Source of the DNA: Candidatus Altiarchaeota archaeon
GTDB taxonomy: Archaea > Altiarchaeota > Altiarchaeia > IMC4 > SCGC-AAA252-I15
Direction of reading: 5' to 3'
DNA length: 64,000 nucleotides
NCBI GenBank assembly: GCA_043813075.1
Contig: JBDRLL010000036.1
Location: 32,001 to 96,000 of the forward strand
Numbering within the stretch: the first letter of the stretch is position 1; every line of letters starts with the position of its first letter. Shown in pieces: positions 1 through 64,000 of this stretch. A model generated the notes under the pieces. The model was not told where the DNA came from. It was given only the letters and a program-made list of their open reading frames with translations, and ran no database searches. The translations under genes were made by a program, and so were the position numbers.

Positions 1-948
1 TGAATTCCTGGATGACTCGTTCACAAACCTCCGGATTATCCGATAGCATAGTTCAGCCCCCGGGGAACCGTCAGCGTAATACTCCCTCTGGCGCAGGTCA
101 TAGTCCCTCAAGTCCATTATCGAATAGATGCTTGACACGAGCTTAGAGTAGTAGAGGGGGTTGGTTGCTGAATAGTCTCGCGGGTCATAATAGTGCTCGT
201 GCCTTGAGAGGGGATGCGAATCGAAATCCATGATAACCGCAGGTATCTTACGGTAGTCGATTGTCGGATGGTTAACCAGGTCGAGGCCTTCCCCGGAGAA
301 TAGGAATCGCGGTTTTGAGAAAGGCATCCTGGAGTTCCGGTAGTAGAATATGCGGAATATGTTCTCATTGCGCATGCAGTTCTCGGGCTGAAAGCCGATT
401 ATCACAACATCCAATGAGTAGTTGGAGCCGCGGTACACCCACATCAGATAGGACTGGTCTATCCCATACCCCCCGACAGCAAAATTCAATGCCTCCACGT
501 GGGGGAGACTGTCTTCCAGATGGCTTCCGATGGACTGCCCGTAGGGGACTTCAGCACCGTAAATGAAAGAGTCGCCGAACAGGCCGACGCGCAGTGTATT
601 GTTGGTTTTGTTGAAGCTGAATTCGCGGGGGCTTCGTATTCCAGCGGAATTGGACTCGTAGAGCCCATCACTGGCGTTGACATTACCCCTGATAGCCCAG
701 CCTAGATGGGGGTCTGACACCATGAGACTGTCATTACGGGACTCATATTCATCTATCAGCGATGTGACCAGCCGGACTGGGAGGGTGTAGGGGCGGAAGC
801 GGGCGTGAAAAGAGTATTCCCCGTCATCGTCCCATGTTCCGATAATGTTGAGGACTAGTTCAGACAGCACGAGGGTTATCATGAGCATGAGCAGGGTCTT
901 CCCGGAGAAGTCCATTATTCTCCTAACGTGCATCCAGGGTTCATTCAT
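1..948 (-). CDS. SGNH/GDSL hydrolase family protein, membrane-anchored; runs off the left edge
   Basis: Read manually, not in ORF track: MNEPWMHVRRIMDFSGKTLLMLMITLVLSELVL...DPHLGW...NSAGIR...RVGLFGDSFIYG...LNFAVGGYGIDQ. GDS block I and G block II are present; frame is open to position 1. Alternative ATG at 915. Confidence 0.85.
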   Translation of the reverse strand, partial: MNEPWMHVRRIMDFSGKTLLMLMITLVLSELVLNIIGTWDDDGEYSFHARFRPYTLPVRLVTSLIDEYESRNDSLMVSDPHLGWAIRGNVNASDGLYESNSAGIRSPREFSFNKTNNTLRVGLFGDSFIYGAEVPYGQSIGSHLEDSLPHVEALNFAVGGYGIDQSYLMWVYRGSNYSLDVVIIGFQPENCMRNENIFRIFYYRNSRMPFSKPRFLFSGEGLDLVNHPTIDYRKIPAVIMDFDSHPLSRHEHYYDPRDYSATNPLYYSKLVSSIYSIMDLRDYDLRQREYYADGSPGAELCYRIIRRFVNESSRNS

Positions 949-988
949 TTTAGATGGATAAAAAGAGGCTTATATTATGTGATGCTTA

Positions 989-3745
989 ATGTCTAATAAA
1001 AGGGTGGTTGAGTTGTGTTGCTCTAATGGTTTTAGGTTGTTTGTTATCGCTTCGATTATTGTGGTGTTGTCGTCAGGCTATTGCCTTGCGAAGATTGATG
1101 AGACTCCGGGATGGGAATCCGGGATGAAGCCTGGCAAGAAGATTCCTGACGCAGGCATTCCCACAGTCGTGACTGAGGCGCCGCCTGAAGGAGACTACCA
1201 TTCGACGGGAGCATTGCAGGACAGCCAGAGAAAGCCGGCGCTCGTCCTGATATTGGATAACGTGGGCAAGGAGGAGTGTGTCGACGGCTCTGGCGGGGGG
1301 GAGGACAGGGTGGCGGAAGCCGCTGCCAGGAGCTGGTTCAACAGCCACCAGGATACGGGATACGACAAGTACGTTCTCATAGAGGATCCTGGGATGAGCG
1401 CTTGCGACGAGAACGCGGACCCGGACTGGCCGACCGGAAACGATAGTCTCGCTAGGTTCGAGATTGCGGAAGAGCTGCAGGATTTGTGCGACGACGGATA
1501 CTTCATGGACATACTGGTCTTCACGCACGGCGGGTATAATGGGGGTGAAGGTTCGATAGGCGTTGTCGGGAGGGATATAGGGCCCAGCACGCTGGTCGGC
1601 TTCTCCGGAGTGAGGGATAAGCTGCCCATACGCATGGTCTACCAGATGAACTGTTTCGGGTCGCTTTTGAACGACAAGTGGGTGGAGTTGGGGGCTCAGA
1701 CAGTAAGCGGAGCCAGGTACGTGAACTTCCTGCCAACCATATATTCGTATGTCTTCGGCCACGGGCAGGAGGGCTGGTTTGAAGGCGACTCTTATTATGA
1801 CTCAGTGTACGACAACATGTATGTGCAGGAGGGTCCTGCGACAGCGAATGCGGTAGCCTTGATATACACGGTCACTGGGATAAAGGATATGATGGGTGAG
1901 GAGCCATTTAACGACTGGATAACACACTATGGGGGTAACATGAATTCGCCCTGCGTTTCTTACGACTCTTGCCCGGAGCTATCCCAGCAGGAGGAGGTTG
2001 ATGTGATATACTGGAGCAGCAAGCCATTGTTTGAAGGGGATTCCGGCATCACCATCAACAGCCCGTTCAGGGGTAGCATGGGAGTTTGCGGGGGCTGTCC
2101 GGGGATATACGACCCAAACGCCAGCAGAAGTGACTTTGACGGGTGTCCAGACGCCTGTGACAACTGCCCTAACGCGGATAACGACGGCCAGGAGGACGCG
2201 GATGGTGACGGCGTCGGGGATGCGTGCGACAATTGCCTGGAGGACAGTAACCCTGGCCAGGAGGACGCGGATGGTGATGATGTGGGAGACGTGTGCGAGC
2301 AGGCTGAACTATCGCTGATTGTGGAATACGACGAGTTCGATGAGGAGGAGTTGAATGACGGCGGGACTAGGCTCGATTGGATTATGACCACAAAGGTTGA
2401 GAACACAGGCTCAAAGGACGTGGAAGCAGGAGTAGTGCTCAAGGCAACATGGACTCAGGGAGTCGTGACTGAGAAGAAAGACGGCTCGGTGGATGATGAG
2501 GCCGAGAAAATCATGGTCTTGAAGAGGCTTAAGAACGGTAATACAGTTCAAATCGCGGTAGCTCCGAGAGGCGAGAAGACGGGCGGCGGTGATGTCGTAA
2601 TGCGGGCGAACGTGTTGAAGCCGCTTGAGAGGGAGGAGAGCATTACCCTCACAAACGGGCTTCCTGAGGGTTCAAGCGTGGAATTCAGCCAGCAGACATT
2701 CACGGTTACCCTTGGCCCGGACGTTGAGTGCGCTGAAGTCATACACACGATAGAGCTGGAGGATACGCCGGAAGTCGATGAGACTGACGAGAACAACAGG
2801 ATGGACTTGGAGGCGTACAATACGATGAAGAACTGCCTCAACACCATGGAGATAAGCCCTGAAGAGATAACGAAAGACGTTGTGGGGCCTTCAATCGCGG
2901 TCGAGCCTGGAGTCTCAAAGGAATGGCTGAAAGACGCTACCGAAGCGGGCATGGACCAGTTGTATGGGATTGTCAGCAAGGTGGGGCCTGAAGGAGGGAT
3001 GGTGGTTTCAGGGGGCCTTGTCCTCGATATACCGGAGGGTGTGCTGGACAGGAAGGTTCCGGTTCAGGTCAGATTGACTCAGGCAAGGAATCTCAAGGGC
3101 ATCACGAGTGTGGGTGACGTGTACAACGTGATGATGCCAGGTAACGTGAAATACTCGGGTAATGTTATCATGACCATCGGGTACGATGAAGAGAGTATCC
3201 CGGAAGGCATTTCGGAGTCCAGTCTTAAGGTACTGCACCACACCAATGGAGTCTGGAATGCGTTGGAGTCAACGGTTAACGAGGCGGGAAACACTGTGAG
3301 CGCGCCAGTCAACAGCTTCTCACTGTTCACTGTCGGCGTGCTGAGTGAAAGGCCCCCAGGACAAGGGAGGATAAGGCCTGAAAACGTGTTGGAGATGAAT
3401 CCAGGCAGGATGAACAGGCCAAGAATCAATGCAAGCATTGGCAAGATGAGTGGGATGAAGCCGAACCTCACTGGAGTCAGGCCCACAATGCCGGAAGGTG
3501 GGGGGGGACGGGTTTTAGGGTCGCAGAACAGGTTTGTGATGGGGAATATTATGGAGGGTGAGAGGTTAGGATCTGTGCAGGAGGTCGAGCACATGAACCG
3601 GAAGGCATTCCTAGTGCAGAAGAGGAGGAGGGTGAGGTTGTTGGGTGTCGTGCCAGTGGACATGGACGTGAAGACCATTGTTGACGCTGAGGATGGGAGG
3701 CAACTCAGGGAGGAGAAGCCTTGGTGGGGTTTCCTGGGGGTCTGA
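989..3745 (+). CDS. Large secreted/surface protein: clan-CD protease-like N-domain, thrombospondin type 3 repeats, CARDB-like and ZU5-like segments, PWW C-terminal domain
   Basis: 918 aa; signal peptide; THGG and QMNC motifs; DADGDGVGDACDNC repeats; VDETDENN; HFS-like NSFSLF; ends EKPWWGFLGV. Confidence 0.75.
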   Translation: MSNKRVVELCCSNGFRLFVIASIIVVLSSGYCLAKIDETPGWESGMKPGKKIPDAGIPTVVTEAPPEGDYHSTGALQDSQRKPALVLILDNVGKEECVDGSGGGEDRVAEAAARSWFNSHQDTGYDKYVLIEDPGMSACDENADPDWPTGNDSLARFEIAEELQDLCDDGYFMDILVFTHGGYNGGEGSIGVVGRDIGPSTLVGFSGVRDKLPIRMVYQMNCFGSLLNDKWVELGAQTVSGARYVNFLPTIYSYVFGHGQEGWFEGDSYYDSVYDNMYVQEGPATANAVALIYTVTGIKDMMGEEPFNDWITHYGGNMNSPCVSYDSCPELSQQEEVDVIYWSSKPLFEGDSGITINSPFRGSMGVCGGCPGIYDPNASRSDFDGCPDACDNCPNADNDGQEDADGDGVGDACDNCLEDSNPGQEDADGDDVGDVCEQAELSLIVEYDEFDEEELNDGGTRLDWIMTTKVENTGSKDVEAGVVLKATWTQGVVTEKKDGSVDDEAEKIMVLKRLKNGNTVQIAVAPRGEKTGGGDVVMRANVLKPLEREESITLTNGLPEGSSVEFSQQTFTVTLGPDVECAEVIHTIELEDTPEVDETDENNRMDLEAYNTMKNCLNTMEISPEEITKDVVGPSIAVEPGVSKEWLKDATEAGMDQLYGIVSKVGPEGGMVVSGGLVLDIPEGVLDRKVPVQVRLTQARNLKGITSVGDVYNVMMPGNVKYSGNVIMTIGYDEESIPEGISESSLKVLHHTNGVWNALESTVNEAGNTVSAPVNSFSLFTVGVLSERPPGQGRIRPENVLEMNPGRMNRPRINASIGKMSGMKPNLTGVRPTMPEGGGGRVLGSQNRFVMGNIMEGERLGSVQEVEHMNRKAFLVQKRRRVRLLGVVPVDMDVKTIVDAEDGRQLREEKPWWGFLGV
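2186..2277 (+). repeat. 23-bp direct repeat, two copies 69 bp apart, encoding TSP3 Ca-binding repeats
   Basis: ggccaggaggacgcggatggtga at 2186-2208 and 2255-2277. Confidence 0.9.
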
Positions 3746-3759
3746 GGATATCCAGTGAG

Positions 3760-4038
3760 TCATTTTTTATTCAGCCCTATTATGAAGTGGTCCAACTGTA
3801 TTCTCATCGACTCGTCCTCGGGGCTGTGGATTATTATCTCAGCCATCTCCGTTACCGCGTCAACCCAGTCGTTTTTTAATGCAGGAGTGTGAGAGTCCAA
3901 CCCTATTTTTATCAGGGATCTTATGGCCTCAGCACGGTTCTTCACACCTTCTTTGTGCATCCAGAGGCCTACCTGGCGTAGTGTTTCATCATCCAGGCGG
4001 ACACCTATGATTGGGGCATAAGACCTATTACGAGACAT
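3760..4038 (-). CDS. Ribbon-helix-helix (CopG/NikR-like) DNA-binding protein
   Basis: IIGVRLDDETL...NRAEAIRSLI; ATG at 4038 preferred over the ORF-track start at 4071. Confidence 0.7.
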   Translation of the reverse strand: MSRNRSYAPIIGVRLDDETLRQVGLWMHKEGVKNRAEAIRSLIKIGLDSHTPALKNDWVDAVTEMAEIIIHSPEDESMRIQLDHFIIGLNKK

Positions 4039-4039
4039 T

Positions 4040-4061
4040 TTATACAACAATTGTTGTATAA
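4040..4061. promoter_or_regulatory. Perfect 22-bp palindrome, putative operator between the divergent RHH gene and msrA
   Basis: ttatacaacaattgttgtataa, immediately upstream of the RHH start and next to a TATA-like element. Confidence 0.65.
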
Positions 4062-4155
4062 TATATAACAACTATGTTTATAAATTGCTGGTTTATTTCA
4101 GGATTTCCACATGGTTACCGGGTTCTTTATATGGAATCAGGCCATATTCTAAACC

Positions 4156-4791
4156 GTGAGAAACAATAGTATTGCCGCATTAACATTAATCTTGAGTATA
4201 CTGGGTTGTATTGGGGGTGATGATGTGGGCAAAAAGACACCAGACTACAGCAGACTAGAAGAGAATCCGGGACTGGAGGTCGCAACATTCGCGGGCGGAT
4301 GCTTCTGGTGCATGGAGGCAGGATTCGAACCACTAGAGGGAGTTGTGGAAGCAGTATCAGGATACACCGGAGGGAGAGACGATGACCCTACATACGACGA
4401 GGTGTCGACAGGCTCTACAGGACACCTAGAGGCCGTGCAGGTATACTACGATCCGGAGAAGATTTCATACAGAGAGTTGGTGGAAGAGTACTGGAAGAAC
4501 ATAGACCCTACAGACGCTGGAGGACAGTTCGCGGATCGCGGCAGCCAGTATGAGACCGCCATATTCTACCATAATGAAGAGCAGAAGAGGATTGCCGATG
4601 AATCAAAGAAGATGCTGCAGGAATCAGGCAAATACGATTCCCCAATAGCCACTAAGGTCATAAAGTTCGAGAGGTTCTACACTGCAGAAGAATACCATCA
4701 GGACTACTATAAGAAGAACAACGTCCACTACAGCGCATACAAAAAAGGCTCCGGTAGAGAGGGATACATAAAAAGGCTCTGGGGCGATTAG
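4156..4791 (+). CDS. msrA: Peptide-methionine (S)-S-oxide reductase MsrA with lipoprotein-like leader
   Basis: AGGCFWCME, GYTGG, GHLEAV, AEEYHQDYY; hydrophobic leader ending LGC. Confidence 0.95.
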   Translation: MRNNSIAALTLILSILGCIGGDDVGKKTPDYSRLEENPGLEVATFAGGCFWCMEAGFEPLEGVVEAVSGYTGGRDDDPTYDEVSTGSTGHLEAVQVYYDPEKISYRELVEEYWKNIDPTDAGGQFADRGSQYETAIFYHNEEQKRIADESKKMLQESGKYDSPIATKVIKFERFYTAEEYHQDYYKKNNVHYSAYKKGSGREGYIKRLWGD

Positions 4792-4794
4792 GCA

Positions 4795-6033
4795 TCAGAG
4801 ATATCCGGCACCATGAATCTTATCCCTTAAACCTGGTTCAAAACGCATCCCACCAAGCATTTCAGGTGTTATGCGCGTCATACGGTAGATTAAACGCCTC
4901 TCACCAGCATCATTGAAGAATGGACTCCAATACTCCCAGACAACCTCACCATCCCGGGTAACCTCGAAAACATGGCCCTTGTTCGTCTCTGAGATAAGCA
5001 CGTTACCGCCTGGCAGAGGCTGCGCAGAACCCCTGGTGCGCGAGAAAAACAGGTTTTTAGGATCCCTAGCATACTCCCAGACAATGCTCTTGTCTGCCGG
5101 ATCGACCTCCAAAACCCTCGAGTAGTTCCTACGCGCACCATTGTCGAAAACCAGTATATTACCTTCCTCTGTCAAAGTAGGCTTGTGCGGCGAGTCAATG
5201 ATTCCAGGCCCCCAAGACCATAAGACCTCCTTGGTTTCCGCATCCAGTATTGCCACCATGTTTATTAGGAGCGAACACACCATTATGTCCCCTTTACCCG
5301 CGACACCTATGTCGCGGTCAAGCACCTCCACAGTGTTTATGTGGAACACGTCGACGAAATCCTCGACTTCCAGGTCAACGTACTCCCTTAGCTTGCTTTC
5401 AGGCACGTATCCGGCAAGCGGCTCCATGAGGGATATTGTGTCGACGAGACTGCCGTTATTATCGAACACTTCAATAACATCAATTCCCGCGTCAATCCTC
5501 TTATCCATAAGGTATGGGTCGGTGAGGTTACCGAATCCTTCTGCGACAGACATGTTGCGGATCACCTTAAAAGAAAGCGCGTAGACCCGCCCACCACCAG
5601 AAGCCCAGACGTCGTGATGATACGGTCCATTCTTCACCCATATTGGGGTTGAGTCAGAGTCTAGTTTCATCAGATTCTTTAGTTCCCCGGGAGCCGGTAC
5701 TGCAAGTAGGTTTCCGTCGCCGTCAAGCATCACATGCTCCCAAACCCCAATGTTGTCTCGCGACCAGGAGTGTACGACTTCACCACCCATATCCATGAGA
5801 TATGCCTCTGAAGTCATGAACGGAGTGAACAGGTTCAATCCCTTTACCGAGAGGTATGGGTTGTATAAGGTCACTCCCGTGTTTACCGGGCTCTGCTCCT
5901 CCTCAACATGATCCACGTAACCGAGACTCTTCAACCGCGTCTCAAGCAGGCTAGGCCCGCCATTACTTGCCTGCTGGTCGGCAGCCAGACAACCGGAGAA
6001 TAGGACTATCAAGACGAAACATACGAGCCTCAT
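4795..6033 (-). CDS. Arylsulfotransferase (ASST) family beta-propeller protein
   Basis: YHHD, FHINTV, PH, VFDNG, SRVLEVDP, GSAQPLPGGNVLI; SGC lipobox-like leader. Confidence 0.8.
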   Translation of the reverse strand: MRLVCFVLIVLFSGCLAADQQASNGGPSLLETRLKSLGYVDHVEEEQSPVNTGVTLYNPYLSVKGLNLFTPFMTSEAYLMDMGGEVVHSWSRDNIGVWEHVMLDGDGNLLAVPAPGELKNLMKLDSDSTPIWVKNGPYHHDVWASGGGRVYALSFKVIRNMSVAEGFGNLTDPYLMDKRIDAGIDVIEVFDNNGSLVDTISLMEPLAGYVPESKLREYVDLEVEDFVDVFHINTVEVLDRDIGVAGKGDIMVCSLLINMVAILDAETKEVLWSWGPGIIDSPHKPTLTEEGNILVFDNGARRNYSRVLEVDPADKSIVWEYARDPKNLFFSRTRGSAQPLPGGNVLISETNKGHVFEVTRDGEVVWEYWSPFFNDAGERRLIYRMTRITPEMLGGMRFEPGLRDKIHGAGYL

Positions 6034-6090
6034 GATGTTAAAAAAAGGCGTTTATGGTTAATTAGGTGAAGTAATGCCGTAGAACGTGGA

Positions 6091-7038
6091 TTGGAGGTAT
6101 CCATTTGGAGACTGCGTCTTATTTATTGCAGTGGCGCTATATGTAGAAACCAAATGGACCGGGTTTTCACGATATTCATTCTCTTGACCGCTATTTTCGG
6201 GGTGGTAATCTACGGCATAGCTTATTTTCAGGAGAGTTCGGCAGATTACGCCAGCCCACCCCAGGAGGAGATACCTTCTCCAACAACAATAAGGGCTACG
6301 ACAACAAGCTCTAGCACCAGCACGTCAACCACGTCCACGACCACAAGCATGCCGACGACATCGACCACAATGCCCAGATACATGCTGGTCGAACACGACA
6401 ATCTAGGGAAATGCAGCAACACCCTAATAGGGAAGATGAACACGTTAAACGTCGAGGTCAACGGGGAGGATATTACCGGCAACTGGGGTGTGAACGCGGG
6501 CCCGAAGTGGATTTACGTGTGCGACGGGAATGAGGTGGAATTCGACAAGTCCATGTTCAAGGGAGGCAGGAACATAGAGGCTTTGGAGAAGGTGGAGGGG
6601 GAATACAGGCTGATGGCAAAATGCGGTAGGAACCAGTTGGTGGATGACCTCAACGACTGCCTGGACCTAAAGGTTTACCTGGACACCGCCTCAGTGAACA
6701 TGACCAGCATAGACGGCACAGGAGTGGAGGAATACGCAGCCACTGATGAGACGATCACCAGCACCACGACAACGCTGGCCGAAAACCCATACCTCGAGAA
6801 GTTCAAGGGCAAAGGCTATCGTAAGGCAGACTTGGACGTAGCGTGGATGTGTCCGACATGCGTTCCGGCAGTGAACAAGGTGTTCATGAACGAGCCTGGA
6901 GTTAAGTCCAAGAGCATCGGATACAGGCAGGATATAAACTATGTGATATACGATCCGGGGATAATAGGGCTTGAGAGGATAATGAGGCTCGCCAACGCGG
7001 GGGGAACCGCGACACTCATCAACGACACAGACATGTAG
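6091..7038 (+). CDS. Membrane-anchored Thr-rich protein with C-terminal HMA-like (MCxxC) domain
   Basis: N-terminal TM, poly-Thr linkers, WMCPTC...PGV...YDP; true start probably MDRV (about 6154). Confidence 0.6.
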   Translation: MEVSIWRLRLIYCSGAICRNQMDRVFTIFILLTAIFGVVIYGIAYFQESSADYASPPQEEIPSPTTIRATTTSSSTSTSTTSTTTSMPTTSTTMPRYMLVEHDNLGKCSNTLIGKMNTLNVEVNGEDITGNWGVNAGPKWIYVCDGNEVEFDKSMFKGGRNIEALEKVEGEYRLMAKCGRNQLVDDLNDCLDLKVYLDTASVNMTSIDGTGVEEYAATDETITSTTTTLAENPYLEKFKGKGYRKADLDVAWMCPTCVPAVNKVFMNEPGVKSKSIGYRQDINYVIYDPGIIGLERIMRLANAGGTATLINDTDM

Positions 7039-7069
7039 GGTAATAAAACAAGGGGTTTAATAGATACTG

Positions 7070-8569
7070 ATGGAACCCCCTGAAGCCAGACACATAGCCG
7101 GGATATACGTACTGCTGATAACCCTAATGGTCGCGTCATTCACCTACCCGCTGATAGCCGGCTCCATGATAACCTTCGACGCTGACGAGGCCAGCAAGGC
7201 GGTCATGGGGCTTGAGTTTGGGAGGGCTATGGAAGAGAGGGATATTGGGGATTTCATCTCAGCGACACAGGCTTCCGGCAGATACCTGTATCCGTTCGTG
7301 TATGCCTGGTGGACTGGATTGTTCTATAACCTCTTCGGTTTTAGCCTCGCAGTCTCGAGACTGACGAGCTGGACCATGCTGTTGTTCTGCGTGCCTGTGA
7401 CATACTGGATCGGCAGCATGATGGATGAAAGGAGGGGGTGGCTCGTAGGATCCGTTTCGGCGACGATGCTCCTAACCTCCCAGAAGATACTCCTTGTGGC
7501 GGGATTGTGCATGATAGAACTAACAGGACTCTTCTTCTCCCTCCTGACCATAGGAGCATACTTCAAGGCATTGAAGACAGGAAATAAAGCATGGTTCATT
7601 GGCGCCGGATTCTCAGCGGCCGTGACATTCTTCACTAAATACAATTTCGGGATGTACGTGATAGCCGCGATACTGTTGACGCAGGCGGCAAGGTATCTGA
7701 TCATATCCAGGAGGGAGGACAGCAGGACATTCTTGGGGGATACACTACTGTTTCTTATCCCCCTGTCCCTCTGCGCGATATGGCTCTACTTCTACTGGAT
7801 GGGTTTGTACAAGTTCCTCACCGCACAGCCGGTTAGGACCACACTATTGAGTTACGACAACATAATCTACTATCCGCGAGTCATATTCACGCAGTACACT
7901 GCATCACCAGTCATCTCGACAGTCATGCTAGTCTGCCTACTGCTTTCACTGAAGAGCCTGAGGAATCCGATGGTATTCTGCCTGACAGCATACTTCATCA
8001 TAGGTGTGGCCGCAATGTTCTTCAAACTGCAGAATGTCGTGCGATTCGTGCTGACCGTCGTTCCTGCGTTATACCTGTTGACAGGGCTTCAGGCGGCGCT
8101 ATTGTGCAGCAACAGGTCATATGGCAGGAAGCCGTTATACGCGATTGCGGTGGTAGTCTTGCTTTCAATCCCTGGGGTCATCGGCACTTTCGAAAGATAT
8201 CCCGGACTGTTGGACATGGAATACGAGGGACGGGCATCATTTTCGGAGATCCATGATTTTGTGGAGCCGCTGATAGCCAGTAACAAGCTGACGACCCTTG
8301 ACTGCGGTTGGGATCAGATGCCGCCAAAGGCTTTCAGATGGTACTGGTCGATAAGGAAGGGGTGGGATGTGAGGAGGATACGGGTGAGGTCCATGTGCAA
8401 GGATCCTCCGGAAGACATAGTGAAAGCGGATAGGCGGAGGGTTCCGGACAGTGAATACTACATAAGATTCAGGAAAACAGGATCCGGGGATAAGACACCG
8501 AGGGGATACGCTGTCATCAAGTCCACTGACATAGACGGGATACAGGTAACGGTTATGGGAAGGCGTTGA
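7070..8569 (+). CDS. ArnT/GT39-like (GT-C) membrane glycosyltransferase
   Basis: TM then DEA, YP loop, SRL, TKY; multi-pass. Confidence 0.75.
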   Translation: MEPPEARHIAGIYVLLITLMVASFTYPLIAGSMITFDADEASKAVMGLEFGRAMEERDIGDFISATQASGRYLYPFVYAWWTGLFYNLFGFSLAVSRLTSWTMLLFCVPVTYWIGSMMDERRGWLVGSVSATMLLTSQKILLVAGLCMIELTGLFFSLLTIGAYFKALKTGNKAWFIGAGFSAAVTFFTKYNFGMYVIAAILLTQAARYLIISRREDSRTFLGDTLLFLIPLSLCAIWLYFYWMGLYKFLTAQPVRTTLLSYDNIIYYPRVIFTQYTASPVISTVMLVCLLLSLKSLRNPMVFCLTAYFIIGVAAMFFKLQNVVRFVLTVVPALYLLTGLQAALLCSNRSYGRKPLYAIAVVVLLSIPGVIGTFERYPGLLDMEYEGRASFSEIHDFVEPLIASNKLTTLDCGWDQMPPKAFRWYWSIRKGWDVRRIRVRSMCKDPPEDIVKADRRRVPDSEYYIRFRKTGSGDKTPRGYAVIKSTDIDGIQVTVMGRR

Positions 8570-8577
8570 AAAAAGGG

Positions 8578-8964
8578 CTAGACCACTTCCCCCAGGCACA
8601 TCCAGTAGCAGCATTCATTTCTAGAACCGCCTTCTCCACTAGGATACCCGTTTATCTGACACCATAAGGAGATGTAGTTGGAACACGACATGTTGGAGGG
8701 TAGATCATCCTCAGCAGCATAATGCAGGTATGGCTCATCCATGGACACCCCAGCGCAAACGTGATCGTATTCCGAGAGGGTGGTTGAAGTCGGCGTGGGA
8801 GGTGTAACAACAACTGTTGAAGTGGTGGTGGATGCGGTTGCTGGGGAGGTGACGCTGGTTGACGTTGAGGATCCTATCGTGCTTGACGGAGTTTTAATGT
8901 TCTCCTGTAGGGGATCCAAGCACCCGCACATCATTACCAGCATTATTAGGATGATCTCCCTCAT
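8578..8964 (-). CDS. Small Thr-rich, Cys-rich putative lipoprotein
   Basis: MMCGC leader, Thr/Ser stalk, six-Cys C-terminal domain. Confidence 0.6.
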   Translation of the reverse strand: MREIILIMLVMMCGCLDPLQENIKTPSSTIGSSTSTSVTSPATASTTTSTVVVTPPTPTSTTLSEYDHVCAGVSMDEPYLHYAAEDDLPSNMSCSNYISLWCQINGYPSGEGGSRNECCYWMCLGEVV

Positions 8965-9746
8965 TTTAGCTTCTTGAAGGCCTGACGACAGTCCTTGTAG
9001 TACTGGGTGTTCTTACCCAGGAGGATGCACTTGTTGGGCAGCCCTATCTTTAACGCGACTTGGGTCACGCAATCAGCGTATTCCGGGGATCCCTTACCCA
9101 AACGAGCGCACCTACCAGCCTTTCCCGCGGATTTTGCGAGGCGGATTATGCACTCGCCGTACTTTGGAGTTCCTGCATAGAGATTGCATTTCACTTGGTC
9201 GTCGTTCTCGGACTTGTACACGCAGTCAGCATACTCGGGACTGTTCTTTGGTATCCTAGAGCATAATCCCCTGCTACCGAATTTCACTGCCAGCTGGGTG
9301 ATGCATTTAGCGTAATTTTTGGTTGTGACCCCCAGAGGAAGGCAGTCCTGCCGGTTGCCTGATGATAATGCCAGGGAGCTCGCGCACTCGATTATCAGTT
9401 TATTATCCGGGTCTATGAGAGAGCAGAGGTTGGCTTTTCGGGTGTAGTTGGCGACGGCAAGTATGCACTCGGCGTAAGACGGAGTGTGGAAGCCAAGATC
9501 GAAACACCTGCCAGTATCCCTGCCGCTAACAGCCTCTGAAATCACGGCATCAACGTCCTGACGGACTTTTGGCGAAGGCGATATTCTTTTCAGGGACTTG
9601 CTTATGAAAGAAGGGGTGCTGAGGGAGGGCATGCCATAGGACTCTATCCTTGACTGCGTGAAATCTGAGATTAGGACCATAAAATGATCCATGACCATGA
9701 GCACTATGATTCCTGCGATAAGGTAGTAGTAGTTTTTATGCATCAT
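8961..9746 (-). CDS. Membrane-anchored protein with seven C-x11/12-C repeats
   Basis: N-terminal TM; repeats such as CARLGKGSPEYADC and CSRIPKNSPEYADC. Confidence 0.75.
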   Translation of the reverse strand: MMHKNYYYLIAGIIVLMVMDHFMVLISDFTQSRIESYGMPSLSTPSFISKSLKRISPSPKVRQDVDAVISEAVSGRDTGRCFDLGFHTPSYAECILAVANYTRKANLCSLIDPDNKLIIECASSLALSSGNRQDCLPLGVTTKNYAKCITQLAVKFGSRGLCSRIPKNSPEYADCVYKSENDDQVKCNLYAGTPKYGECIIRLAKSAGKAGRCARLGKGSPEYADCVTQVALKIGLPNKCILLGKNTQYYKDCRQAFKKLK

Positions 9747-9796
9747 TCCAGGCGAAGTTAATAATAAGAATCAGTGAGTTAGTTTAAATATGTGTT

Positions 9797-11020
9797 TCAC
9801 TCACCCACCAGTTTAACGCCAGTGATTGTACTCAAGTCGCTGGTTAGCGCCCTCAAATCGTCTATATCAAGGTTGTGGACGTTCGTCAAGCCCGCCAGCT
9901 GGGTGAGCATCTTCAACTCCTTCAGTATTACGCTGACATAATTCACGAGATGCTGGTCAGCGTCCTTCATGAACTTCTCCCTGAGGACAGCATCCTGTGT
10001 TGTGATGCCCACCGGACACTTCCCGAGATGGCATTGCCTGCACATTATGCATCCCACACTAATCATCGCCGCAGTAGTCAGCTGTACGGCGTCAGCACCC
10101 AGCGCCATTGCCTTAGCTATGTCAGCGCCGCTCCTTATGCCACCGGAGACTATCAGGTCGACTTCGTCCCTGAGCTTCATGTCAAGTAACGCATTATGCG
10201 CCTGGACTAAAGCGGCTATTGTGGGTATCCCAGCATGCTCTATGCCGACCGCCGGCGCGGCTCCTGTGCCGCCCTGCATACCATCTATAGCAATGGCGTC
10301 GGCCCCCGCTTTGGCAGCTATCTTGACGTCGCTGGCAACCCTGCCTGGACTGAACTTGATGATGACAGGTATCCTCCAGTCGGTTACCTCCCTCAGCTGG
10401 TTTATCTTGAAAGAAAGGTCCTCAGGACCCACTATGTCCATGTGGCGGGCTGGGCTAAGTGCGTCGGTGCCCTCAGGTATCCCGCGTATCGCCGAGACTT
10501 CAGCAGTAACCTTCTCGCCCATCAGATGACCGCCCATGCCAGGCTTGGCGCCCTGCCCGATCTTTATCTCAATGGCGTCCGCGCTATTCAAGTACTTTGA
10601 AGACACGCCGAACCTGCCTGAAGCGTACTGTACTATCAGTTTGCTGGCGTACTTCCTCTCCTCAGGGAGCATACCCCCCTCGCCGGTGTTGACTGGTATG
10701 CCAAGCCTGCTGCATCCCTTAGCGAAAGCTATCTTAGCCTCCCGGCTCAACGCCCCGAAACTCATCGCACCGAGTATAACAGGAGAATCCATCTCCAACG
10801 GCCTTTCCGCGAAACGCCCGCCGATGACTGTCCTTGTCTCGCACGGCTCACGGTAGTTGTCTATGGGAGGGCGTGAAATCTGGGCTGGAAGGATCACAAG
10901 GTCGTCGAAGTGGGGTAGCGTGCGCTGAGACCCCATGCTGCGGACGATGTATTTGCCTGAAGCGGCCTTCGCCTTTATCTCGCTTATCGTATCCTTGCTC
11001 CACATCTCCATTGTAATCAC
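9797..11020 (-). CDS. gltB2: Glutamate synthase, FMN-binding domain (archaeal split type)
   Basis: AMSFGALS, NTGEGG, EIKIGQGAKPGMGG, CxxCxxCxxxxCP. Confidence 0.95.
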   Translation of the reverse strand: MITMEMWSKDTISEIKAKAASGKYIVRSMGSQRTLPHFDDLVILPAQISRPPIDNYREPCETRTVIGGRFAERPLEMDSPVILGAMSFGALSREAKIAFAKGCSRLGIPVNTGEGGMLPEERKYASKLIVQYASGRFGVSSKYLNSADAIEIKIGQGAKPGMGGHLMGEKVTAEVSAIRGIPEGTDALSPARHMDIVGPEDLSFKINQLREVTDWRIPVIIKFSPGRVASDVKIAAKAGADAIAIDGMQGGTGAAPAVGIEHAGIPTIAALVQAHNALLDMKLRDEVDLIVSGGIRSGADIAKAMALGADAVQLTTAAMISVGCIMCRQCHLGKCPVGITTQDAVLREKFMKDADQHLVNYVSVILKELKMLTQLAGLTNVHNLDIDDLRALTSDLSTITGVKLVGE

Positions 11021-11679
11021 CCGTAGAACGGCCTCCCAGTCTTTGGCGTTATCTTCCTGAACGATTCTGGGCTTGCTTTGACTGATTTTTCCTTGAATAA
11101 TTTTCTCAGCTCGCCCACCTCGCTGTCGGTTAACTCGCCGACAGCAGTGTTCTTGCCGAGGCTCTTGACGTTTCCAGCGAAGTATATTACGCCACCGATT
11201 ATGGATTCGCCAGTGCTCTCCCCAAGGTCGCCCAACACGATTATCCTGCCGCCCATCATGTAGAGGCCGGTCATGAAGCCGGCGTCACCGCCGACGATGA
11301 TTGTCCCGTTCTTCATTATCTGCCCTGTCCTGGAGTTGACGTTCCCGTGCACGTGTACAATACCCCCATAGAGGCCTTGGCCTGCACCGTCCCCGCCGTC
11401 CTTCGTGATTATGAATTCTCCGCCAGTCATGTTGTCCGCAGGATACCATCCACAGCGGCCGTTGACCGTCATCCTGACGTCGTCTATCATGGAACCCGCG
11501 TAGTAGCCCAAGTCCCCGTCGACATTCAATTCTATTTTACCTGTTAATCCCGCTGCCAGGAAGTTTATGGAATGGGGGTTCACGATACGGAGCCTCTTAT
11601 GGCTCTTGGACTCCTCCTTTATCAGCCTGTTGGCTTCCCTGGGCGTCAAGCCCTCCAGGTCCAGCATAAGCTCCTTCAT
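11017..11679 (-). CDS. gltB3: Glutamate synthase GXGXG beta-helix domain
   Basis: Repeated GxGxG motifs; 4-bp overlaps with both neighbours. Confidence 0.88.
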   Translation of the reverse strand: MKELMLDLEGLTPREANRLIKEESKSHKRLRIVNPHSINFLAAGLTGKIELNVDGDLGYYAGSMIDDVRMTVNGRCGWYPADNMTGGEFIITKDGGDGAGQGLYGGIVHVHGNVNSRTGQIMKNGTIIVGGDAGFMTGLYMMGGRIIVLGDLGESTGESIIGGVIYFAGNVKSLGKNTAVGELTDSEVGELRKLFKEKSVKASPESFRKITPKTGRPFYG

Positions 11680-12563
11680 CGCTTCACCTTGAAAACCCTG
11701 TATTCCCCCTCAGACAGCACGTCGAACGGGCCGTCCGGGGCTATCGACTCCAACGCCACCTTCTCTGAGGCTGCGGCAAGCATGTCTTTTGACTCATATA
11801 TTATGCCTGGACGAAGCGCGAGCTTGTCTTTCACCACGCCTATCCCCTCCTGAGTTGCGATTATGTATGTGAAAGGCCCGTCCATGTCCCTGACGGAATC
11901 CTCGAGAGCCTCCTCAAGGGGGTAACCGTCCTTAAGCTTGTCTGCTATGTAGTGCACTATGACTTCAGTGTCATTGTCTGTGCTGAACGAGTGGCCCTTC
12001 GCCTCAAGCCTGTGGCGCAGGCGTATGCAGTTGGTTATCTGACCGTTGTGGACCACAGTTATGTCAGGGTATAGTGAACTCTGGAATGGGTGGGCGTGGT
12101 ATCTGTCAACGCAGCTTTCCGTGCTGAACCGGGTGTGGCCCAGGCCATGGCTCCCCTTCTTGCCGCTTATGTTGAACTTCAAGTCCATGTCCTTCACAAG
12201 ACCGATGTCTTTTATCATCTCGAACTTGCCTGCGCCGAGTACGTTGACTCCCTGAATGTGGTTCAGGTTCTCGACGATGCTTTTAACGTGGTCGTATGAG
12301 CTGGAGAATATCTTGTATCGCCTAACCTCCTTTGAGAGCTGCTCTTGCTCCTTGATTTCAGCGGTTATCGCACGGTATATCTCCTCAGTGCTTTCAACAG
12401 CCTCCACTGTGATGAGGTACTCGTTCTCGTCCAGGTCTGTGCCACCGTATATCGCGAAGCCTCCGCTATCCACACCCCGGTACTGCAGGGCTTTGGCCAT
12501 CGCAACCAGCTTTGCGCCTATGCCGTTCGGCTCCTTGAATGCTGCTCCCACTATGCCGCACAT
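11676..12563 (-). CDS. gltB1: Glutamate synthase class II glutamine amidotransferase domain
   Basis: MCGI, GHTRFST, AHPF, HNGQI, DTE. Confidence 0.92.
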   Translation of the reverse strand: MCGIVGAAFKEPNGIGAKLVAMAKALQYRGVDSGGFAIYGGTDLDENEYLITVEAVESTEEIYRAITAEIKEQEQLSKEVRRYKIFSSSYDHVKSIVENLNHIQGVNVLGAGKFEMIKDIGLVKDMDLKFNISGKKGSHGLGHTRFSTESCVDRYHAHPFQSSLYPDITVVHNGQITNCIRLRHRLEAKGHSFSTDNDTEVIVHYIADKLKDGYPLEEALEDSVRDMDGPFTYIIATQEGIGVVKDKLALRPGIIYESKDMLAAASEKVALESIAPDGPFDVLSEGEYRVFKVKR

Positions 12564-12612
12564 TTTAGTACCATCAAGTCATGCTTTAACCATTTGCTAA
12601 GCGGGTTCACAC

Positions 12613-12713
12613 GCCTTCCTGTAAGTAAATGGAAGGCAAGTATAAAAACAGATGGTTTATAGTAAAAACCATAAAAGTTTAATAATGGTAAAATATAAAC
12701 CAAATTTTAACCA
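12613..12713. promoter_or_regulatory. AT-rich upstream region of the glutamate synthase operon with inverted repeats
   Basis: GCCTTCC-N11-GGAAGGC (12613-12637); ATGGTTT-N7-AAACCAT (12652-12672); TATA-like TTTTATA on the minus strand at 12641-12647. Confidence 0.5.
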
Positions 12714-12750
12714 GGTAGTGTATAATTTGTTTAAAAAATAAACAGTAAGC

Positions 12751-13395
12751 CTAATTACCTGCCTCGGGATAGGGTTTGAGGCAGAACTCCATTATGCACT
12801 TGGACTTCTTGGCTATCCGCAAAAGGTTTCTCGAAACAAGAATCAACCCCACAGCCCGATGCACTGGAAGATCACTCCCGTCCACTTCATAGATAATGCG
12901 CTCGTAAACCTTTTTCACTTCCTCATACTGACCCAAAACCCTCTCCGCAGTCTTCTCATCGCATGTATCCAACGCCACAGACACACTCTTTAACATGCTG
13001 TGGGCAAGGCTCTTCTCCTCCCTGAGCATATCTGAGAAAGAATCATCAGCCATGCAGGGATACTTTATCGCCGAGTCCGCCATGAAGCATATGTGGTCCG
13101 CCATGCGCTCAAACTGGTTCGCGCTGTCTATGAGAATCAATGACAGTGGAACATTCCCTCCTGCAGGCATGCTCTCAAGGTAGGTGAGCACTTCCTCACG
13201 CACCTTGACCTCGAGATCATCAATCCTCTCGTCCTTACCCAATACCATATGCGCCTTCTCAACATCCTTGCCCTCCAACGCATCCCAGGCAAAGTCGAAC
13301 ATCTCCAAGCACTCCTTGTGCATCTCCTTCACATCATTCAGGGAATCAACCAGTATATGGGCCTTCCCCAGCAGACCCAACAGGCTAAGAGTCAT
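12751..13395 (-). CDS. PhoU-domain protein
   Basis: DERIDDLE...FERMADH; SD-like GAGGTG upstream; follows a Na/Pi transporter. Confidence 0.85.
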   Translation of the reverse strand: MTLSLLGLLGKAHILVDSLNDVKEMHKECLEMFDFAWDALEGKDVEKAHMVLGKDERIDDLEVKVREEVLTYLESMPAGGNVPLSLILIDSANQFERMADHICFMADSAIKYPCMADDSFSDMLREEKSLAHSMLKSVSVALDTCDEKTAERVLGQYEEVKKVYERIIYEVDGSDLPVHRAVGLILVSRNLLRIAKKSKCIMEFCLKPYPEAGN

Positions 13396-13419
13396 CGCTA
13401 AAACACCTCACGCTTTAAT

Positions 13420-14571
13420 TTATGTAACATACACGACGATTAAAGGAATTATGAAGAATAGGAGGAGGGTATATACTACTAGTGATAGCGTTGCATTCCT
13501 AGATGAGAGTATAAAGGCACTAATCCTTTCAGTGATAACCAATGGTATCCCACTCAAGCGCGGTACCCCAAACCACAATAGAACGGAAAAAACATTCAAC
13601 AATACATGGACCAGGCCGACTTGGAGGCCCATAACCCCGAATTTCAGGTACGATGCTATCTGGCCGGGGTCTATGGTAGTCCCAATATTGCATCCAAGCA
13701 GATAGGGATAAGTCTCACGGAGGCTTATCCTTCCGGAGGCGGCAAACGGTATCGCAAGAGATGTGGCAACACTCGAACTCTGGAGTATTGACGCGAATGA
13801 AGTGCCGATTACAAGCCCCCGACCCTTCGTCTTGAATGCGAGATGGACGTAGCGTGAAGCCTTACCCTTCAGGGCGGATTCAGCCGCATTGCCCATGACC
13901 TCAAGACCGAGTATGAGGACCATGAAGGATAACACACCCATCGCCAGCGCAGCATGGCTGCTTGATGATAAAAGACCTGAGACGACATGCTCGACGGGGA
14001 CCAGAACAGGGTCAACAACAATATCCAAAAAATCGGGGAAACCCCCGAGAAAGTAGTTTAACACAGGTAAGCCAGCCATCAGACCGGCAAGCCGAACAGC
14101 CAGCGAGCTTAGAAAACCGGTGTTATACTCGATGATGAAGAAGAAAAAGACAGACAAAGTCTTCACCACATCATTTAGAAGAGCTACCGGCACTGCCTTG
14201 GAGAACTCCCGTTTCCGCATCGCATAACCGAGAGTGACTATCACGCACGTGACGGTGGTCCCGATGTTGGCGCCCATTATCAAGGGCACTGCCTGCGTGA
14301 CAGTCATGCCGCCGGCCGCGACGGTCGCGATGGTGACTGCGACAACACCGCTGGAGCTCTGGACGAGGGCGGTCGCGATGATGCCGAGACACAATCCTGA
14401 GAGGGGGTTGCCAGTCATCCTTGAGATGTAGGACTTGGCGAGACCTTCCTTACCATCCACTGCGAAAGCCATGCCCCACGCATGCTTGAGGCCGGATAGG
14501 GACCATACGAACAAATACATTCCGAGAAACAGTAGTATGATGTTCCAGTGACCAGCCCTCACCCCAGACAT
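13420..14571 (-). CDS. Na+/phosphate cotransporter (NptA/SLC34 family)
   Basis: Two QSSS motifs; GANIGTT and GCNIGTT. Confidence 0.92.
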   Translation of the reverse strand: MSGVRAGHWNIILLFLGMYLFVWSLSGLKHAWGMAFAVDGKEGLAKSYISRMTGNPLSGLCLGIIATALVQSSSGVVAVTIATVAAGGMTVTQAVPLIMGANIGTTVTCVIVTLGYAMRKREFSKAVPVALLNDVVKTLSVFFFFIIEYNTGFLSSLAVRLAGLMAGLPVLNYFLGGFPDFLDIVVDPVLVPVEHVVSGLLSSSSHAALAMGVLSFMVLILGLEVMGNAAESALKGKASRYVHLAFKTKGRGLVIGTSFASILQSSSVATSLAIPFAASGRISLRETYPYLLGCNIGTTIDPGQIASYLKFGVMGLQVGLVHVLLNVFSVLLWFGVPRLSGIPLVITERISAFILSSRNATLSLVVYTLLLFFIIPLIVVYVT

Positions 14572-14603
14572 GATGTAATTAATCTGTTATGGGGGAATAA
14601 ATG

Positions 14604-15986
14604 TCAGACCCTATGGATGCTGCCGTAAAGGCGGTTGGCTTCAGCGTCCATGAACCTGGCTGTTCGGACGACAAAATCACCCACCGAGCCGTGCCCGCCC
14701 CGCACGTTAGCGGCCTCCCATTCGGGCACGTACTCCCCGATATTCGCCATATAGCGGCCGTGGGGCAGTGGTATTCCGACGTCTATGCCCTTAGACCTCG
14801 CGTAGTCTGCGGTATGCCGTATGAAGGCGAGAATAATGTTGCCGGGTATGCCCCGCGGGTCGTTGAACCTCAAGTCAGATACTGCATCAGCTATCGCAAG
14901 GTTCTCTCTTGTCACACGCAGTTCATCGTCAGGATAGACGTGCTTTCTCCTGGACAGCAACTCCAGGACGTTATATTCAAAACCCGAGTGGGCGCGAGTC
15001 AGCGCGTCAACGTCGATATGGAACAACAGATGGGTTATTGGAACCATCTTCTTGACCAGAAGGCCCTTGTTTACGTCAGCCATCCTGTCGACAATTCGCC
15101 TGCCGACTGCAAACAATTTCTCAGGATTAATGGAATCACCGTCATAATACTGTCGGTCCGTGTCAATACTCAGGCGGCCAGCCTGATATAGTGCGGAACG
15201 CGTGTCGCTACTCTTCCAATCCTCGTCGGAAGGCACCCCAACAACACCCGCAAACTCGACGGTCCGCCGGGTGCTGAGCACGTTGCCCAAGTAGTCCTTC
15301 TCCATCCTCCCTAAAGCGACTGCGAGAGCATTAGCCTTGCAGACGTCACTGCAAGCGAACGCATCCACGTGAGTGTCAAGCACGATGAGGCCGATGCCAT
15401 ACTCCCGGCCGTCGGCCTTCTCCCTGTCGTCCAATAGCAGTCTGGCAGCATCCATTGACGGGACCAGCGTCATGTCGGTGTCTGAGAGGAGGGTGACGTT
15501 CCCAGTGCAACCAGTAAGGAAGTCTGCGACACTCCTGCCAGGCTCCCACCTGCGGCTGAACATGCCATGATGGGCGTCAGTACGCAATTCCTCTGCAGTG
15601 ATGGGACTCCTCCCAGGAAGGGCTTCCGCAACCCGGACGCCATCAGGATCGCCTAATACACCGGTTATCTGAGTGAATCTCGTGTCTGCGGTATGCCTCC
15701 TGAGGCGGCGAATCATGTCCTCGCCATGACGGTCCAGATAGCGCTTCAAACGCCTCCCCAACTCCACCCTACCCCTATCGAACTCAGTCTCAGCGGGAGT
15801 GTCGATTAGGAGTGGGACGACCTCGCCCCGTAAGGCATCCAGATTAGCTAGCTTACGCTCCAAATCCCCTGGAGTGGGGAATCTCTCGGGATTATCAGGA
15901 TATACGCCGATTACCGCAGTACGTGGATAGGGTTTTGAGGGGTTGAGGGAAGGCCGGACAGAACCCTCACGCTTCTCATGCTGCAT
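14604..15986 (-). CDS. Highly divergent arginase/ureohydrolase-fold protein
   Basis: VLDTHVD (about DAHxD) and FHIDVDAL (about SxDxDxxD); long unrelated N-terminus. Confidence 0.5.
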   Translation of the reverse strand: MQHEKREGSVRPSLNPSKPYPRTAVIGVYPDNPERFPTPGDLERKLANLDALRGEVVPLLIDTPAETEFDRGRVELGRRLKRYLDRHGEDMIRRLRRHTADTRFTQITGVLGDPDGVRVAEALPGRSPITAEELRTDAHHGMFSRRWEPGRSVADFLTGCTGNVTLLSDTDMTLVPSMDAARLLLDDREKADGREYGIGLIVLDTHVDAFACSDVCKANALAVALGRMEKDYLGNVLSTRRTVEFAGVVGVPSDEDWKSSDTRSALYQAGRLSIDTDRQYYDGDSINPEKLFAVGRRIVDRMADVNKGLLVKKMVPITHLLFHIDVDALTRAHSGFEYNVLELLSRRKHVYPDDELRVTRENLAIADAVSDLRFNDPRGIPGNIILAFIRHTADYARSKGIDVGIPLPHGRYMANIGEYVPEWEAANVRGGHGSVGDFVVRTARFMDAEANRLYGSIHRV

Positions 15987-16021
15987 AGAATAAGAATAGG
16001 AAGGACATGGGAAAAAATGGT

Positions 16022-16432
16022 TTACCTTCCTTCTGGAGAAGTCTTCAGCATCATCAACACGAATATCGTCACTATGAGGCCATAAGCTATCAGAACGAAA
16101 TGGGTTGGAACATATGTGCCTGCAAACATTATGACGCCCAGGATGAGGGCTATTATGCCGGTGGAAAACAGTATCGCCTCCACAATAGTCCTGAAGAACG
16201 CCTTCTTCGCCTCGTACGCGGTGTTTATCGCCTCCCTGCGGAATTCCTCGAGTTTTTTCTCGGTATCCTCCCTCAAACCCTCTATCCGCTCCTCCACCTG
16301 ATACTTGTGCATCAAGTATCCTTGGAACAGGTCTCCCACAGACTCTATGATGCTGAACACCCCGCCAAAGGGTATGTCACCCAGGGATAAGCCGGAGTTG
16401 TCCGGCTTATCTGACTTCTTTTTACGAGCCAT
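16022..16432 (-). CDS. Two-TM membrane protein, YqjE/holin-III-like
   Basis: Coiled segment then two C-terminal TMs; abuts the upstream tail-anchored gene. Confidence 0.55.
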   Translation of the reverse strand: MARKKKSDKPDNSGLSLGDIPFGGVFSIIESVGDLFQGYLMHKYQVEERIEGLREDTEKKLEEFRREAINTAYEAKKAFFRTIVEAILFSTGIIALILGVIMFAGTYVPTHFVLIAYGLIVTIFVLMMLKTSPEGR

Positions 16433-16837
16433 CTACTTCTTCCTTCTGATTAGACTGACAGCTATCGCACCCAAGACTGTGCCGACAGCAGCCGCTGCGG
16501 CGGCTGAAGCCTCAGGATTCTTGCGGACAGTCTTCTTTATCTTGGTTTCAGCCATGCGGACCTCCCGCTTGATAGCCTTCTCGCAGACCGCCTTCTCCTT
16601 CTTCCAGTCCTTACCGGAAGCCTCTACAGTCGCCCTGCAGTTCTCGATAAGCTTCTTCTCCAACGCATCCAGCTTGGCCTTAATCTTCTTCTCATGGGCC
16701 ATCACGTTCTTACCAGCCTTCTTCACGGCTGCGACAGCCTTCTTCTTTGATGATTTCACAGTAGACTTCTTAGATACCTTCTTCTTAGTAGACTTCTTAG
16801 ATACCTTCTTCTTCACAGACTTCTTCTTGGCAGCCAT
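16433..16837 (-). CDS. Lys-rich tail-anchored protein, DUF883/ElaB/YqjD-like
   Basis: VRKNPEASAAAAAAVGTVLGAI...RRKK C-terminus; histone-H1-like N-terminus; SD GAGGTGA. Confidence 0.7.
   Translation of the reverse strand: MAAKKKSVKKKVSKKSTKKKVSKKSTVKSSKKKAVAAVKKAGKNVMAHEKKIKAKLDALEKKLIENCRATVEASGKDWKKEKAVCEKAIKREVRMAETKIKKTVRKNPEASAAAAAAVGTVLGAIAVSLIRRKK
16760..16813. repeat. Perfect 2 x 27-bp tandem repeat encoding KKKVSKKST
   Basis: agtagacttcttagataccttcttctt twice. Confidence 0.9.
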
Positions 16838-16870
16838 GTGATCACCTCAAAAAATAATTTGTCGTACTTG

Positions 16871-18133
16871 TTAATAAAGACTCGCTGACTCAAAGTCAAT
16901 AAGGGTGGTCACCACCATCAGTATGGACGCCAAAACCAGTATCCCGCATCCGGCCCATGATATCACATTCATCCACCATGGATTAACGTGCTCGCCCATA
17001 AGCCGCTTATCGTTCACCAACAGTATTATCGGCACCAGTATGAAGGGGAGGAGTATCCCATTTACGACTTGGGCCGCTATTATCAAAGGTATCAGTGGTA
17101 TGCCGGGAATCAAAACCACCGCAACCGCAACCACTGTGAGAAGTATGAGTATCAGATAGAATTCCCTTGCCTCATAGAAGCTCCTGTTGACGCCCGACTC
17201 CCAGCCAAGAGCCTCACAAACATAGAATGACGTTGATATCGGGAGTATGAAGGCGCCGAACAATGCGGCCCCGAAAAAGCCTACGGCAAAGAGGATGAAC
17301 GCGTAGTTGCCTGCCAGCGGCTGCAATGCCTTGGCCGCATCCTCAGCGGACTCCACGCTCACACCATTAGCGAACAGCACGGTCCCGCAGACTACGATGA
17401 TGAAGAAGCTCACCGCATCCGTCAGCACGCAACCCACTATAACCTCCATCCTCGAATACACGTAGTCTTTAACCTCAAGACCCTTCTCCACGACAGAAGA
17501 CTGGAGGTAAAACTGCATCCAAGGAGTCACCGTAGTGCCCACCACACCAATCAGCAGGATGAGATAGGGTGCCGTCAATGAGAACGACGGCATGAACGTC
17601 TCCCTAGCCACCACACCCCAGTCAGGATTCGAGAGAAACCCTGAGACAACGTATGAAGCATAGAAGAGTATCATCAGGAGGAAGAATTTTTCAAGAGACT
17701 TGTAGTCTAATTTCAATACGGTTATTAGCACGAACAACGCGCAGAACGGGACCACAAGATACTTGCTTAATCCGAACAAAGAGCCTGCAGCCGCAATCCC
17801 CGCGAACTCTGATACCGTGACGAACAAATTAGCGAAAAGCAGGCCCAGCATCAGGAAGAAAGTGATCCTCAAGCCGAAGTTCTCCCTAATCAAGTCTGCC
17901 AGACCCTTTCCTGTGACAACACCCATCCTAGCGCACATCTCCTGGACCATGACAAGGAGTATGGTGATGGGTATTATCGCCCAGAGCATGCCGTAGCCGT
18001 AATGGGCTCCCGCGATAGTGTATGTGGTAATCCCCCCAGCATCGTTGTCCACGGCGGCGGTTATCAATCCAGGGCCGAGAACCCCGAAAAGGAAGAGCAC
18101 CCTCCTACCGCTGAGTCTTCCTAGAATTTCCAT
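16871..18133 (-). CDS. Nramp-family divalent cation transporter (Mg2+-type clade)
   Basis: GPGLITAAVDNDAGG, QEMCARMG, GTTVTPW. Confidence 0.9.
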   Translation of the reverse strand: MEILGRLSGRRVLFLFGVLGPGLITAAVDNDAGGITTYTIAGAHYGYGMLWAIIPITILLVMVQEMCARMGVVTGKGLADLIRENFGLRITFFLMLGLLFANLFVTVSEFAGIAAAGSLFGLSKYLVVPFCALFVLITVLKLDYKSLEKFFLLMILFYASYVVSGFLSNPDWGVVARETFMPSFSLTAPYLILLIGVVGTTVTPWMQFYLQSSVVEKGLEVKDYVYSRMEVIVGCVLTDAVSFFIIVVCGTVLFANGVSVESAEDAAKALQPLAGNYAFILFAVGFFGAALFGAFILPISTSFYVCEALGWESGVNRSFYEAREFYLILILLTVVAVAVVLIPGIPLIPLIIAAQVVNGILLPFILVPIILLVNDKRLMGEHVNPWWMNVISWAGCGILVLASILMVVTTLIDFESASLY

Positions 18134-19406
18134 TTATACGCCTCATAATCTTCATCGGCCGGTACTTGTCCCTCTTCCACGACTCCGGCATTATCTCGCT
18201 CAACACGTCGTCTATCTTCACCACACCCCGCAGGAGGTTGTCGCCGTCTACCACGGGAAGGGTGAACAAGTCATACCTAGCCATAGCCTTGGCGATATCC
18301 TCTTTAGGTGTTGAAAGACCAACATGTATCACCTCAGACTTCATGATGTCGTATATCCTAGCGTCAGCGTCAGCAGTCAGAAGGTTCCTAGTTCGAAGAA
18401 CACCTATGAGGCGCTGCTGCGGATCCGTCACATATATGTGGTAGCTTATGTCTGATGAAGGCCTGTTCTTGCGCAAATAGTCGATAGTCCCCTGCGCGGT
18501 ATTGTCAGCTGGCACGGAAATGAAGTTGGTCTCCATTATGGCGCCCGCACTGTCAGAAGGCAAGTCAAGTATCTTCTTTATCTTGTCCGCAGTGTTCTTA
18601 CGCATCAGACTCAACATGTAATTCTGCTTTTCCATAGGCATGAGACTCAGTATGTCTGCGGCCTCGTCAGTGGGAATGTCCTCCAGAAGGTCTTTGACAC
18701 GCTCCAGCTTCATGTCCTTAAAGACGGACTCCTGTACTTCAGGTTCCGCGTCAAGAAGTGTTTGAACCGCCTTCTTCTGGTCAAGCGCCTTGAATATGAG
18801 CACACGCTCCCGGTGGGATAGGTCCTCCATAACGTCCGCTATGTCCTCGGAGTGCATGTCAGCTATCTTCGACTTCTGGATGTTCAAGTGTATGTCGTGC
18901 AGCTTAGGCTCAAGGAGCTCCACCGCATGCCAGTGTATCACGTTGGCCTCCAGCTTGTCGGAAGCCTTGCTTGAAACCCATGGTATGCCAAGCCTGGCGG
19001 CGAAACTCCTGCCCCCGACAGCGACCGCCACCACGCAAAGCTTCTTGCTTATCTTCCCCAAGACAACGTCGTTGACGCGGACTATCTTCGCGCCGTTAAC
19101 GTCAACAACCTGTTTGTCCAGTATCTGGCCGACACGCAGGTCATCGTCACGGGGGAAGAAGTGGATTATCTTGTCTATGGGCTGGTCCAGATAGACGTCT
19201 ATTCCCTTCCCAGACTCCTTCTCCTTGAACTCGTTCACGTGCCTGAATGGTATTTTACGCCGGTATTTGTCTTCACCAGAGTATATAAGGTGGGTTACTT
19301 CAGCGTATTCCTTACCGTCCACGAAGACCATGTCCGTGAGTTTCCCCACCATCTTCCTGTCGGAGTCATAGACCGGTCTTCCGCTTAATTCGCTGAAATA
19401 GACCAT
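18105..19406 (-). CDS. MgtE-like cytosolic protein (PRC-barrel + MgtE-N + CBS pair), no TM domain
   Basis: LDKQVVDVNG, HSEDIADVME, SAGAIM, YDLFTLPVVD. Confidence 0.85.
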   Translation of the reverse strand: MVYFSELSGRPVYDSDRKMVGKLTDMVFVDGKEYAEVTHLIYSGEDKYRRKIPFRHVNEFKEKESGKGIDVYLDQPIDKIIHFFPRDDDLRVGQILDKQVVDVNGAKIVRVNDVVLGKISKKLCVVAVAVGGRSFAARLGIPWVSSKASDKLEANVIHWHAVELLEPKLHDIHLNIQKSKIADMHSEDIADVMEDLSHRERVLIFKALDQKKAVQTLLDAEPEVQESVFKDMKLERVKDLLEDIPTDEAADILSLMPMEKQNYMLSLMRKNTADKIKKILDLPSDSAGAIMETNFISVPADNTAQGTIDYLRKNRPSSDISYHIYVTDPQQRLIGVLRTRNLLTADADARIYDIMKSEVIHVGLSTPKEDIAKAMARYDLFTLPVVDGDNLLRGVVKIDDVLSEIMPESWKRDKYRPMKIMRRINGNSRKTQR

Positions 19407-19412
19407 AAGATA

Positions 19413-21095
19413 TTGATAGGAGTGGTATTGTATAAATACTCAATAACATATTCTCTCATGGACAGTGTTTGGCAGAGGCCATCCGTAATAATGCTTTTTT
19501 TGCTCCTCACCATAGCATCCACCCTCCCGCTCATACTTGAGATGGGGCATGTCACAAGGTTCCAGGACTCCCGCATGTACTTGTGGAGCATATGGTGGTG
19601 GCGTGACTCCATAGTCGGCAGATTCTCTAATCCATTCCACACAAGCCACATATGCTACCCCAACGAGCTTAGCCTGTACTTCCAGAACAGGGCGTCACTG
19701 ATGATGACGCTCGCCATCCCGTTGACGTTCATCTTCAGCGTCGAGTGGTCGTACAATATTATCGTCCTAGCGTCGTTCGTGCTGACAGGCTACGGAACGT
19801 ACCTGCTGTGCAGGCATGTCACTGGGAACGAGTACGCGTCCATCGTTGGCGGAAGCCTGTTTGCGTTCAGCGCCATAAGGTTCCACTGGGTGGACTTGGG
19901 GTGGGTGAACAACCTGAGCTGCCAGTGGATACCATTCTACGTGCTTTACCTGCTGAAGTCCATGAAGGATGGCGGTAGGATGAATAACCTGCTTGCCGGC
20001 GTTTTCCTCGCTTTCACCGCAATGACCCAGCTGGAACACCTGGTTTACGTAACACTCATAACAGCGGTCGTATGCGCGTACAGTGGGGTGAAAGCCTTCA
20101 GAAAAACCATTCCCGCATTCATGGTATTCCTGATAGTCTCTTCACCAGTGATGATACCAACTCTAATGGAGACATTCCCCCCAAAGTATGTGAACCCGTT
20201 AATGGAAGAAGTGGTGTCAGACTCTGCGGACGCGCTCGGCCTGCTCATCCCAGCCCCGGACAACCCGCTCTTCAAGAAATGCGTTCAAGGACTCTACAGC
20301 AGATTCAAGACAACACCCTATGTGAGGGTGTCGTTCGCAGGATACACGACACTAGCCCTGGCAGGATACTGCATCATGAAAAGGAGGGGTAGGGATACGT
20401 ACCTCTGGGCGACAGTCGCAGGACTATTCTACCTGCTCTCGCTGGGGCCAGTAGTCCACGTGCTTGGGGTGGAGACCGCCATCCCAGGAGCCTACAATAT
20501 TTTCAGGCTCCTTCCGGCCGTTGGCGCCATGCGTTTCGTGAACAGGTTCACGCTGATAACACAGATGGGGCTCGCCATACTGGCAGCCATGGGTTTCGCC
20601 AGGATTTCAGAGGGTATGGGCAGTAAGCGCCTTATTGCGCTAACGTGTATTGCACTCGCGTTCGGCCTACTTGAGTCTTCATCACCAGTAGACATGATGA
20701 AGGGTTACGGGAAAATGGGCGCATACACTGTTATGAACGAGGGTAGCGTACTCCACATACCATACAGGAGCAATGACGCCATGTATGTGGGAGTCATGCA
20801 TGGAAGGCCCCTGGTGAACTGTTTCCTCCCCAGAAAGCCGATAATATATCCTGAGGCAGGTAAGATACGGGCTCTCCAGCCGGTTTTGAACCGTATGCAG
20901 AATCCGGGGCGCTTAAGGGGGTATGAGAATGCTGGCGGAGACATGAGAGTACTGGAGGGGTACGACGTCAGATACGTTACGGTCGAGAAGTCATACTACA
21001 AGAACGGTACGGAAGACCTTAAGAGGCTTATGGATTCAATGGGTGCTACTATCCTGGGGGAAGACGATGATATCATGGTGTTTGGACTGCCCTAG
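19413..21095 (+). CDS. Multi-pass GT-C-like (YfhO-type) membrane protein
   Basis: NPF...YP, SYN, LSLGP, MRFVNRF; start likely at MDSV (about 19458). Confidence 0.65.
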   Translation: MIGVVLYKYSITYSLMDSVWQRPSVIMLFLLLTIASTLPLILEMGHVTRFQDSRMYLWSIWWWRDSIVGRFSNPFHTSHICYPNELSLYFQNRASLMMTLAIPLTFIFSVEWSYNIIVLASFVLTGYGTYLLCRHVTGNEYASIVGGSLFAFSAIRFHWVDLGWVNNLSCQWIPFYVLYLLKSMKDGGRMNNLLAGVFLAFTAMTQLEHLVYVTLITAVVCAYSGVKAFRKTIPAFMVFLIVSSPVMIPTLMETFPPKYVNPLMEEVVSDSADALGLLIPAPDNPLFKKCVQGLYSRFKTTPYVRVSFAGYTTLALAGYCIMKRRGRDTYLWATVAGLFYLLSLGPVVHVLGVETAIPGAYNIFRLLPAVGAMRFVNRFTLITQMGLAILAAMGFARISEGMGSKRLIALTCIALAFGLLESSSPVDMMKGYGKMGAYTVMNEGSVLHIPYRSNDAMYVGVMHGRPLVNCFLPRKPIIYPEAGKIRALQPVLNRMQNPGRLRGYENAGGDMRVLEGYDVRYVTVEKSYYKNGTEDLKRLMDSMGATILGEDDDIMVFGLP

Positions 21096-22095
21096 AGACA
21101 TCGTACTTCCACTTCCAACCGAAGTTTGCTGGAGCAGGCTTCATGCGTATCCTGACTTTATCCCCGACACCCATTTTAAGCCGCTTCTGGTGGGGTATGA
21201 AAATCTGCTTCCAATGCGTTAAAGGCTCTTCCGGAGCGCTGCTCAACAAGACATTATCTGACAAATGAGCTCTGAAGTACATGAGGCATCCGGTGAACTC
21301 GCCAGCCTCCCGTATCGTGAACTCCGCGTCTATCCTGATCTTCTTAGGGGGGTTATGAAGGTCGACCGAGAACGCGACCAAATCAGGGGAAAGCCGCCTG
21401 GTCCCAGGTCCTGCCTCAAAATTGCGTATCTTGTCAGGCACCTTGCCCACCACAGAATAGTCCACGCCATGCATCCGCTTCCAGAATCCGAGGCCCACTT
21501 CAGTGGTTTCGACGGGCGCTAACACCACGTCTATCCTCCCGGGGATTATGGCACCACCATCACGGAGGTATTTCTTCGCAGTGCGTATCTTGTCTGCTAT
21601 GCCCTCGTCTATTATCTCCATGCCGATGAGCTCAGATATTATGCAGTCCACTTTCGGTATGTTCAAGTCGTTAACATCAGTCCGCATGAACTCTATGGCC
21701 CCGATACCCTGTCTCTCGGCAGCCTTCCTGCCCACATCTATTATCTTAGCGGAGTCGACGGCGTATACTTTGCCTGCCCCCGCTTCTGCCGCATAGAAGG
21801 ACAGTATTCCCGTCCCAGTACCCAAGTCCAGCACAGTGTCGCCTTCCTTAACCACTTCGGATATCGCCTGCCTGAACGCCTCCAGGCGGACTTCGTCCAT
21901 GAGGAGCGTCCGGTGGACGTCCAGACTGTTCCAGTAGTATTGGGTGCCTGTGCCGCTCAGGATGCGGACCGTGAATATCTCGTCTATGAACGTGGTCGCG
22001 TCACTGACCCATAGCACAAAGTCCCTGTAGAAGAGCCGTATGAAACCCTTAACCCTCGATATAGCACGCAGTATGATGACACACCCCATATTCAA
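21073..22095 (-). CDS. Protein arginine N-methyltransferase (PRMT)-like SAM-dependent methyltransferase
   Basis: YYWNS...HRTLLMDEVR, VLDLGTGTGILS, ISELIGMEIIDEG (double-E loop), PLTHWKQ. Confidence 0.85.
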   Translation of the reverse strand: MNMGCVIILRAISRVKGFIRLFYRDFVLWVSDATTFIDEIFTVRILSGTGTQYYWNSLDVHRTLLMDEVRLEAFRQAISEVVKEGDTVLDLGTGTGILSFYAAEAGAGKVYAVDSAKIIDVGRKAAERQGIGAIEFMRTDVNDLNIPKVDCIISELIGMEIIDEGIADKIRTAKKYLRDGGAIIPGRIDVVLAPVETTEVGLGFWKRMHGVDYSVVGKVPDKIRNFEAGPGTRRLSPDLVAFSVDLHNPPKKIRIDAEFTIREAGEFTGCLMYFRAHLSDNVLLSSAPEEPLTHWKQIFIPHQKRLKMGVGDKVRIRMKPAPANFGWKWKYDVSRAVQTP

Positions 22096-22610
22096 ATCAC
22101 TATAACCCGATCCCTGCCGCCATCAATCTCCCTCAGCTTCATCCTCACAGTCTCCCTGCTTGACGTGGGTATCATACGGCCAACAAAGTCGGCTGATATG
22201 GGGTACTCCCTATGGCCCCTGTCGATGAGGACGGAAATCTTTATGCTGGACGGGCGACCGTACTCGATTATCGCGTCCATTGCGGCACGCATTGTCCGGC
22301 CGGTGTAGAGCACGTCGTCGACGATTATTATGTCTGCGCCGTCAACGTTGAACGGCATTACAGATTCGTTGCCTCCCTCGTAGTCTATGTCGTCCCTGAA
22401 TGGCCGGGTGTCCAGTTCACCGACCTTGAGTCTTACGCCGCTTATCTCCTTGATCTTGTCGGAGAGCCTCCCTGCCACGTATACGCCGCGCGTTTTTATC
22501 CCTATCAGGAATGTGTGGCTCAAGTCCGGGCTCTTGCGGACTATGCTGTACGCCATGTTGCTTATGCTATCCCGTATCTCCTGATCGTTCATTAGTACCG
22601 GCTCGGTCAT
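22092..22610 (-). CDS. pyrR: PyrR (pyrimidine attenuator/uracil phosphoribosyltransferase)
   Basis: GIKTRG, FRDD, VDDVLYTGRT, DRGHREYPI. Confidence 0.93.
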   Translation of the reverse strand: MTEPVLMNDQEIRDSISNMAYSIVRKSPDLSHTFLIGIKTRGVYVAGRLSDKIKEISGVRLKVGELDTRPFRDDIDYEGGNESVMPFNVDGADIIIVDDVLYTGRTMRAAMDAIIEYGRPSSIKISVLIDRGHREYPISADFVGRMIPTSSRETVRMKLREIDGGRDRVIVI

Positions 22611-22611
22611 G

Positions 22612-23268
22612 TTAAACCCTTTTTGTGCGTTCTATCAACTGGCGTATGACTTCGATCGCCTTGAGCGAATCCTTCTTGTCGACTATCAGGAAGGTGTTGT
22701 CGTAGCTTGAAGTCACCTCCACCAGGTTAATCCTGCTTCCCCCAAGCGCAGTCATCAATTGGGCGATGACTCCGGGTGTGTGCACTATCTCTTTGGGACT
22801 TGTTATTATTATCGCAGACAGGTCTTTTATTTTACTGTAAATATCATCCCCGCGTATCCCCATGTCACCCAAGTCCTCATCAGCGACCAATATCGTGGTG
22901 GTCCCTATGCCCTGTATCTTAACGTAAAACCCCCTGTTAGCGTCTATGACTGACGTGTATTTTGGTTCTTTGAACTCGGAATCGCCCTTCAGGTAAAGGA
23001 GGGCTATGTCATCCCTTAACTGAAGCCTGCTTTTACTGAAAAGGTCTCTGAGGGACTCGTCAACCTCGTTTGACATGATTCTAGCTGCAATCCGCTGTAT
23101 AGAAACCGCTATTGTGGATGTGCCCGCCTGGTGGCCGAGCCGTCTAACCACCTCCGGCTGTATGCGTCTGGCCAGGGAATGGTGGTTCACTATGCCCATC
23201 TGAAGAGCATTCATTATCCTAAGATCGCTTTTAAGAACCTCACCAACAACCTCAGATATTTGTTTCAT
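22612..23268 (-). CDS. ACT-domain putative transcriptional regulator
   Basis: N-terminal GIVNHHSLARRI helix; C-terminal TPGVIA...INLVEVTSSY ACT domain. Confidence 0.75.
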   Translation of the reverse strand: MKQISEVVGEVLKSDLRIMNALQMGIVNHHSLARRIQPEVVRRLGHQAGTSTIAVSIQRIAARIMSNEVDESLRDLFSKSRLQLRDDIALLYLKGDSEFKEPKYTSVIDANRGFYVKIQGIGTTTILVADEDLGDMGIRGDDIYSKIKDLSAIIITSPKEIVHTPGVIAQLMTALGGSRINLVEVTSSYDNTFLIVDKKDSLKAIEVIRQLIERTKRV

Positions 23269-23378
23269 ATTATATTAAAATGTATTATTTAAAACAAAAA
23301 AATGTTTTTTGTAATATATTGAACAATGTTATTATATTATTGTATTGTCTTATGAATTAAAAAAGGGGGCAATTCAAG
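23269..23378. promoter_or_regulatory. AT-rich divergent promoter region (ACT regulator / arg operon)
   Basis: Very AT-rich; AAAACA-N6-TGTTTT at 23291-23308; AACA-A-TGTT at 23322-23330. Confidence 0.55.
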
Positions 23379-24671
23379 ATGAGCGAAGAAGAGATGACGC
23401 TGGAAGAGATAATCAGGAAGATAGATGAGACTCCAAAACCAAAAGTAAAGAAAGCATGCATCGCATACTCGGGGGGCCTGGACTCCTGCCTTGGAGTGGA
23501 ATTCCTGAGGAGGGTCTACGGCGCCGAAGAGATAGTGGCGATAACACTCGATGTGGGGCAGGGCGAAGAGGAGATAAGAGACGCCAGTGAAAAAGCCAAG
23601 AAGCTGGGCATCAAGCCCATAATGATAGACGTCAAGGAAGAATTCACGGAAGTGTGGATGAAGAAGGCCATAATGGCGAACAGCAGCTACAACGGCTATC
23701 CAGTATCAACATCAATGACACGCCAGCTTGTCGCCGCAGTAGCGGCGGAAGAAGCGGTAAAACACGGGTGCGACGCAATACTCGAAGGATGCACTGGAAA
23801 AGGTAACGACCAGTACAGGATGCACAACGTCATCAAATACTTCGCGCCAGACATGGAGATACTACAGCCCGTCAGAGACTTCGACATGACACGACTGGAG
23901 GAGAACATCCTGGTGAAAGAATGGGGTGTGCCAGTCAACGAGCAGTTGACCGGCGGAGACGATAAGACAATGTGGTGCCGCAGCATCGCGTCAGGTGCAG
24001 TGGACTTGAACCAGCCATTAAATGACGACATATGGATGTGGCTAGTCCCCCCAGAGAAGGCGCCAGACAAGCCGGAGATAGTTGACATAGAATTCGAAAA
24101 GGGAGTCCCGGTATCGCTCAACGGGACCAGGAGGAAGCTGGGAGACCTTGTCATGGAACTCAACGTGATAGCAGGTAAAAACGGCGTAGGAAAGATAGAC
24201 ATGTTCGAGGACGGGATAATGAACATGAAGAGCAGGGAGATATACGAGGCGCCCGCCGCACACGTGATACTCAAACTACACAGCGACCTCGAACAATGGT
24301 GCCTCACAAAAGACGAAATCCAGTTCAAGAAGAGCGTGGACGCGAAATGGGCGTACCTCGTCTACCACGGGGAATGGTTCCACCCCCTCAAGGAAGACCT
24401 GGATGCGTTCATAGGGAAGAGCCAGGAGAACGTTAACGGAACGTACAGGGTGAAACTCTACAAAGGCAACATAGACATAGTGGAACGCCACTCCGACTCG
24501 GGACTGTTCAGCAAGGAGATGAGGTCCATAAAGACCAGGGGATTCGACCAGCGCTGGGCCATAGGGTCAACAAAAGTGGAGACCCTCCAGTGGATGATAA
24601 TGGCGAAAGCTGGTAGGACGACTAATGCCACCTCAAAAAAGAAGGTGGTTGTTGAGGTGAAAACGAAATAA
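23379..24671 (+). CDS. argG: Argininosuccinate synthase-like protein, divergent paralog
   Basis: AYSGGLDS, GCTGKGNDQYR, KSREIYEAP; atypical GGDDKTMWCRSIASG. Confidence 0.8.
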   Translation: MSEEEMTLEEIIRKIDETPKPKVKKACIAYSGGLDSCLGVEFLRRVYGAEEIVAITLDVGQGEEEIRDASEKAKKLGIKPIMIDVKEEFTEVWMKKAIMANSSYNGYPVSTSMTRQLVAAVAAEEAVKHGCDAILEGCTGKGNDQYRMHNVIKYFAPDMEILQPVRDFDMTRLEENILVKEWGVPVNEQLTGGDDKTMWCRSIASGAVDLNQPLNDDIWMWLVPPEKAPDKPEIVDIEFEKGVPVSLNGTRRKLGDLVMELNVIAGKNGVGKIDMFEDGIMNMKSREIYEAPAAHVILKLHSDLEQWCLTKDEIQFKKSVDAKWAYLVYHGEWFHPLKEDLDAFIGKSQENVNGTYRVKLYKGNIDIVERHSDSGLFSKEMRSIKTRGFDQRWAIGSTKVETLQWMIMAKAGRTTNATSKKKVVVEVKTK

Positions 24672-24759
24672 CATTAGTGTGGGGATTACGCCCCCCACCC
24701 ACCATTATTTTAGTGGGATGAACAAATAGGTTACACAAGGCCACGGGCCTAAAAAAAAG

Positions 24760-26271
24760 ATGGATAAATCAAAGAAGCTTTGGGGTGGACGGTTCCAGAA
24801 GAACCCGACGAAAAGCGTTGAAGACTTCCTCCAGTCCATAGAAGTGGACCGTGAGATGGTCTTGGAAGACATCTGGGGTAGCGAAGCCCACGCCATAATG
24901 CTGGCCAAACAGGGCATCATCGACAACAAGGACTTGAAGAAGATACTATACTGGCTGGAGAAGGCCCGTAAAGACTACCTGTCAGGCAAGTTCGTGCTGA
25001 CCACCGAGAACGAGGACGTCCACATGAACGTGGAACGATACCTTATCGACGGGGCAGGACCAGAGTACGGCGGCAAACTCCATACAGCCCGCAGCCGTAA
25101 CGACCAGGTTCTCGTGGACTCGAAGATGCACATACGCAAGAAGATAATAGGCGTGAAAAAACAGGTCATCGGACTGCAGAAGGTGTTCCTGAAGATCGCT
25201 GGGGAGAACCTGGAGACGCCGGTCCCAGGATACACGCACACTCAGGACGCGCAACCCATAACACTGGGCTTCTGGGCCACCGCCTACGTGAGCATGCTCA
25301 TGCGAGACCTACGCCGGCTGGACAACGCGTACGAGATAGTTGACATGAACCCGCTGGGAGCGTGCGCGCTCGCAGGCACTTCATTCAACACAGACCGAAT
25401 GCTAACCACAAAACTCCTCGGATTCAGCAAGGTGCACCACCACTCGCTAGACATAATAAGCAGCCGCGACTTCATCGCAGAGACACTGTGCGCGCTAACC
25501 CTCCTTATGAGCAGCCTGAGCAAGCTGGCGGAGGAGATGGTGTACTGGAGCACATACGAGTTCGGCATACTTGAACTCGACGACAGCTACACTGCAGGAA
25601 GCAGCATCATGCCGCAGAAGAAGAACCCTTGCATCGCAGAGCTCACGCGAGGCCGAACAGGACGGATTTACGGCTCGCTAATCCAGTTGCTGACGATGCT
25701 GAAGGGCATCCCGATGGGCTACAACCGGGACCTGCAGGAGGACAAGCCGCCACTATGGAATGCGTTCAAGGTGATAGAGGACACGCTGGACGTGACGACG
25801 GGCATGATAGACACCATGAAGGTGAACAAGGAGCGGCTTGCGGAGCTGGCTGGAGCCAACTTCACGACAGCAACAGAGCTCGCGAACCACCTGGTGCGGG
25901 AGCATGGGATAAGCTTCCGGGAATGCCACCACATAGTCGGAGACTTGGTGGGCACCCTGCACCGCAAGGGGAAGAATTTCATGGACTTCGACGAGGTTGA
26001 TGAAGTGCTGGGCAAACACGGGATAAAGATAGGCTACGACGAGATGCGGAACATCTTCGACCCGAAGAAGAACATATACACGTACAAGAGCCTTGGAAGC
26101 ACGTCCCCGAAGGAGGTCTCGAAGATGATGAAGATGTTCGAGAAGGATGTCATTGAAAAGGAGAAGATAACGCTAAAACAGGAGAACAGCATTAAAGACG
26201 CGGAGAAACTAACGCAAAAAACGGTAAATGCCGTGCTTGAAGGCGGAGACATATTAAAGATAAAGATATGA
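24760..26271 (+). CDS. argH: Argininosuccinate lyase
   Basis: LWGGRF, HTARSRNDQ, GSSIMPQKKNP, YNRDLQEDK. Confidence 0.97.
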   Translation: MDKSKKLWGGRFQKNPTKSVEDFLQSIEVDREMVLEDIWGSEAHAIMLAKQGIIDNKDLKKILYWLEKARKDYLSGKFVLTTENEDVHMNVERYLIDGAGPEYGGKLHTARSRNDQVLVDSKMHIRKKIIGVKKQVIGLQKVFLKIAGENLETPVPGYTHTQDAQPITLGFWATAYVSMLMRDLRRLDNAYEIVDMNPLGACALAGTSFNTDRMLTTKLLGFSKVHHHSLDIISSRDFIAETLCALTLLMSSLSKLAEEMVYWSTYEFGILELDDSYTAGSSIMPQKKNPCIAELTRGRTGRIYGSLIQLLTMLKGIPMGYNRDLQEDKPPLWNAFKVIEDTLDVTTGMIDTMKVNKERLAELAGANFTTATELANHLVREHGISFRECHHIVGDLVGTLHRKGKNFMDFDEVDEVLGKHGIKIGYDEMRNIFDPKKNIYTYKSLGSTSPKEVSKMMKMFEKDVIEKEKITLKQENSIKDAEKLTQKTVNAVLEGGDILKIKI

Positions 26272-27512
26272 GAGAAGGAGAAATGAAAATAGTACTAGCA
26301 TATTCAGGGGGATTGGACACGAGCGTATGCATAAAATGGTTGCAGGAGAGATACGATGCAGAAGTCATAACACTGACTCTGGAGTTGGGGCAGGAGATAG
26401 AGGACCTCGACGCCATAGAGAAGAAGGCCAAGGACTTCGGCGCGATAAAGACGTACAGCATAGACGCGAGAAGGGAGTTCGTGCACGAGTACATAAACCC
26501 TGCAATAAAGGCCAACGCGCTATACGAGGGGAAATACCCCGTGAGCACTGCGATAGGAAGGCCGCTTATCGCGAAGAAGATGGTTGAGATAGCTGAGAAG
26601 GAGCGTGCCGACGCCGTAGCCCACGGGTCAACTGGCAAGGGGAACGACCAGGTGCGTTTCGACGTCGCAGTCCAATCACTGAACCCGGAATTGAGGGTTA
26701 TAGCGCCGGTCAGGGAATGGCCTATGACGCGTGAGGAGGAGATAAACTACGCTAAAAAACACGGGATACCGGTGCCGGTGACAGTGAAAGACCCCTACAG
26801 TTACGACATAAACCTGTGGGGCAAGAGCGCTGAGGCAGGACCCCTTGAAGACCCCATGTTCGAGCCCACTGACGCGTCGTTCTGGTGGACTGTTAAGCCT
26901 GAGAAGGCCCCCAACAAGCCGGAATACGTCGAACTAGAGTTCGAGGACGGCATACCCATAGGCCTAAACGGGAGGATAATGGATGAGGTCGAGCTGATAA
27001 AATCATTGAACGAGACCGCTGGAAAACACGGTGTGGGAAGGATAGACATGATGGAAGACCGGCTTGTCGGCATAAAGAGCCGTGAAACCTACGAGTGCCC
27101 GGCCGCAATCACCATACTGGAGGCCCACAAGGAGCTTGAACGCCTGACGCTCACCATAGAGCAGAACCTGTTCAAACCCAGGATAGAATCCAAGTGGACT
27201 GAGATGGCCTACTTCGGGCTATGGTTCGAGCCTTTGATGAAGGACTTGGAGGCTTTCATAAACGAGACCCAGAAGAACGTCTCAGGGAAGGTCAAGATGA
27301 AGCTCTACAAGGGTTCTGCGACAGTAGTCGGCCGTGAGAGCGCGCACTCCCTATACCATCAAGGCCTTGCGACATACGATAAGGGAGACGCCTACGACCA
27401 CACCGCCGCGGAAGGGTTCATAAAGATATGGGGTCTACCGTCCGTTGTCGCGAACAAGCGGAACAAGAGCGTTGCCGGAAAAAAGAAGAGGAGGAGGGTG
27501 AAGGAGGAATAG
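26268..27512 (+). CDS. argG: Argininosuccinate synthase (canonical)
   Basis: LAYSGGLDTS, HGSTGKGNDQVRF, YSYDINLWGKSAE, GIKSRETYE. Confidence 0.97.
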   Translation: MREGEMKIVLAYSGGLDTSVCIKWLQERYDAEVITLTLELGQEIEDLDAIEKKAKDFGAIKTYSIDARREFVHEYINPAIKANALYEGKYPVSTAIGRPLIAKKMVEIAEKERADAVAHGSTGKGNDQVRFDVAVQSLNPELRVIAPVREWPMTREEEINYAKKHGIPVPVTVKDPYSYDINLWGKSAEAGPLEDPMFEPTDASFWWTVKPEKAPNKPEYVELEFEDGIPIGLNGRIMDEVELIKSLNETAGKHGVGRIDMMEDRLVGIKSRETYECPAAITILEAHKELERLTLTIEQNLFKPRIESKWTEMAYFGLWFEPLMKDLEAFINETQKNVSGKVKMKLYKGSATVVGRESAHSLYHQGLATYDKGDAYDHTAAEGFIKIWGLPSVVANKRNKSVAGKKKRRRVKEE

Positions 27513-27516
27513 AGTT

Positions 27517-28992
27517 ATGGTTCATGAGGATGCCTGTAGAACAAAAAAACGAATGATACTATACGGTATCCTCACTTTCTCAGCTATTCTGATGCCTATT
27601 ATAACGCATCAACTGGAATCTGAGTTTGAATTAAACTTTATTGGAAACAACATCTCAAGGAACTACATTGCGTGCTCCCTTTTTTCCATAGGGATAATAG
27701 TATTTGGTTACTTAGAGCTAAGAGGAAGATGGAAGAAACCGTTAGAGGAGAATATACCGATCATACTCGCAGTATTGGTGTTGATTAATTACTGCATCCT
27801 ATGGACTTCAGCCACCGCGAAAGGCCATGACTACGACTGCTTTGAGATAGCAGCTAAAAGCTTTTTAGCGGGGAAAAACCCCTATGCGGGATGCTATCTG
27901 TACCCTCCCCTATTCGTAGAGAGCATGGCGGCCGCATACAAGTCGATTGATTACCTCGCCTCGACTACCGGCATGAACATTACTGGAGAAGGCATCTGGG
28001 AGCTTATGTTTTATTTGTTTCAATGCCTTCAGTTTGTATCCTACATCACAGCATACTACCTGTGTTATATATTCGCCCGTAAGGCCTCACTGAAGGGGAT
28101 GCATGCATCCATAATCGTCACCATATTATTCCTGTTTAACTATCCGGTGAACAACAACATGTTTGGCAGGCAAATCAACCTGATGATACTGGACGCCATC
28201 CTCATAGCCATCCTGCTTGCCGAAAAGCACCCATTCCTAAGCGGACTATCACTGGCTATCGGGGGGAACATCAAGTATTACCCATTCCTACTCCTATACC
28301 CGTGGGGCATGGCAAAGAGGATGCGGATACTTGCGTACAGTGGCGTATTGATTACCGTAATTTTCCTGATAACAAGCAGCTTTGGCAGTGACCTGAACAC
28401 CTGGTACCGGTGGAGGGATTACGTGGGCATCTACAGTAAAAACATCGCATACAATGATGTCGGGCTTTACGCAATCACTTACAACATATCCAGGGCCATC
28501 ACGATTGTTTCTGGAATGAACAGGAACTTTTCCCACATACTGCATGAAGCATCATACGGGCTGTTGGTTGCCTTGACCATAACCTGGTTTTCAACACGTT
28601 TTATTGCCCGGAAAAAAGCATCCGAGAATCTCCCAAAACCATTAGGAGACAGGTTCAGATTGTTCGGGGATTCCATAGACGCAGTATGCATTGGCCTCTT
28701 GATATTCCCGGAAGTCTTAAGCCATCACTATGTTTTTACGATACCCGCGGTAATATGGGCTATTGCTGTCAGAGGGGATAGGAGGGGGAGTACTGTATTG
28801 AGCGCCATCCTAATGTTTTGGATGATAGACACCAATATTTTACTGGTAGACTACAGTAGAATAGTCGGGCTTCTTATCGTATTGCATTTAACATCGCCAA
28901 AAGCGGTTCCAAAACAGATTGACGCCCCCTATTTCACACAAAACATGGGCCCAACACCCACTGATAGCGACACCTCTCGCGATAGTGACTAA
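27517..28992 (+). CDS. GT87/DUF2029-like membrane glycosyltransferase
   Basis: HDY...NPY...YLYPP, QIN, IKYYP, HHY; visibly more AT-rich than neighbours. Confidence 0.75.
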   Translation: MVHEDACRTKKRMILYGILTFSAILMPIITHQLESEFELNFIGNNISRNYIACSLFSIGIIVFGYLELRGRWKKPLEENIPIILAVLVLINYCILWTSATAKGHDYDCFEIAAKSFLAGKNPYAGCYLYPPLFVESMAAAYKSIDYLASTTGMNITGEGIWELMFYLFQCLQFVSYITAYYLCYIFARKASLKGMHASIIVTILFLFNYPVNNNMFGRQINLMILDAILIAILLAEKHPFLSGLSLAIGGNIKYYPFLLLYPWGMAKRMRILAYSGVLITVIFLITSSFGSDLNTWYRWRDYVGIYSKNIAYNDVGLYAITYNISRAITIVSGMNRNFSHILHEASYGLLVALTITWFSTRFIARKKASENLPKPLGDRFRLFGDSIDAVCIGLLIFPEVLSHHYVFTIPAVIWAIAVRGDRRGSTVLSAILMFWMIDTNILLVDYSRIVGLLIVLHLTSPKAVPKQIDAPYFTQNMGPTPTDSDTSRDSD

Positions 28993-28999
28993 AAAATAA

Positions 29000-30403
29000 T
29001 CAGACCACGTAGCCCATATCCCTTAGAATCTGGAGTGTCTTCTCGTCAGCCATTATCGGCTCCCTGGAAGTGTTCTCGACAGGGTATAGTTCAAGCATCT
29101 TATCCCTTAGCCGGGAGGATACCTCAAGATACCTTGAGGCAGCATTAGACTGCTCGAGAGGATCCCTAGCATGGTCGTACAACTCCTCCACGTCAAAAGA
29201 GACGTGATGGGCTAGGGGAATGCATTTAGGCCTCAAGCCCTCAGGATTGTATATGTACCGCCATCTGCCGGCCCTAATGGACTTGATGTCAGTCAGCTCG
29301 CTCAATGCTATGCCGAAGTCACGGCCGGAATAGCCGGGCTCGAAAAGGGGTGCCATAGACTTGCCTTCAAAATGGGGGAGAGGACGTAATCCTAGAAGCT
29401 CTAATGCTGTGGGAACCACGTCAATGTTCTCCACCACCTCCCCAACCCTGAGACCACCATACCTGCCGTCCGGAAGACGGATTATGAGGGGTATGTGCAG
29501 TACTGAGTCGTGTATGGAACACTGGTGGAAGAAGTAGTAGTCGTGCTGGTACAACTCCTCCCCATGATCCGCGAATATGAATACAATAGACTTGTTCAAC
29601 AGGCCGAGAGATTCCAGCTCCCCGAAAATCTCGCGGACAGAAGAGTCAGCCCATAGCACGTCCCCATCGTATTTAGAGATGTGATAGTCCAATTGCGCGG
29701 CCGTTAGATTAATCATCTGGGTTGTAATCTGGGTGGGGCGTAGCTTGTCCCCGGGAGAGTAGTTGCCGAAAACATCGTACTTTTTTGGCGGCTTGTAAGG
29801 CCGGTGGGGTGCGAACAGGTGGGTGAAGAGGAAGAATTTCCCGTCCTTGTTCTTCCTCAAGAACTTGATGGTCTTGTCAACGTTACGATCGTCCGCGTAT
29901 CTCGTGCATGCTTTGTCGCCGAAACCGTACTCTAGGATATGGCACCCGGTAGACATGACCGCGATTGTCGCATAACCCTCACCCCGGAGCACGTCCGCTA
30001 TCGATGGTATGCCCTCCCCAAGCACCTGCCCGTTCTCCCTAACGTTGGTCGAGACTGGGTACAGTGAGGTCAGCATTGACGTGAGGGAAGGCTCGGTCAG
30101 ACCCCGCGAGGTGAACATGTTCTCAAACAGAATACCCCCGCCAGCGACCGAATCCACGAATGGCGTGGTGTCACGATCATACCCGTAACAACCCATGTGA
30201 TCAGGGCGCAACGTCTCTATCGAAATGAATATCAGGTTATATCCAGGATAAGAAGAACTTGCAATGTCAGGAGCACCCCCCAGGGTAGTGGCCGGGCCTT
30301 CGATAGGGGCAGGGGAACGCAGCACGCCATACGTGACTGCGGAAACGATTATTATAAACAGTGTTAAAGCGGTTATGCCTAGAAAATCAGGTTTTGAATG
30401 CAT
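29000..30403 (-). CDS. Sulfatase-like protein (alkaline phosphatase superfamily), Thr at the nucleophile position
   Basis: ETLRPDH, TEPSLTS, PHRPY, ADHGE, HIPLII, ELYD...DPLE. Confidence 0.85.
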   Translation of the reverse strand: MHSKPDFLGITALTLFIIIVSAVTYGVLRSPAPIEGPATTLGGAPDIASSSYPGYNLIFISIETLRPDHMGCYGYDRDTTPFVDSVAGGGILFENMFTSRGLTEPSLTSMLTSLYPVSTNVRENGQVLGEGIPSIADVLRGEGYATIAVMSTGCHILEYGFGDKACTRYADDRNVDKTIKFLRKNKDGKFFLFTHLFAPHRPYKPPKKYDVFGNYSPGDKLRPTQITTQMINLTAAQLDYHISKYDGDVLWADSSVREIFGELESLGLLNKSIVFIFADHGEELYQHDYYFFHQCSIHDSVLHIPLIIRLPDGRYGGLRVGEVVENIDVVPTALELLGLRPLPHFEGKSMAPLFEPGYSGRDFGIALSELTDIKSIRAGRWRYIYNPEGLRPKCIPLAHHVSFDVEELYDHARDPLEQSNAASRYLEVSSRLRDKMLELYPVENTSREPIMADEKTLQILRDMGYVV

Positions 30404-30412
30404 TTTAGAGGA

Positions 30413-30604
30413 TCATAGGCCCCTTTTATCTTTCTTAATCCTGCGGCTGCTGTCACAGCCGAACTCCAGGTGGTGGGATTCAACATCCCTTAACTCTGAC
30501 TTTGAGACTTCAGCTTCATGCCTTGTCTTGACTTCCCTCGCCCTTAGCCTGGCGAGCTCGTTCCCAGCGCCGCCACAAAGCCTATAGTTACTCCCGCGCG
30601 CCAT
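30413..30604 (-). CDS. Small basic hypothetical protein (63 aa)
   Basis: ATG 1 bp after the upstream stop (TAG-C-ATG); fills the gap; MARGSNYRLCGG...KRGL. Confidence 0.45.
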   Translation of the reverse strand: MARGSNYRLCGGAGNELARLRAREVKTRHEAEVSKSELRDVESHHLEFGCDSSRRIKKDKRGL

Positions 30605-30605
30605 G

Positions 30606-31172
30606 CTATTCCTCGCTACTCTCAGTGTAGGGCACGCAGCCGACTTCCTTCTGGCATCTCTCATTATCCATGCAGGTCCGGATTATCTTCTTCGTCTGCG
30701 TTACCTTGCACGAACCATCATCGCAGAATGGTTCAGAGTATATCTTGTAGGTCTTGTCGTAGTCGCACCTTATCTCACTGTACTCTGGATCACCGCAGTC
30801 AGCGTTCGAAGTGCACGGCGGCAGTACAGGCACGTGAATAGTGGTGGTAGTTACCTTAGCGCCGGGAGAACAGACTTGAGGGCACTTGCTGATGCAGTCA
30901 GTGCACTCGAACCCGACCTTCACAACCTGTTTTTCGCTGGTATCCTTTGTGACATCCTTCGTCTCCTCGCACTCGGGGATGTTGGGCTCAGGGCACTCGC
31001 TCAAGTCAGGCCTCTTAGAGCCGTCATAACACTGGTATTCGATACTCGTTGTCTCAATGACCTTGCTGCACGTCCTCGGCATGTACCAGTAGGTGAATCC
31101 GCCGCCGAAGACCAGCCCTAGGAACAATGTGAGCACTGAAAGCGCGCTAAGTAGTATTATCTCTTCCTTCAA
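30606..31172 (-). CDS. Membrane-anchored Cys-rich hypothetical protein
   Basis: N-terminal TM; CYDGS...ECP; many Cys; SD AGGTGA with TTG start. Confidence 0.7.
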   Translation of the reverse strand: MKEEIILLSALSVLTLFLGLVFGGGFTYWYMPRTCSKVIETTSIEYQCYDGSKRPDLSECPEPNIPECEETKDVTKDTSEKQVVKVGFECTDCISKCPQVCSPGAKVTTTTIHVPVLPPCTSNADCGDPEYSEIRCDYDKTYKIYSEPFCDDGSCKVTQTKKIIRTCMDNERCQKEVGCVPYTESSEE

Positions 31173-31212
31173 GAGGAATCACCTTGTAGATATATGGATT
31201 CACAATTAAAAA

Positions 31213-31731
31213 CTATTGTTTCAATAGCCGTATTATCTCGCAGGCGAACTCCCTGGCGGATTCAGGACCCCTTGCAGTCACTATCCTGCCGTCTGAGACC
31301 ACCGGCCCCTGCACGTAGACTGCATTACCTTCCTTTAGCGCCCGTATAGCGTCTGGGGAGGGGAATACCGTCGCCTTCACGCCAGCCAGTATGCCCGCCT
31401 TCGCCAGAGCCCCTGTTGAAAGGCATATTGCTGCGACAACACTGCTCTTCCCCACCGCGTCTGAGAGTATTTTATGCAGTCGCCCGTCACCCCAAAGCCA
31501 TTTAGGAGAGCCGCTGCCACCAACCACTATCACAGCGTCATATCCTGAAGCATGCGCTTCGCCAAGACTCATGTCCGACTCCACGGTCATGCCGAGCATG
31601 CCACGACATAGCCCGCCCGAAGGCGAGGCAACAGAAACGCCAATGCCAGAAGACTCGAGTTCCCTCCGGGGTATATCGTATTCCTCATCCCTAAAATTGT
31701 CCTGTGCAATAATCATCAAGACATTCATCAT
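31213..31731 (-). CDS. DJ-1/PfpI family protein
   Basis: FRDEE, YDAVIVVGG, AAICLS, TARGP. Confidence 0.92.
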   Translation of the reverse strand: MMNVLMIIAQDNFRDEEYDIPRRELESSGIGVSVASPSGGLCRGMLGMTVESDMSLGEAHASGYDAVIVVGGSGSPKWLWGDGRLHKILSDAVGKSSVVAAICLSTGALAKAGILAGVKATVFPSPDAIRALKEGNAVYVQGPVVSDGRIVTARGPESAREFACEIIRLLKQ

Positions 31732-31771
31732 GAAACACCATTATTTATATTGGATTTTAATCATTTAACGG

Positions 31772-32467
31772 GTGTTGCCTGTGAAGTACGCTATCCTTGC
31801 CTTAACGCTACTTGCAGTGGTAGCAGCATATAGCGTGCTGGAGAGTGACGTGACCGAGATTGATGTTAATAGCGGTGCGGTAAGCCTGCCGGAACCTGTC
31901 TTGAAGGGTGGTTTAAGCGTTGAGGAAGCCTTGAGTTCCCGCCGTTCAGTCAGGTCATACAGCAGCGGCAGCGCGACAAAAGGGGAGTTAGGGCAGATGC
32001 TGTGGGCAGCCCAGGGCGTGACTAGCGAGTGGGGTGGGAGGACCGCGCCTTCCGCTGGATCCACATACCCGTTAGAGACGTACGTTGTCGTGGGAGACGT
32101 GGAGGGGCTTGAGCCTGGAGTCTACGAGTACGACCCGAAAACCCATTCCATAATCCAGAAAAACGGGGGAGACTTAAGGGAGGCTCTTGCGCGTGAAGCA
32201 TTAGGCCAGGGCATGATAAGCAAGGCCCAGTTCACCATCATACTCTCCATCGCCTACGAGAGGGCTACCGGACGCTATGGAGAGAGGGGTGTTATGTACG
32301 CCCACATGGAGGCAGGGCACGCTGGCCAGAACATATACCTGCAGGCGGAGTCGCTTGGCCTTGGGACCGTAGCGGTGGGAGCCTTCAACCCTGAGGGAGT
32401 GGCGGAATTGCTGGACATCCCGGAGGGAGAGACTGTGGCGTACCTGTTCCCTGTCGGGAGGAGGTAG
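31772..32467 (+). CDS. SagB/ThcOx-type nitroreductase family protein
   Basis: RRSVR, RTAPSAG, EAGHAGQN. Confidence 0.9.
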   Translation: MLPVKYAILALTLLAVVAAYSVLESDVTEIDVNSGAVSLPEPVLKGGLSVEEALSSRRSVRSYSSGSATKGELGQMLWAAQGVTSEWGGRTAPSAGSTYPLETYVVVGDVEGLEPGVYEYDPKTHSIIQKNGGDLREALAREALGQGMISKAQFTIILSIAYERATGRYGERGVMYAHMEAGHAGQNIYLQAESLGLGTVAVGAFNPEGVAELLDIPEGETVAYLFPVGRR

Positions 32468-32505
32468 ACTGTTTTTTAGTGTAATAATTCCCTTATAGTT
32501 GATAC

Positions 32506-33960
32506 ATGGCACAGCAAGAGATAACGCCCCGGATTGCTCAGGCACGGTTGAAAGAGGTTGTCGAGTCTCTGCCAGCCGGATACGAGGAGAGGATTAGGGC
32601 TCACTCCGCGAGGGCTAGGCAGATATTCAGGAACCCTGATGCTGTAATGCTGGATGTCTCAAGATACTATAAGATGCTTGCCGACGACAAGGCAAGCGAC
32701 TACTGGAAGGGTGAGGCGGAGAACTCCATAAACGCCGGGTTTGACGTGGTAGGCAGGAAGGGCGTATCCGACCCTGATGCCGCGTGGCGTGAGCTGACGC
32801 AAGTCTACCCTCCAGTCGAGGTGGGCGACAGGGTAACCAGCACCAGGCTAGGTAGGGAAGCGCAGAACTTCACGCCCATATACAATGAGTCAGACAACCC
32901 CGACGACATGATAAGGAGGATTATCGCATTCGGCAGGATGAGGCTGCCGTCCTCCACAACACTGCTTTCAAACTATTACGCGATAGACTCGCACTACTCC
33001 AGCGATAAGACTCCAGCGGAAAGGCTTGAAGTCTTCATGAGGGCTACAGAACCCAGGGTGGTGGAGAGGGTGAGGGAGCTTGAGCCATACAAGGATATGG
33101 GCGTGAGATTCCTTGGCGCAGTGGACAAGAGGCCTGAGGCAGTGGACAGGTATTTCAAAGCAAGGGAGTCAGGATACAATCCTGCAGCAGAGGCTGAGAG
33201 GCTGCTGTCTTCAAGGAAAGACGTGTCGACGGTAACAGACCCTGAGACAGGGCTTATAATGGTGGGAGAGATGAGTGAAGGCCATGAGACCATAGCCAGG
33301 AGTTTCGGCCTGGACCCCAAGTCCCCGGAATACAGGATGCACGTTAAGGGCATGATGCCCAAGAAACCGAGGAGGGGGGAGTACGTGCCGACAGCGTCAT
33401 TCAACTTCGGATACTACGACATACAGGGGGATACTGAACACCATCGGAGCATGTCAGCCACAGAGGCCATAGAAGGCTGCGTGAAGCATATGGCACAGCA
33501 GGGATTCAGCCCGGACACTGTAATCAAGGTGTCTGACGTCCATTTCTTCAGCAACAGCGGATACAGGCTCGGAAGCCTCACCGGCCCTGAATCATACTTC
33601 AGGGTGGAGCCGGACCACAGGAACAAGGATGACTGGACCTGCGTGACAGGTAATGGCGTTGACGTGTGGAGGTACAACATGCCTGCAGGAGACACCAGGG
33701 TCGTGGGCCACACCGTCATGGTCAAGAAGGGGGGGATATATACGGGCGACGTCCCGCTGACCACCCTCGGTGGCGACGTGGAAGTCAGCCTATACTGTGG
33801 CGCATTCATAGGCGATGACGGTACCGTAAGATTATCCGGACACATCCCTAAACACGGCAGCCACGAGCCGGACCCTGCCGGAGTGGCTGAAGTGCTGCGC
33901 AGGTTCGACCCAAGCCTGAGGATAGACGTCGAGAAGGTTACCGGCAAGAAGATAAGCTGA
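32506..33960 (+). CDS. Hypothetical protein, tandem paralog 1
   Basis: 484 aa; colinear with 33961-35421. Confidence 0.8.
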   Translation: MAQQEITPRIAQARLKEVVESLPAGYEERIRAHSARARQIFRNPDAVMLDVSRYYKMLADDKASDYWKGEAENSINAGFDVVGRKGVSDPDAAWRELTQVYPPVEVGDRVTSTRLGREAQNFTPIYNESDNPDDMIRRIIAFGRMRLPSSTTLLSNYYAIDSHYSSDKTPAERLEVFMRATEPRVVERVRELEPYKDMGVRFLGAVDKRPEAVDRYFKARESGYNPAAEAERLLSSRKDVSTVTDPETGLIMVGEMSEGHETIARSFGLDPKSPEYRMHVKGMMPKKPRRGEYVPTASFNFGYYDIQGDTEHHRSMSATEAIEGCVKHMAQQGFSPDTVIKVSDVHFFSNSGYRLGSLTGPESYFRVEPDHRNKDDWTCVTGNGVDVWRYNMPAGDTRVVGHTVMVKKGGIYTGDVPLTTLGGDVEVSLYCGAFIGDDGTVRLSGHIPKHGSHEPDPAGVAEVLRRFDPSLRIDVEKVTGKKIS

Positions 33961-35421
33961 GTGAGCACATTGCATGAGGAAGTCAACGCCCAACAGGCCC
34001 AGGCAAGACTGAAGGAGGTGGTTGGCTCGCTACCCCCAGGATATGAAGGGAGGATCAGGGCGCACTCCGCGAGGGCCAGGCAGATATTCAGGAACCCAGA
34101 TCACGTGATGCTACAGGTGTCCGGATACTACAGCATGCTCGCTAAGGAAGATGCGAACGACTACTGGATAAATACGGGGGAAACAGCGATAAACACCCTT
34201 TTTGACATCGCCTCGATGCGGGGGGTCTCAGACCCTGACGGCGCATGGAGGGCGCTAACCGAGACATACCCGCCAGTACAAGCGCATGGGAGAGTAGATT
34301 CCCCATTCGACTCCAACGCCAAACACTTCATGCCGATACTGGAGGCCGCGCCCGACAAGGAGGATATGATACGGAGGATTGTGGCTTTCGGAAGGCTCAG
34401 GCTGCCGTGTTCGAGAACACTCTTAACGAACTTCGACGCTATAGGACTCGCCTACGCGAGAGACATGAGCACCGAGGACAAGCTCGAGACTATGATGGAC
34501 GCGACAGGCCAGAGGGTCCTAGACAGGGTTGGGGAGCTTAGGATGCATCGGGGCATGGGGGTGGACTTTCTGAGGGCTGCTGCAGACCGCCCTGAAGCAG
34601 TCGAACTTTACTTCAAGGTAAGGGATTCAGGATACAATCCCGTCAGGGAGACGGACAGTCTGCTTGCCGCAAGGAAGAACGTGTCTCTGGTAGTCAGCCC
34701 GGAGACGGGGCTGATAGTGGTGGGGGACATGGCCAGGGGGCATGAGCAGATTGCAGATGATTTTGGCATAGACCCTGCAAGCTATGAATACAGGAAGTAC
34801 TTGAAGGGCAGCATACCCAGGAGGAGTAGGAGAGGTCCGTCTGAGCCGACAGTCAGGTTCGGCTTTGGATTCTACGAGCTTCCCGAGGACGTGCACAGGA
34901 AGAGGTATGCGGCGACAGACGCGGTGAGGGGGTGCCTGATACACATGGCGGAACAGGGATTTGACCCCAACTATGTCGTAAAGGTTTCTGACGCCGCCTT
35001 TTTTTCGAGATGCGGGTACCGCTTAGGGAATCTGATAGACGAAGACTCGTTTTTCGGGAACTTTAATGTTGACCCGACTGATTGGAGGGGTTCTGGGGAC
35101 TGGACCTGCATGTCAGGCAACGGGATAGACATATGGCGTTACAACATGAGCGACGACAGGGTGCTGGGAAACACGGTGATAGTGAGTGGGAAAAACGTTT
35201 ACACTGGAGACGTGCCAGTCAGCACACTGGGAGGCAGTGTCGAATTCAGCACATACTGTGCCGCACACACCAGGGAAGACGGCTCGATAAGCCTTTCAGG
35301 ACGCATACCGAAACACGAGAGCCACGCGCCAAGCCCATCAGGAGTAGCAGACGTGATGCGTAGATTCGACCCAAATCTGAAGATAGAAGTGTCGAAGGTC
35401 ACTGGGAAAAGAGTCAATTAA
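33961..35421 (+). CDS. Hypothetical protein, tandem paralog 2
   Basis: 486 aa; GTG start immediately after the TGA of paralog 1, same frame. Confidence 0.8.
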   Translation: MSTLHEEVNAQQAQARLKEVVGSLPPGYEGRIRAHSARARQIFRNPDHVMLQVSGYYSMLAKEDANDYWINTGETAINTLFDIASMRGVSDPDGAWRALTETYPPVQAHGRVDSPFDSNAKHFMPILEAAPDKEDMIRRIVAFGRLRLPCSRTLLTNFDAIGLAYARDMSTEDKLETMMDATGQRVLDRVGELRMHRGMGVDFLRAAADRPEAVELYFKVRDSGYNPVRETDSLLAARKNVSLVVSPETGLIVVGDMARGHEQIADDFGIDPASYEYRKYLKGSIPRRSRRGPSEPTVRFGFGFYELPEDVHRKRYAATDAVRGCLIHMAEQGFDPNYVVKVSDAAFFSRCGYRLGNLIDEDSFFGNFNVDPTDWRGSGDWTCMSGNGIDIWRYNMSDDRVLGNTVIVSGKNVYTGDVPVSTLGGSVEFSTYCAAHTREDGSISLSGRIPKHESHAPSPSGVADVMRRFDPNLKIEVSKVTGKRVN

Positions 35422-37313
35422 ACAAGCCTTATGGAATCCAGGTTCCTTGGGGCACTCGCCTCAAAACCGAACATGTCGTAGAGTGTTGAAGCCAGGTTAT
35501 TCGCCTTGCTAGCCTCGCCGTGCACGACCACAACCCGCTTAGGCTTCGGACTGACCTTCTTGCAGTACCCGAGCAGCTGCCTCCTGTCCGCGTGACCAGA
35601 GAAACCGTCGACAGTCTCGACACGAAGCTTAACCTTCAACGCCTTAGTCCTGCCATCATGATCCTCAATGGGGATCTCATGAAGCCCGTTCTGAAGACGC
35701 CTGCCCAGACTGCCCTCAGCCTGGTAACCGACGAAAGCCAGCGTGTTGTTCGGGTTCTCCGCGAAAGCCTTGAAGTACTCCACGCTCGGGCCGCCAGTCA
35801 TCATGCCGGAAGTCGCTAGTATGACGCAAGGATCCTCGCTGGCTATTATGTCGGGACGCCTCTTATGCTCCACCCGCTCAAACCCGTCAACCAGGAAGGG
35901 GTTATACCCGTTGAATACCCTGTGCTTGATGTGCTTCTTCAAGTACTCCGGATAGGAGGTATGGATTGCAGTAGCCTCCCATATCATGCCGTCCAGGTAA
36001 ACCGGCACCTCAAGCTCGTTGAAACGATAAGCAGCCTCCAGAACCATCATGACCTCCTGGCTCCTGCCGACACTGAACACTGGGATAAGAGTCTTACCCC
36101 CCTTAGCGACAGTCTCCTGAAGTATCGAAAGCAGCGCCTGCTCAGCGTCACGCCTCTTCGGCTGAGCATCATAACGACCGCCGTAAGTCGACTCGATTAT
36201 CATGGTCTCCACCCGAGGGAAATCGAAGTTAGCGGCCTCAAGCAGACGGGTGTCTCCGAACTTGAAGTCGCCGGTATACACCATGTTGTGCAACCCCTCG
36301 CCTATATGGAAGTGGCAGACGCTTGAGCCGAGAATATGACCTGCATTATACAGGGTCAAGTGTATGTCAGGCGTGATGTCAGCAACCTCCTCGTACTCGA
36401 GGGGTATGGTGTGCTTTATCATCTCCCTCACCTCCTTACTACCGAAGGGAAGTTCATTCTGACCCTTAACGCCTATCTCAACAGCGTCAAGCACGAGGAG
36501 CATCATCAAGTCCCTCGTCGGCTCAGTACAGTATATCGGGCCGTCGTAGCCGTATTTGAACAGGTACGGTAGGAAACCGCAGTGATCCAGGTGAGCGTGC
36601 GATATTACAACCGCATCCAACTCAGATATCGCCAGCTTCGCAGCCCGGAAGTCAGGGAAACGCTCGTTATTCTGGGCTGCCACATTGATTCCGCAGTCCA
36701 CGAGCACGTTGCTCTCCGGCGTCTGGAGCAGTATGCTGGAACGACCCACCTGCTGGGCTCCGCCCAACGGGGTTATCCGTATCCAATCGCATTCGGCGTC
36801 AGGCTTCCTGTATATCTTCTTGCCAACACCCTTGAGTATCTTATGCCTCTCCTCACGGTTCTCGAAAAGCATCTTCCGGATGCTCCTCACAGTCTCGGAC
36901 TCTATTGGAGGCTTCCTCAAAAGCTTAGGAGTCCAACGAGTCTTACGCGTTATCTCCTCTAGAGTGCTACCATGCTTCCCGATAACCAGGCCAAGCTTCT
37001 CAGCCTCAATCCGTACTTCGCCAAAGAACTCGTCAAACTCTATGTCGACTATGTTAGCCTCAGGAGGTATTATCCCCTCTATTATCTTCTTCGCCTCCAC
37101 AGGATCCATCAGCGAGTCGGGGGTAGACCTCACGATAACCCTCTTCTTAAGGGAAGTAGCCAGGTTACGGACCTCACTGCTGTTGTCAACGAAGAACTGC
37201 ATGTCGCCGGTGTACAAGACGACCTTAGGCCCTTCAACATCAACCTTGACTATCTTGCCGGGTGGGGCTGTCTCCTCAACAATCTTCTGTATTTCCTTAA
37301 ACTCCATTCTCAA
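35418..37313 (-). CDS. Beta-CASP ribonuclease aCPSF1 (FttA) with KH domains
   Basis: KH GxxG (GKHG), SHAHLDH, AGHILG, FSGHAD; adjacent to psmB. Confidence 0.97.
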   Translation of the reverse strand: MRMEFKEIQKIVEETAPPGKIVKVDVEGPKVVLYTGDMQFFVDNSSEVRNLATSLKKRVIVRSTPDSLMDPVEAKKIIEGIIPPEANIVDIEFDEFFGEVRIEAEKLGLVIGKHGSTLEEITRKTRWTPKLLRKPPIESETVRSIRKMLFENREERHKILKGVGKKIYRKPDAECDWIRITPLGGAQQVGRSSILLQTPESNVLVDCGINVAAQNNERFPDFRAAKLAISELDAVVISHAHLDHCGFLPYLFKYGYDGPIYCTEPTRDLMMLLVLDAVEIGVKGQNELPFGSKEVREMIKHTIPLEYEEVADITPDIHLTLYNAGHILGSSVCHFHIGEGLHNMVYTGDFKFGDTRLLEAANFDFPRVETMIIESTYGGRYDAQPKRRDAEQALLSILQETVAKGGKTLIPVFSVGRSQEVMMVLEAAYRFNELEVPVYLDGMIWEATAIHTSYPEYLKKHIKHRVFNGYNPFLVDGFERVEHKRRPDIIASEDPCVILATSGMMTGGPSVEYFKAFAENPNNTLAFVGYQAEGSLGRRLQNGLHEIPIEDHDGRTKALKVKLRVETVDGFSGHADRRQLLGYCKKVSPKPKRVVVVHGEASKANNLASTLYDMFGFEASAPRNLDSIRLV

Positions 37314-37382
37314 CGCGTTAGTTTATTAAAAAGCAGCCATAGGATGAACTGCCTTGATCAACAAAAGTACATTAAATTATTT

Positions 37383-38024
37383 TTATGCGGCCTTCGAGGC
37401 TAGATCCTCGACTTCCTTGTCACTGTATCTCTTGAAACCGTCCTTAGTGATCGCAATCAAATCCATGCCGTCCCCTGAAGCCGAGTCACGGGCCATCGCA
37501 CTCTTCAACGCCTTCAAAGCGACAGTCAGATTCTCGTCGACCGTCTTATCCTCGCTGAACTCCCGCTCCAAGACGCCGTACGCCATCGGACTCCCGCTTC
37601 CTGTTGCAGCCATCTTCTCCTCGATAAGGCCTCCAATCGGGTCGAGCGTGAACAACTTCACATCTTCCCCGTCATATCCGCCTATCAGCAGCTGCACCAG
37701 GTAGGGGAATATCTTATTGCCCTGAAGAATGTTGCTCAATAGCACTGATATGGCCTGGGAGCTCATCTTCTCGCCGTTGTTCATCTCATAGAGCTTTGAC
37801 TCCGCCTGTATGAGCCTCATAAGGCTTTCAGCGTCACCTACACTCCCCGCGACAGTCGCTCCGACGGTATCGTTTATGTTGAACGACTTCTGCGCCCTCT
37901 TGCTGGCTATGAAGTGGCCCCAGCTAGCCCTCCTGTCTGTAGCGAAAACTATTCCGTCACTGCAGACTAGTCCTATTGTAGTAGTCCCCTTAAATTGCTT
38001 TGATTCCAAAGAAACCGCCTCCAT
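37383..38024 (-). CDS. psmB: Proteasome beta subunit
   Basis: Propeptide ...KG|TTT, GSVGDA, TGSGS, RDSASG. Confidence 0.97.
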   Translation of the reverse strand: MEAVSLESKQFKGTTTIGLVCSDGIVFATDRRASWGHFIASKRAQKSFNINDTVGATVAGSVGDAESLMRLIQAESKLYEMNNGEKMSSQAISVLLSNILQGNKIFPYLVQLLIGGYDGEDVKLFTLDPIGGLIEEKMAATGSGSPMAYGVLEREFSEDKTVDENLTVALKALKSAMARDSASGDGMDLIAITKDGFKRYSDKEVEDLASKAA

Positions 38025-38088
38025 CTCAAATAGAAGAAAGGCAAAAATAATACCTCTACAATATATACTGCACCATCCTTTAAAAACA

Positions 38089-39150
38089 TTAGGATTTCGC
38101 TGGACGGGCTTCTATCATCAAATCCCTGCCCATTCTCCTGAAATCAGTGAAATCAAGGCGGAATGCCTTGCTGAGTGAGGGTGCGCCTTCGCCGCCGAAC
38201 GCGGGCGTCTCCCTGCCGCAGAGTATTGTCGGTGCCATGAAGAGGAGCATCCTGTCCACCAGCCCGGACTTCAAGGCTGACGCGTTCACTTCACCGCCGC
38301 CCTCTATCAGTACGGAGGTGACACCCTCCTTACCCAGCCTCCTCATGAGCTTCCTGAAGTCCACGTGGTCGTCGCCCATCACCCAGACCCTCGCCTTCCC
38401 TTCCAACAGTTTTTCCTTCTTCTTCCCGTGCCTCTTGCTCGTCGCGATTATGACGTTATCGTCCTTCAATACTTTCGCGTCCAGGGGAATCCTAAGGCGG
38501 CTGTCCATTATTACCCGGATTGGGTCGCGCCAGCCCCTGAGCCTGCACGTGAGACTTGGGTCGTCCATGAGTACCGTGTTAATACCGACCAGTATCGCAT
38601 CACTCCCGCCGCGAAGCTCCTGAACCATCCTCCTGGACTCTGGTGAGGTAATCCACTTTGACTCTCCGGAAGACGTAGCTATCTTGCCGTCCAGAGTCAT
38701 CCCAGACTTCAAAGTGACGAAAGGCATCCCTGTCTTGACGTGTTTCACGAACACTTCATTAAGCCTCTCAACCTCCCCGGACAATACACCGGAGACAACT
38801 TCAACGCCCGCACGCCTTAGCACGCGCCCGCCTGACACAAGCGGGTTCGGGTCGCGCATACCATACACCACCTTGCTTATCCCAGCATCGAGTATGGCGT
38901 CAGTACATGGAGGAGTCCTCCCGTGATGGGAGCACGGCTCCAGAGTGACATACAATGTAGCACCCCGCGGGTTAGCGCACTTCCTCAACGCCTCTACCTC
39001 TGCGTGAGGCATGCCAGCCCGCCTATGATAGCCTTCACCGATGATCCTCCCGTTCTTAACGATTACCGCACCAACATAGGGATTGGGGGAGGGATTGCCT
39101 TTCCTTGACAACTCAAGAGCCCTGCGCATGAAGTCGGAGTCTTTCATCAT
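38089..39150 (-). CDS. ribD: Bifunctional pyrimidine deaminase/reductase RibD
   Basis: HAE, TLEPCSH...PPC, LDGKIA, EGGG. Confidence 0.96.
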   Translation of the reverse strand: MMKDSDFMRRALELSRKGNPSPNPYVGAVIVKNGRIIGEGYHRRAGMPHAEVEALRKCANPRGATLYVTLEPCSHHGRTPPCTDAILDAGISKVVYGMRDPNPLVSGGRVLRRAGVEVVSGVLSGEVERLNEVFVKHVKTGMPFVTLKSGMTLDGKIATSSGESKWITSPESRRMVQELRGGSDAILVGINTVLMDDPSLTCRLRGWRDPIRVIMDSRLRIPLDAKVLKDDNVIIATSKRHGKKKEKLLEGKARVWVMGDDHVDFRKLMRRLGKEGVTSVLIEGGGEVNASALKSGLVDRMLLFMAPTILCGRETPAFGGEGAPSLSKAFRLDFTDFRRMGRDLMIEARPAKS

Positions 39151-39726
39151 TCAAAGCAGGTGGTGCATCTTATCCCGCTTGGTCTTAAGGTAGCGCAGGT
39201 TATATTCCGTAGGCTCGGTAGTCAACGGTATCCGCTCTACGACGTTGATGCCGGACTCGGCGAGGCCCTTAATCTTCTCCTCATTGTTTGTCAGCAGGGC
39301 GACAGACCCGACTCCAAGCTGCTTGAGTATGTCTGCGGCGACAGTATAGTCCCGCATGTCGGTCGGGAAGCCGAGCTCGTTGTTGGCTTCCACTGTATCA
39401 CGGCCGTTCTCCTGCAGATTATACGCGTTTATCTTGTTCAGCAGGCCTATGCCACGACCCTCCTGCGCAAGGTAGATAAGCACTCCCACGCCACGCTCTT
39501 CTATGTACTGGAGGGCCTTCACAAGCTGGGCGGAGCAGTCGCACTTGAGGGAGTGGAATATGTCGCCGGTAATGCACTGTGAGTGTATCCTGACCGGGAC
39601 ATTCTCAGAGCCCAGGTCGCCCTTGTATACCGCCAGATGCTCCCTGCCATCAGTGTCGCGGAAGGCGCGAGCCTTGAATGAACCATACTCGGAGGGGATT
39701 CCAGCCTCCTCTGATGATTCCATCAA
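39151..39726 (-). CDS. ribA: GTP cyclohydrolase II
   Basis: RIHSQCITGD...CDC, QEGRGIGL, LLTNN. Confidence 0.96.
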   Translation of the reverse strand: MMESSEEAGIPSEYGSFKARAFRDTDGREHLAVYKGDLGSENVPVRIHSQCITGDIFHSLKCDCSAQLVKALQYIEERGVGVLIYLAQEGRGIGLLNKINAYNLQENGRDTVEANNELGFPTDMRDYTVAADILKQLGVGSVALLTNNEEKIKGLAESGINVVERIPLTTEPTEYNLRYLKTKRDKMHHLL

Positions 39727-40172
39727 CCGATCACCTTAGGGGCGTTCTTCCTGTCCAGCATCTTACCCCGCTTAACCAGCTTCACTGCAGACTCGACGCT
39801 CCGCCTAGCGTAATCATCGATCCTCGCCTGGCCTTGCGCGCGGGTCATCCCAGGCCCGGATATCCCCAGCGACACTGGCTTGCCAGTCTCGAGAGACAGG
39901 TCCATCATCTTCCTCGCCGCGTGCTGTGCGACCACTTGATCGTGATCGGTGTCGCCTTCTATAACAGCGCCGAGCGTGACAACCGCGTCAACGTCGTCCC
40001 TGGCCAGCAGTTTCTTTATGGCCAGTGGAGCGTCAAACGCCCCAGGCACCCGGACTATGTGGGTGACGTCGCACTCCAGGAATTCTGCGTGGGCCTTAGC
40101 CCTCTCCATCATGAGGTGTGTTATGTCAGCGTTGAATTCTCCGACCACAAACCCCAGTTTCACGTTATCCAT
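39723..40172 (-). CDS. ribH: 6,7-dimethyl-8-ribityllumazine synthase
   Basis: EFN, VPGAFD, GAVIEGDTDH, GISGPGM. Confidence 0.95.
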   Translation of the reverse strand: MDNVKLGFVVGEFNADITHLMMERAKAHAEFLECDVTHIVRVPGAFDAPLAIKKLLARDDVDAVVTLGAVIEGDTDHDQVVAQHAARKMMDLSLETGKPVSLGISGPGMTRAQGQARIDDYARRSVESAVKLVKRGKMLDRKNAPKVIG

Positions 40173-40195
40173 CTCTTTTTTTCACCTCTTGTTTA

Positions 40196-40651
40196 TTAGA
40201 TCGACCCTGCGTCCGGACCTCCCTGACGCAATCCCATCCCGGCGTTTTCCAGCAGCCAGTCAGGCTTCTTCAGCAGGTAGACCGCGTTCCTAGCGTGCTT
40301 CCTGCAGCGGTCCTCGACGATGGCCTTCAACTCCCTAGGCTTAGCTGCCTCGTCCTCGTGGACGAAGACCTCGATTATGTGCTTTTCAGCCATTAGCTGC
40401 GCCTGTATGAGTCCCTGCGACGCCTCGTGGGCGCACATCCTGTCCTTCTCTTTCCCGCCAGGCATCCCGCATGCGACGCATATGTCACATTCTTTCAGTA
40501 GCATCTTGCATGCTGCAGGCAGGTCCTTTATGCCCGGAACAGTCCTACGTACCACTAGGGTATCGGGGAAGTTGTCGCGTATCTCGCCCGCCACGAGCTT
40601 CCCCATGTTCACCCTGGAGAAGGTGGTGTCCACGACACCTATCCTAGTCAT
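40196..40651 (-). CDS. ribC: Archaeal (pentameric) riboflavin synthase
   Basis: DTTFSRVNMG, TVPGIKDL, IEVFVHEDEA, RQG. Confidence 0.95.
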   Translation of the reverse strand: MTRIGVVDTTFSRVNMGKLVAGEIRDNFPDTLVVRRTVPGIKDLPAACKMLLKECDICVACGMPGGKEKDRMCAHEASQGLIQAQLMAEKHIIEVFVHEDEAAKPRELKAIVEDRCRKHARNAVYLLKKPDWLLENAGMGLRQGGPDAGSI

Positions 40652-41339
40652 CGCACGCGTCCTCCCACGCCCTCTTTATCTCACTCCCGCCGACGAAGAC
40701 GAGGTTGTTTTCCCTGGCGTATTTCACAGCATCCTTTTTTGAAAGCGACTTGTCTTCGTCAAGCATCTCGCAGATGACTGTTGCGGGAGTCAGCCCCGCA
40801 AGCCTTGCCAGAGCCACCGAAGACTCTGTCTGACCCTCCCGCTCCATCATCAGCCCCGGGGCCGCGATAAGCAGTGGCACGTGGCCAGGGCTCCTGAAGC
40901 ATTCCACAAATTTTCTGCGGTCAGGATTCTTGGATAATTCAGAGAACTCCCGTATAGTCTTGGCCCGGTCTACGTCAGGTATCCCAGTGAAAGTGCTCTT
41001 CGCGTTTATGGTTATGGAGAATGATGAGCGCTCGTCGTAGGGCAGGTTGATTGCCCTCAGATCGTGGAGCAGCGGGTATTTCCCTGATGCCGCGTCGTAT
41101 ATGTCCACCATGAAAGGCAGTCCCAGCGACTCCGCTATGCCATTGTCTATTGCCATGCATATCAGGCCGCCCGCTCTGCACCGCATCTCGCGGATGTGCT
41201 CAGGCTTCACGAATTCCGCGGCCACCGCCAGGTCGGTCTCGTTCTCCCGGTCCTCGGAGTCGTGTATCAGTATCATATCGCCGCGCCTCAGAGATTCGAG
41301 GGCTTTTTCTATGCTGTCCATTTCGGAATATATTGACAT
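40644..41339 (-). CDS. ribB: 3,4-dihydroxy-2-butanone-4-phosphate synthase (archaeal type)
   Basis: DRENETD, SSFSITIN, TGIPDVDR, PGHV, CEML. Confidence 0.95.
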   Translation of the reverse strand: MSIYSEMDSIEKALESLRRGDMILIHDSEDRENETDLAVAAEFVKPEHIREMRCRAGGLICMAIDNGIAESLGLPFMVDIYDAASGKYPLLHDLRAINLPYDERSSFSITINAKSTFTGIPDVDRAKTIREFSELSKNPDRRKFVECFRSPGHVPLLIAAPGLMMEREGQTESSVALARLAGLTPATVICEMLDEDKSLSKKDAVKYARENNLVFVGGSEIKRAWEDACDD

Positions 41340-41360
41340 TACTAATTAAAAAAGAGTAGA

Positions 41361-41376
41361 TACTCGAAAATGAGTT
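41361..41376. promoter_or_regulatory. Candidate RbkR-type operator upstream of ribB
   Basis: TACTCGAAAATGAGTT (ACTC-N6-GAGT), 22-37 bp upstream of ribB; resembles the TACT-N8-AGTA RbkR site as I recall it. Confidence 0.5.
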
Positions 41377-41423
41377 AATGTTTTCTTTGGGGGATTAATA
41401 ACCAACCAATCCACATAGAATCT

Positions 41424-41484
41424 GTCCAGGTGATGATAGCGCTCCACCCTGAATACGTGATGACAAGGGTAGCTACTGATGGAC
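41424..41484 (+). ncRNA. Archaeal box C/D methylation-guide sRNA
   Basis: GTCCA stem; box C GTGATGA (41430-36); 12-nt guide; D' CTGA (41449-52); C' GTGATGA (41457-63); 12-nt guide; D CTGA (41476-79); TGGAC stem; intergenic. Confidence 0.92.
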
Positions 41485-41595
41485 CACAACCGCCACTGTC
41501 AGTTGACACCAGGGATCGGCATTCGCTGGGCTCAGCCGCTCTGTGGCGTGATGATGAATCCACTCTTTCCGCCAACACTTTGCGCGAGCCAAAGC

Positions 41596-42822
41596 CTAAT
41601 AGTCGCACAGCTTCCTCTGGCCGCCATCCCAGAACACGTCCTTCTCGCCGGTGAGCGTCGGCCTCCCATAATTCCCGCCGCCGCCCGCGACATACTTCAT
41701 CCTTCCGGAACGGAACAATCCGATAATCTCGGCAACCTTCGGGTTGACCTTTCTCACGTCAGCGAGGTCGGCGTCAACCAGGACGTTAATCTCGGAGCCG
41801 AGCGCCCCGACAATACGGTCCCACTCGGCCTTGACCTTCTTGGCCTGCAGGTTCTTAACGCCAACAGCAAGGGAGACCACCTCAGCCAGGGGGACTACGT
41901 GCATGTAGGGCGGCCTGTGGCCGGGATGCCTGGGCTTATCCCATGCTGCGAGCTCCCCTATCCTCGATTCCACGCCCTTCTTTATTATGCCCCCGCATTC
42001 CGGGCAACGGCGCTTCAATTCAACCACATCCTTGTCGCGGAACTTCAAGTAGCACCTGCTGCAGGCCGTGACATGATACTTGCCCTCCCTAGGATCCAAT
42101 CCGGCATTCAACGCAAAAGACCTGCCGCCCTCACGGATTATCGCCTTCCGGATCTCAGTAAAAGAAAGCCCCCTCAAGCCAAGCCTGTTGAACTCCCTAC
42201 CAAGACGGTGAGGCCACGGACTATGGCAGTCGCTGTTGGCCATGAACGTGAGGCCCTGCAGCTCTTCTATGCGGTCCGCCATCTGCGAGTCCGCGCTCAA
42301 CCCCAGCTCCATGAAGTGAATGTGCTTCATATTCCCGCCATAGCATTCGGGGAGGGAGTCATACTCCTTGTAGACCGCAGTCCACGGCGTGAACGCGTGG
42401 GAGGGTCCGACAAGACCACCGACCTCTCGCGCGTAGTCGACAATCTCCTCGCCAGTCAGCCTCACGTTAGGACGACCATCAGAAGAGATGTTGGGGGAGT
42501 GGCTGGCGAGAGACTCTGCCAGCGACTCTGCCGCAGAGATGGAGGGCAGTATTATGACGTGGTGAACCCGCCTCACATCCTCAACCTCGGTCTGCACGAT
42601 AAACCGCGTGTTAAAACCCTTAGCACAGTACAGGCCATCCTCCTCTGAGAGAATCTCCTTCATATGGCCGAGCCACTTGGGGTGCAGTGCGTCGCCGGTG
42701 GCGACTACGTCAAGCCCCTTGAGGACCGCCTGCCCCGCTATCACCGGAAGGGTCATCTCGTCAGAGACCCCGCCACTGTAGCGGGAGTGTATGTGGAAGT
42801 CGACGTTAAACAGGTCCATCAT
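41596..42822 (-). CDS. PHP-domain TIGR00375 protein (endonuclease Q-like)
   Basis: DFHIHSRYS, HAFTPW, ELGLSAD, NSDCHS, GKYH, CxxC...CxxC. Confidence 0.9.
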   Translation of the reverse strand: MMDLFNVDFHIHSRYSGGVSDEMTLPVIAGQAVLKGLDVVATGDALHPKWLGHMKEILSEEDGLYCAKGFNTRFIVQTEVEDVRRVHHVIILPSISAAESLAESLASHSPNISSDGRPNVRLTGEEIVDYAREVGGLVGPSHAFTPWTAVYKEYDSLPECYGGNMKHIHFMELGLSADSQMADRIEELQGLTFMANSDCHSPWPHRLGREFNRLGLRGLSFTEIRKAIIREGGRSFALNAGLDPREGKYHVTACSRCYLKFRDKDVVELKRRCPECGGIIKKGVESRIGELAAWDKPRHPGHRPPYMHVVPLAEVVSLAVGVKNLQAKKVKAEWDRIVGALGSEINVLVDADLADVRKVNPKVAEIIGLFRSGRMKYVAGGGGNYGRPTLTGEKDVFWDGGQRKLCDY

Positions 42823-42849
42823 AAAACCTAAGACATAAGCTGATATTAA

Positions 42850-44676
42850 TCACTTGATGTAGCCTATCTCCCTGAGCCTGCTTTTGATGTCCTCCTGCAG
42901 GGGGGTTTCGACCAGGCTCCTGTTGGAAAGCGTCTCGTATGTTGGAATGCGGGTGATATTCCCATCACCATGCCTGCCTGGCTTGAGCATCTTAAGCACG
43001 ACACTACCATCCATGTCTGATGCGGGAGGAAGCCCCAGCACATGCAGGAGTGTGGGCGTGAAATCGAGCACAGACGCCCTGCACGTCGCATTCCTCCTGA
43101 ACGGTGGTCCTGCCGCTATGAGAACCCCGTCCAACTGATGAATAGCGAACGTGTCGTTTGACCCTTCAATAGACGACGGATCAACAGGCTCGAATCCATG
43201 GTCAGACAGGATTATGAACGACGTGCCCTCACCCGCACCATCTATGAATTCGCCTATAAGCTCGTCATAAAACTCATAGTACAGGGGTATGGTATCCCTG
43301 AAGGCCATCACCTCGTTCTCGTTGAAAACACGGCCCTCATACGCGCTAGTGTTCATGTAGCCCCAGAAATAGTGCATCAATATGTCCGCGCCCTCGAGAT
43401 AGACGAACAATACGTCAGGCTCGCGAGTACGGTACAGGTGCTTGGCGGACTCTGCGTAGCTGACGTCCAGACTGTACGAGAGCTTAATCCTGTTCAACTG
43501 GCTGGTGTGAACGTGGTCTGAGACGTCCTCGCTGTAGCCGTATCCGAGAGCATCCTCGTGATAAAAACGCTTGACCGCCGTGAGGCCCACCCTCGGCGGA
43601 GTCAAAACAAACCCGCTGAGCTCGCCACTCAACTGTTCAGGGTATGTTATGCTACCAAGATTGCTCACGCTCCTGTTCGTATGCCACGGAAGATACACGA
43701 GGTGGTCTGACACCATGAAACCGTTCACCTCCTCTGCAGGCCACGTGCTCCACAGGCCCACGAAACCGACGGAGACGTTATGCTCGCTGAGGATGTTCCA
43801 TAGTGCCTTGGTCTTACGGAAGGATGATGTTGGGGGGGTCGTGTGAGCCCTGACCAGGTTGTCTTCAAGCACGTATAGCGTGTATTCTGTGATGCCGTGC
43901 TTGTCAGGTGTTTTGCCAGTGAATATGGAGGTCCATACTACGGGGGATGCTATGTACCCGGCATACTCCATCGATGTGAAGTTGCATGACACGCCGAGGT
44001 CAACAAGCTTTTTAATGTTGGGGAGCCTGCCTTCCTCCATAAGAGGCTGCAGCAGCCTCCATGTGGCGCCGTCAAAGCCTATGATTATGAACTTGCCGGA
44101 GCCCACCGCAGTCGTGCCAGACCCCGTAGGAGGTTTGTCCACATCATCCTTCAGGGGGATTGAGAGGACGACCGCTATGACCACGATTACCTTGAGCATC
44201 AGCGAGAGACGTGAACCCAGGGAACGTTCCGTAAGCCCGAGGAAGTCACGCATAAGGTTCAGTAAAGCAGGTACCAGGATGAGGAACAGCAGGAATAGGA
44301 GGTACATGAGGGATAGTGAGGCGGCGATTGGCGAACCCATAAGCTCCAGTGAGGATGCGGTGACCATGATGCTCACCATGGTAAAATTAATTACAAAAAC
44401 AGGGTGGCATCCAGCCGCCCACCCCAGCAACCTTAGGAGAAGCGAAATCACGGCATAAGACAACAAGCCGAGGACGCAGCCGATAAGAGCATAGGTCGAC
44501 AAGAGCCTTAATATCACTCCGGACGTGTCGCCGGAATACCAGCCCACATTCAGTATTATGCCAGCATCCAGGAGATAGATGAGCAATGCAACGGGAAACA
44601 TGAGGGACACTATTCCAGGCAGAAATGACTTGCACGCGAACTTCAATGCTGACGTTAAGAAGTCAGGAAACTTCAT
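42850..44676 (-). CDS. Alkaline phosphatase/nucleotide pyrophosphatase-superfamily protein with N-terminal TMs
   Basis: IGFDGATW, SPVVWTSIFTG, HGI, SDHGF; ends LREIGYIK. Confidence 0.85.
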   Translation of the reverse strand: MKFPDFLTSALKFACKSFLPGIVSLMFPVALLIYLLDAGIILNVGWYSGDTSGVILRLLSTYALIGCVLGLLSYAVISLLLRLLGWAAGCHPVFVINFTMVSIMVTASSLELMGSPIAASLSLMYLLFLLFLILVPALLNLMRDFLGLTERSLGSRLSLMLKVIVVIAVVLSIPLKDDVDKPPTGSGTTAVGSGKFIIIGFDGATWRLLQPLMEEGRLPNIKKLVDLGVSCNFTSMEYAGYIASPVVWTSIFTGKTPDKHGITEYTLYVLEDNLVRAHTTPPTSSFRKTKALWNILSEHNVSVGFVGLWSTWPAEEVNGFMVSDHLVYLPWHTNRSVSNLGSITYPEQLSGELSGFVLTPPRVGLTAVKRFYHEDALGYGYSEDVSDHVHTSQLNRIKLSYSLDVSYAESAKHLYRTREPDVLFVYLEGADILMHYFWGYMNTSAYEGRVFNENEVMAFRDTIPLYYEFYDELIGEFIDGAGEGTSFIILSDHGFEPVDPSSIEGSNDTFAIHQLDGVLIAAGPPFRRNATCRASVLDFTPTLLHVLGLPPASDMDGSVVLKMLKPGRHGDGNITRIPTYETLSNRSLVETPLQEDIKSRLREIGYIK

Positions 44677-46375
44677 CTGGAACCTCCCTTAGGGAGATGT
44701 TATACAATACAGCCCGGTACACGCCCCTCTCAATCCCCTTGTGATGCCAGTCCTCATTCTCCATTGAGAAGACGGGGGTGACGTCAAAACGGTCGTATAA
44801 CTCGAGCCCATACATCCCGGTAAGCGGGAGAACAGCCTTGGTGCGCAAGTCATACAGCTCCCCCCGGGATATGTCGAAGCGCAGGTTAGAGTATACTTTC
44901 CCGGTCTGCGTGTTCTTCAGCATCATATCCTCCTTGCTGTAGGCGAGGAAGTCCTCGATGAGTATGTCATAACCCAGGCCCTGGGTCGTAGCGTAAACGG
45001 AAGTGCCGTGACGTAATACCCCCTCAAGGTAATCCAGGTGAGCCTTGATCTTATCCGGATAAATGAGGTCGTTGCCGCTCGGATGGCCTGTAGAATTCCG
45101 CCGGGCATAATACTCATAATGCTGGCTCTCATCCATCGCGATTATCAGGGAGTCCTCCCCAGTAACCTCCCTTATCCTTTTAGCGAACTCGCACGGCCCA
45201 CAATAGCTGCGCCTGTACTCCACTATGGGGTATATGTTGTACATCATCAGGGAGACCAGTATGAACAGGACTATTCCGGCGGCAGCATCCTTGTATCTCA
45301 GCCTAATCCTGTCCAGCGAGTAAGACATCATGACGACTGGCACAGCAAGCGCGGGTATCACAAACCTCGGGGAAGTGGATATCAGATTCCCGAGATACAT
45401 GAAGAACGCCAGGAACCATAGGGACAAGGCGGCACACAAGTGCCTGTCCTCAACCCACAGGTAATACAAGCCGCCCAGGAACAAGACCCATCCTATCCAG
45501 GTCAAAGAGAACGTGGCCCAATCCAGGGACTTCGTCAGGTTCGGGGTGAACAATCCGAATCCACGGTTCGTCTCAGACCCTACGGAACGCATCTTCCCAG
45601 GCAGCGAGAACGAGGGGTCATCCATCATCTTGGGAACGAAGAAGAGGGTGAACACGATGAACGCGGGTACCGCTAGGACTAGGATCTCCCTCAATAGTTC
45701 GCCGTAAGTCTTTGACAGCATTATCTTAGTCTTCTTCCTGGATTTCTTCACCTCAACGGGCATGCTGCCGTGAGCGTAAAGCAGGATGAATGCGGGGAAA
45801 AGAAGTGCGCTCGTCTGGCGTATGGCCATCGTAAAGCCAAGGAGGCACGATGCCAAAGCCAAAAGCCTTAACGACTTCCTCTCGCCCGCCTCCAGGACAA
45901 CATAGGCTGACAGCAGCAGGAAGAACAATTCCATGCCATGCCCCTTACCGTAGGTTGAAAGCGAAAGGTGGACTGGCAGGAACGTCAGTATCAGGCCAGC
46001 GTATATGCCAGCGTAATCAGAGTTGAACAGCCTTCTCGCAAGCAAGTATGCCGCCGGAATGCATAGGGCGCCGAAGAGGACTCCAGCGAACAATACCGCA
46101 GACTCCGCGCTGGTCGCGCCCAACAACTTGAACACCGCGTAAGTGAGCGTCATCAGCACCGCCTCCCCAGGGTAACCCAGCTCCCCCTGCAGGTAGTGGA
46201 GCCTCCCTGTGGCGAGGGTGTCTTCAGCAGCCCTCGCGCCGATGACAGAGTCAGTGTGCCACAGGCCCGCTGACTTGAAGTAATACCTCACTCCAAAAGC
46301 GATGAGGAACAATACCAGCGCTATCTTAAGCTCCCTGACGCCCAAACCCGGCTTCCTCAACTTCCGCATCCGCAC
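44663..46375 (-). CDS. GT39/ArnT-like (GT-C) membrane glycosyltransferase
   Basis: WHTDS, GYPG, IRQ, PRF; multi-pass. Confidence 0.72.
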   Translation of the reverse strand: MRMRKLRKPGLGVRELKIALVLFLIAFGVRYYFKSAGLWHTDSVIGARAAEDTLATGRLHYLQGELGYPGEAVLMTLTYAVFKLLGATSAESAVLFAGVLFGALCIPAAYLLARRLFNSDYAGIYAGLILTFLPVHLSLSTYGKGHGMELFFLLLSAYVVLEAGERKSLRLLALASCLLGFTMAIRQTSALLFPAFILLYAHGSMPVEVKKSRKKTKIMLSKTYGELLREILVLAVPAFIVFTLFFVPKMMDDPSFSLPGKMRSVGSETNRGFGLFTPNLTKSLDWATFSLTWIGWVLFLGGLYYLWVEDRHLCAALSLWFLAFFMYLGNLISTSPRFVIPALAVPVVMMSYSLDRIRLRYKDAAAGIVLFILVSLMMYNIYPIVEYRRSYCGPCEFAKRIREVTGEDSLIIAMDESQHYEYYARRNSTGHPSGNDLIYPDKIKAHLDYLEGVLRHGTSVYATTQGLGYDILIEDFLAYSKEDMMLKNTQTGKVYSNLRFDISRGELYDLRTKAVLPLTGMYGLELYDRFDVTPVFSMENEDWHHKGIERGVYRAVLYNISLREVPDEVS

Positions 46376-47826
46376 TCCTCCCCGCCAGAACCCAGAGACG
46401 ACACGTGACCCCTCAATACGGCGAGACCACCCCTCAACAGCAGCTTCAAGTCCGGGACGCTCCTGACGGACATGACCTTATTGAATATGAACCCTGGCCT
46501 GAAATACACTTCACGCCAGGCCCTAGAGCACAATTCGACTATCTCCTTGGACGGTATGTTCGGGTTAACGAGGGAGGGGACGCTCATGTCATACTTCTCC
46601 CACTCGCCCTCAGGGAAACGCAGCCACCCGTTCTTCCTAGCCTCCTCGAACAAGACTGTGCCGGGATAGACTATGGGTATGGAGAACTGGACGGTGTCTA
46701 CGTCAAGCTCCTTAACGAACTCTATTGTCCTACGCAAATCCCCCCTAGTCTCCCAGGGGTATCCGAGCATCACGGTGCCGTGACGCATTATGCCAACATC
46801 CTTCGCAGCCTTGAAGCTGGCCCGGACCTGCTCGATAGTGTACCCCTTCCGTATCCTCTCGAGCGTGTCAGGGCTCGCGCTCTCGATGCCGAACTTTATG
46901 AGCCGGCAGCCGGCAGCCCTCATCTTCCCGAGAATCCCCGCGTCCACATTGTCCACCCTGCCGTTGCACGACCACACGACCTTTATGCCCCTGTCGACTA
47001 TCCCGTCGCAGAACTCCTCCATCCACTCCCGGTTGCACGTGAAAGTGTCGTCGTCAAAGAATATCTCCCTCACGCCATGCTCCGCAACAAGCATCTGCAT
47101 CTCATGGAGAACACTCTTAACGCTCCTGAACCGGACCTTGTTATGATAAAGCATCTGAGGCCACGAGCAGAAAGTGCACCTGTAGGGGCAGCCGCGGGAG
47201 GCCATCATGTAGGTGAATTCATCGTAAAGCCTCCACGACTCATGGTATTTGCGCCAGGGTATTATGGTCCGGTCTATGAAAGGCATGGAATCCAGGTCCT
47301 CGACGAGCTCGTATGGGCCGGTGTTCTTCACAACACCATCCTCGCGATAGTATATTCCGGGGGGCATGCCAGACCCGGAATCAATGTGTCTGGCCAGCTT
47401 TAGCATGCTCACGTCGTAGTCGCCGCCGGTGATGACATAGTCGAGCAGTGAATTCTCCATCGACTCCTCAGGTAGGACGGACACGTGGTCGCCGCAGACC
47501 GCGATCTTGATGTCTGGGAGCGCGTCCTTAATCCTGCCGACAGTCACCCAACTCTGCTTTATGGTGGGGGTCTTGGCCTCGTACACAAGCAAGTCAGGAT
47601 TGTTCTCAGACAGCCGTTGGATGAATTCATCATCGGTCATGGACTCGCTTATAGCGTCGATGAATCTGACGTCATAGCCCTCCTTGCTCCAGAGGGTCAC
47701 GCCCATGGCGGGAGTCATCGGGTAGATGAGCTCGTTGTCGCCCCTCATCTTCGCGAACCTGTTCTGACTCAACGTGATGAATCCTTCACCGCTCTTGAAA
47801 GGCAGATACGCGAAAACAGTCTTCAT
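46357..47826 (-). CDS. B12-binding radical SAM protein (HpnJ-like)
   Basis: SRGCPYRCTFC, FDDDTF, GIES, YPGT; N-terminal cobalamin-binding-like domain. Confidence 0.9.
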   Translation of the reverse strand: MKTVFAYLPFKSGEGFITLSQNRFAKMRGDNELIYPMTPAMGVTLWSKEGYDVRFIDAISESMTDDEFIQRLSENNPDLLVYEAKTPTIKQSWVTVGRIKDALPDIKIAVCGDHVSVLPEESMENSLLDYVITGGDYDVSMLKLARHIDSGSGMPPGIYYREDGVVKNTGPYELVEDLDSMPFIDRTIIPWRKYHESWRLYDEFTYMMASRGCPYRCTFCSWPQMLYHNKVRFRSVKSVLHEMQMLVAEHGVREIFFDDDTFTCNREWMEEFCDGIVDRGIKVVWSCNGRVDNVDAGILGKMRAAGCRLIKFGIESASPDTLERIRKGYTIEQVRASFKAAKDVGIMRHGTVMLGYPWETRGDLRRTIEFVKELDVDTVQFSIPIVYPGTVLFEEARKNGWLRFPEGEWEKYDMSVPSLVNPNIPSKEIVELCSRAWREVYFRPGFIFNKVMSVRSVPDLKLLLRGGLAVLRGHVSSLGSGGEECGCGS

Positions 47827-48785
47827 AAACCGACCCTTGATATCTTTATGCCCGAGCCACCAGCAGTCCTACACCCCATGAACTTCCTGAAAAGGCCGTA
47901 CACGAATCCCAGACCATAAGACACGTGTATGATGGGGTAGAGAAGCCACATGGCTGGGAACACCATGAACTCCCTCCGGTCCAATGCGAACTTGAGGCTG
48001 GTCAGGCCCGTGAGGGTTAAGTATAGTAGTAGGGGGAGAATATAAAAAAACCATCCGGTGGAGAGGATAACTGGGATGATCGACAGGAGATAGGCTGCGA
48101 ACCCCGTGGGCATGAGGAAAAGCGGCCTGAAACACGATGGCTGCATGAGAATCTGCTCCATCCTACCACGCCCATACCCTATGTTCTTCCGTATTATCTT
48201 GGATATGGTGCCGGCCCTGCTGTGGTGCACGAGAGCCTTAGGGTCGTATATCATACGGTATCCCCTGGACGCCATCCTGTTGAAGAACTCGTTCTCCTCG
48301 TTGGGATAGAGGTCGGCGTGCAAGCCGCCCTCCTTCAGGTAATAATCCCTCCTGCACGACAGGTTGCACAGCACCAGGTGGGTCTCATCAGCGTCCCTGA
48401 CGCCGCCTATAGGACGGAACCTATACCTCATGCTGCCTGCGCCGATCGCGGACTCCATCGTGTAGCCGAAACACCTCGCGAGCAGTGGATCCGACTCGGG
48501 AGTCACCATAGGCCCCCCGACCACCGCAACCCTTTCGTCGTCGTAATAGTGGAGGGTGTGCTCGAGAAGGTCCGGCTCCACCACCACGTCGTCGTCGAGG
48601 AAGTAGACTATGTCGCCGGAAGCCTCCGCCGCCGCCTTGTTCCGCTGCTCTGAAGGAGACTTGCCTTCCGCAACAACAACCTCCATTAGCTCCCGCGGGA
48701 AATCGAGCTTCCTCAGTGATGCGACACATACGTCCGGCCTTAAGCCAGGCCCTATCGGTATTATGAAACTAACCTTCCCCTGCAT
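47823..48785 (-). CDS. GT2 glycosyltransferase with C-terminal TMs
   Basis: FLDDD, VGGP, NEENE, YGRGR. Confidence 0.88.
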   Translation of the reverse strand: MQGKVSFIIPIGPGLRPDVCVASLRKLDFPRELMEVVVAEGKSPSEQRNKAAAEASGDIVYFLDDDVVVEPDLLEHTLHYYDDERVAVVGGPMVTPESDPLLARCFGYTMESAIGAGSMRYRFRPIGGVRDADETHLVLCNLSCRRDYYLKEGGLHADLYPNEENEFFNRMASRGYRMIYDPKALVHHSRAGTISKIIRKNIGYGRGRMEQILMQPSCFRPLFLMPTGFAAYLLSIIPVILSTGWFFYILPLLLYLTLTGLTSLKFALDRREFMVFPAMWLLYPIIHVSYGLGFVYGLFRKFMGCRTAGGSGIKISRVGL

Positions 48786-49788
48786 CTTTTGTGAATAAGT
48801 TTAATGAAACACCCTTCTTATATGCGATCAGATAACCCAACGCCACTTGAGGCAGTATGGACAGTATGAGCAGCATGAAAGACACTGCAATCATCGTCTC
48901 AGCCTGAACGCCCAGCAGGGAGAACAACAACACCAACCCCACGTCACGGGTGCCTATGCCCAGCACGGATATGGGAAGCACCTCTATCATCAACACTATG
49001 GGCATCACGAAAAGCAGGGAGAGCATGCTGAAGTGGACGCCAACCCCCTCCCCGAGTATGTAGGGCCTCAGGAAGAGTATCGTCCACGAGGCTGCTGTGA
49101 GGAGTATAAGCTGCATGAGGAAGACGGGTTCGTGTATCACACGGAGTGTGGCGTGGAATTCCCTCAAAAGCCGCTTGGAGTGGCCCTTGAACCTGTCAGG
49201 GATTATGAAACGCTGGACAGGCCTCATGAAAAACTCGGTTGTGCGGGTTGAGAAGAGTATCAGCGTGAATGAAGCAAGCATCACCGCCATCAGGAGTATC
49301 AAGAGTATGTTGTAGGAGGAGCCGCTTATCAGGAGGATTACGAAAACGTATCCCGTCGAGGCTGCGATGCAGATGTAGAAGAAGTCCAGCAGCCGGTCCA
49401 CTATCTCAACGCTCAAAGCCTTGTCAAGCTTCAATCCCCGGTCCCTCAAGTCGAAGGCCTTGACTATGTCTCCGACACGCCCGGGTGTCACCGCGCCGAA
49501 TGCTATGCCCATGATGAAGGTCTGGAAACTGTCTGTGACACTGTATTCCCTGAGGAACCTGCCGGCCAGGAGCTTCCACCGGAGGGAGCGCAGGAAGACT
49601 TCCATGCCGACGGTGACAAGGCACAGTAATATGTAGATGGGGTGCATTGAGGATATCATCCCGATAGTCGCTGGCACGTTTATCTGGGAGAGTACTAGCA
49701 TGAAGAGTATCAACCCGAAAAACGAGAGGTGACGCGAGGATATTTCCATCATCCGAACCTCAGACAGACATTCTGAGACGTAAAACAT
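48769..49788 (-). CDS. Lysylphosphatidylglycerol-synthase-TM / flippase-like protein
   Basis: LRW, TPGRVGD, DRLLD, PIS.LGIGTRD; start probably about 12 codons downstream. Confidence 0.85.
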   Translation of the reverse strand: MFYVSECLSEVRMMEISSRHLSFFGLILFMLVLSQINVPATIGMISSMHPIYILLCLVTVGMEVFLRSLRWKLLAGRFLREYSVTDSFQTFIMGIAFGAVTPGRVGDIVKAFDLRDRGLKLDKALSVEIVDRLLDFFYICIAASTGYVFVILLISGSSYNILLILLMAVMLASFTLILFSTRTTEFFMRPVQRFIIPDRFKGHSKRLLREFHATLRVIHEPVFLMQLILLTAASWTILFLRPYILGEGVGVHFSMLSLLFVMPIVLMIEVLPISVLGIGTRDVGLVLLFSLLGVQAETMIAVSFMLLILSILPQVALGYLIAYKKGVSLNLFTKDAGEG

Positions 49789-50458
49789 CTATGGGATACT
49801 TTAGTATTATATTCCAGTTAAGCTTGGACGAGCCGGAAGCCCTCGGCTTGAATATTATCGGCACCTCCCGCATGCTGAAGCCCGCCTTCATACAACGGTA
49901 GAGTATCTCAGCGCCAACCGAGTATCCGGTCGAGACGAAGTTGTCCAAGTCCAATGCCTCCAAAACCTCACGCCGATAGCACTTGAAGCCGCCGCTGCTG
50001 TCGTGCACGCCAAGGCCCAGCACGACCTTGTTGAACATGTTGGACATCTTGGACAGCATGTTCTGGATGAAAATCTTGTGCTCTGTGTCGCCGCCGTCAA
50101 CATACCTGGAGCCTATGACCACGTCAGCATCCCCGATGTTCTCCAGCAGCAGCGGTATGTACTTGGGGTCATGGCTGAAGTCCGCGTCCATCTCCACCAC
50201 GACGTCGTAGCCGTTTTCAAGGGCGTGCTTGAAGCCTGCGACACCAGCGCTCGCCCGGCCGCGCACTCCAGTGCGGACCAGCAGGTGTATCCTATCGTCA
50301 TCCTTCGCAAGTTCTGCGACAAGCTCGTCCGTGCCGTCCGGACTGTCGTCGTCCACCACAAGGACTTCCAGGCGCTCGTCCTGCGAGAGCACTGACTTTA
50401 TGATCCTGGTTATGTTGCCCCGCTCATTGTAGGTTGGAAGCATTACGATAGGCTTCAT
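49760..50458 (-). CDS. Polyprenol-phosphate mannose synthase-like GT2
   Basis: PTYNE, DDDSPDGT, MDADFSHDP, GSRY. Confidence 0.92.
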   Translation of the reverse strand: MKPIVMLPTYNERGNITRIIKSVLSQDERLEVLVVDDDSPDGTDELVAELAKDDDRIHLLVRTGVRGRASAGVAGFKHALENGYDVVVEMDADFSHDPKYIPLLLENIGDADVVIGSRYVDGGDTEHKIFIQNMLSKMSNMFNKVVLGLGVHDSSGGFKCYRREVLEALDLDNFVSTGYSVGAEILYRCMKAGFSMREVPIIFKPRASGSSKLNWNIILKYPIDVLRLRMSV

Positions 50459-50484
50459 TACAGCTAATCATTGAGACAGGGGGA

Positions 50485-52104
50485 TTAAATACGCTCGGGA
50501 TTCTCGAACACAACGTAATGAACATGATTGCTGGTTGGAAAGCCGAGATAGTCCATGAAGGATGTCCTCAACCCGGGAGGCCTCTGTTGCGAGGATTCGA
50601 TCTCATAGACCATGCTCCAGTTCGAGACCGTATCCAGGAGGGGCGAGAATTCGGTTCCATTAAGGTCGTTCAGCACCCACACTGGGAATACCGCGTAATC
50701 AATGTTCTCGACACTCAGGTTCCGGGTGAAGTCGCTGGGGGAAGTTCCGACGAGATAACGGTCGTAGGGTATGAGATTCAAGCCGTAGTACGAGAATATC
50801 TGGCGGAAGCTGACTTCATCAGCCTTTGTGTCGGGGGTGATCATCGTGAAGGCGACAAAATCCCCCTCCACAACCCTCTGGTCGATGAAGTCATTCATCA
50901 TCATCACCTCCTGGACGGGAGTCATCGACGCCTGGCAGAATACAAAAGCCTCCACCCCACACCAGAAGGTGAAGATGAATGGTATGGCGGTTAAGACGAC
51001 AACCCTCCTGGGGTGGACTGCAGCAAGATGATTGATTACGCGCTTAAGGAAGAATACGGGGGTTATCGAGAGTATGTAGACTACGGGGATGAGCATGTGG
51101 TCCGCCCGGTTGACCATCAAGAGGAACAAGAGATAGGAGTGGAGGTACACGAAAACTATGCGCCTCAGATTATCGTTCGAGATGACGAACAAACCCATCA
51201 GGGACATTATAAAAAACGATGAGAAGACTCCGGAGAGGATCATCTTATGGTCGACAGGCATGAGGGAGTATAATATCAGGGGGATGAATAGCACGAACTC
51301 CGCCCTGACGCCGGAATTGCCGGCATAAAGCGAATCAACGTATTCGAGAAGCCTGCCTGAAAAACGCGACAACACGAGTAATAGGATGGGGGAGCCTAGG
51401 ACAACGAGGAGGTATAAGCGCGAGAACTTCTGGAAATCCCTCAGAAAACCGTTGGAGTCAAACAACAGCATTAATGAGACGAATATAATCAATGGCGCCA
51501 GAGAGAGAAAAAGCGACTTGAACAGATGCTTCCTCGAATTCCAGAATAAGACTAGGGCAATCGAGAAGACAAACACCAGCCCGGAATATTCAACAAGTGT
51601 TGCAGCACCCACGAGTATGCTGGACAATGCCAGGTCCCTCTCCCGCCCGGACTCCAGGAAGTTTTGCAGGAAGTATATCGACGCCAGGACCAGGACGCTA
51701 AGGCAGTTGTTGGCGAAACCCATGCGACCCCAGAACACCAACTCCGGAGTCAACGCATATAATAGGCCCGCCAAAAACCCGTATCCTGCACCCAGGATGC
51801 GCGAGACGATAGCGTAGACTATGATCATGCCTATTAGGGACATGACTACTGAGAATATCCTTATTGCGAGCATTCCTGGACCCAGAAGTTTTATTGGGAG
51901 TATCAGGGATAGGAAGTATGCGGGAGGATGGGGTATGAAATGGTATTTGTAGGCGAACAATCGTGGGGTCCCAGCCATCAGGTTAACAGCGTAATTCACG
52001 TTAGCGTTCTCGTCCGGATCCCATTTAGGCACTGAAGACAGGTTGACGAGCCTCAATGACAATGCGAGCAGTATCACCAGCAGTATTCGATAGTCTATTC
52101 TCAA
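50485..52104 (-). CDS. ArnT/GT39-like (GT-C) membrane glycosyltransferase
   Basis: LRL...DPDE, HPP, IR; multi-pass. Confidence 0.78.
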   Translation of the reverse strand: MRIDYRILLVILLALSLRLVNLSSVPKWDPDENANVNYAVNLMAGTPRLFAYKYHFIPHPPAYFLSLILPIKLLGPGMLAIRIFSVVMSLIGMIIVYAIVSRILGAGYGFLAGLLYALTPELVFWGRMGFANNCLSVLVLASIYFLQNFLESGRERDLALSSILVGAATLVEYSGLVFVFSIALVLFWNSRKHLFKSLFLSLAPLIIFVSLMLLFDSNGFLRDFQKFSRLYLLVVLGSPILLLVLSRFSGRLLEYVDSLYAGNSGVRAEFVLFIPLILYSLMPVDHKMILSGVFSSFFIMSLMGLFVISNDNLRRIVFVYLHSYLLFLLMVNRADHMLIPVVYILSITPVFFLKRVINHLAAVHPRRVVVLTAIPFIFTFWCGVEAFVFCQASMTPVQEVMMMNDFIDQRVVEGDFVAFTMITPDTKADEVSFRQIFSYYGLNLIPYDRYLVGTSPSDFTRNLSVENIDYAVFPVWVLNDLNGTEFSPLLDTVSNWSMVYEIESSQQRPPGLRTSFMDYLGFPTSNHVHYVVFENPERI

Positions 52105-52114
52105 TGCAGGTCAC

Positions 52115-52648
52115 CTACAATGCATTCAAAGCCTCCGTGAACTCCGTGCTCCAGTCCTTCTCAAAAACCTTTCTGCCCCCGGACTCCAGCCAGGATGAGA
52201 CAACATCATAGTCTACGCCCGTGGTGGCATCCAGCTCGAGGACGTTGTTGTGGAGGGATAATGCGTCATACAATATGACTCCAGCATACTCCGCCTCCAG
52301 GTTCTCCAGTATCTTACCACGCCCATACCCCCGTTCAGACATGCGGGCGGAAAGCAGCCTCGGGTCAGCTCGCAGGACAAGCACGTGGGATACGGGCATG
52401 AAATGGCTCAGAAGACCGTCCACCACCAGAGGCTCCTTCCCGGAACCATACTCCTTCTCGAACAGGACGCCAAGCTCGTCAACGTCAACATCGAATGTCT
52501 CATGGTCCTTATCATAGTCCACACCAATACTCGACTTGGCGTAATCGTTCAAATCAAGGTACACTGCCTTTAAGAGAGAGGAAAGTTTCCTGGAATTTGT
52601 CGTCTTACCGGTGCAGGGGGTGCCCGAAACAGATAAACTGTAAACCAT
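52115..52648 (-). CDS. Adenylate kinase AK6/Fap7 family
   Basis: SGTPCTGKTT, DGLLSH, VLRADP, RGY...KILENLEAE. Confidence 0.9.
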   Translation of the reverse strand: MVYSLSVSGTPCTGKTTNSRKLSSLLKAVYLDLNDYAKSSIGVDYDKDHETFDVDVDELGVLFEKEYGSGKEPLVVDGLLSHFMPVSHVLVLRADPRLLSARMSERGYGRGKILENLEAEYAGVILYDALSLHNNVLELDATTGVDYDVVSSWLESGGRKVFEKDWSTEFTEALNAL

Positions 52649-52740
52649 GCCGAAACCCAGTATTTTGCCTATTTATATTGCTTTTACGAATAGGTTATAT
52701 AGCTAAATAAAGCATATAAAAATCGTAGGAGGTATGAAAT

Positions 52741-53067
52741 ATGAATAAGAACAAGGTTCTAATAAGCCTGCTGGCATGCCTTATTGTTTTTTCAATGGCA
52801 ACCACGGCAAGCGCAATATCAAACGCCATAAAACTGAGGGTTTGCTCGGTAGTAACGTCAATTTACCAGGCATTATGGGCCATTGCGCCGTCTTTCGTCG
52901 CATTGATGTTCATATACGGCGGCGTTAAGTACGTGTACGGCGGCGATGACCCGGGAGCGCGTAAGAGCGGTAGAAACATCTGCGTGCACGCGATAATCGG
53001 CGGAATCCTTATTGCAATAGCAAGCGCTGTGATAAGCATAATAGGATTAGGATCAGGCTGCAGTTAA
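52741..53067 (+). CDS. TrbC/VirB2-like pilin 1
   Basis: Signal peptide ...ASA; MFIYGGVKYVYGGDDPGARKSGRNICVHAIIG; SD GGAGG. Confidence 0.7.
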   Translation: MNKNKVLISLLACLIVFSMATTASAISNAIKLRVCSVVTSIYQALWAIAPSFVALMFIYGGVKYVYGGDDPGARKSGRNICVHAIIGGILIAIASAVISIIGLGSGCS

Positions 53068-53091
53068 ACACCTGCAACGGAAGGGTAGAAT

Positions 53092-53403
53092 ATGGAGGTT
53101 AAACCCATCATAGCAGTTTTGGCAATAATAGGACTATCAGGGTTAGCTTCAGCAGTGGCGATCCACATAGCACCATGCAAGATTATTGTCATGGTCAGAG
53201 ACGCGATAATGTCGCTCACAGGGATAATGGTCCTGCTGATGTTCACCTACGGCGGCATTAAATACGTCTACAGCGCAGACGACGCGGGAGGCAGGAAGGC
53301 CGCTAAGAAGATATGCGAGCACGCGATAATCGGGGGGATACTAGCAGGCCTGATGAACGAGGTTTTAACCGTACTAGGCAACACACCATACTGCCCCACC
53401 TAA
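53092..53403 (+). CDS. TrbC/VirB2-like pilin 2
   Basis: MFTYGGIKYVYSADDAGGRKAAKKICEHAIIG. Confidence 0.7.
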   Translation: MEVKPIIAVLAIIGLSGLASAVAIHIAPCKIIVMVRDAIMSLTGIMVLLMFTYGGIKYVYSADDAGGRKAAKKICEHAIIGGILAGLMNEVLTVLGNTPYCPT

Positions 53404-53404
53404 A

Positions 53405-53704
53405 ATGAGTTATAAGTCCAGAATATCGGCTGCGGGAGTTTTGTTGATAGCTTTAGCCACCAACGTGTCCGCCGGATTATTCGATAAGGTGATAACTTTT
53501 GTAAACTCACTCCAATACTCCGTGCTGGTCATGGGCAACTCGATATGCGAGGTGATGTTCGTGTACGGAGGCCTGAAGTACATATTCAGCGCAGACGACC
53601 CCAGCGGGAGGAAGACTGGCCTCAACATATGCATCGCAGCCACCATAGGGGCGCTGCTGATAGTGATTTCAAAGGAAGTCGTAAGCGTGATAGTCGTGAC
53701 ATGA
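53405..53704 (+). CDS. TrbC/VirB2-like pilin 3
   Basis: MFVYGGLKYIFSADDPSGRKTGLNICIAATIG. Confidence 0.7.
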   Translation: MSYKSRISAAGVLLIALATNVSAGLFDKVITFVNSLQYSVLVMGNSICEVMFVYGGLKYIFSADDPSGRKTGLNICIAATIGALLIVISKEVVSVIVVT

Positions 53705-53710
53705 GGGAAG

Positions 53711-54031
53711 ATGAATACGGATAACGTGAAGAAGGGGATTATCGTATTGCTGTTGTGCACGCAGATTGTCTCAGCCGCTACAACAGATCCTGCAGCCATA
53801 ATAAAAGGCCTGATATGCAGCATATGGACGGACTTCACAAAGCTCATAGGGCCTCTCGCAACCCTCATGTTCGTGTACGGCGGCGCTAAATACGCTTACA
53901 GTGCAGACGACCCGGGAGGGAGGAAACAGGCGAAGGCCATCTGCATAAACGCGATAATAGGTTTGCTTATAGCCGCATCGGCGAGGGCCATAGTAGCCGC
54001 GGCCGGGGCATCAGGAAGCATCTGCCCTTAG
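53711..54031 (+). CDS. TrbC/VirB2-like pilin 4
   Basis: MFVYGGAKYAYSADDPGGRKQAKAICINAIIG. Confidence 0.7.
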   Translation: MNTDNVKKGIIVLLLCTQIVSAATTDPAAIIKGLICSIWTDFTKLIGPLATLMFVYGGAKYAYSADDPGGRKQAKAICINAIIGLLIAASARAIVAAAGASGSICP

Positions 54032-54037
54032 AGCAGT

Positions 54038-56932
54038 TCAAGCGTCAGCGAGAGGCAGGAATACGGGGGATTCGCCAGCATCAGTTGATTCTAACACCGC
54101 AGGCTCGTCATTAAAGCCGTCGTAGCTTATCTCATAAACCCTCACATATCCCGCGGAAAACTCCTTGATAGGGCGGAAATGCCTTAAAGGCTTTATGTCC
54201 CGCGTGTACAATCCGTGAGCCTTGTACTCCCTCACATAGTGGGTCAGGTAGAGGTTCGTGAGCATGAAGTCGTTGAACTCGTCCGGAACATACACTAGTG
54301 TGTTGAATGTCGGATAGAACCTGCAGTAATACCTAGTCCTCTCGTCCACGTTGGGCGAGGCATATGAGGAGGCGCACATGAGTATGTCCCCCAGAGGCTG
54401 CACGCCGAGTATGGAAGCCTTGCTTGATTCCGCCCAATTGCTCCATGGTATGACGTCGCCGTAGGGCGTTATGACTTCCACTGAATCCAGTTCCCCATCC
54501 CGTATGTTGAATATGAGGGCTGCGATATAATTGCTGCAGCCGAAGAGAAGCCTCTGCTGCTGGTAGACGCCGCCCTTCCCGTCACCGACTATCTGCGGAC
54601 GGAGTATGCTGTTCTCAGGCAGGAACCTGCACTGCCCATAGTTCCGCCAAGCCCACATCGGGTCGGCGGCAGTGTTGGACTCGATGTCCCCGTTGGCTAT
54701 GAAGTGAAGCGCACTGCCCTTGCCGATCATCGTCCAGTCTATGGCAACGTACTTAAGTTCACGTCCAGTCTCACGGTACGCGTCATTATACTCTTCAACC
54801 ATCTTGAACGCCTCCTGCTCGCCGCTCTTGTTCACGAAGAACCTCGCCACATCCTGGATCTCGAAGTAGTCGGCCTGAAGGTTGTCTATCAAGACAGGCC
54901 TCTGAGACACTGCGGTAATCCAGTGGCCGTAGTCCCACCACGTCAGTATGGCCTCGCTCTCGGAGGTCTCGTTGTACGCCCAGTCAAGCATCGGCTGCCA
55001 GTAGTATATGTCGAGGGTGAAGCCCATGTGCATGACTATGTGGCCCACAAAACTGTTGTAGTTCCAATCCCCGAAGAATGGCACGTAAAGCACGGGCACG
55101 ACAAGCAGCATTAGGGTGCCTATTATCCTCCAGTCGTCCAGCTCCTTCTTGTTCACTGCCGCATACAGGCCGATGCTCGCGCCCAGCACGGTGACCGACG
55201 GGCTTGCCGCGAATATCCATGCGGACTTGTTCCATGACCCCCACATCATGGGTATGCTCCACGTCAATAGGAACAACGCGCCGATGCTCCGCCTGCCCAA
55301 AGCCAGGTATGCTAGTGGCACAAGCATGAAAAGGCCGTATAATAAGGCTATCCCGTACTTCCCGTAGCCGCTGTTAAGGAAGTCCACGAAACCGCCGGCC
55401 ATCGGATTCTGCTCTGAAACCGTCTGGTGGACGACACTCTTCAGCTTGGCGCCCATGATGGTAGTGTATATGTTGCCCACAACCTCGATAGGCCCTCCCT
55501 CATGGTACGCCAACAGTACGCCGCCGATTATCACGATGACTGACAGGACCAGTATCCTGTCCTGTATCAGCGAATCCACCCTATCCTCGATACTCTTGGA
55601 GGGCATCTCCTTCTTGCCGTGCATGCGGACACGAACAGCCTCAAGGATTATGGGCAGCCCTATCGCACCGGCTATGGGTATCAAAGCTATGGGAGGCATC
55701 TTCAACATCCCCAGCATCTCCAAGACAGGGAACGTGAGCTGCTCGTGAGTGAAGAGTATCGACAGCTGGCTTATGGCCACCGCTATGAACAAGTAGGGCA
55801 CAACCTTGGTGCAGTTCTCCCTGTGCATGAAGAGTATCAGCGCATAGATTATCCCAAACGCTCCGACAGTGAGGTATGCGTAAGTGTAGGCCCACGTTAG
55901 CTTGAGCATCATGAAGGACAGTCCGGCGAGCACCGCGTACTTGAAGCTCCTCCGGTGGACGGACGCGAAGAACAGGTAGAAGCTGGACAGCATGAGGAAC
56001 ATGCCGAACACGTCGTCCTCGCAGTTGGCGGCAGTCCCGTTTATCGCGAAGCCTGGACTCAGCATGAATATGAAGGCTGCAGTCAAAGCGGCAAGCCTGT
56101 TGTGGGGACGCATATCGGAGAACATCTCCTTCACCAGCAGATACATGGGTATGACAGCGAGGCCGCCCAACACGCCAGGCAATAGCATGGCGATGTCGTA
56201 GAGCGAGAAGCCGAAGGGCTTCATGACGAGGGCCATGACGCCGTACAACGTCGGGTTGAGCATTGGCGTTGAATGCTGTGGCAGACCGTGGGTGACCCCG
56301 CCCTTCGAGGCGATGTACGCCGGGTCGTCACGCTTCTGGAGGCCGCCTATCATCGGATACACTAGGTCGTCGTATTCGGTTATGTGGCCGGAGTAGACGC
56401 CGCGCATCCACTTGTACTGCCAGTAGGAGTCCAGGTTGCCGAGAAGCTCTGATGTTGCAGGCACCACGTGCAGCACTGTGGCGGAGAGGAACAACGCGAG
56501 CACCGCCGCAAGCTCCCAGTCCATGATACGGCGTATAGTCAGGGTTGTGAAGAACAGTATTATCGCGGTGATGAACGAGAAGAACAGGTAGTCCTTGTTG
56601 GCTGGATAATCATACCATCCGACATACCATGAGAACAGCGCTGATATGAAAACGAGCAGGGGGATGACGTAGGCCCAAGACGGCCTGCTTGAATCCCTTA
56701 TCGTGAAGAATAATGACGCGACGAAAAGTGCGGAAAGCATCCAGGGCGCAGTCTCGAAGAATGTTCCCGTTATCCTGACGGCCGTCAAGACCAGCACCAG
56801 CAGGGACACCAGGAACACCGGCTCACGGAACTTTGACGTTATCCTCTCATAGGAGTCTACGGACAGCGTTATGGACTTTTCTTTGGTTGAACTGCTTTTT
56901 CTAGCAGACTTCTTCTTAGAAACCATCTTCAC
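54038..56932 (-). CDS. aglB: Oligosaccharyltransferase AglB (STT3 family)
   Basis: LDSY, EDD, TVSE, WWDYG, DNL, DWTMIGK. Confidence 0.92.
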   Translation of the reverse strand: MKMVSKKKSARKSSSTKEKSITLSVDSYERITSKFREPVFLVSLLVLVLTAVRITGTFFETAPWMLSALFVASLFFTIRDSSRPSWAYVIPLLVFISALFSWYVGWYDYPANKDYLFFSFITAIILFFTTLTIRRIMDWELAAVLALFLSATVLHVVPATSELLGNLDSYWQYKWMRGVYSGHITEYDDLVYPMIGGLQKRDDPAYIASKGGVTHGLPQHSTPMLNPTLYGVMALVMKPFGFSLYDIAMLLPGVLGGLAVIPMYLLVKEMFSDMRPHNRLAALTAAFIFMLSPGFAINGTAANCEDDVFGMFLMLSSFYLFFASVHRRSFKYAVLAGLSFMMLKLTWAYTYAYLTVGAFGIIYALILFMHRENCTKVVPYLFIAVAISQLSILFTHEQLTFPVLEMLGMLKMPPIALIPIAGAIGLPIILEAVRVRMHGKKEMPSKSIEDRVDSLIQDRILVLSVIVIIGGVLLAYHEGGPIEVVGNIYTTIMGAKLKSVVHQTVSEQNPMAGGFVDFLNSGYGKYGIALLYGLFMLVPLAYLALGRRSIGALFLLTWSIPMMWGSWNKSAWIFAASPSVTVLGASIGLYAAVNKKELDDWRIIGTLMLLVVPVLYVPFFGDWNYNSFVGHIVMHMGFTLDIYYWQPMLDWAYNETSESEAILTWWDYGHWITAVSQRPVLIDNLQADYFEIQDVARFFVNKSGEQEAFKMVEEYNDAYRETGRELKYVAIDWTMIGKGSALHFIANGDIESNTAADPMWAWRNYGQCRFLPENSILRPQIVGDGKGGVYQQQRLLFGCSNYIAALIFNIRDGELDSVEVITPYGDVIPWSNWAESSKASILGVQPLGDILMCASSYASPNVDERTRYYCRFYPTFNTLVYVPDEFNDFMLTNLYLTHYVREYKAHGLYTRDIKPLRHFRPIKEFSAGYVRVYEISYDGFNDEPAVLESTDAGESPVFLPLADA

Positions 56933-57618
56933 TTGCCGTACCTACGCTCCTTAGTCCTGAAGTCAGAAACTATATCGTTTAAATCCTCCTCCGTGAACTC
57001 CTGCCATAGTTTCTCGACGAAGTATATCTCGCTGTAGGCAGACTGCCATAGGAGGAAGTTGCTTATGCGGTCCTCAGCAGTCCTTATGAGAATGTCGGGA
57101 TAATCCTTCACCCAGAGGTTATCCTTTATGCTGTCCTCAGTCAGCTCCATGCCAGACTCAACCACTTTTTTCGCGGCCTCCAGTATCTCCTGCCTTCCGC
57201 CGTATGCTATGGCAAGGTTGAGCTTAAGACGGTCATAGCCTTTAGTGGATTCCTCCAGCCGCTGAAGGTTTTCGAACACCTCCTTGGCGAGTTCAGGCCT
57301 CACGCCATTGTTGAGGAGCTGCTGCTTGTCGCCGCATATGTTTATCCTCACCTTGTTGTCGTGTATCCTGGGCTCCTTCATGCCGTCGAGCGCGTGGCTG
57401 TTGAAGACGCTGAACAGGGTCTCTATCTCGTCCTCACCCCGGTTGCTGATGTTCTCCAGCGAGAGGGCGTAGAGGGTCAGCTCGTCGACCTCGAGCTTGG
57501 AGCACCATTCAACAAAATCGTAGAACTTGCGTATACCCTGGTCGTAAGAGTCAAGAAGGTTAATGTTCTTCTTGGCCATATACCTCCTGTTACCATCAGG
57601 TATGAGCGCTATATGCAT
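56929..57618 (-). CDS. uppS: cis-prenyltransferase (undecaprenyl diphosphate synthase)
   Basis: HIALIPDGNRR, YGGRQEI, RISNFLLWQSAYSE, RRYG. Confidence 0.95.
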   Translation of the reverse strand: MHIALIPDGNRRYMAKKNINLLDSYDQGIRKFYDFVEWCSKLEVDELTLYALSLENISNRGEDEIETLFSVFNSHALDGMKEPRIHDNKVRINICGDKQQLLNNGVRPELAKEVFENLQRLEESTKGYDRLKLNLAIAYGGRQEILEAAKKVVESGMELTEDSIKDNLWVKDYPDILIRTAEDRISNFLLWQSAYSEIYFVEKLWQEFTEEDLNDIVSDFRTKERRYGK

Positions 57619-57657
57619 CGTAGATGATATCCTTGTATTAACGTGTAATTAATTGAT

Positions 57658-58155
57658 TTGGTCTTTAAATTATTAACTAACATGAATCCGGGCATAATGT
57701 TGGATGCGTCAGCCATCATACGGTCGAACCTGGACTTCTCCGAGGGAGGGTACTACATAACCCATGGGGTGATGTCTGAGATAAACGACCCAAGGGCTAG
57801 AGACGCAATTGACTATGGAATTAGAAGTTCTAACATAAAAATGCTTGAAACCGGCGGAAAACACCTTGAAAAGGCCCGTAAAGCAGCTAGAAAAACAGGC
57901 GACGACAGGGTTTTGAGCGAAACGGACTTGGAAGTCATCGCCGCCGCGCTGGAGCACGGGCTAAACGTGGCTTCAGACGACTACGCCATACAGAACACGT
58001 GCAGGACCCTGGGGATAGGATACGTTACCACACTACACGACGGGATAAGAGAGCATGTGAGGTGGCGATACGTGTGCGGGGGGTGCGGGAAGAGCATGGA
58101 GGGCCCCGGCGTTTGCAGCGTATGCGGCTCGGAAGCCAGGAGGAGGAGGGCCTAG
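57658..58155 (+). CDS. nob1: Nob1-like PIN + Zn-ribbon endoribonuclease
   Basis: LDASA, LSETD, SDDYAIQN, CxxC...CxxC; start likely at ATG about 57682. Confidence 0.9.
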   Translation: MVFKLLTNMNPGIMLDASAIIRSNLDFSEGGYYITHGVMSEINDPRARDAIDYGIRSSNIKMLETGGKHLEKARKAARKTGDDRVLSETDLEVIAAALEHGLNVASDDYAIQNTCRTLGIGYVTTLHDGIREHVRWRYVCGGCGKSMEGPGVCSVCGSEARRRRA

Positions 58156-58185
58156 TTTTTTAGCGTTCCCGATTATTCTTTACTT

Positions 58186-60030
58186 GTGAAAAAGCCATCC
58201 GTCTCCGACGAGAGGATAGTGACATCAATCTTCATTTTCACCGCGCTAGTGTTCTACGCGACTTCTGCGGGGATGAACGACAGCAACTCTGGAAGCCATT
58301 ACGCGCTCACCAAGGCCATCGCGGAGGACCAGTCCTACATAATAGACGAGTACGTCGGATACACTGGGACGATAGACGCGGCGAAGGTGGGTGAGACATG
58401 GTACTCTGACCGCCCGCCAGGCAACGCGTTCATTGCATCATTATTCTACCTGTCCGGGAAGGTGTCGTCAGCGATAGTCAGTATGCCGCGCTTCGACATG
58501 AGCTGGGACGCCGGCAACCCGGGCGCGTTCACCGTGATACTCCTGCCGGTGATCTCCGCGTCAGCGTCAGTCGCACTGCTCTACCTCATTGTCCGACGGC
58601 TCGGCGGCAGCGTCCATGCGGGAGCCATAACCGCGCTGACGCTCGCATTCTGCACGATAACATGGGAGTACGCCCAACTGCTCCACTCGCACGCGCTATC
58701 CCAAGCCCTCATGATGGCGGCAGCATATCTCGCGCTGACCATACGGGACTCGAGGAAGGATGAGGGAAAGTTCATGGCACTATGCCTTATCACAGGATAC
58801 GCGGCGATCGTGGAATACCCCAACATACTCTTGACCATCCCGCTCGCATGGTACCTCAAGACGACAGGCAAGATAAAGACAGGGAAGAAGAGGCTGTCAG
58901 ACCCCATCCTCCAGAAGGCTGCGGTAATATTCGCCGCGCCACTGATAATACTCGCAGCATACAATACGGCAAACTTCGGAAGCCCGGTGAAGACAGGCTA
59001 CTCATACAACTACCACTTCGGCTGGGCGAGGAGCATGACAGACACCTTCAGCAACCCCATGTGGGAGGGCCTGATGGGACTGCTGGTGGACTCTGACAGG
59101 ATACAGGGAGGCCTGCTGAAGACCGCGCCCATAGTCCTGCTGGCGCTCGCATGCTGGCCCCAATTCCACTCCAAGAAACGCGGGGAGGCTGTCCTGCTGG
59201 GCTCCATGTTCCTGATTCACCTGCTCTTCTACGCCAAGCACCAGACGTACTGGGGCGGGGGGGCTGAGAACACGAGATACCTGCTGACCGTCACCCCATT
59301 CATACTCCTGCCGGCATACATCTGGCTCGACAAGTATTCGCTAGGCTTCATGGAGAACAAGACAAGGATTATCGGGGCGTTAGCCTACGCAATCCTAGCG
59401 TACTATTCAGCATCCTACGTGGTGTGGGACATAATGCACTACCCAGGCCACGAGCCATTCGAGACGGTGCCATTGATGTCTCCAGGAGACGTCGCGTACA
59501 ACATCAGGGTGGTGTTCAGGAACATGTGGAACCTCCCGTTCATGCTCGGACTGATGGGCCTCTCTTACTCTGCCGTATCCCTCAGGATTAACAGGCCCCT
59601 TGGATTCCGGAGGATGGAGCGCGGACACAGGGACAAACTGGTTGCCTTGGCAGTGGCGTCGCTGCTGCTTCTAGCCTTCAGGCCGGACCTTTCCGGAGGG
59701 AAATCGTTCATACGCTGGGAGGCTAGGATGGGGGGAGGAGAATGGAGCAGGGTGGATATGCCAGTGGAAGTCCAGGGTCCGGGAGTCATGGAAGTCAGGG
59801 CTTCAGTGCAAATCCCGAAGGGCGGGAGCCTGTCGGGCACAATCACCGCCGTGGAGTGCGTTGAGAACGTGAACGTGAACAACATCGTGAAGCTGGCTGC
59901 GGAATGCGGCGGCTGCGAACACTGCAACGGATTCAATTACGACCTGACGAAGGTGGTGACGCCAGGGCTGAACAGCATCCTCTTCAGGGTGAAGAGCAAC
60001 AGGAGTGTCGTATCATTCAGGCTCGAGTGA
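58186..60030 (+). CDS. GT-C-like multi-pass membrane protein with C-terminal beta domain
   Basis: WYSDRPPG, EY, YN...FGSP, WGG...RYL. Confidence 0.65.
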   Translation: MKKPSVSDERIVTSIFIFTALVFYATSAGMNDSNSGSHYALTKAIAEDQSYIIDEYVGYTGTIDAAKVGETWYSDRPPGNAFIASLFYLSGKVSSAIVSMPRFDMSWDAGNPGAFTVILLPVISASASVALLYLIVRRLGGSVHAGAITALTLAFCTITWEYAQLLHSHALSQALMMAAAYLALTIRDSRKDEGKFMALCLITGYAAIVEYPNILLTIPLAWYLKTTGKIKTGKKRLSDPILQKAAVIFAAPLIILAAYNTANFGSPVKTGYSYNYHFGWARSMTDTFSNPMWEGLMGLLVDSDRIQGGLLKTAPIVLLALACWPQFHSKKRGEAVLLGSMFLIHLLFYAKHQTYWGGGAENTRYLLTVTPFILLPAYIWLDKYSLGFMENKTRIIGALAYAILAYYSASYVVWDIMHYPGHEPFETVPLMSPGDVAYNIRVVFRNMWNLPFMLGLMGLSYSAVSLRINRPLGFRRMERGHRDKLVALAVASLLLLAFRPDLSGGKSFIRWEARMGGGEWSRVDMPVEVQGPGVMEVRASVQIPKGGSLSGTITAVECVENVNVNNIVKLAAECGGCEHCNGFNYDLTKVVTPGLNSILFRVKSNRSVVSFRLE

Positions 60031-61168
60031 CGTCGGCCTTGCCCTTGAGCATCAGATAGACTGCGGCATACTCTGGAGGGGAAACCCTCTCGCCATCAGC
60101 ATAGGGGCCGAAGACCTTGCCCATCATCTCGAACTCCCCCACATCCGCACGCGCTATCACCGGGACCTCTGATTCCCCGAAGACCACCGCATCGACGAGC
60201 GGGTTGAACGAGTCGACGTCACCCACTACAGCAGCCTTCAGTCCGGTGGACCCGTGGAGGGTGTCGGGTATGCGGATGAGGCGTGTGGTGTCGAACGTCA
60301 CCATCCTGTCGGCATCCTCTATGTCCTTGACTGAGAACTCCTCGACAACCCTCTTCTTCAGGCTGGACTTCACGCCGAACACCGCATCCCACTTCCCGTT
60401 CTCCAGGAACTCCAGATTAGCGTCCCTGTTCTTCACTATCTTGGACGCGGCCTGGGGGCTGAGCCCGTAGTTCTTCCTCAGCACATCCTTGTCAGACTCC
60501 AGGAGAGACTTTGTTGTAGAGTATATCCTGGCCGGCCAGCCCTTCCCGCCCCTGCCCGGACCTATCCAGGAGCCGCCGGATAGCTTGGGCTTGCCCCGCC
60601 TGTAGGTTATGCCTGCAGGAGACTCAGCCTCCCGTATGAAGCAGTCCAGGTCAAGGCCTGTGCCGGTAACGTAATCTATTATCTCCCTGCGCTCGTCGCT
60701 CCCCAGGGTCCTGAGCCCGTCGTTGAACACGTGTATGTGGTAGCCTTTGCTGCCAGAGAAGTTCAGCCTAACCTCATCCTCGCTTATGCCAAAGTCGCCG
60801 GTCAGGAATCCGATCAGGCTGACCGCCTCCCTCTTAACAGCCTCCAGGTCACTGTTGTTGAGCCATTGTATCTCCCGGTCCAGGTCGAAAACCAGGTCCG
60901 CGCCAGTCCAGTTCTTCGCGGTCATCGGCTGGTTCTCAGGATACTCGTAGTAGGCTATCGAATAGCTGATGTAGTAGGGGGCTTCCGTCTTCAGATACTG
61001 CCTGAACTCCTTCTCGGTCTTGAAGCTCTTGTGCCTGAACTTTATCTTGTCCTCCAGGGTGCCGACGCCAACCTCACGCTTGCGGATATCTCTCGGGGCT
61101 GGCACATCGTTCCGCCAGTAGTATTCCTTGAACTTCTTCTTCAGGTATATCTTCGTGTCAGTCTCCAT
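60017..61168 (-). CDS. priS: DNA primase small (catalytic) subunit
   Basis: DLVFDLD, FSGSKGYH, D...RLIRIPDTLHG. Confidence 0.95.
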   Translation of the reverse strand: METDTKIYLKKKFKEYYWRNDVPAPRDIRKREVGVGTLEDKIKFRHKSFKTEKEFRQYLKTEAPYYISYSIAYYEYPENQPMTAKNWTGADLVFDLDREIQWLNNSDLEAVKREAVSLIGFLTGDFGISEDEVRLNFSGSKGYHIHVFNDGLRTLGSDERREIIDYVTGTGLDLDCFIREAESPAGITYRRGKPKLSGGSWIGPGRGGKGWPARIYSTTKSLLESDKDVLRKNYGLSPQAASKIVKNRDANLEFLENGKWDAVFGVKSSLKKRVVEEFSVKDIEDADRMVTFDTTRLIRIPDTLHGSTGLKAAVVGDVDSFNPLVDAVVFGESEVPVIARADVGEFEMMGKVFGPYADGERVSPPEYAAVYLMLKGKADVTRA

Positions 61169-61212
61169 CGCAGTGTATTATATATTCATTAGTAAAGTAA
61201 TAGCAGTGTAGG

Positions 61213-61893
61213 ATGAAGCCTGACGAAGTCCTCCGAAAGCTTAGGTCTCACGCGAACCCTGTGAACGTGGAGGGCATGGCCCGCTTTGGCATAAACCCGG
61301 AAAACACTCTGGGAGTCCCCATCCCTGCGCTCAGGAGGATGGCGAAAGAGATTGGGAAGGACCATGGCCTCGCCCAGAGCATTTGGACTTCAGGCATCCA
61401 CGAGGCGAGGATACTCGCGGGAATGATAGAGGACCCTGGGAAGGTGACTGAACGGCAGATGGAATCCTGGGTGAGTGACTTCGACTCATGGGACGTGTGC
61501 GACCAATGCTGCATGAACCTGTTCGACAAGACAGTCTACGCGCACGGTAAGGCCGCTGAATGGAGTGCGAGACGGGAGGAGTTCGTCAAGCGCGCCGGTT
61601 TCGCGCTCATGGCGTCGCTCGCAGTCCACGACAAGAAGGCTTCAGACAAGGATTTCGAGAAGTTCCTTCCCATAATCAAGCGCGAGTCTGGTGACGAGAG
61701 GAACTTCGTCAAGAAGGCGGTTAACTGGGCGCTACGCCAGATAGGGAAGAGGAACGCCTCCCTGAACAGGAAGGCAGTCAAGACTGCGGGGGAGATAGGC
61801 GGGATGGACTCCAAGTCCGCAAGGTGGATCGCGTCCGACGCGCTCCGTGAACTCACTGACGACAAGGTACTGGAGAGGCTGAGAAAGAGATGA
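61213..61893 (+). CDS. DNA alkylation repair protein (AlkD family)
   Basis: DSWDVCD, RAGF, VKKAVNWALRQIGK. Confidence 0.9.
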   Translation: MKPDEVLRKLRSHANPVNVEGMARFGINPENTLGVPIPALRRMAKEIGKDHGLAQSIWTSGIHEARILAGMIEDPGKVTERQMESWVSDFDSWDVCDQCCMNLFDKTVYAHGKAAEWSARREEFVKRAGFALMASLAVHDKKASDKDFEKFLPIIKRESGDERNFVKKAVNWALRQIGKRNASLNRKAVKTAGEIGGMDSKSARWIASDALRELTDDKVLERLRKR

Positions 61894-62759
61894 AGGAGAA
61901 GGTAAAGCTGATAGTGGTCATACCGGTGGGCCCTGGAGAGAGGATGGAGAACGTCCTGGACACGGTCGAGAGCGTAGCCCACTACATGACTGAAGACAGG
62001 AGGATACTCATCCTGGACGACAGCGGCAGGGGGGCTGGAAAGGGCGTGAAAGCAGGGTTCCCTGATGTGGAGGTGCTGGAGCAGCCGGGCGGACAGGGGG
62101 CCGAGGGTGGTTTATACATGTCCATCTCAAACGCCCTGAAGCACGCTTACGAGAACTATGACTTCAGGGTAGTCCTCAAACTGGATTCCGACGGCCTTGT
62201 GATAGGCGGCGGCGCTGAAGACGAGGCTGTGGAATACTTCGAGAGGAACAGGGATGTCGGGGTCATAGGATCTTACAGGGTCTCGTGCACTGGCGAAAAG
62301 AGAGACTTCATTGGAGTGAAAAAGGCGTTTGTGAGGGAGATGAGGCTATGGCGGATGCTGATATCGCCAGGCAGGTGCAGTGCATACCGGAAGATAGTCC
62401 CCGAGATCATGGGGAAGGGCTATGAGCTGGGAGAGCACTGTCAGGGCGGCGCATACTTCATGAGCCAGGACTGCGTTAAGAGACTCGTCGAGTCAGGGCT
62501 CCTGGGTAAAAAAGAGTTCAACAGCGACAGGATACCTGAAGACTCCATCATAGCCATGCTAGTATGGAAGGTGGGCTTAAGGCTGGGCGACTTCGCCACC
62601 GGAGACCTTCCCATGGGGATAGCGTGGAGCGGCCTGCCCTGCTCCCCAGAGGAACTATTGTCGAGGGGGAAAAAGATAACACATTCAGTCAGGTCTTGGG
62701 GAAGCATGAGCGAGGGGGAGATCAGGGGATTCTTCAGTGAGAGGCGGAACAGAGTTTAG
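61890..62759 (+). CDS. GT2/GT-A fold glycosyltransferase-like protein
   Basis: VVIPVG, ILDD, KLDSD, QGGAY, PED. Confidence 0.7.
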   Translation: MKEKVKLIVVIPVGPGERMENVLDTVESVAHYMTEDRRILILDDSGRGAGKGVKAGFPDVEVLEQPGGQGAEGGLYMSISNALKHAYENYDFRVVLKLDSDGLVIGGGAEDEAVEYFERNRDVGVIGSYRVSCTGEKRDFIGVKKAFVREMRLWRMLISPGRCSAYRKIVPEIMGKGYELGEHCQGGAYFMSQDCVKRLVESGLLGKKEFNSDRIPEDSIIAMLVWKVGLRLGDFATGDLPMGIAWSGLPCSPEELLSRGKKITHSVRSWGSMSEGEIRGFFSERRNRV

Positions 62760-62807
62760 TTTAAACGAGCTTAGGGCCTGAACGTATCTATGCTCGCGGA
62801 AGAATCG

Positions 62808-63056
62808 TTATTCCTTCAGGCCTTCCAGTATGCGTAGCGTCTTGAGGACGTCTGCACCGACGCCGCTGCTCATTATCTTCACGTAGGTCTCGTCAACCCC
62901 GTCCTTCTTGGACTGGTCCCTTATCTTACTAAGGTTGTAGGAGACTGCAGCCTGCGTCGTGCCCAGCTCTTCAGCTATTTCCTTTTGCGTGTATCCCAGC
63001 CCTCTCAGTTCCACGAGCTTTGACTTCTGCCAGTCAGACAACATCTTATGCCTCAA
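62808..63056 (-). CDS. Small helix-turn-helix protein
   Basis: GYTQKEIAEELGTTQAAVSYNL; divergent from gatE across an AT-rich spacer. Confidence 0.75.
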   Translation of the reverse strand: MRHKMLSDWQKSKLVELRGLGYTQKEIAEELGTTQAAVSYNLSKIRDQSKKDGVDETYVKIMSSGVGADVLKTLRILEGLKE

Positions 63057-63208
63057 TACAATATATATTAATTATAGTAATGAATTTGTTTATATAATAT
63101 AAAAATGTTTTGTAAAATAAAAATCGGGTGTTTTGAGGGTGTAAAAAGCCTGAAAAACAATGTTAAACACTTAAACTATTAAGAAAAATAGTTGTTGTCA
63201 GATGCATC

Positions 63209-64000
63209 ATGGATATTGACTATGATAAACTCGGCTTCAAGTGCGGGATAGAGATACACCAGCAGTTGGACACGCACAAGCTTTTCTGCGAATGCCCTTC
63301 CATCATACGGGAGGACACTCCAGACCTGACTGTGGAAAGGAGGATGAGGGCGGTGGCGGGAGAGCTCGGCAACTTCGACCCCGCGGCACTCCACGAATTC
63401 CTCAGGAACAGGACGCTTGAATACCAGGCTTACGAGGACACGAACTGCCTCGTGGAACTGGACGAGGAGCCGCCGCACCCTGTGAACGGCGAGGCCTTGG
63501 ACACCGCAATCCAGGTGTCCCTGCTGCTTAAGGCAGACATCGTGGACGAGGTGAACGTGATGCGGAAGACGGTGATAGACGGCAGCAACACGTCAGGATT
63601 CCAGAGGACCATGCTGGTGGCGATGAACGGCAGGCTGGATACGAGCGAGGGGGAAGTGGGGATACCGACCGTCTGCCTGGAGGAGGATGCTGCGAGGATA
63701 ATAGACACGAAAGGGGGGAGAGTCGTCTACAGGCTTGACAGGCTCGGCATACCGCTCGTTGAGATCGCCACCGACCCGGACATAAAGAACCCCAGGCACG
63801 CGAGAGAAGTCGCAGAGAAGATAGGCTCCATACTCAGGGCGTGCAAGGTGAAGCGTGGCCTAGGCACGATAAGGCAGGACATAAACGTGAGCATAACAGG
63901 GGGAGAGCGGATTGAAGTGAAGGGCGTGCAGGACCTGAAGCTGATAAGCAAGGTGGTTGAAGGCGAAGTCGCGAGACAGCTCATGCTCATGGAAGTCAAG
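63209..64000 (+). CDS. gatE: Glu-tRNA(Gln) amidotransferase subunit E; runs off the right edge
   Basis: Read manually: MDIDYDKLGFKCGIEIHQQLDTHKLFC...DEEPPH...IDGSNTSGFQRT...LEED...RLDRLGIPL...RGLGTIRQD. Confidence 0.95.
   Translation, partial: MDIDYDKLGFKCGIEIHQQLDTHKLFCECPSIIREDTPDLTVERRMRAVAGELGNFDPAALHEFLRNRTLEYQAYEDTNCLVELDEEPPHPVNGEALDTAIQVSLLLKADIVDEVNVMRKTVIDGSNTSGFQRTMLVAMNGRLDTSEGEVGIPTVCLEEDAARIIDTKGGRVVYRLDRLGIPLVEIATDPDIKNPRHAREVAEKIGSILRACKVKRGLGTIRQDINVSITGGERIEVKGVQDLKLISKVVEGEVARQLMLMEVK

Follow-up and report, generated by a model that had tools for sequence, protein, structure and literature searches.

The PRMT family of arginine methyltransferases is best known from eukaryotes, and arginine methylation by its members is usually treated as a regulatory system of eukaryotes. 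The eukaryotic type I PRMTs, namely, PRMT6, PRMT1/Hmt1, PRMT3, PRMT8, CARM1, and PRMT2, combine a Rossmann domain with a beta-barrel, and RGG-repeat proteins are the classic class of eukaryotic PRMT substrates. None of the papers found in our search of the literature, which left subscription journals largely uncovered, describes a PRMT-family enzyme from a prokaryote. Methylation of the arginine guanidino group is described in bacteria for SznE/StzE of streptozotocin biosynthesis, which is reported to act on free L-arginine (PMC11705231). Here we report on an intact gene of an uncultured Candidatus Altiarchaeota archaeon that a sequence-only reading had called a eukaryote-type PRMT. We consider it likely that this gene codes for a catalytically competent, SAM-dependent arginine-guanidino methyltransferase of the PRMT family, most likely a head-to-tail homodimer. 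The gene falls in a prokaryotic clade of its own, with one family of Altiarchaeota at its centre.

Sequence and fold of the methyltransferase

The window, by which we mean the whole stretch of 64,000 nucleotides that was analysed, carries the methyltransferase gene at 21073..22095 on the minus strand, as seen in the ORF list, the Pfam and PDB sequence matches, and the structure model. Its product is 340 aa long when read from a TTG codon, and an ATG two codons past it (22087-22089) gives the 338-aa form that is the database entry P0001. The motifs that the sequence-only reading had quoted were all found in the translation in the order in which it gave them. YYWNS is at residues 53-57, VH at 60-61, and LLMDEVR at 64-70, and together they cover the N-terminal PRMT helices (residues 53-70, 21886..21939, minus strand) with H61, D67, and R70. 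These are followed, all on the minus strand, by the SAM-binding motif I, VLDLGTGTGILS (residues 88-99, 21799..21834), by VYAVD with the post-I acidic residue D114 (residues 110-114, 21754..21768), which aligns to VYAVE of PRMT6, by the double-E loop, ISELIGMEIIDEG (residues 153-165, 21601..21639), in which E155 and E164 are spaced by nine positions, and by the THW loop, SSAPEEPLTHWKQ (residues 285-297, 21205..21243), which aligns to ATHWKQ of PRMT6. The N-terminal helices and motif I are also aligned to PRMT6, and in the HMMER alignment the double-E and THW loops match those of PRMT6 without gaps. The stretch corresponding to the YFxxY-type helix motif, which we take to be the PRMT feature that closes over SAM, is Y54-W55-N56-S57-L58 here, with the first aromatic pair kept and the last tyrosine changed, and this region is helical in the model but at lower confidence (block pLDDT 62-82).

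When the protein was compared with the PDB by phmmer, PRMT6 was the best match with an E-value of 1.8e-26, PRMT1/Hmt1 followed at about 1e-25, and PRMT3, PRMT8, and CARM1 were also among the best. Among the matches listed, 59 of 60 sequences bear an arginine-methyltransferase name, the exception being 8rbk_A, 'MGC151858 protein'. At the level of sequence, the match to PRMTs in motifs and in overall similarity is far beyond chance. Pfam assigns the C-terminal part, residues 193-322 (21130..21519, minus strand), to PRMT_C (PF22528) with 43.4 bits against a cut-off of 27, and Rossmann methyltransferase domains are matched as well. The AlphaFold2 model has a pLDDT of 92.5 and a pTM of 0.89, and its barrel strands run from residue 187 to 334. 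Foldseek, a check that had been asked for beforehand, returned PRMTs only among the matches listed, with query-normalised TM scores of 0.69-0.75. With VIA-align, 50 of the 50 entries among the matches listed were PRMT6, CARM1, or PRMT2, and the superposition on mouse PRMT6 (4c03_A; Z 31.4, rmsd 2.3 Å, 291 aligned residues) spans model residues 41-335, barrel included. The barrel had been named in advance as the point whose absence would speak against a PRMT, and it is present in the PRMT_C match, in the model, and in the PRMT6 superposition. The archaeal protein thus shares with the eukaryotic type I PRMTs the Rossmann and beta-barrel architecture, motif I, the post-I acidic residue, and the double-E and THW loops, although in structural alignments it is merely about 22-26% identical to them.

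Relatives and distribution

The methyltransferase is matched by 8942 cluster representatives, eukaryotic PRMT clusters included; 10 of them were looked up, which gave names for five and the organism for one (P0094, Deltaproteobacteria), and the eukaryotic share is not readable from these. The relatives named by the sources include Methanosarcina mazei (P0272), Methanoculleus, and many bacterial phyla, and proteins bearing PRMT_C are spread over many prokaryotic lineages. One Atlas row of such relatives is 67% Archaea, with Thorarchaeota as the most frequent group. Genes of the PRMT family occur patchily in many bacteria and in a few archaea, mostly under wrong names. Those of M. mazei, Methanoculleus sediminis (L025), Bacteroidota, Ignavibacteria, Paceibacteria, Deltaproteobacteria, Verrucomicrobiota, and Actinomycetota have the same domain pair and catalytic motifs as the window's protein, and likewise the habit of being named 'L11 methyltransferase' and a patchy, accessory distribution. 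The window's protein shares 28-39% identity with these relatives, and the Altiarchaeota clade is separate from them with an SH-like support of 99. Several close relatives already bear the name 'protein arginine N-methyltransferase 1' or 'type I protein arginine methyltransferase' at JGI. The rarity of prokaryotic PRMTs that the sequence-only reading had implied does not hold; the window's gene is a further member of an already widespread prokaryotic set and its novelty is smaller than was assumed.

In both the FastTree and the quick IQ-TREE trees the methyltransferase falls in this distinct prokaryotic clade, away from the eukaryotic rows, which are CARM1 sequences only. Against solved eukaryotic PRMTs the window's protein scores 96 bits, whereas a Paceibacteria-type bacterial relative scores 180 bits. 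The term 'eukaryote-type' is therefore not apt in the phylogenetic sense.

Those near relatives that have a name are labelled 'Candidatus Altiarchaeota'. Orthologues were found in 9 of 61 genomes of the phylum, all of them from one family, and within that family 8 of the 20 other genomes have the gene while it was not found in 12. The methyltransferase gene is an accessory gene with a patchy distribution, and none of the nine genomic copies has stops or frameshifts. A search for related loci with the single protein brought up only two distant bacterial loci, in Pelagisphaera and Synergistales.

The locus and the question of the substrate

The methyltransferase gene is the last gene of an ACT-pyrR operon. 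The three-gene run on the minus strand begins with a gene for an ACT-domain protein (22612..23268; Pfam ACT_7, 30.4 bits against a cut-off of 27), and one base further on comes a pyrR-type phosphoribosyltransferase gene (22092..22610; NCBIfam NF003549, 186.5 bits against a cut-off of 138), whose TGA stop has 2 nt in common with the TTG start of the methyltransferase. Going by this arrangement of stop and start, the methyltransferase is translationally coupled to pyrR. The pyrR gene is adjacent to the methyltransferase in five of seven relatives' loci and the ACT gene in four of seven. On the other side of the operon the argG-like, argH, and argG genes (23379..27512, plus strand; NCBIfam) are transcribed divergently, and these are kept beside the methyltransferase in six of the seven loci. 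An Rfam scan of the whole window found no family at gathering score. No RNA run was found to contain the window's positions 21000-23300, and 0.07-0.21 of the sampled words are present in three DNA runs.

With arginine-biosynthesis genes close by, the substrate might also be free arginine. The enzyme could be a guanidino N-methyltransferase that acts on free L-arginine or on an arginine-derived metabolite and is tied to the arg genes, its product, N-omega-methylarginine, serving as a metabolite or regulator. In six of the seven loci the gene is no more than three genes away from argH, in one of them (L014) it is directly beside it, and the operon opens with a protein whose ACT domain is of the amino-acid-sensing kind. 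Moreover, a bacterial methyltransferase for the guanidino group of free arginine is reported in SznE/StzE (PMC11705231). The likeness is that in both cases a prokaryotic enzyme would use SAM to methylate an arginine guanidino group; the difference is that SznE/StzE has free L-arginine as acceptor and is encoded inside a natural-product gene cluster.

The genomes that deviate speak against this proposal. G012, which is of the same genus as a genome that carries the gene, keeps the ACT-pyrR pair and the argG-like/argH/argG genes intact without the methyltransferase, and at the site of the latter there are instead ORFs of 210 aa and 140 aa, neither of which matched a Pfam family. Since the arg genes are retained there without the methyltransferase, the arg neighbourhood is an ancestral context rather than a module passed on along with the gene, and a functional link to arginine biosynthesis is weakened because the locus is syntenic yet free of the methyltransferase. 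In G008 (L016) the gene is in an unrelated neighbourhood. Once genes in between have been lost, descent by itself is enough to place the gene beside argH, and the fold matches listed are all protein-modifying PRMTs. For these reasons we regard free arginine as an unlikely substrate.

Candidate protein substrates were looked for in the genome. Among 6850 crude ORFs of at least 60 aa, taken from all six frames, no glycine-arginine-rich (RGG-repeat) protein was found; the best 30-residue windows have five to seven RG/GR dipeptides, and most of these windows fall in short ORFs that are probably spurious, the ORF calling being naive. The classic eukaryotic substrate class thus seems to be missing, which sets this genome apart from the setting of the eukaryotic type I PRMTs and counts in favour of free arginine. 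Only one histone-fold gene was found in the genome. Counted from the start codon that fits the Pfam model, its product has 65 residues and lacks a tail, and a histone tail was accordingly rejected as the substrate.

Conservation of the active site

Conservation was counted over 22 members of the Altiarchaeota-type clade and 12 rows outside it, and for some residues also in alignment A1, which has 42 rows. D67, R70, D90, G92, G94, G96, D114, E155, E164, H294, and W295 are each present in all 22 clade members, T293 in 21 of 22, and H61 in all 21 clade rows that reach that position. D90, G92, G94, and G96 are invariant in all 42 rows of A1, and E155 and E164 are also found in all 12 rows outside the clade. 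Thus, the motifs for binding SAM and for positioning the guanidinium, which the sequence-only reading had pointed to, are all present, aligned to PRMT6, and kept across the clade. Since the overall identity is 45-68%, the retention of the active-site residues argues for purifying selection on what would be a working site.

Two positions depart from this pattern. Positions 64 and 166, which presumably correspond to M48 and M155 of PRMT1, are methionine in 11 and 9, respectively, of the 12 rows outside the clade, whereas within the clade position 64 is Leu in 17 and Met in 4 of 21 rows and position 166 is Ile in 14 of 22. The window's protein has Leu64 and Ile166, unlike the eukaryotic type I PRMTs and most relatives. 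The two methionines that are linked to type I as against types II and III are therefore not present, and whether the product is mono-, asymmetric or symmetric dimethylarginine is not readable from the sequence.

If the conserved residues work as they do in PRMTs, the Rossmann domain would bind S-adenosylmethionine, the beta-barrel following in the chain, and the guanidinium would be held by the double-E loop (E155 and E164) and the THW loop (T293-H294-W295) while a methyl group is transferred from S-adenosylmethionine to a terminal guanidino nitrogen of arginine. We infer that the enzyme is active, that arginine is the acceptor, and that the arginine is that of a protein and not free arginine.

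Predicted dimer and N-terminal helix

The enzyme most likely would act as a head-to-tail homodimer. The prediction of a two-copy complex scored 0.74, as against 0.00 for the best of three controls; among proteins of solved structure, 20 of 30 homodimers and 1 of 23 monomers came up to that mark. The prediction runs share at least 50% of their contacts and the pLDDT of the partner is at least 82. Residues 200-220 of the dimerisation arm (residues about 198-223, 21427..21504, minus strand) are predicted to contact residues 56-65, 95-100, and 121-129, on the Rossmann helices of the other copy, and this is presumably the arrangement of the solved PRMT dimers. An arm-mediated homodimer is thus predicted here as in the eukaryotic type I PRMTs, but the pass may reflect likeness to those solved dimers and not be independent evidence. 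The arm is shorter than in the eukaryotic enzymes, and in A1 it is seven residues shorter than in the bacterial relatives.

The archaeal protein also differs from the eukaryotic type I PRMTs by an extra N-terminal extension, residues 3-34 (21994..22089, minus strand), which DSSP assigns as one long helix in the model. Its residues 7-27 are strongly amphipathic and basic, with a hydrophobic moment of 0.67-0.69; no transmembrane-grade segment was found in the extension, and it is outside the predicted dimer interface. Among the rows of A1 it is conserved in the Altiarchaeota-type relatives and restricted to that clade, being missing from the bacterial proteins.

These departures raise the question of whether a PRMT-fold enzyme has drifted to another acceptor, such as lysine, an N-terminus, a nucleic acid, or a small molecule, or has become a non-catalytic remnant. 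In favour of this are Leu64 in place of the methionine of most relatives, the changed YFxxY-type motif, the clade-specific amphipathic helix, and a gene so dispensable that 12 of the 20 other family genomes appear to do without it. The uninterrupted reading frames of the nine genomic copies argue against it, and so does the conservation given above of both double-E glutamates, of the H and W (and nearly always the T) of the THW loop, and of the SAM-binding residues, which would hardly be expected of a protein that had ceased to bind a guanidinium or to use SAM. Drift or decay is therefore quite improbable, and an arginine-guanidino methyltransferase is still the reading that we prefer.

Annotation as PrmA and archaeal origin

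The sequence-only reading had also predicted that the protein would be mis-annotated as PrmA, the ribosomal protein L11 methyltransferase, and this has come true for the Altiarchaeota orthologue P0213 and for relatives in Methanosarcina mazei, Ignavibacteria, Algibacter, and Deltaproteobacteria. The sources call P0213, P0043, P0272, and P0228 '50S ribosomal protein L11 methyltransferase', and the window's protein itself matches the Pfam PrmA model with 40 bits against a cut-off of 22. What the two have in common is a class I SAM-dependent Rossmann domain, and the Pfam match is limited to this generic part, with residues 76-184 on profile positions 153-257 of 296, while the N-terminal part of the PrmA profile, that of the substrate-binding domain, is unmatched. 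In addition, the NCBI prmA equivalog TIGR00406 gives 32.9 bits against a cut-off of 183.15 and the C-terminal half is a PRMT barrel. That the protein is PrmA is already contradicted by these results and has next to no chance of being right. The Pfam PrmA model found matches in 14 of 14 control genomes and is thus unspecific, and such an unspecific match carried by the protein and its relatives would explain why the sources mislabel the family. Pfam PRMT_C together with the NCBI prmA cut-off separates PRMT-type proteins from PrmA cleanly.

The archaeal host is borne out by the window, which has genes for FttA/aCPSF1, a proteasome subunit, AglB, and the primase small subunit, and, with these archaeal genes around it and orthologues in a conserved gene order, the methyltransferase gene is genuinely archaeal and inherited. 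A eukaryotic or bacterial contaminant binned into the archaeal genome might be suspected for a family so familiar from eukaryotes in a 41-contig assembly of 89% completeness, but it is hardly conceivable because the gene is inside at least 64 kb with archaeal information-processing genes, its database copy sits on a contig of 120,302 bases, it shares 2 nt with the gene upstream of it, and independently assembled relatives have orthologues with the same neighbours, a synteny that already contradicts contamination.

Conclusions

One may speculate further that there is a working archaeal system of protein-arginine methylation, in which the basic amphipathic N-terminal helix would be a targeting device and the substrate an RNA-binding or regulatory protein, for example PyrR, and that several old prokaryotic PRMT clades exist. 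We give this wider proposal only a small chance. If it is true, a PyrR-type substrate would echo the preference of eukaryotic PRMTs for RNA-binding proteins, and the eukaryotic PRMTs would descend from such prokaryotic enzymes and not be a eukaryotic invention.

A well-conserved and, to judge from its residues, apparently active archaeal PRMT would offer a tractable way into the questions of whether archaea methylate arginine in their proteins and what function this has. The large set of prokaryotic relatives, mostly called 'L11 methyltransferase', bears on the origin of the eukaryotic enzymes.

Assignment of the window protein to the PRMT family

The PRMT-family methyltransferase gene is an ORF on the (-) strand at 21073..22095 that codes for 340 amino acids from a TTG start; an ATG lies two codons after the TTG and gives the 338-amino-acid protein that is the database form (P0001). 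All the PRMT motifs quoted in the sequence-only reading were found in the translation and in the order claimed there, namely, YYWNS at residues 53-57, VH at 60-61, LLMDEVR at 64-70, VLDLGTGTGILS at 88-99, VYAVD at 110-114, ISELIGMEIIDEG at 153-165, and SSAPEEPLTHWKQ at 285-297. When all PDB chain sequences were searched with phmmer, 68 distinct chain sequences matched the window protein at E ≤ 0.001, and 59 of the best 60 of these carry an arginine-methyltransferase name, the remaining one being 8rbk_A, named 'MGC151858 protein'. The top matches were PRMT6 (E 1.8e-26) and PRMT1/Hmt1 (about 1e-25), followed by PRMT3, CARM1, and PRMT8. In the phmmer alignment with PRMT6, E155 and E164 fall without gaps on both glutamates of the double-E loop, and THWKQ falls, also gap-free, on THWKQ of PRMT6.

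The Pfam model of the PRMT beta-barrel, PRMT_C (PF22528), matched residues 193-322 with 43.4 bits, where 27 are required. The Pfam model of PrmA, the ribosomal protein L11 methyltransferase, matched with 40 bits against a cut-off of 22, which is low, and this match covers the Rossmann part only (residues 76-184; profile positions 153-257 of 296). Since the same model matches in 14/14 control genomes, the PrmA match is generic. None of the 25 NCBIfam families shown reached its cut-off for the window protein, and prmA (TIGR00406) scored 32.9 against the required 183.15. On these grounds the PrmA identity was rejected.

An AlphaFold2 model of the window protein, built with a 42-row alignment of the protein and its relatives (A1), had a mean pLDDT of 92.5 and a pTM of 0.89. 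All the matches listed by Foldseek against the PDB were PRMTs (PRMT6, 2, 3, 8 or CARM1) with query-normalised TM of 0.69-0.75, and all 50 entries among the matches listed by VIA-align were PRMT6, CARM1 or PRMT2. Mouse PRMT6 (4c03_A) was superposed by VIA-align on residues 41-335 of the model with a Z of 31.4 and an rmsd of 2.3 Å over 291 aligned residues. The PRMT beta-barrel, on which the sequence-only reading had made the PRMT assignment depend, is present in the model within this superposition. This archaeal protein is a genuine PRMT-fold enzyme and is not PrmA.

Active-site conservation and substrate

The conservation analysis covered 22 proteins of the Altiarchaeota-type clade (P0001-P0020, P0213, and P0214), the 4 nearest proteins beyond the clade, and a set of 12 outside rows. 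Despite an overall identity of only 45-68% between clade members and the window protein, the active-site residues are conserved: D67, R70, D90, G92, G94, G96, D114, E155, E164, H294, and W295 are each found in 22/22 members, T293 in 21/22, and H61 in 21/21. In rat PRMT1, M48 and M155 influence the product type, and we take positions 64 and 166 of the window protein to be their counterparts. Clade rows have Leu (17/21) or Met (4/21) at position 64 and mostly Ile (14/22) at position 166; of the outside rows, 11/12 have Met at position 64 and 9/12 at position 166. Because these two positions are unlike those of most relatives, we do not assign the product as MMA, ADMA or SDMA. The enzyme probably acts on arginine guanidino groups. 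A crude six-frame scan of the genome found no RGG-repeat protein among 6850 ORFs of at least 60 amino acids, and the single histone-fold protein of the genome is without a histone tail. No RNA runs covering the locus were listed.

N-terminal helix, dimerisation arm, and predicted dimer

In A1, the Altiarchaeota-type relatives share a conserved N-terminal extension of about 45 residues that the bacterial ones lack, and the dimerisation arm of the Altiarchaeota-type proteins is 7 residues shorter than that of the bacterial relatives. Residues 3-34 form a single helix in the model; over residues 7-27 the hydrophobic moment is 0.67-0.69, the mean hydrophobicity is near zero, and one face is basic. 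No 19-residue window reached transmembrane hydrophobicity, the maximum being 1.31. When two copies were modeled, a homodimer was predicted with a score of 0.74 against 0.00 for the best of 3 controls, a mark that was reached by 20/30 proteins solved as same-chain pairs and by 1/23 solved as single chains. Contact agreement between runs was at least 50% and pLDDT was at least 82. In the predicted dimer the arm (200-220) packs against partner residues 56-65, 95-100, and 121-129, and the N-terminal helix lies outside the interface. The predicted pairing may reflect a likeness to solved PRMT dimers, possibly the memory of the model.

Gene context

On the (-) strand the run is an ACT-domain gene (22612-23268; 218 amino acids, with an ACT domain at the C-terminus and no family assigned to the N-terminal part), a 1-nt gap, pyrR (22092-22610; NCBIfam NF003549 equivalog, 186.5 bits vs 138), and, overlapping it, the methyltransferase gene. 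The TGA of pyrR and the TTG start share two bases, and the ATG lies 2 nt past the stop. An archaeal genome thus encodes a PyrR-type pyr-operon regulator/uracil phosphoribosyltransferase; PyrR is mainly a bacterial RNA-binding attenuator. Divergently transcribed on the (+) strand are an argG-like paralogue (23379-24671; TIGR00032, 369.6 bits), argH (24760-26271; NCBIfam), and the canonical argG (26268-27512; TIGR00032, 533.9 bits), so that argH is flanked by two argininosuccinate synthase paralogues. The ACT-domain protein, whose gene runs divergently from the arg genes, may be a regulator that senses amino acids.

Among the seven relatives' loci compared, the ACT-pyrR-methyltransferase run lies beside argG-like and argH in four (L012, L013, L017, and L018); the L017 contig ends within the 3′ flank of argH and hence argG is outside the view. 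In L015 pyrR and the methyltransferase adjoin argH-argG, in L014 the methyltransferase adjoins argH-argG directly, and in L016 none of the ACT, pyrR or arg neighbours is beside it. Both argG paralogues are present in L012, L013, L018, and the genome G012, L017 shows the first before its contig end, and L014 and L015 have a single argG. G012, of the same genus as the carrier G002, has ACT-pyrR and argG-like/argH/argG without the methyltransferase, and the site holds unrelated ORFs of 210 and 140 amino acids with no Pfam family. This arrangement, together with the loci, indicates that the backbone formed by the arginine genes is ancestral, and that the methyltransferase at the operon end is an accessory gene, present in some genomes and absent from others. 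The coupling of the methyltransferase to pyrR in this genome is real, with pyrR adjacent in only 5/7 loci; the case for a functional link to arginine metabolism is weak.

Convergent with the methyltransferase gene is an ORF of 560 amino acids (19413-21095, (+)) for which neither Pfam nor NCBIfam gave a family; the two genes overlap by 23 nt at their 3′ ends, and among the relatives' loci the ORF adjoins the methyltransferase only in the same-genus L017. By eye, many hydrophobic stretches can be seen in the sequence of this ORF.

Contig C36, to which the window belongs, comes from a 1.80-Mb assembly of 41 contigs that is 89% complete. A Pfam search with 36 further ORFs of the window turned up archaeal genes of both the information-processing and the surface kind, namely, FttA/aCPSF1 (35418-37313), a proteasome subunit (37383-38024), AglB/STT3 (54038-56932), and the primase small subunit (60017-61168). 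Among named relatives of the window protein, the closest are from 'Candidatus Altiarchaeota archaeon', with 63% and 51% identity. Membrane glycosyltransferases identified by Pfam are unusually dense in the window (7070-8569, 27517-28992, 44663-46375, 50485-52104, 54038-56932, and 58186-60030; four PMT_2, one GT87, and one AglB/STT3) and are accompanied by sulfatase and phosphodiesterase genes. The glycosyltransferase density suggests a large surface-glycosylation region.

Distribution and relation to eukaryotic PRMTs

PF22528 was found in 9/61 genomes of the window's phylum, its own genome counted. All nine carriers belong to one family (8/20 of its other genomes), and it was found in none of the 40 genomes of the phylum's other eight families. 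The carriers fall in four genera (g1 1/1, g2 1/2, g4 5/5, and g8 1/4), and the domain was not found in seven other genera of the family, many of these genomes being incomplete. In a 301-genome sample of the Methanoculleus-containing phylum, PF22528 was found in the centre genome only; in an equally large sample of the Pelagisphaera-containing phylum, 8 genomes matched at E ≤ 0.001 and 6 of these passed the cut-off. All 14 model genomes lack it, among them Methanocaldococcus jannaschii, Haloferax volcanii, Sulfolobus acidocaldarius, and Methanosarcina acetivorans.

The family is nonetheless a large one: in a library that includes eukaryotes, the window protein matched 8942 cluster representatives at E ≤ 0.001, of which 4307 were at ≤ 1e-10 and 233 at ≤ 1e-30. 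A profile search with A1 scored 7992 proteins, 807 of them at E ≤ 1e-10; among the source names are Methanosarcina mazei (P0272), Algibacter, Ignavibacteria, Bacteroidota, and Deltaproteobacteria. P0272 is encoded on a 4.07-Mb contig and its relatives are from Methanoculleus sediminis (64%), Tepidisphaeraceae, Planctomycetaceae, Actinomycetes, and Acidimicrobiia. Bacterial PRMT_C clusters in the ESM Atlas come from Acidobacteriota, Actinomycetota, Myxococcota, Gemmatimonadota, Pseudomonadota, and Verrucomicrobiota, and most of those listed are automatically named 'L11 methyltransferase'; several prokaryotic relatives already carry a PRMT label through automatic annotation. Bacterial PRMT relatives are mentioned in comparative-genomics reviews, and a full-text search, in which subscription journals were largely not covered, found no paper describing a prokaryotic PRMT-family enzyme. 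Like many of its prokaryotic relatives, the window protein is uncharacterised.

Some of these relatives have unusual forms. P0094, a 637-amino-acid Deltaproteobacteria protein named 'radical SAM protein', has a PRMT-like part fused at 342-635, and P0061, a 431-amino-acid Pseudonocardia protein, has a PRMT-like domain and a Rieske domain (PF00355); these fusions could mean that some bacterial clades use the PRMT-like domain in modifying peptides or metabolites. The verrucomicrobial Pelagisphaera genome G062 has two separate PRMT_C genes (C309:995-1393 and C135:7383-7811) and G653 has a 701-amino-acid open frame with two PRMT_C stretches, which points to paralogues or tandem forms in some bacteria. 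An ESM Atlas cluster of 123 members, 67% Archaea and most commonly Candidatus Thorarchaeota, has a language-model feature closeness of 0.95 to the query, and its three listed families do not include PRMT_C; the cluster may be an Asgard relative and is a lead only.

Two trees with midpoint roots were built from hand-chosen subsets of about 296 proteins, in which the eukaryotic rows are CARM1 only (three in FastTree and two in IQ-TREE). The FastTree tree (61 rows, 317 columns) placed the window protein in a 13-row clade (support 99) within a 17-row clade (98), and the quick IQ-TREE tree (LG+G4; 40 rows, 310 columns) placed it in a 15-row clade (99) whose sister (87) is a Bacteroidota/Ignavibacteria/M. 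mazei group. The eukaryotic rows cluster elsewhere with a set that includes Paceibacteria-type proteins (98 in FastTree, where long branches meet, and 93 in IQ-TREE). The Paceibacteria-type protein P0024 scored 180.6 bits against PRMT8, and the window protein scored 96.5 bits against its best PDB match. Because both trees split the window protein from the CARM1 rows and P0024 has the higher of these two scores, we read the window protein as a member of a separate prokaryotic clade and not as a recent transfer from a eukaryote. Prokaryotic PRMT clades bear on the origin of the eukaryotic PRMTs, and their value lies also in biochemistry.

Follow-up and report, generated by a model that had tools for sequence, protein, structure and literature searches.

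Why should four genes for what look like conjugative pilins stand side by side between housekeeping genes in a Candidatus Altiarchaeota archaeon, and which machine would they serve? A preliminary description of the locus, situated in a stretch of 64,000 nucleotides that was analysed as a whole (hereafter the window), had noted four adjacent genes of about 100 aa, each encoding a protein with a leader, two hydrophobic helices and a conserved loop. This was confirmed, with four ORFs of 99-108 aa at positions 52741-54031 of the forward strand (Table 1). The gaps between the ORFs measure 24, 1 and 6 nt and, being so short, imply that the four genes are co-transcribed. Paralogs 2-4 are 36-43% identical to paralog 1, and the four proteins share 17 invariant columns, mostly within MF.YGG.KY...DD...RK...IC..A.IG. 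At the DNA level the conserved core appears as a 106-nt direct repeat in four copies (63-76% identity). As read from the translations, in all four leaders a hydrophobic stretch follows a basic n-region and precedes an A/V-S-A site, which reads ASA, ASA, VSA and VSA in paralogs 1 to 4, respectively.

Table 1. Features of the pilin array and its flanks (positions within the window).
Feature	Positions	Strand	Description	Evidence
P-loop kinase	52115-52648	-	Other flank of the array	AAA_18 domain
Putative promoter of the pilin operon	52649-52740	+	AT-rich divergent intergenic region, 92 nt	TATA-like AT-rich runs only
GGAGG ribosome-binding site	52728-52732		8 nt before the ATG of pilin paralog 1	Sequence read
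Pilin paralog 1	52741-53067	+	108 aa, aglB-distal, position p4 of 4	PF18895, E 2.5e-8
Pilin paralog 2	53092-53403	+	103 aa, position p3	PF18895, E 1.2e-7
Pilin paralog 3	53405-53704	+	99 aa, position p2	PF18895, E 1.4e-5
Pilin paralog 4	53711-54031	+	106 aa, aglB-proximal, position p1	PF18895, E 1.1e-9
AglB/STT3 oligosaccharyltransferase	54038-56932	-	Convergent neighbour of the array	PF02516 STT3, 1.1e-13; PF22627 AglB_core, 1e-8

The remainder of the window consists of housekeeping and envelope-glycosylation genes, and the GC content of the array (0.495) falls inside the range of the window (0.488-0.575). Regarding the housekeeping flanks proposed earlier, AglB was corroborated by both of its Pfam models, whereas for the kinase the domain listed in Table 1 is what could be confirmed, the name AK6 resting on the preliminary description. 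A scan of the array for sigma-70 promoters and terminators scored no better than on shuffled sequences, the scan model not being applicable to archaea. No inverted repeats were found in 52400-54300, and a shufflon or other invertible-element mechanism was rejected on this ground. The adjacency to AglB is a matter of genomic context and does not imply a function shared with the pilins. N-glycosylation of the pilins as a reason for the linkage was likewise rejected as unsupported, since the mature parts of all four lack an N-x-S/T sequon; the sole sequon among them, NVS in paralog 3, lies inside the leader.

The identification as VirB2/TrbC-like pilins held up against profile models. All four ORFs matched PF18895 (T4SS_pilin), with 34.3, 32.1, 25.5 and 38.7 bits for paralogs 1 to 4, three of them above the curated cut-off of 26.6 bits and paralog 3 just under it. 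Paralog 3 matched the family HMM with an E-value of 3.2e-28, the underlying alignment including paralog 3 itself. Paralog 4 also matched PF04956 (TrbC/VirB2; 1.8e-6, 28.5 bits, cut-off 27.9), and its best NCBIfam match, the only one of note, was NF045849, a pilin-like conjugal transfer protein of a Mycoplasma ICE (6.1e-6, below the cut-off of that model). When the family profile was compared with PDB sequences, the best match was the R388 VirB2 pilin TrwL over 62 residues, with a weak E-value of 0.21. The AF2 model of paralog 4 (mean pLDDT 89.1, 35-row alignment) shows a leader helix at residues 3-23 and, on either side of a loop at 64-67, helices at 27-63 and 68-98. With this model, Foldseek returned nothing from the PDB at E<=0.001, and VIA-align placed the A. 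pernix pilus chain 8dfu_B at rank 5 (Z 8.2, rmsd 3.4, 74 residues aligned), tied with unrelated hairpins. The fold search discriminates poorly for paralog 4 because so many unrelated folds contain a matching helical hairpin.

That no VirB4, relaxase or integrase lies near the array was found again, as none was matched on the contig of the window. In the whole genome (89% complete) there was no match to the relaxase models PF03432, PF08751, PF01076 and PF02486, or to the tyrosine integrase model PF00589. The coupling protein model PF02534 gave two matches, both on other contigs, limited to model positions 19-105 of 468 and barely passing the cut-off (22.5 and 22.3 bits vs 20.1); by these scores, the genome appears to be without a convincing coupling protein. 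Judged from their sequences, the four genes encode VirB2/T4SS_pilin-family proteins in a non-mobile chromosomal setting.

The array had been portrayed as a cassette without machinery, which is true of the window, but the machine lies elsewhere in the genome. The preliminary description had let its T4SS reading depend on a VirB4-like ATPase in the genome, and such an ATPase, together with a VirB6-like protein, is encoded on contig C10. There, a chromosomal T4SS-like module also includes three further pilins, which gives seven small pilin genes in total. The genes are ordered as follows: small ORF, pilin A, giant VirB6-like protein, small ORF, VirB6-like channel protein, an ORF without family assignment, VirB3/VirB4-N protein, VirB4-C ATPase, pilin B and pilin C. 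The VirB4-C ORF (759 aa) matched PF19044 (7e-26), AAA_10 (2.5e-15) and the PDB VirB4 4ag5 (1.6e-32), and scored best with FATA-type models, namely NF045971 conju_CD1110 (1.7e-88, 297.7 bits) and Mbov_0397 of a Mycoplasma ICE (5.6e-73). Monoderm (FATA-type) systems do not as a rule have pili. On the VirB4 model NF045975, a 294-aa ORF covers positions 83-277 and the following 759-aa ORF positions 284-893, so that VirB4 is split; PF03135, the model of the VirB4 N-domain, had no match in the genome.

The 770-aa VirB6-like protein matched TrbL weakly (6.5e-5, 22.6 bits, under the cut-off of 25.9), and the nearest named Atlas clusters were TrbL_3/TrbL with or without T4SS_pilin (score 0.91-0.92), originating from Saccharimonadota, Roizmaniibacteriota and Bacillota. 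Its family profile returned nothing meaningful from PDB sequences. Using the structural model (mean pLDDT 56 overall, 70-88 across residues about 40-375), Foldseek ranks 1-5 were all TrwI/VirB6 chains (E 0.017-0.1, prob 0.98-1.0), and VIA-align ranked 7o3v_F first (Z 8.9, rmsd 4.9, 230/261 residues aligned), the sole chain with Z>=8 among 48,161. In hhalign, residues 87-146 align with the profile of the pilins (prob 67.7, E 4.9e-5). For both the VirB6-like and the VirB3-like protein, sub-threshold sequence scores are combined with moderate structural matches, and the suffix is to be read in that sense. The giant proteins of the module carry VirB6/pilin-like membrane domains. ORFs of 92, 402, 546 and 574 aa had no Pfam or NCBIfam match, and the Atlas search did not help with the 402-aa module ORF either (best score 0.79). 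A 156-aa ORF had no Pfam match and weak, sub-threshold NCBIfam matches (S27ae 1.5e-4, TiaS 1.1e-3). The aglB-linked array is at least 50 kb and one contig away from the C10 module; the four window pilins most likely serve this single machine, the link consisting of pilin family and co-occurrence in the genome.

The same parts recur in relatives. PF18895 was matched in 40 and a VirB4-type ATPase in 37 of 41 related genomes. In a phylum sample of 61 genomes, an ortholog of the VirB4 was present in 45, all of which fall in the order of the window (45/49); the ortholog shows 57-88% identity, and named homologs are labelled Candidatus Altiarchaeota/Altiarchaeales. Gene order at the VirB4 loci is conserved, with SepRS as a flank, and a pilin ORF was present in 13 of the 15 loci examined. 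The pilin array, with 3-14 copies, adjoins an aglB ortholog in 13 of 14 examined genomes of the family to which the window belongs. In one genus (g19) VirB4 was found in neither of two genomes, yet G030 (about 92% complete) has six PF18895 matches. Records titled Iainarchaeum, Woesearchaeota, Pacearchaeota and Nanoarchaeota likewise contain related modules that combine VirB4 with pilins. The array thus appears to be part of a chromosomal secretion machine with vertical inheritance across a whole order of uncultivated archaea. This inheritance, together with the missing relaxase, integrase and convincing coupling protein, points therefore to a domesticated T4SS, a proposal of the preliminary description that gains strength from the distribution of the VirB4 ortholog, the conserved synteny of the module and the lack of a relaxase.

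Phylogenetically, each window pilin pairs with the same-position gene of G001, a genome of the same genus (SH-aLRT 93 for paralog 1 with G001 p4, and 84 for paralog 2 with G001 p3). The window pilins also have positional orthologs in other genera: the p1 orthogroup, with paralog 4, and the p2 orthogroup, with paralog 3, each comprise eight genomes (SH-aLRT 92 and 93, respectively). A sister family has single ORFs in which 4-11 pilin domains are fused, with up to 22 membrane helices per chain. Both the positional orthology and the fusions argue that the subunits co-assemble rather than interchange. In the family profile, the core columns 46-85 have an entropy of 1.3-2.2 bits vs 2.7-3.3 bits at the variable ends. 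By an hmmalign-based count, 85 of 95 pilins have a Cys pair, and the N-terminal Cys never occurs alone; paralog 3 has neither the N-proximal nor the C-terminal Cys.

On balance, we consider it fairly probable that the four genes constitute a single operon encoding diverged VirB2-family subunits, and that these are the pilins of a domesticated, relaxase-less T4SS. Each pilin would probably be exported by Sec and cut by signal peptidase I after A/V-S-A, leaving a two-helix hairpin in the membrane. The ATPase and the VirB6-like platform would then pull hairpins out of the membrane to build a conjugation-type tubular filament, in which the variable helix ends, stapled by the conserved Cys pair, would point outward and the conserved loop (YGG.KY..ADDP.GRK) would be turned towards the lumen or the lipid head groups. 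Old and non-redundant as the four paralogs are, they do not seem to replace one another; probably they are assembled together, or some serve in major and others in minor roles. By analogy, the likeliest use would be contact-dependent exchange between cells, either DNA import (Ced/Ted-like) or partner-cell interaction (as suggested for Patescibacteria and nanohaloarchaea).

The hairpins might instead stay in the membrane, as part of a pilus-less, monoderm (FATA-like) translocation channel or scaffold. The FATA-type families at the top of the VirB4 scores speak for such a channel and count against a filament, as does the sub-threshold Mycoplasma ICE protein as best NCBIfam match of paralog 4; the pilin-like hairpin at the beginning of the VirB6-like protein, and the resemblance of 4-11 fused hairpins to polytopic membrane proteins, would fit the channel too. 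Also counting against a filament are the fold searches with paralog 4, which do not single out conjugative pilins, the location of the array on another contig than the machine, the pilins found without VirB4 in genus g19, and the poly-pilin chains of up to 22 helices, which are hard to square with extraction of single subunits. On the other hand, every window gene has its own cleavable-looking leader, and the combination of a conserved loop with variation at the presumably surface-exposed helix ends is the pattern expected of an exposed polymer. Moreover, tandem VirB2 arrays in Patescibacteria also accompany a FATA-derived VirB4, and a putative pilus is discussed in the accessible text on them (PMC12102498). 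We regard a membrane channel as unlikely.

The filament reading itself admits a variant, in which the interchangeable subunits of the preliminary description would serve as alternative major subunits of one filament and provide surface or antigenic variation. A copy number from 3 to 14 between genera, sequence variation concentrated in presumed exterior parts and identities of merely 36-43% would suit it. Same-position orthologs across genera (the p1 and p2 clades and the G001 pairings), implied co-transcription, an array free of inverted repeats or invertible elements, and the many domains fused in one translated chain in relatives, which fit joint use, make such interchange improbable. A mobile origin, the array being carried as cargo by an integrated conjugative element or plasmid or left behind by one, is very improbable and disfavoured. 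The protein family is indeed typical of conjugative elements, and some relatives have a second, divergent VirB4 (33-41% identity) that could be mobile. Against this stand the constant chromosomal place beside aglB throughout nearly all family genomes examined, the housekeeping neighbours in the window, a GC content within its range, and the lack of any match to the four relaxase models or to the PF00589 integrase in the 89%-complete genome.

If the pilins of a domesticated T4SS are indeed what the array encodes, a bolder picture can tentatively be drawn, which as a whole we consider rather unlikely: a heteropolymeric conjugation-type pilus of at least seven VirB2 paralogs with a disulfide instead of cyclisation, poly-pilins as pre-assembled stretches of filament, giant VirB6-like adhesins, and a vertically inherited T4SS that would be the DPANN-side counterpart of the Patescibacteria T4SS for contact-dependent exchange. 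To our knowledge, the domesticated T4SS-type pili reported so far from archaea belong to two crenarchaeal groups (Ced and Ted), and a full-text literature search retrieved no paper describing the present array or system in these archaea. Here, the same parts list appears as a chromosomal trait conserved across an entire order of uncultivated archaea. The positionally conserved paralogs, the covarying Cys pair and the poly-pilin fusions offer handles on multi-subunit VirB2 polymers, and the filament, if it exists, would be a candidate organelle through which cells of a lineage hardly known outside metagenomes make contact or exchange DNA.

Among bacterial systems, VirB2/TrbC/TrwL pilins belong to the same Pfam families and share the succession of leader, helix, charged loop and helix, but no mobile element, relaxase or convincing coupling protein was found alongside the genes here. 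The pilins TrbC and TrhA undergo head-to-tail cyclisation (PMC12037004, PMC13434634), which the conserved Cys pair at the hairpin ends may replace through a putative disulfide. In Patescibacteria (CPR), 441 VirB2 arrays of 2-11 genes with a mean identity of about 25% have been reported, with the relaxase mostly absent and a co-opted function proposed (Microb Genom 2025, PMC12102498). According to the accessible part of that report, Patescibacteria have a VirB4 akin to the monoderm MPF-FATA class, the class to which the best-scoring VirB4 profile models belong here, and in both systems highly diverged PF18895/PF04956 pilins stand in tandem, mostly without a relaxase. Patescibacteria pilins are, however, often near virB4 (PMC12102498), whereas the main array here is unlinked from it and lies beside aglB. 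The host is moreover an archaeon, with nearest named homologs in Candidatus Altiarchaeota/Altiarchaeales, and has a split VirB4, giant VirB6-like proteins and, in relatives, poly-pilin fusions.

Among archaea, nanohaloarchaeal giant SPEARE proteins with VirB4/TraG domains have a proposed role in cell interaction (Front Microbiol 2023, PMC10266531). As in that case, T4SS ATPase genes of a DPANN-type archaeon stand beside giant membrane-anchored surface proteins. In SPEARE, however, the giant protein itself carries the ATPase domain, while here it has VirB6/pilin-like membrane domains, and the pilin arrays seen here are not mentioned in the accessible text on SPEARE (PMC10266531). The DNA-import systems Ced of Sulfolobales and Ted of Thermoproteales likewise are chromosomal, domesticated T4SS of archaea with VirB4-, VirB6- and VirB2-like parts and no relaxase (Nat Commun 2023, PMC9905601). 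As far as that text is accessible, TedC has a leader of the signal-peptidase-I type, as the pilins here do, and the homology of the VirB6-like N-terminus to pilins is paralleled by CedA/CedA1; one pilin each is named for Ced (CedA1) and Ted (TedC), compared with seven small pilin genes here (PMC9905601). The ATPase is not a Ced ortholog, scoring 57.2 bits with the CedB model NF041017 (cut-off 700) as against 298 bits with CD1110. The system is best read as a new variant, in an Altiarchaeota-labelled order, of kinds already known, the domesticated T4SS of the Ced/Ted type and the VirB2 arrays of Patescibacteria.

The preliminary description had recognised four adjacent VirB2/TrbC-like pilins, and this observation was borne out by four ORFs with leaders, a shared loop and PF18895 matches in all of them, far beyond chance. 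Three of the four exceed the Pfam cut-off for PF18895 (T4SS_pilin; 26.6 bits), and the fourth pilin passes PF04956 (TrbC/VirB2) too. Identity to the first pilin is 36-43%, with 17 invariant columns clustered in MF.YGG.KY...DD...RK...IC..A.IG. Read from the translations, all N-termini exhibit a basic n-region and a hydrophobic stretch followed by an A/V-S-A site. The AF2 model of the fourth pilin (mean pLDDT 89.1, 35-row alignment) predicts a leader helix (residues 3-23), after which helices 27-63 and 68-98 form a hairpin. Successive ORFs are separated by 24, 1 and 6 nt, and GGAGG is located 8 nt upstream of the first ATG, inside a 92-nt AT-rich intergenic region common to the divergent upstream gene. 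At the DNA level the conserved core forms a 106-nt repeat in four copies (63-76% identity), and no inverted repeats were found in the array region.

Features of the pilin array, the C10 module and related proteins (window coordinates unless a contig or locus is named)
Feature	Position	Strand	Length	Remarks
AAA_18 P-loop kinase domain protein	52115-52648	-		upstream neighbour of array
Pilin gene 1	52741-53067	+	108 aa	PF18895 E 2.5e-8, above cut-off
Pilin gene 2	53092-53403	+	103 aa	PF18895 E 1.2e-7, above cut-off
Pilin gene 3	53405-53704	+	99 aa	PF18895 E 1.4e-5, 25.5 bits, under cut-off
Pilin gene 4	53711-54031	+	106 aa	PF18895 E 1.1e-9, above cut-off
STT3/AglB	54038-56932	-		convergent downstream neighbour; cis-prenyltransferase next
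C10 module gene 1, orf92			92 aa	no family match
C10 module gene 2, pilin A				PF18895 7.6e-12
C10 module gene 3, giant protein	C10:21775-28152	+	2125 aa	pilin-like hairpin at residues 159-213, then further membrane helices
C10 module gene 4, orf156			156 aa	no Pfam match; weak NCBIfam matches only
C10 module gene 5			770 aa	VirB6-like protein
C10 module gene 6, orf402			402 aa	no family match
C10 module gene 7			294 aa	VirB4 N-terminal part (VirB3/VirB4N)
C10 module gene 8			759 aa	VirB4 ATPase (VirB4C)
C10 module genes 9 and 10, pilins B and C				PF18895
Large protein	C10:78558-83768	-	1736 aa	
Large protein	C20:17283-23849	+	2188 aa	
Large protein	C12:18098-19642	+	514 aa	
f5 poly-pilin, G034 (L026, G034:C13)	2007-4475		822 aa	7 pilin domains
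f5 poly-pilin, G034 (L026, G034:C13)	4541-6172		543 aa	4 pilin domains
f5 poly-pilin, G034 (L026, G034:C13)	6198-9371		1057 aa	7 pilin domains
f5 poly-pilin, G024 (L027)	406-3021	-	871 aa	6 pilin domains
f5 poly-pilin, G035 (L028)	1-3316	-	1105 aa	11 pilin domains

The array region has a GC content of 0.495 (window range 0.488-0.575), and a tRNA gene search of the window found none. Housekeeping genes in the window include those for glutamate synthase, arginine and riboflavin synthesis, a proteasome subunit, FttA and the primase small subunit; envelope glycosylation is represented by four PMT_2 GT-C enzymes, a GT87, GT2s and an LPG_synthase_TM protein. The array lies within a dense envelope-glycosylation neighbourhood (42853-52104 and 54038-60030) with a phosphodiesterase/sulfatase-like protein, three PMT_2 GT-C enzymes, a B12-radical SAM enzyme, two GT2s, the LPG_synthase_TM protein, AglB and the cis-prenyltransferase, and PMT_2-like genes precede the C10 module as well. 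Since the mature parts of the window pilins contain no N-x-S/T sequon, any functional link between pilins and glycosylation genes is unexplained. Elsewhere in the window, two argininosuccinate synthase paralogs (23379-24671, 26268-27512) lie on either side of argininosuccinate lyase (24760-26271), and long ORFs (918, 484, 486 and 408 aa) without a Pfam match at E<=1e-5 are found at 989-3745 (+), 32506-35421 (+) and 41599-42822 (-).

A T4SS-like filament system had been proposed from the pilins, and a search of the window's own genome (G000, with the window at C36:32001-96000; 1.80 Mb, 41 contigs, 89% complete) for VirB4 and VirB6 identified a VirB4 ATPase and a VirB6-like protein on contig C10. 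They belong to a complete T4SS-like module at about 20.9-36.3 kb of C10 (L001:5882-20000, L005:1074-4268), outside the window. Its neighbours are radical-SAM and PMT_2 genes at one end and SepRS, a PLD-family gene and D-aminoacyl-tRNA deacylase at the opposite end. This genome has 14 PF18895 matches at E<=0.01, and the family HMM built from the pilin alignment A2 finds 10 ORFs: the four window pilins, the three small C10 pilins (115, 100 and 119 aa) and three large proteins of 1736, 2188 and 514 aa whose N-termini carry a pilin-like hairpin.

Judged by its sequence matches, the 759-aa ATPase is a VirB4 (PF19044 7e-26; AAA_10 2.5e-15; NF045971, CD1110 family, 1.7e-88; NF045975, Mycoplasma ICE VirB4, 5.6e-73; PDB VirB4 4ag5 1.6e-32, but CedB only 1.2e-15). 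The 294-aa ORF, whose start is weakly PrgI/VirB3-like, matches NF045975 positions 83-277 and the 759-aa ORF positions 284-893; covering successive parts of one model, they represent a split VirB4. The 770-aa protein appears VirB6-like on four grounds: a TrbL match below threshold; language-model neighbours in TrbL_3/TrbL clusters, some with T4SS_pilin too; structure searches; and alignment of residues 87-146 with the pilin profile (hhalign probability 67.7, E 4.9e-5). With its AF2 model (pLDDT 70-88 over residues about 40-375, mean 56 overall), Foldseek ranks 1-5 were all R388 TrwI/VirB6 chains (E 0.017-0.1), and the VIA-align rank 1, 7o3v_F (Z 8.9, rmsd 4.9, 230/261 residues aligned), was the sole chain at Z>=8 among 48,161. 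The 89%-complete genome yielded neither relaxases (PF03432, PF08751, PF01076, PF02486) nor a PF00589 integrase, and its two PF02534 (VirD4) matches, on other contigs, cover the first 105 model positions only and are barely above the cut-off. In the 2125-, 1736-, 2188- and 514-aa proteins a pilin/VirB6-like membrane hairpin precedes long regions without a Pfam family; they are possibly pilus- or channel-anchored adhesins.

Named homologs of the pilin and ATPase carry the labels Candidatus Altiarchaeota/Altiarchaeales. Of 41 related genomes, all from one order, 40 have PF18895 matches (2-30 each) and 37 a VirB4-type ATPase, mostly single copy and about 760-790 aa; G021 has neither, G025 has a VirB4 fragment, and in G015 and G030 pilins are present and VirB4 was not found. 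VirB4 orthologs (57-88% identity, protein query) are present in 45 of the 61 genomes of the phylum sample, all in the window's order (45/49), and were absent from the two families of the sister order(s) (0/4 and 0/8 genomes). The VirB3/B4N-VirB4C pair is kept in all 15 fetched VirB4 loci, a pilin ORF in 13, and SepRS lies downstream in two, as in G000. In f1 and f3 loci the gene order orf92, pilin A, giant protein, orf156, VirB6-like, orf402, VirB3/B4N, VirB4C, pilin B, pilin C is preserved in large part or completely, with orf402, orf92 or pilin A not detected in some; from the single locus of family f4, which lies on a contig of 7.4 kb, only orf156, VirB6-like, VirB3/B4N and VirB4C are present. 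Further VirB4 relatives at 36-42% identity, from records titled Iainarchaeum, Woesearchaeota, Pacearchaeota, Nanoarchaeota and others, include a pilin-HMM ORF in 35 of 39 loci. Records of the four named groups (L082-L123) have similar VirB4-plus-single-pilin modules. A second, divergent VirB4 (33-41% identity, some ORFs about 1100 aa) was observed in G004:C51, G013:C14, G016:C24, G018:C26/C33, G007:C94 and G019:C43.

The aglB neighbourhood was fetched in 20 loci, which do not include G003, G009, G014, G015, G017 and G018. A tandem pilin array adjoins the aglB ortholog in 13 of the 14 f1 genomes examined, with three copies in G010, four in G001 and G005 (G020 and G006, where the array reaches a contig end, have at least four), five in G012, G016 and G004, six in G013, nine in G002, 11 in G011 and 14 in G008 and G019. 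No pilins lie beside aglB in G007 or beside the second aglB paralog of G013, and outside f1 none of four testable loci has an array there (the G022 flank was too short to count). In a maximum likelihood tree (95 pilins, 109 columns; short sequences, SH-aLRT support only) every window pilin pairs with the same-position gene of G001, from the same genus; p1, the position nearest to aglB, unites eight genomes in one clade (support 92), and the next position, p2, eight in a separate clade (support 93). The paralogs are thus old and positionally conserved, and the 11-14-copy expansions are confined to other genera.

In conjugative pili of solved structure, the pilin loop faces the lumen together with bound lipid, and the termini are turned to the outside. 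Given that orientation, the pattern in the 95 pilins fits conservation towards the lumen and diversification outside: mean entropy is 1.3-2.2 bits for the core (profile columns 46-85; helix 1 end, loop, helix 2 start), against 2.7-3.3 bits for helix 1 in its first half and helix 2 in its last part. The lipid stoichiometry is stated in PMC9905601. A cysteine near the start of helix 1 covaries with one in the C-terminal tail (both in 85 pilins, neither in four, the C-terminal one alone in six, the N-terminal one alone in none); exceptions include five p2-orthogroup members, the window's third gene among them, three truncated ORFs, and pilins B and C, whose cysteines are located outside the counting window. 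The pair presumably forms a disulfide stapling the hairpin ends, which could be analogous to TrbC/TrhA cyclisation. Each domain of the poly-pilin ORFs of f5, a sister family, retains the two cysteines, and some of these ORFs end in Cys-rich, extracellular-looking tails.

We consider it likely that the four genes of the window operon code for non-redundant VirB2-family subunits of the lineage's single chromosomal, relaxase-less T4SS-like machine, polymerised into a conjugation-type filament. The subunits would be exported by Sec, processed and retained in the membrane, from which VirB4/VirB6 would polymerise them. The preliminary description had instead regarded the subunits as interchangeable, a reading made improbable by positional orthology, operon structure and the lack of invertible repeats, and also by the poly-pilin fusions, as diverged hairpins fused in one chain argue for joint use in fixed proportions. 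The same fusions, together with the FATA-like VirB4, favour the main rival, that the window pilins are membrane-resident parts of a pilus-less FATA-type channel, which we nevertheless regard as rather unlikely.

Distribution and synteny form the pattern expected of a vertically inherited, domesticated system and not of a mobile element; with mobility genes also not found in the 89%-complete genome, a mobile-element origin of the present locus is very hard to sustain. By analogy, the machine may serve contact-dependent exchange, such as the DNA import of Ced/Ted, or interaction with partner cells, and the giant VirB6-like proteins hint at an adhesion role. Interaction with partner cells is the role proposed in Patescibacteria (PMC12102498) and at nanohaloarchaeal giant-protein/VirB4 loci (PMC10266531).

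No account of T4SS pilin arrays from Altiarchaeota turned up in the literature searched. Some of these ATPases are named VirB4 or TraC in public annotations, so the parts of the system have been annotated already, but apparently analysed nowhere so far. By sequence classification the window pilins belong to the VirB2/T4SS_pilin family and the C10 ATPase to the VirB4 family. The system does not qualify as a conjugative element, and its ATPase is not a CedB ortholog. The pilin-profile match within the 770-aa protein echoes the relation of CedA to CedA1 and of VirB6 to VirB2 reported in PMC9905601. The system would work like both Ced/Ted and the T4SS of Patescibacteria.
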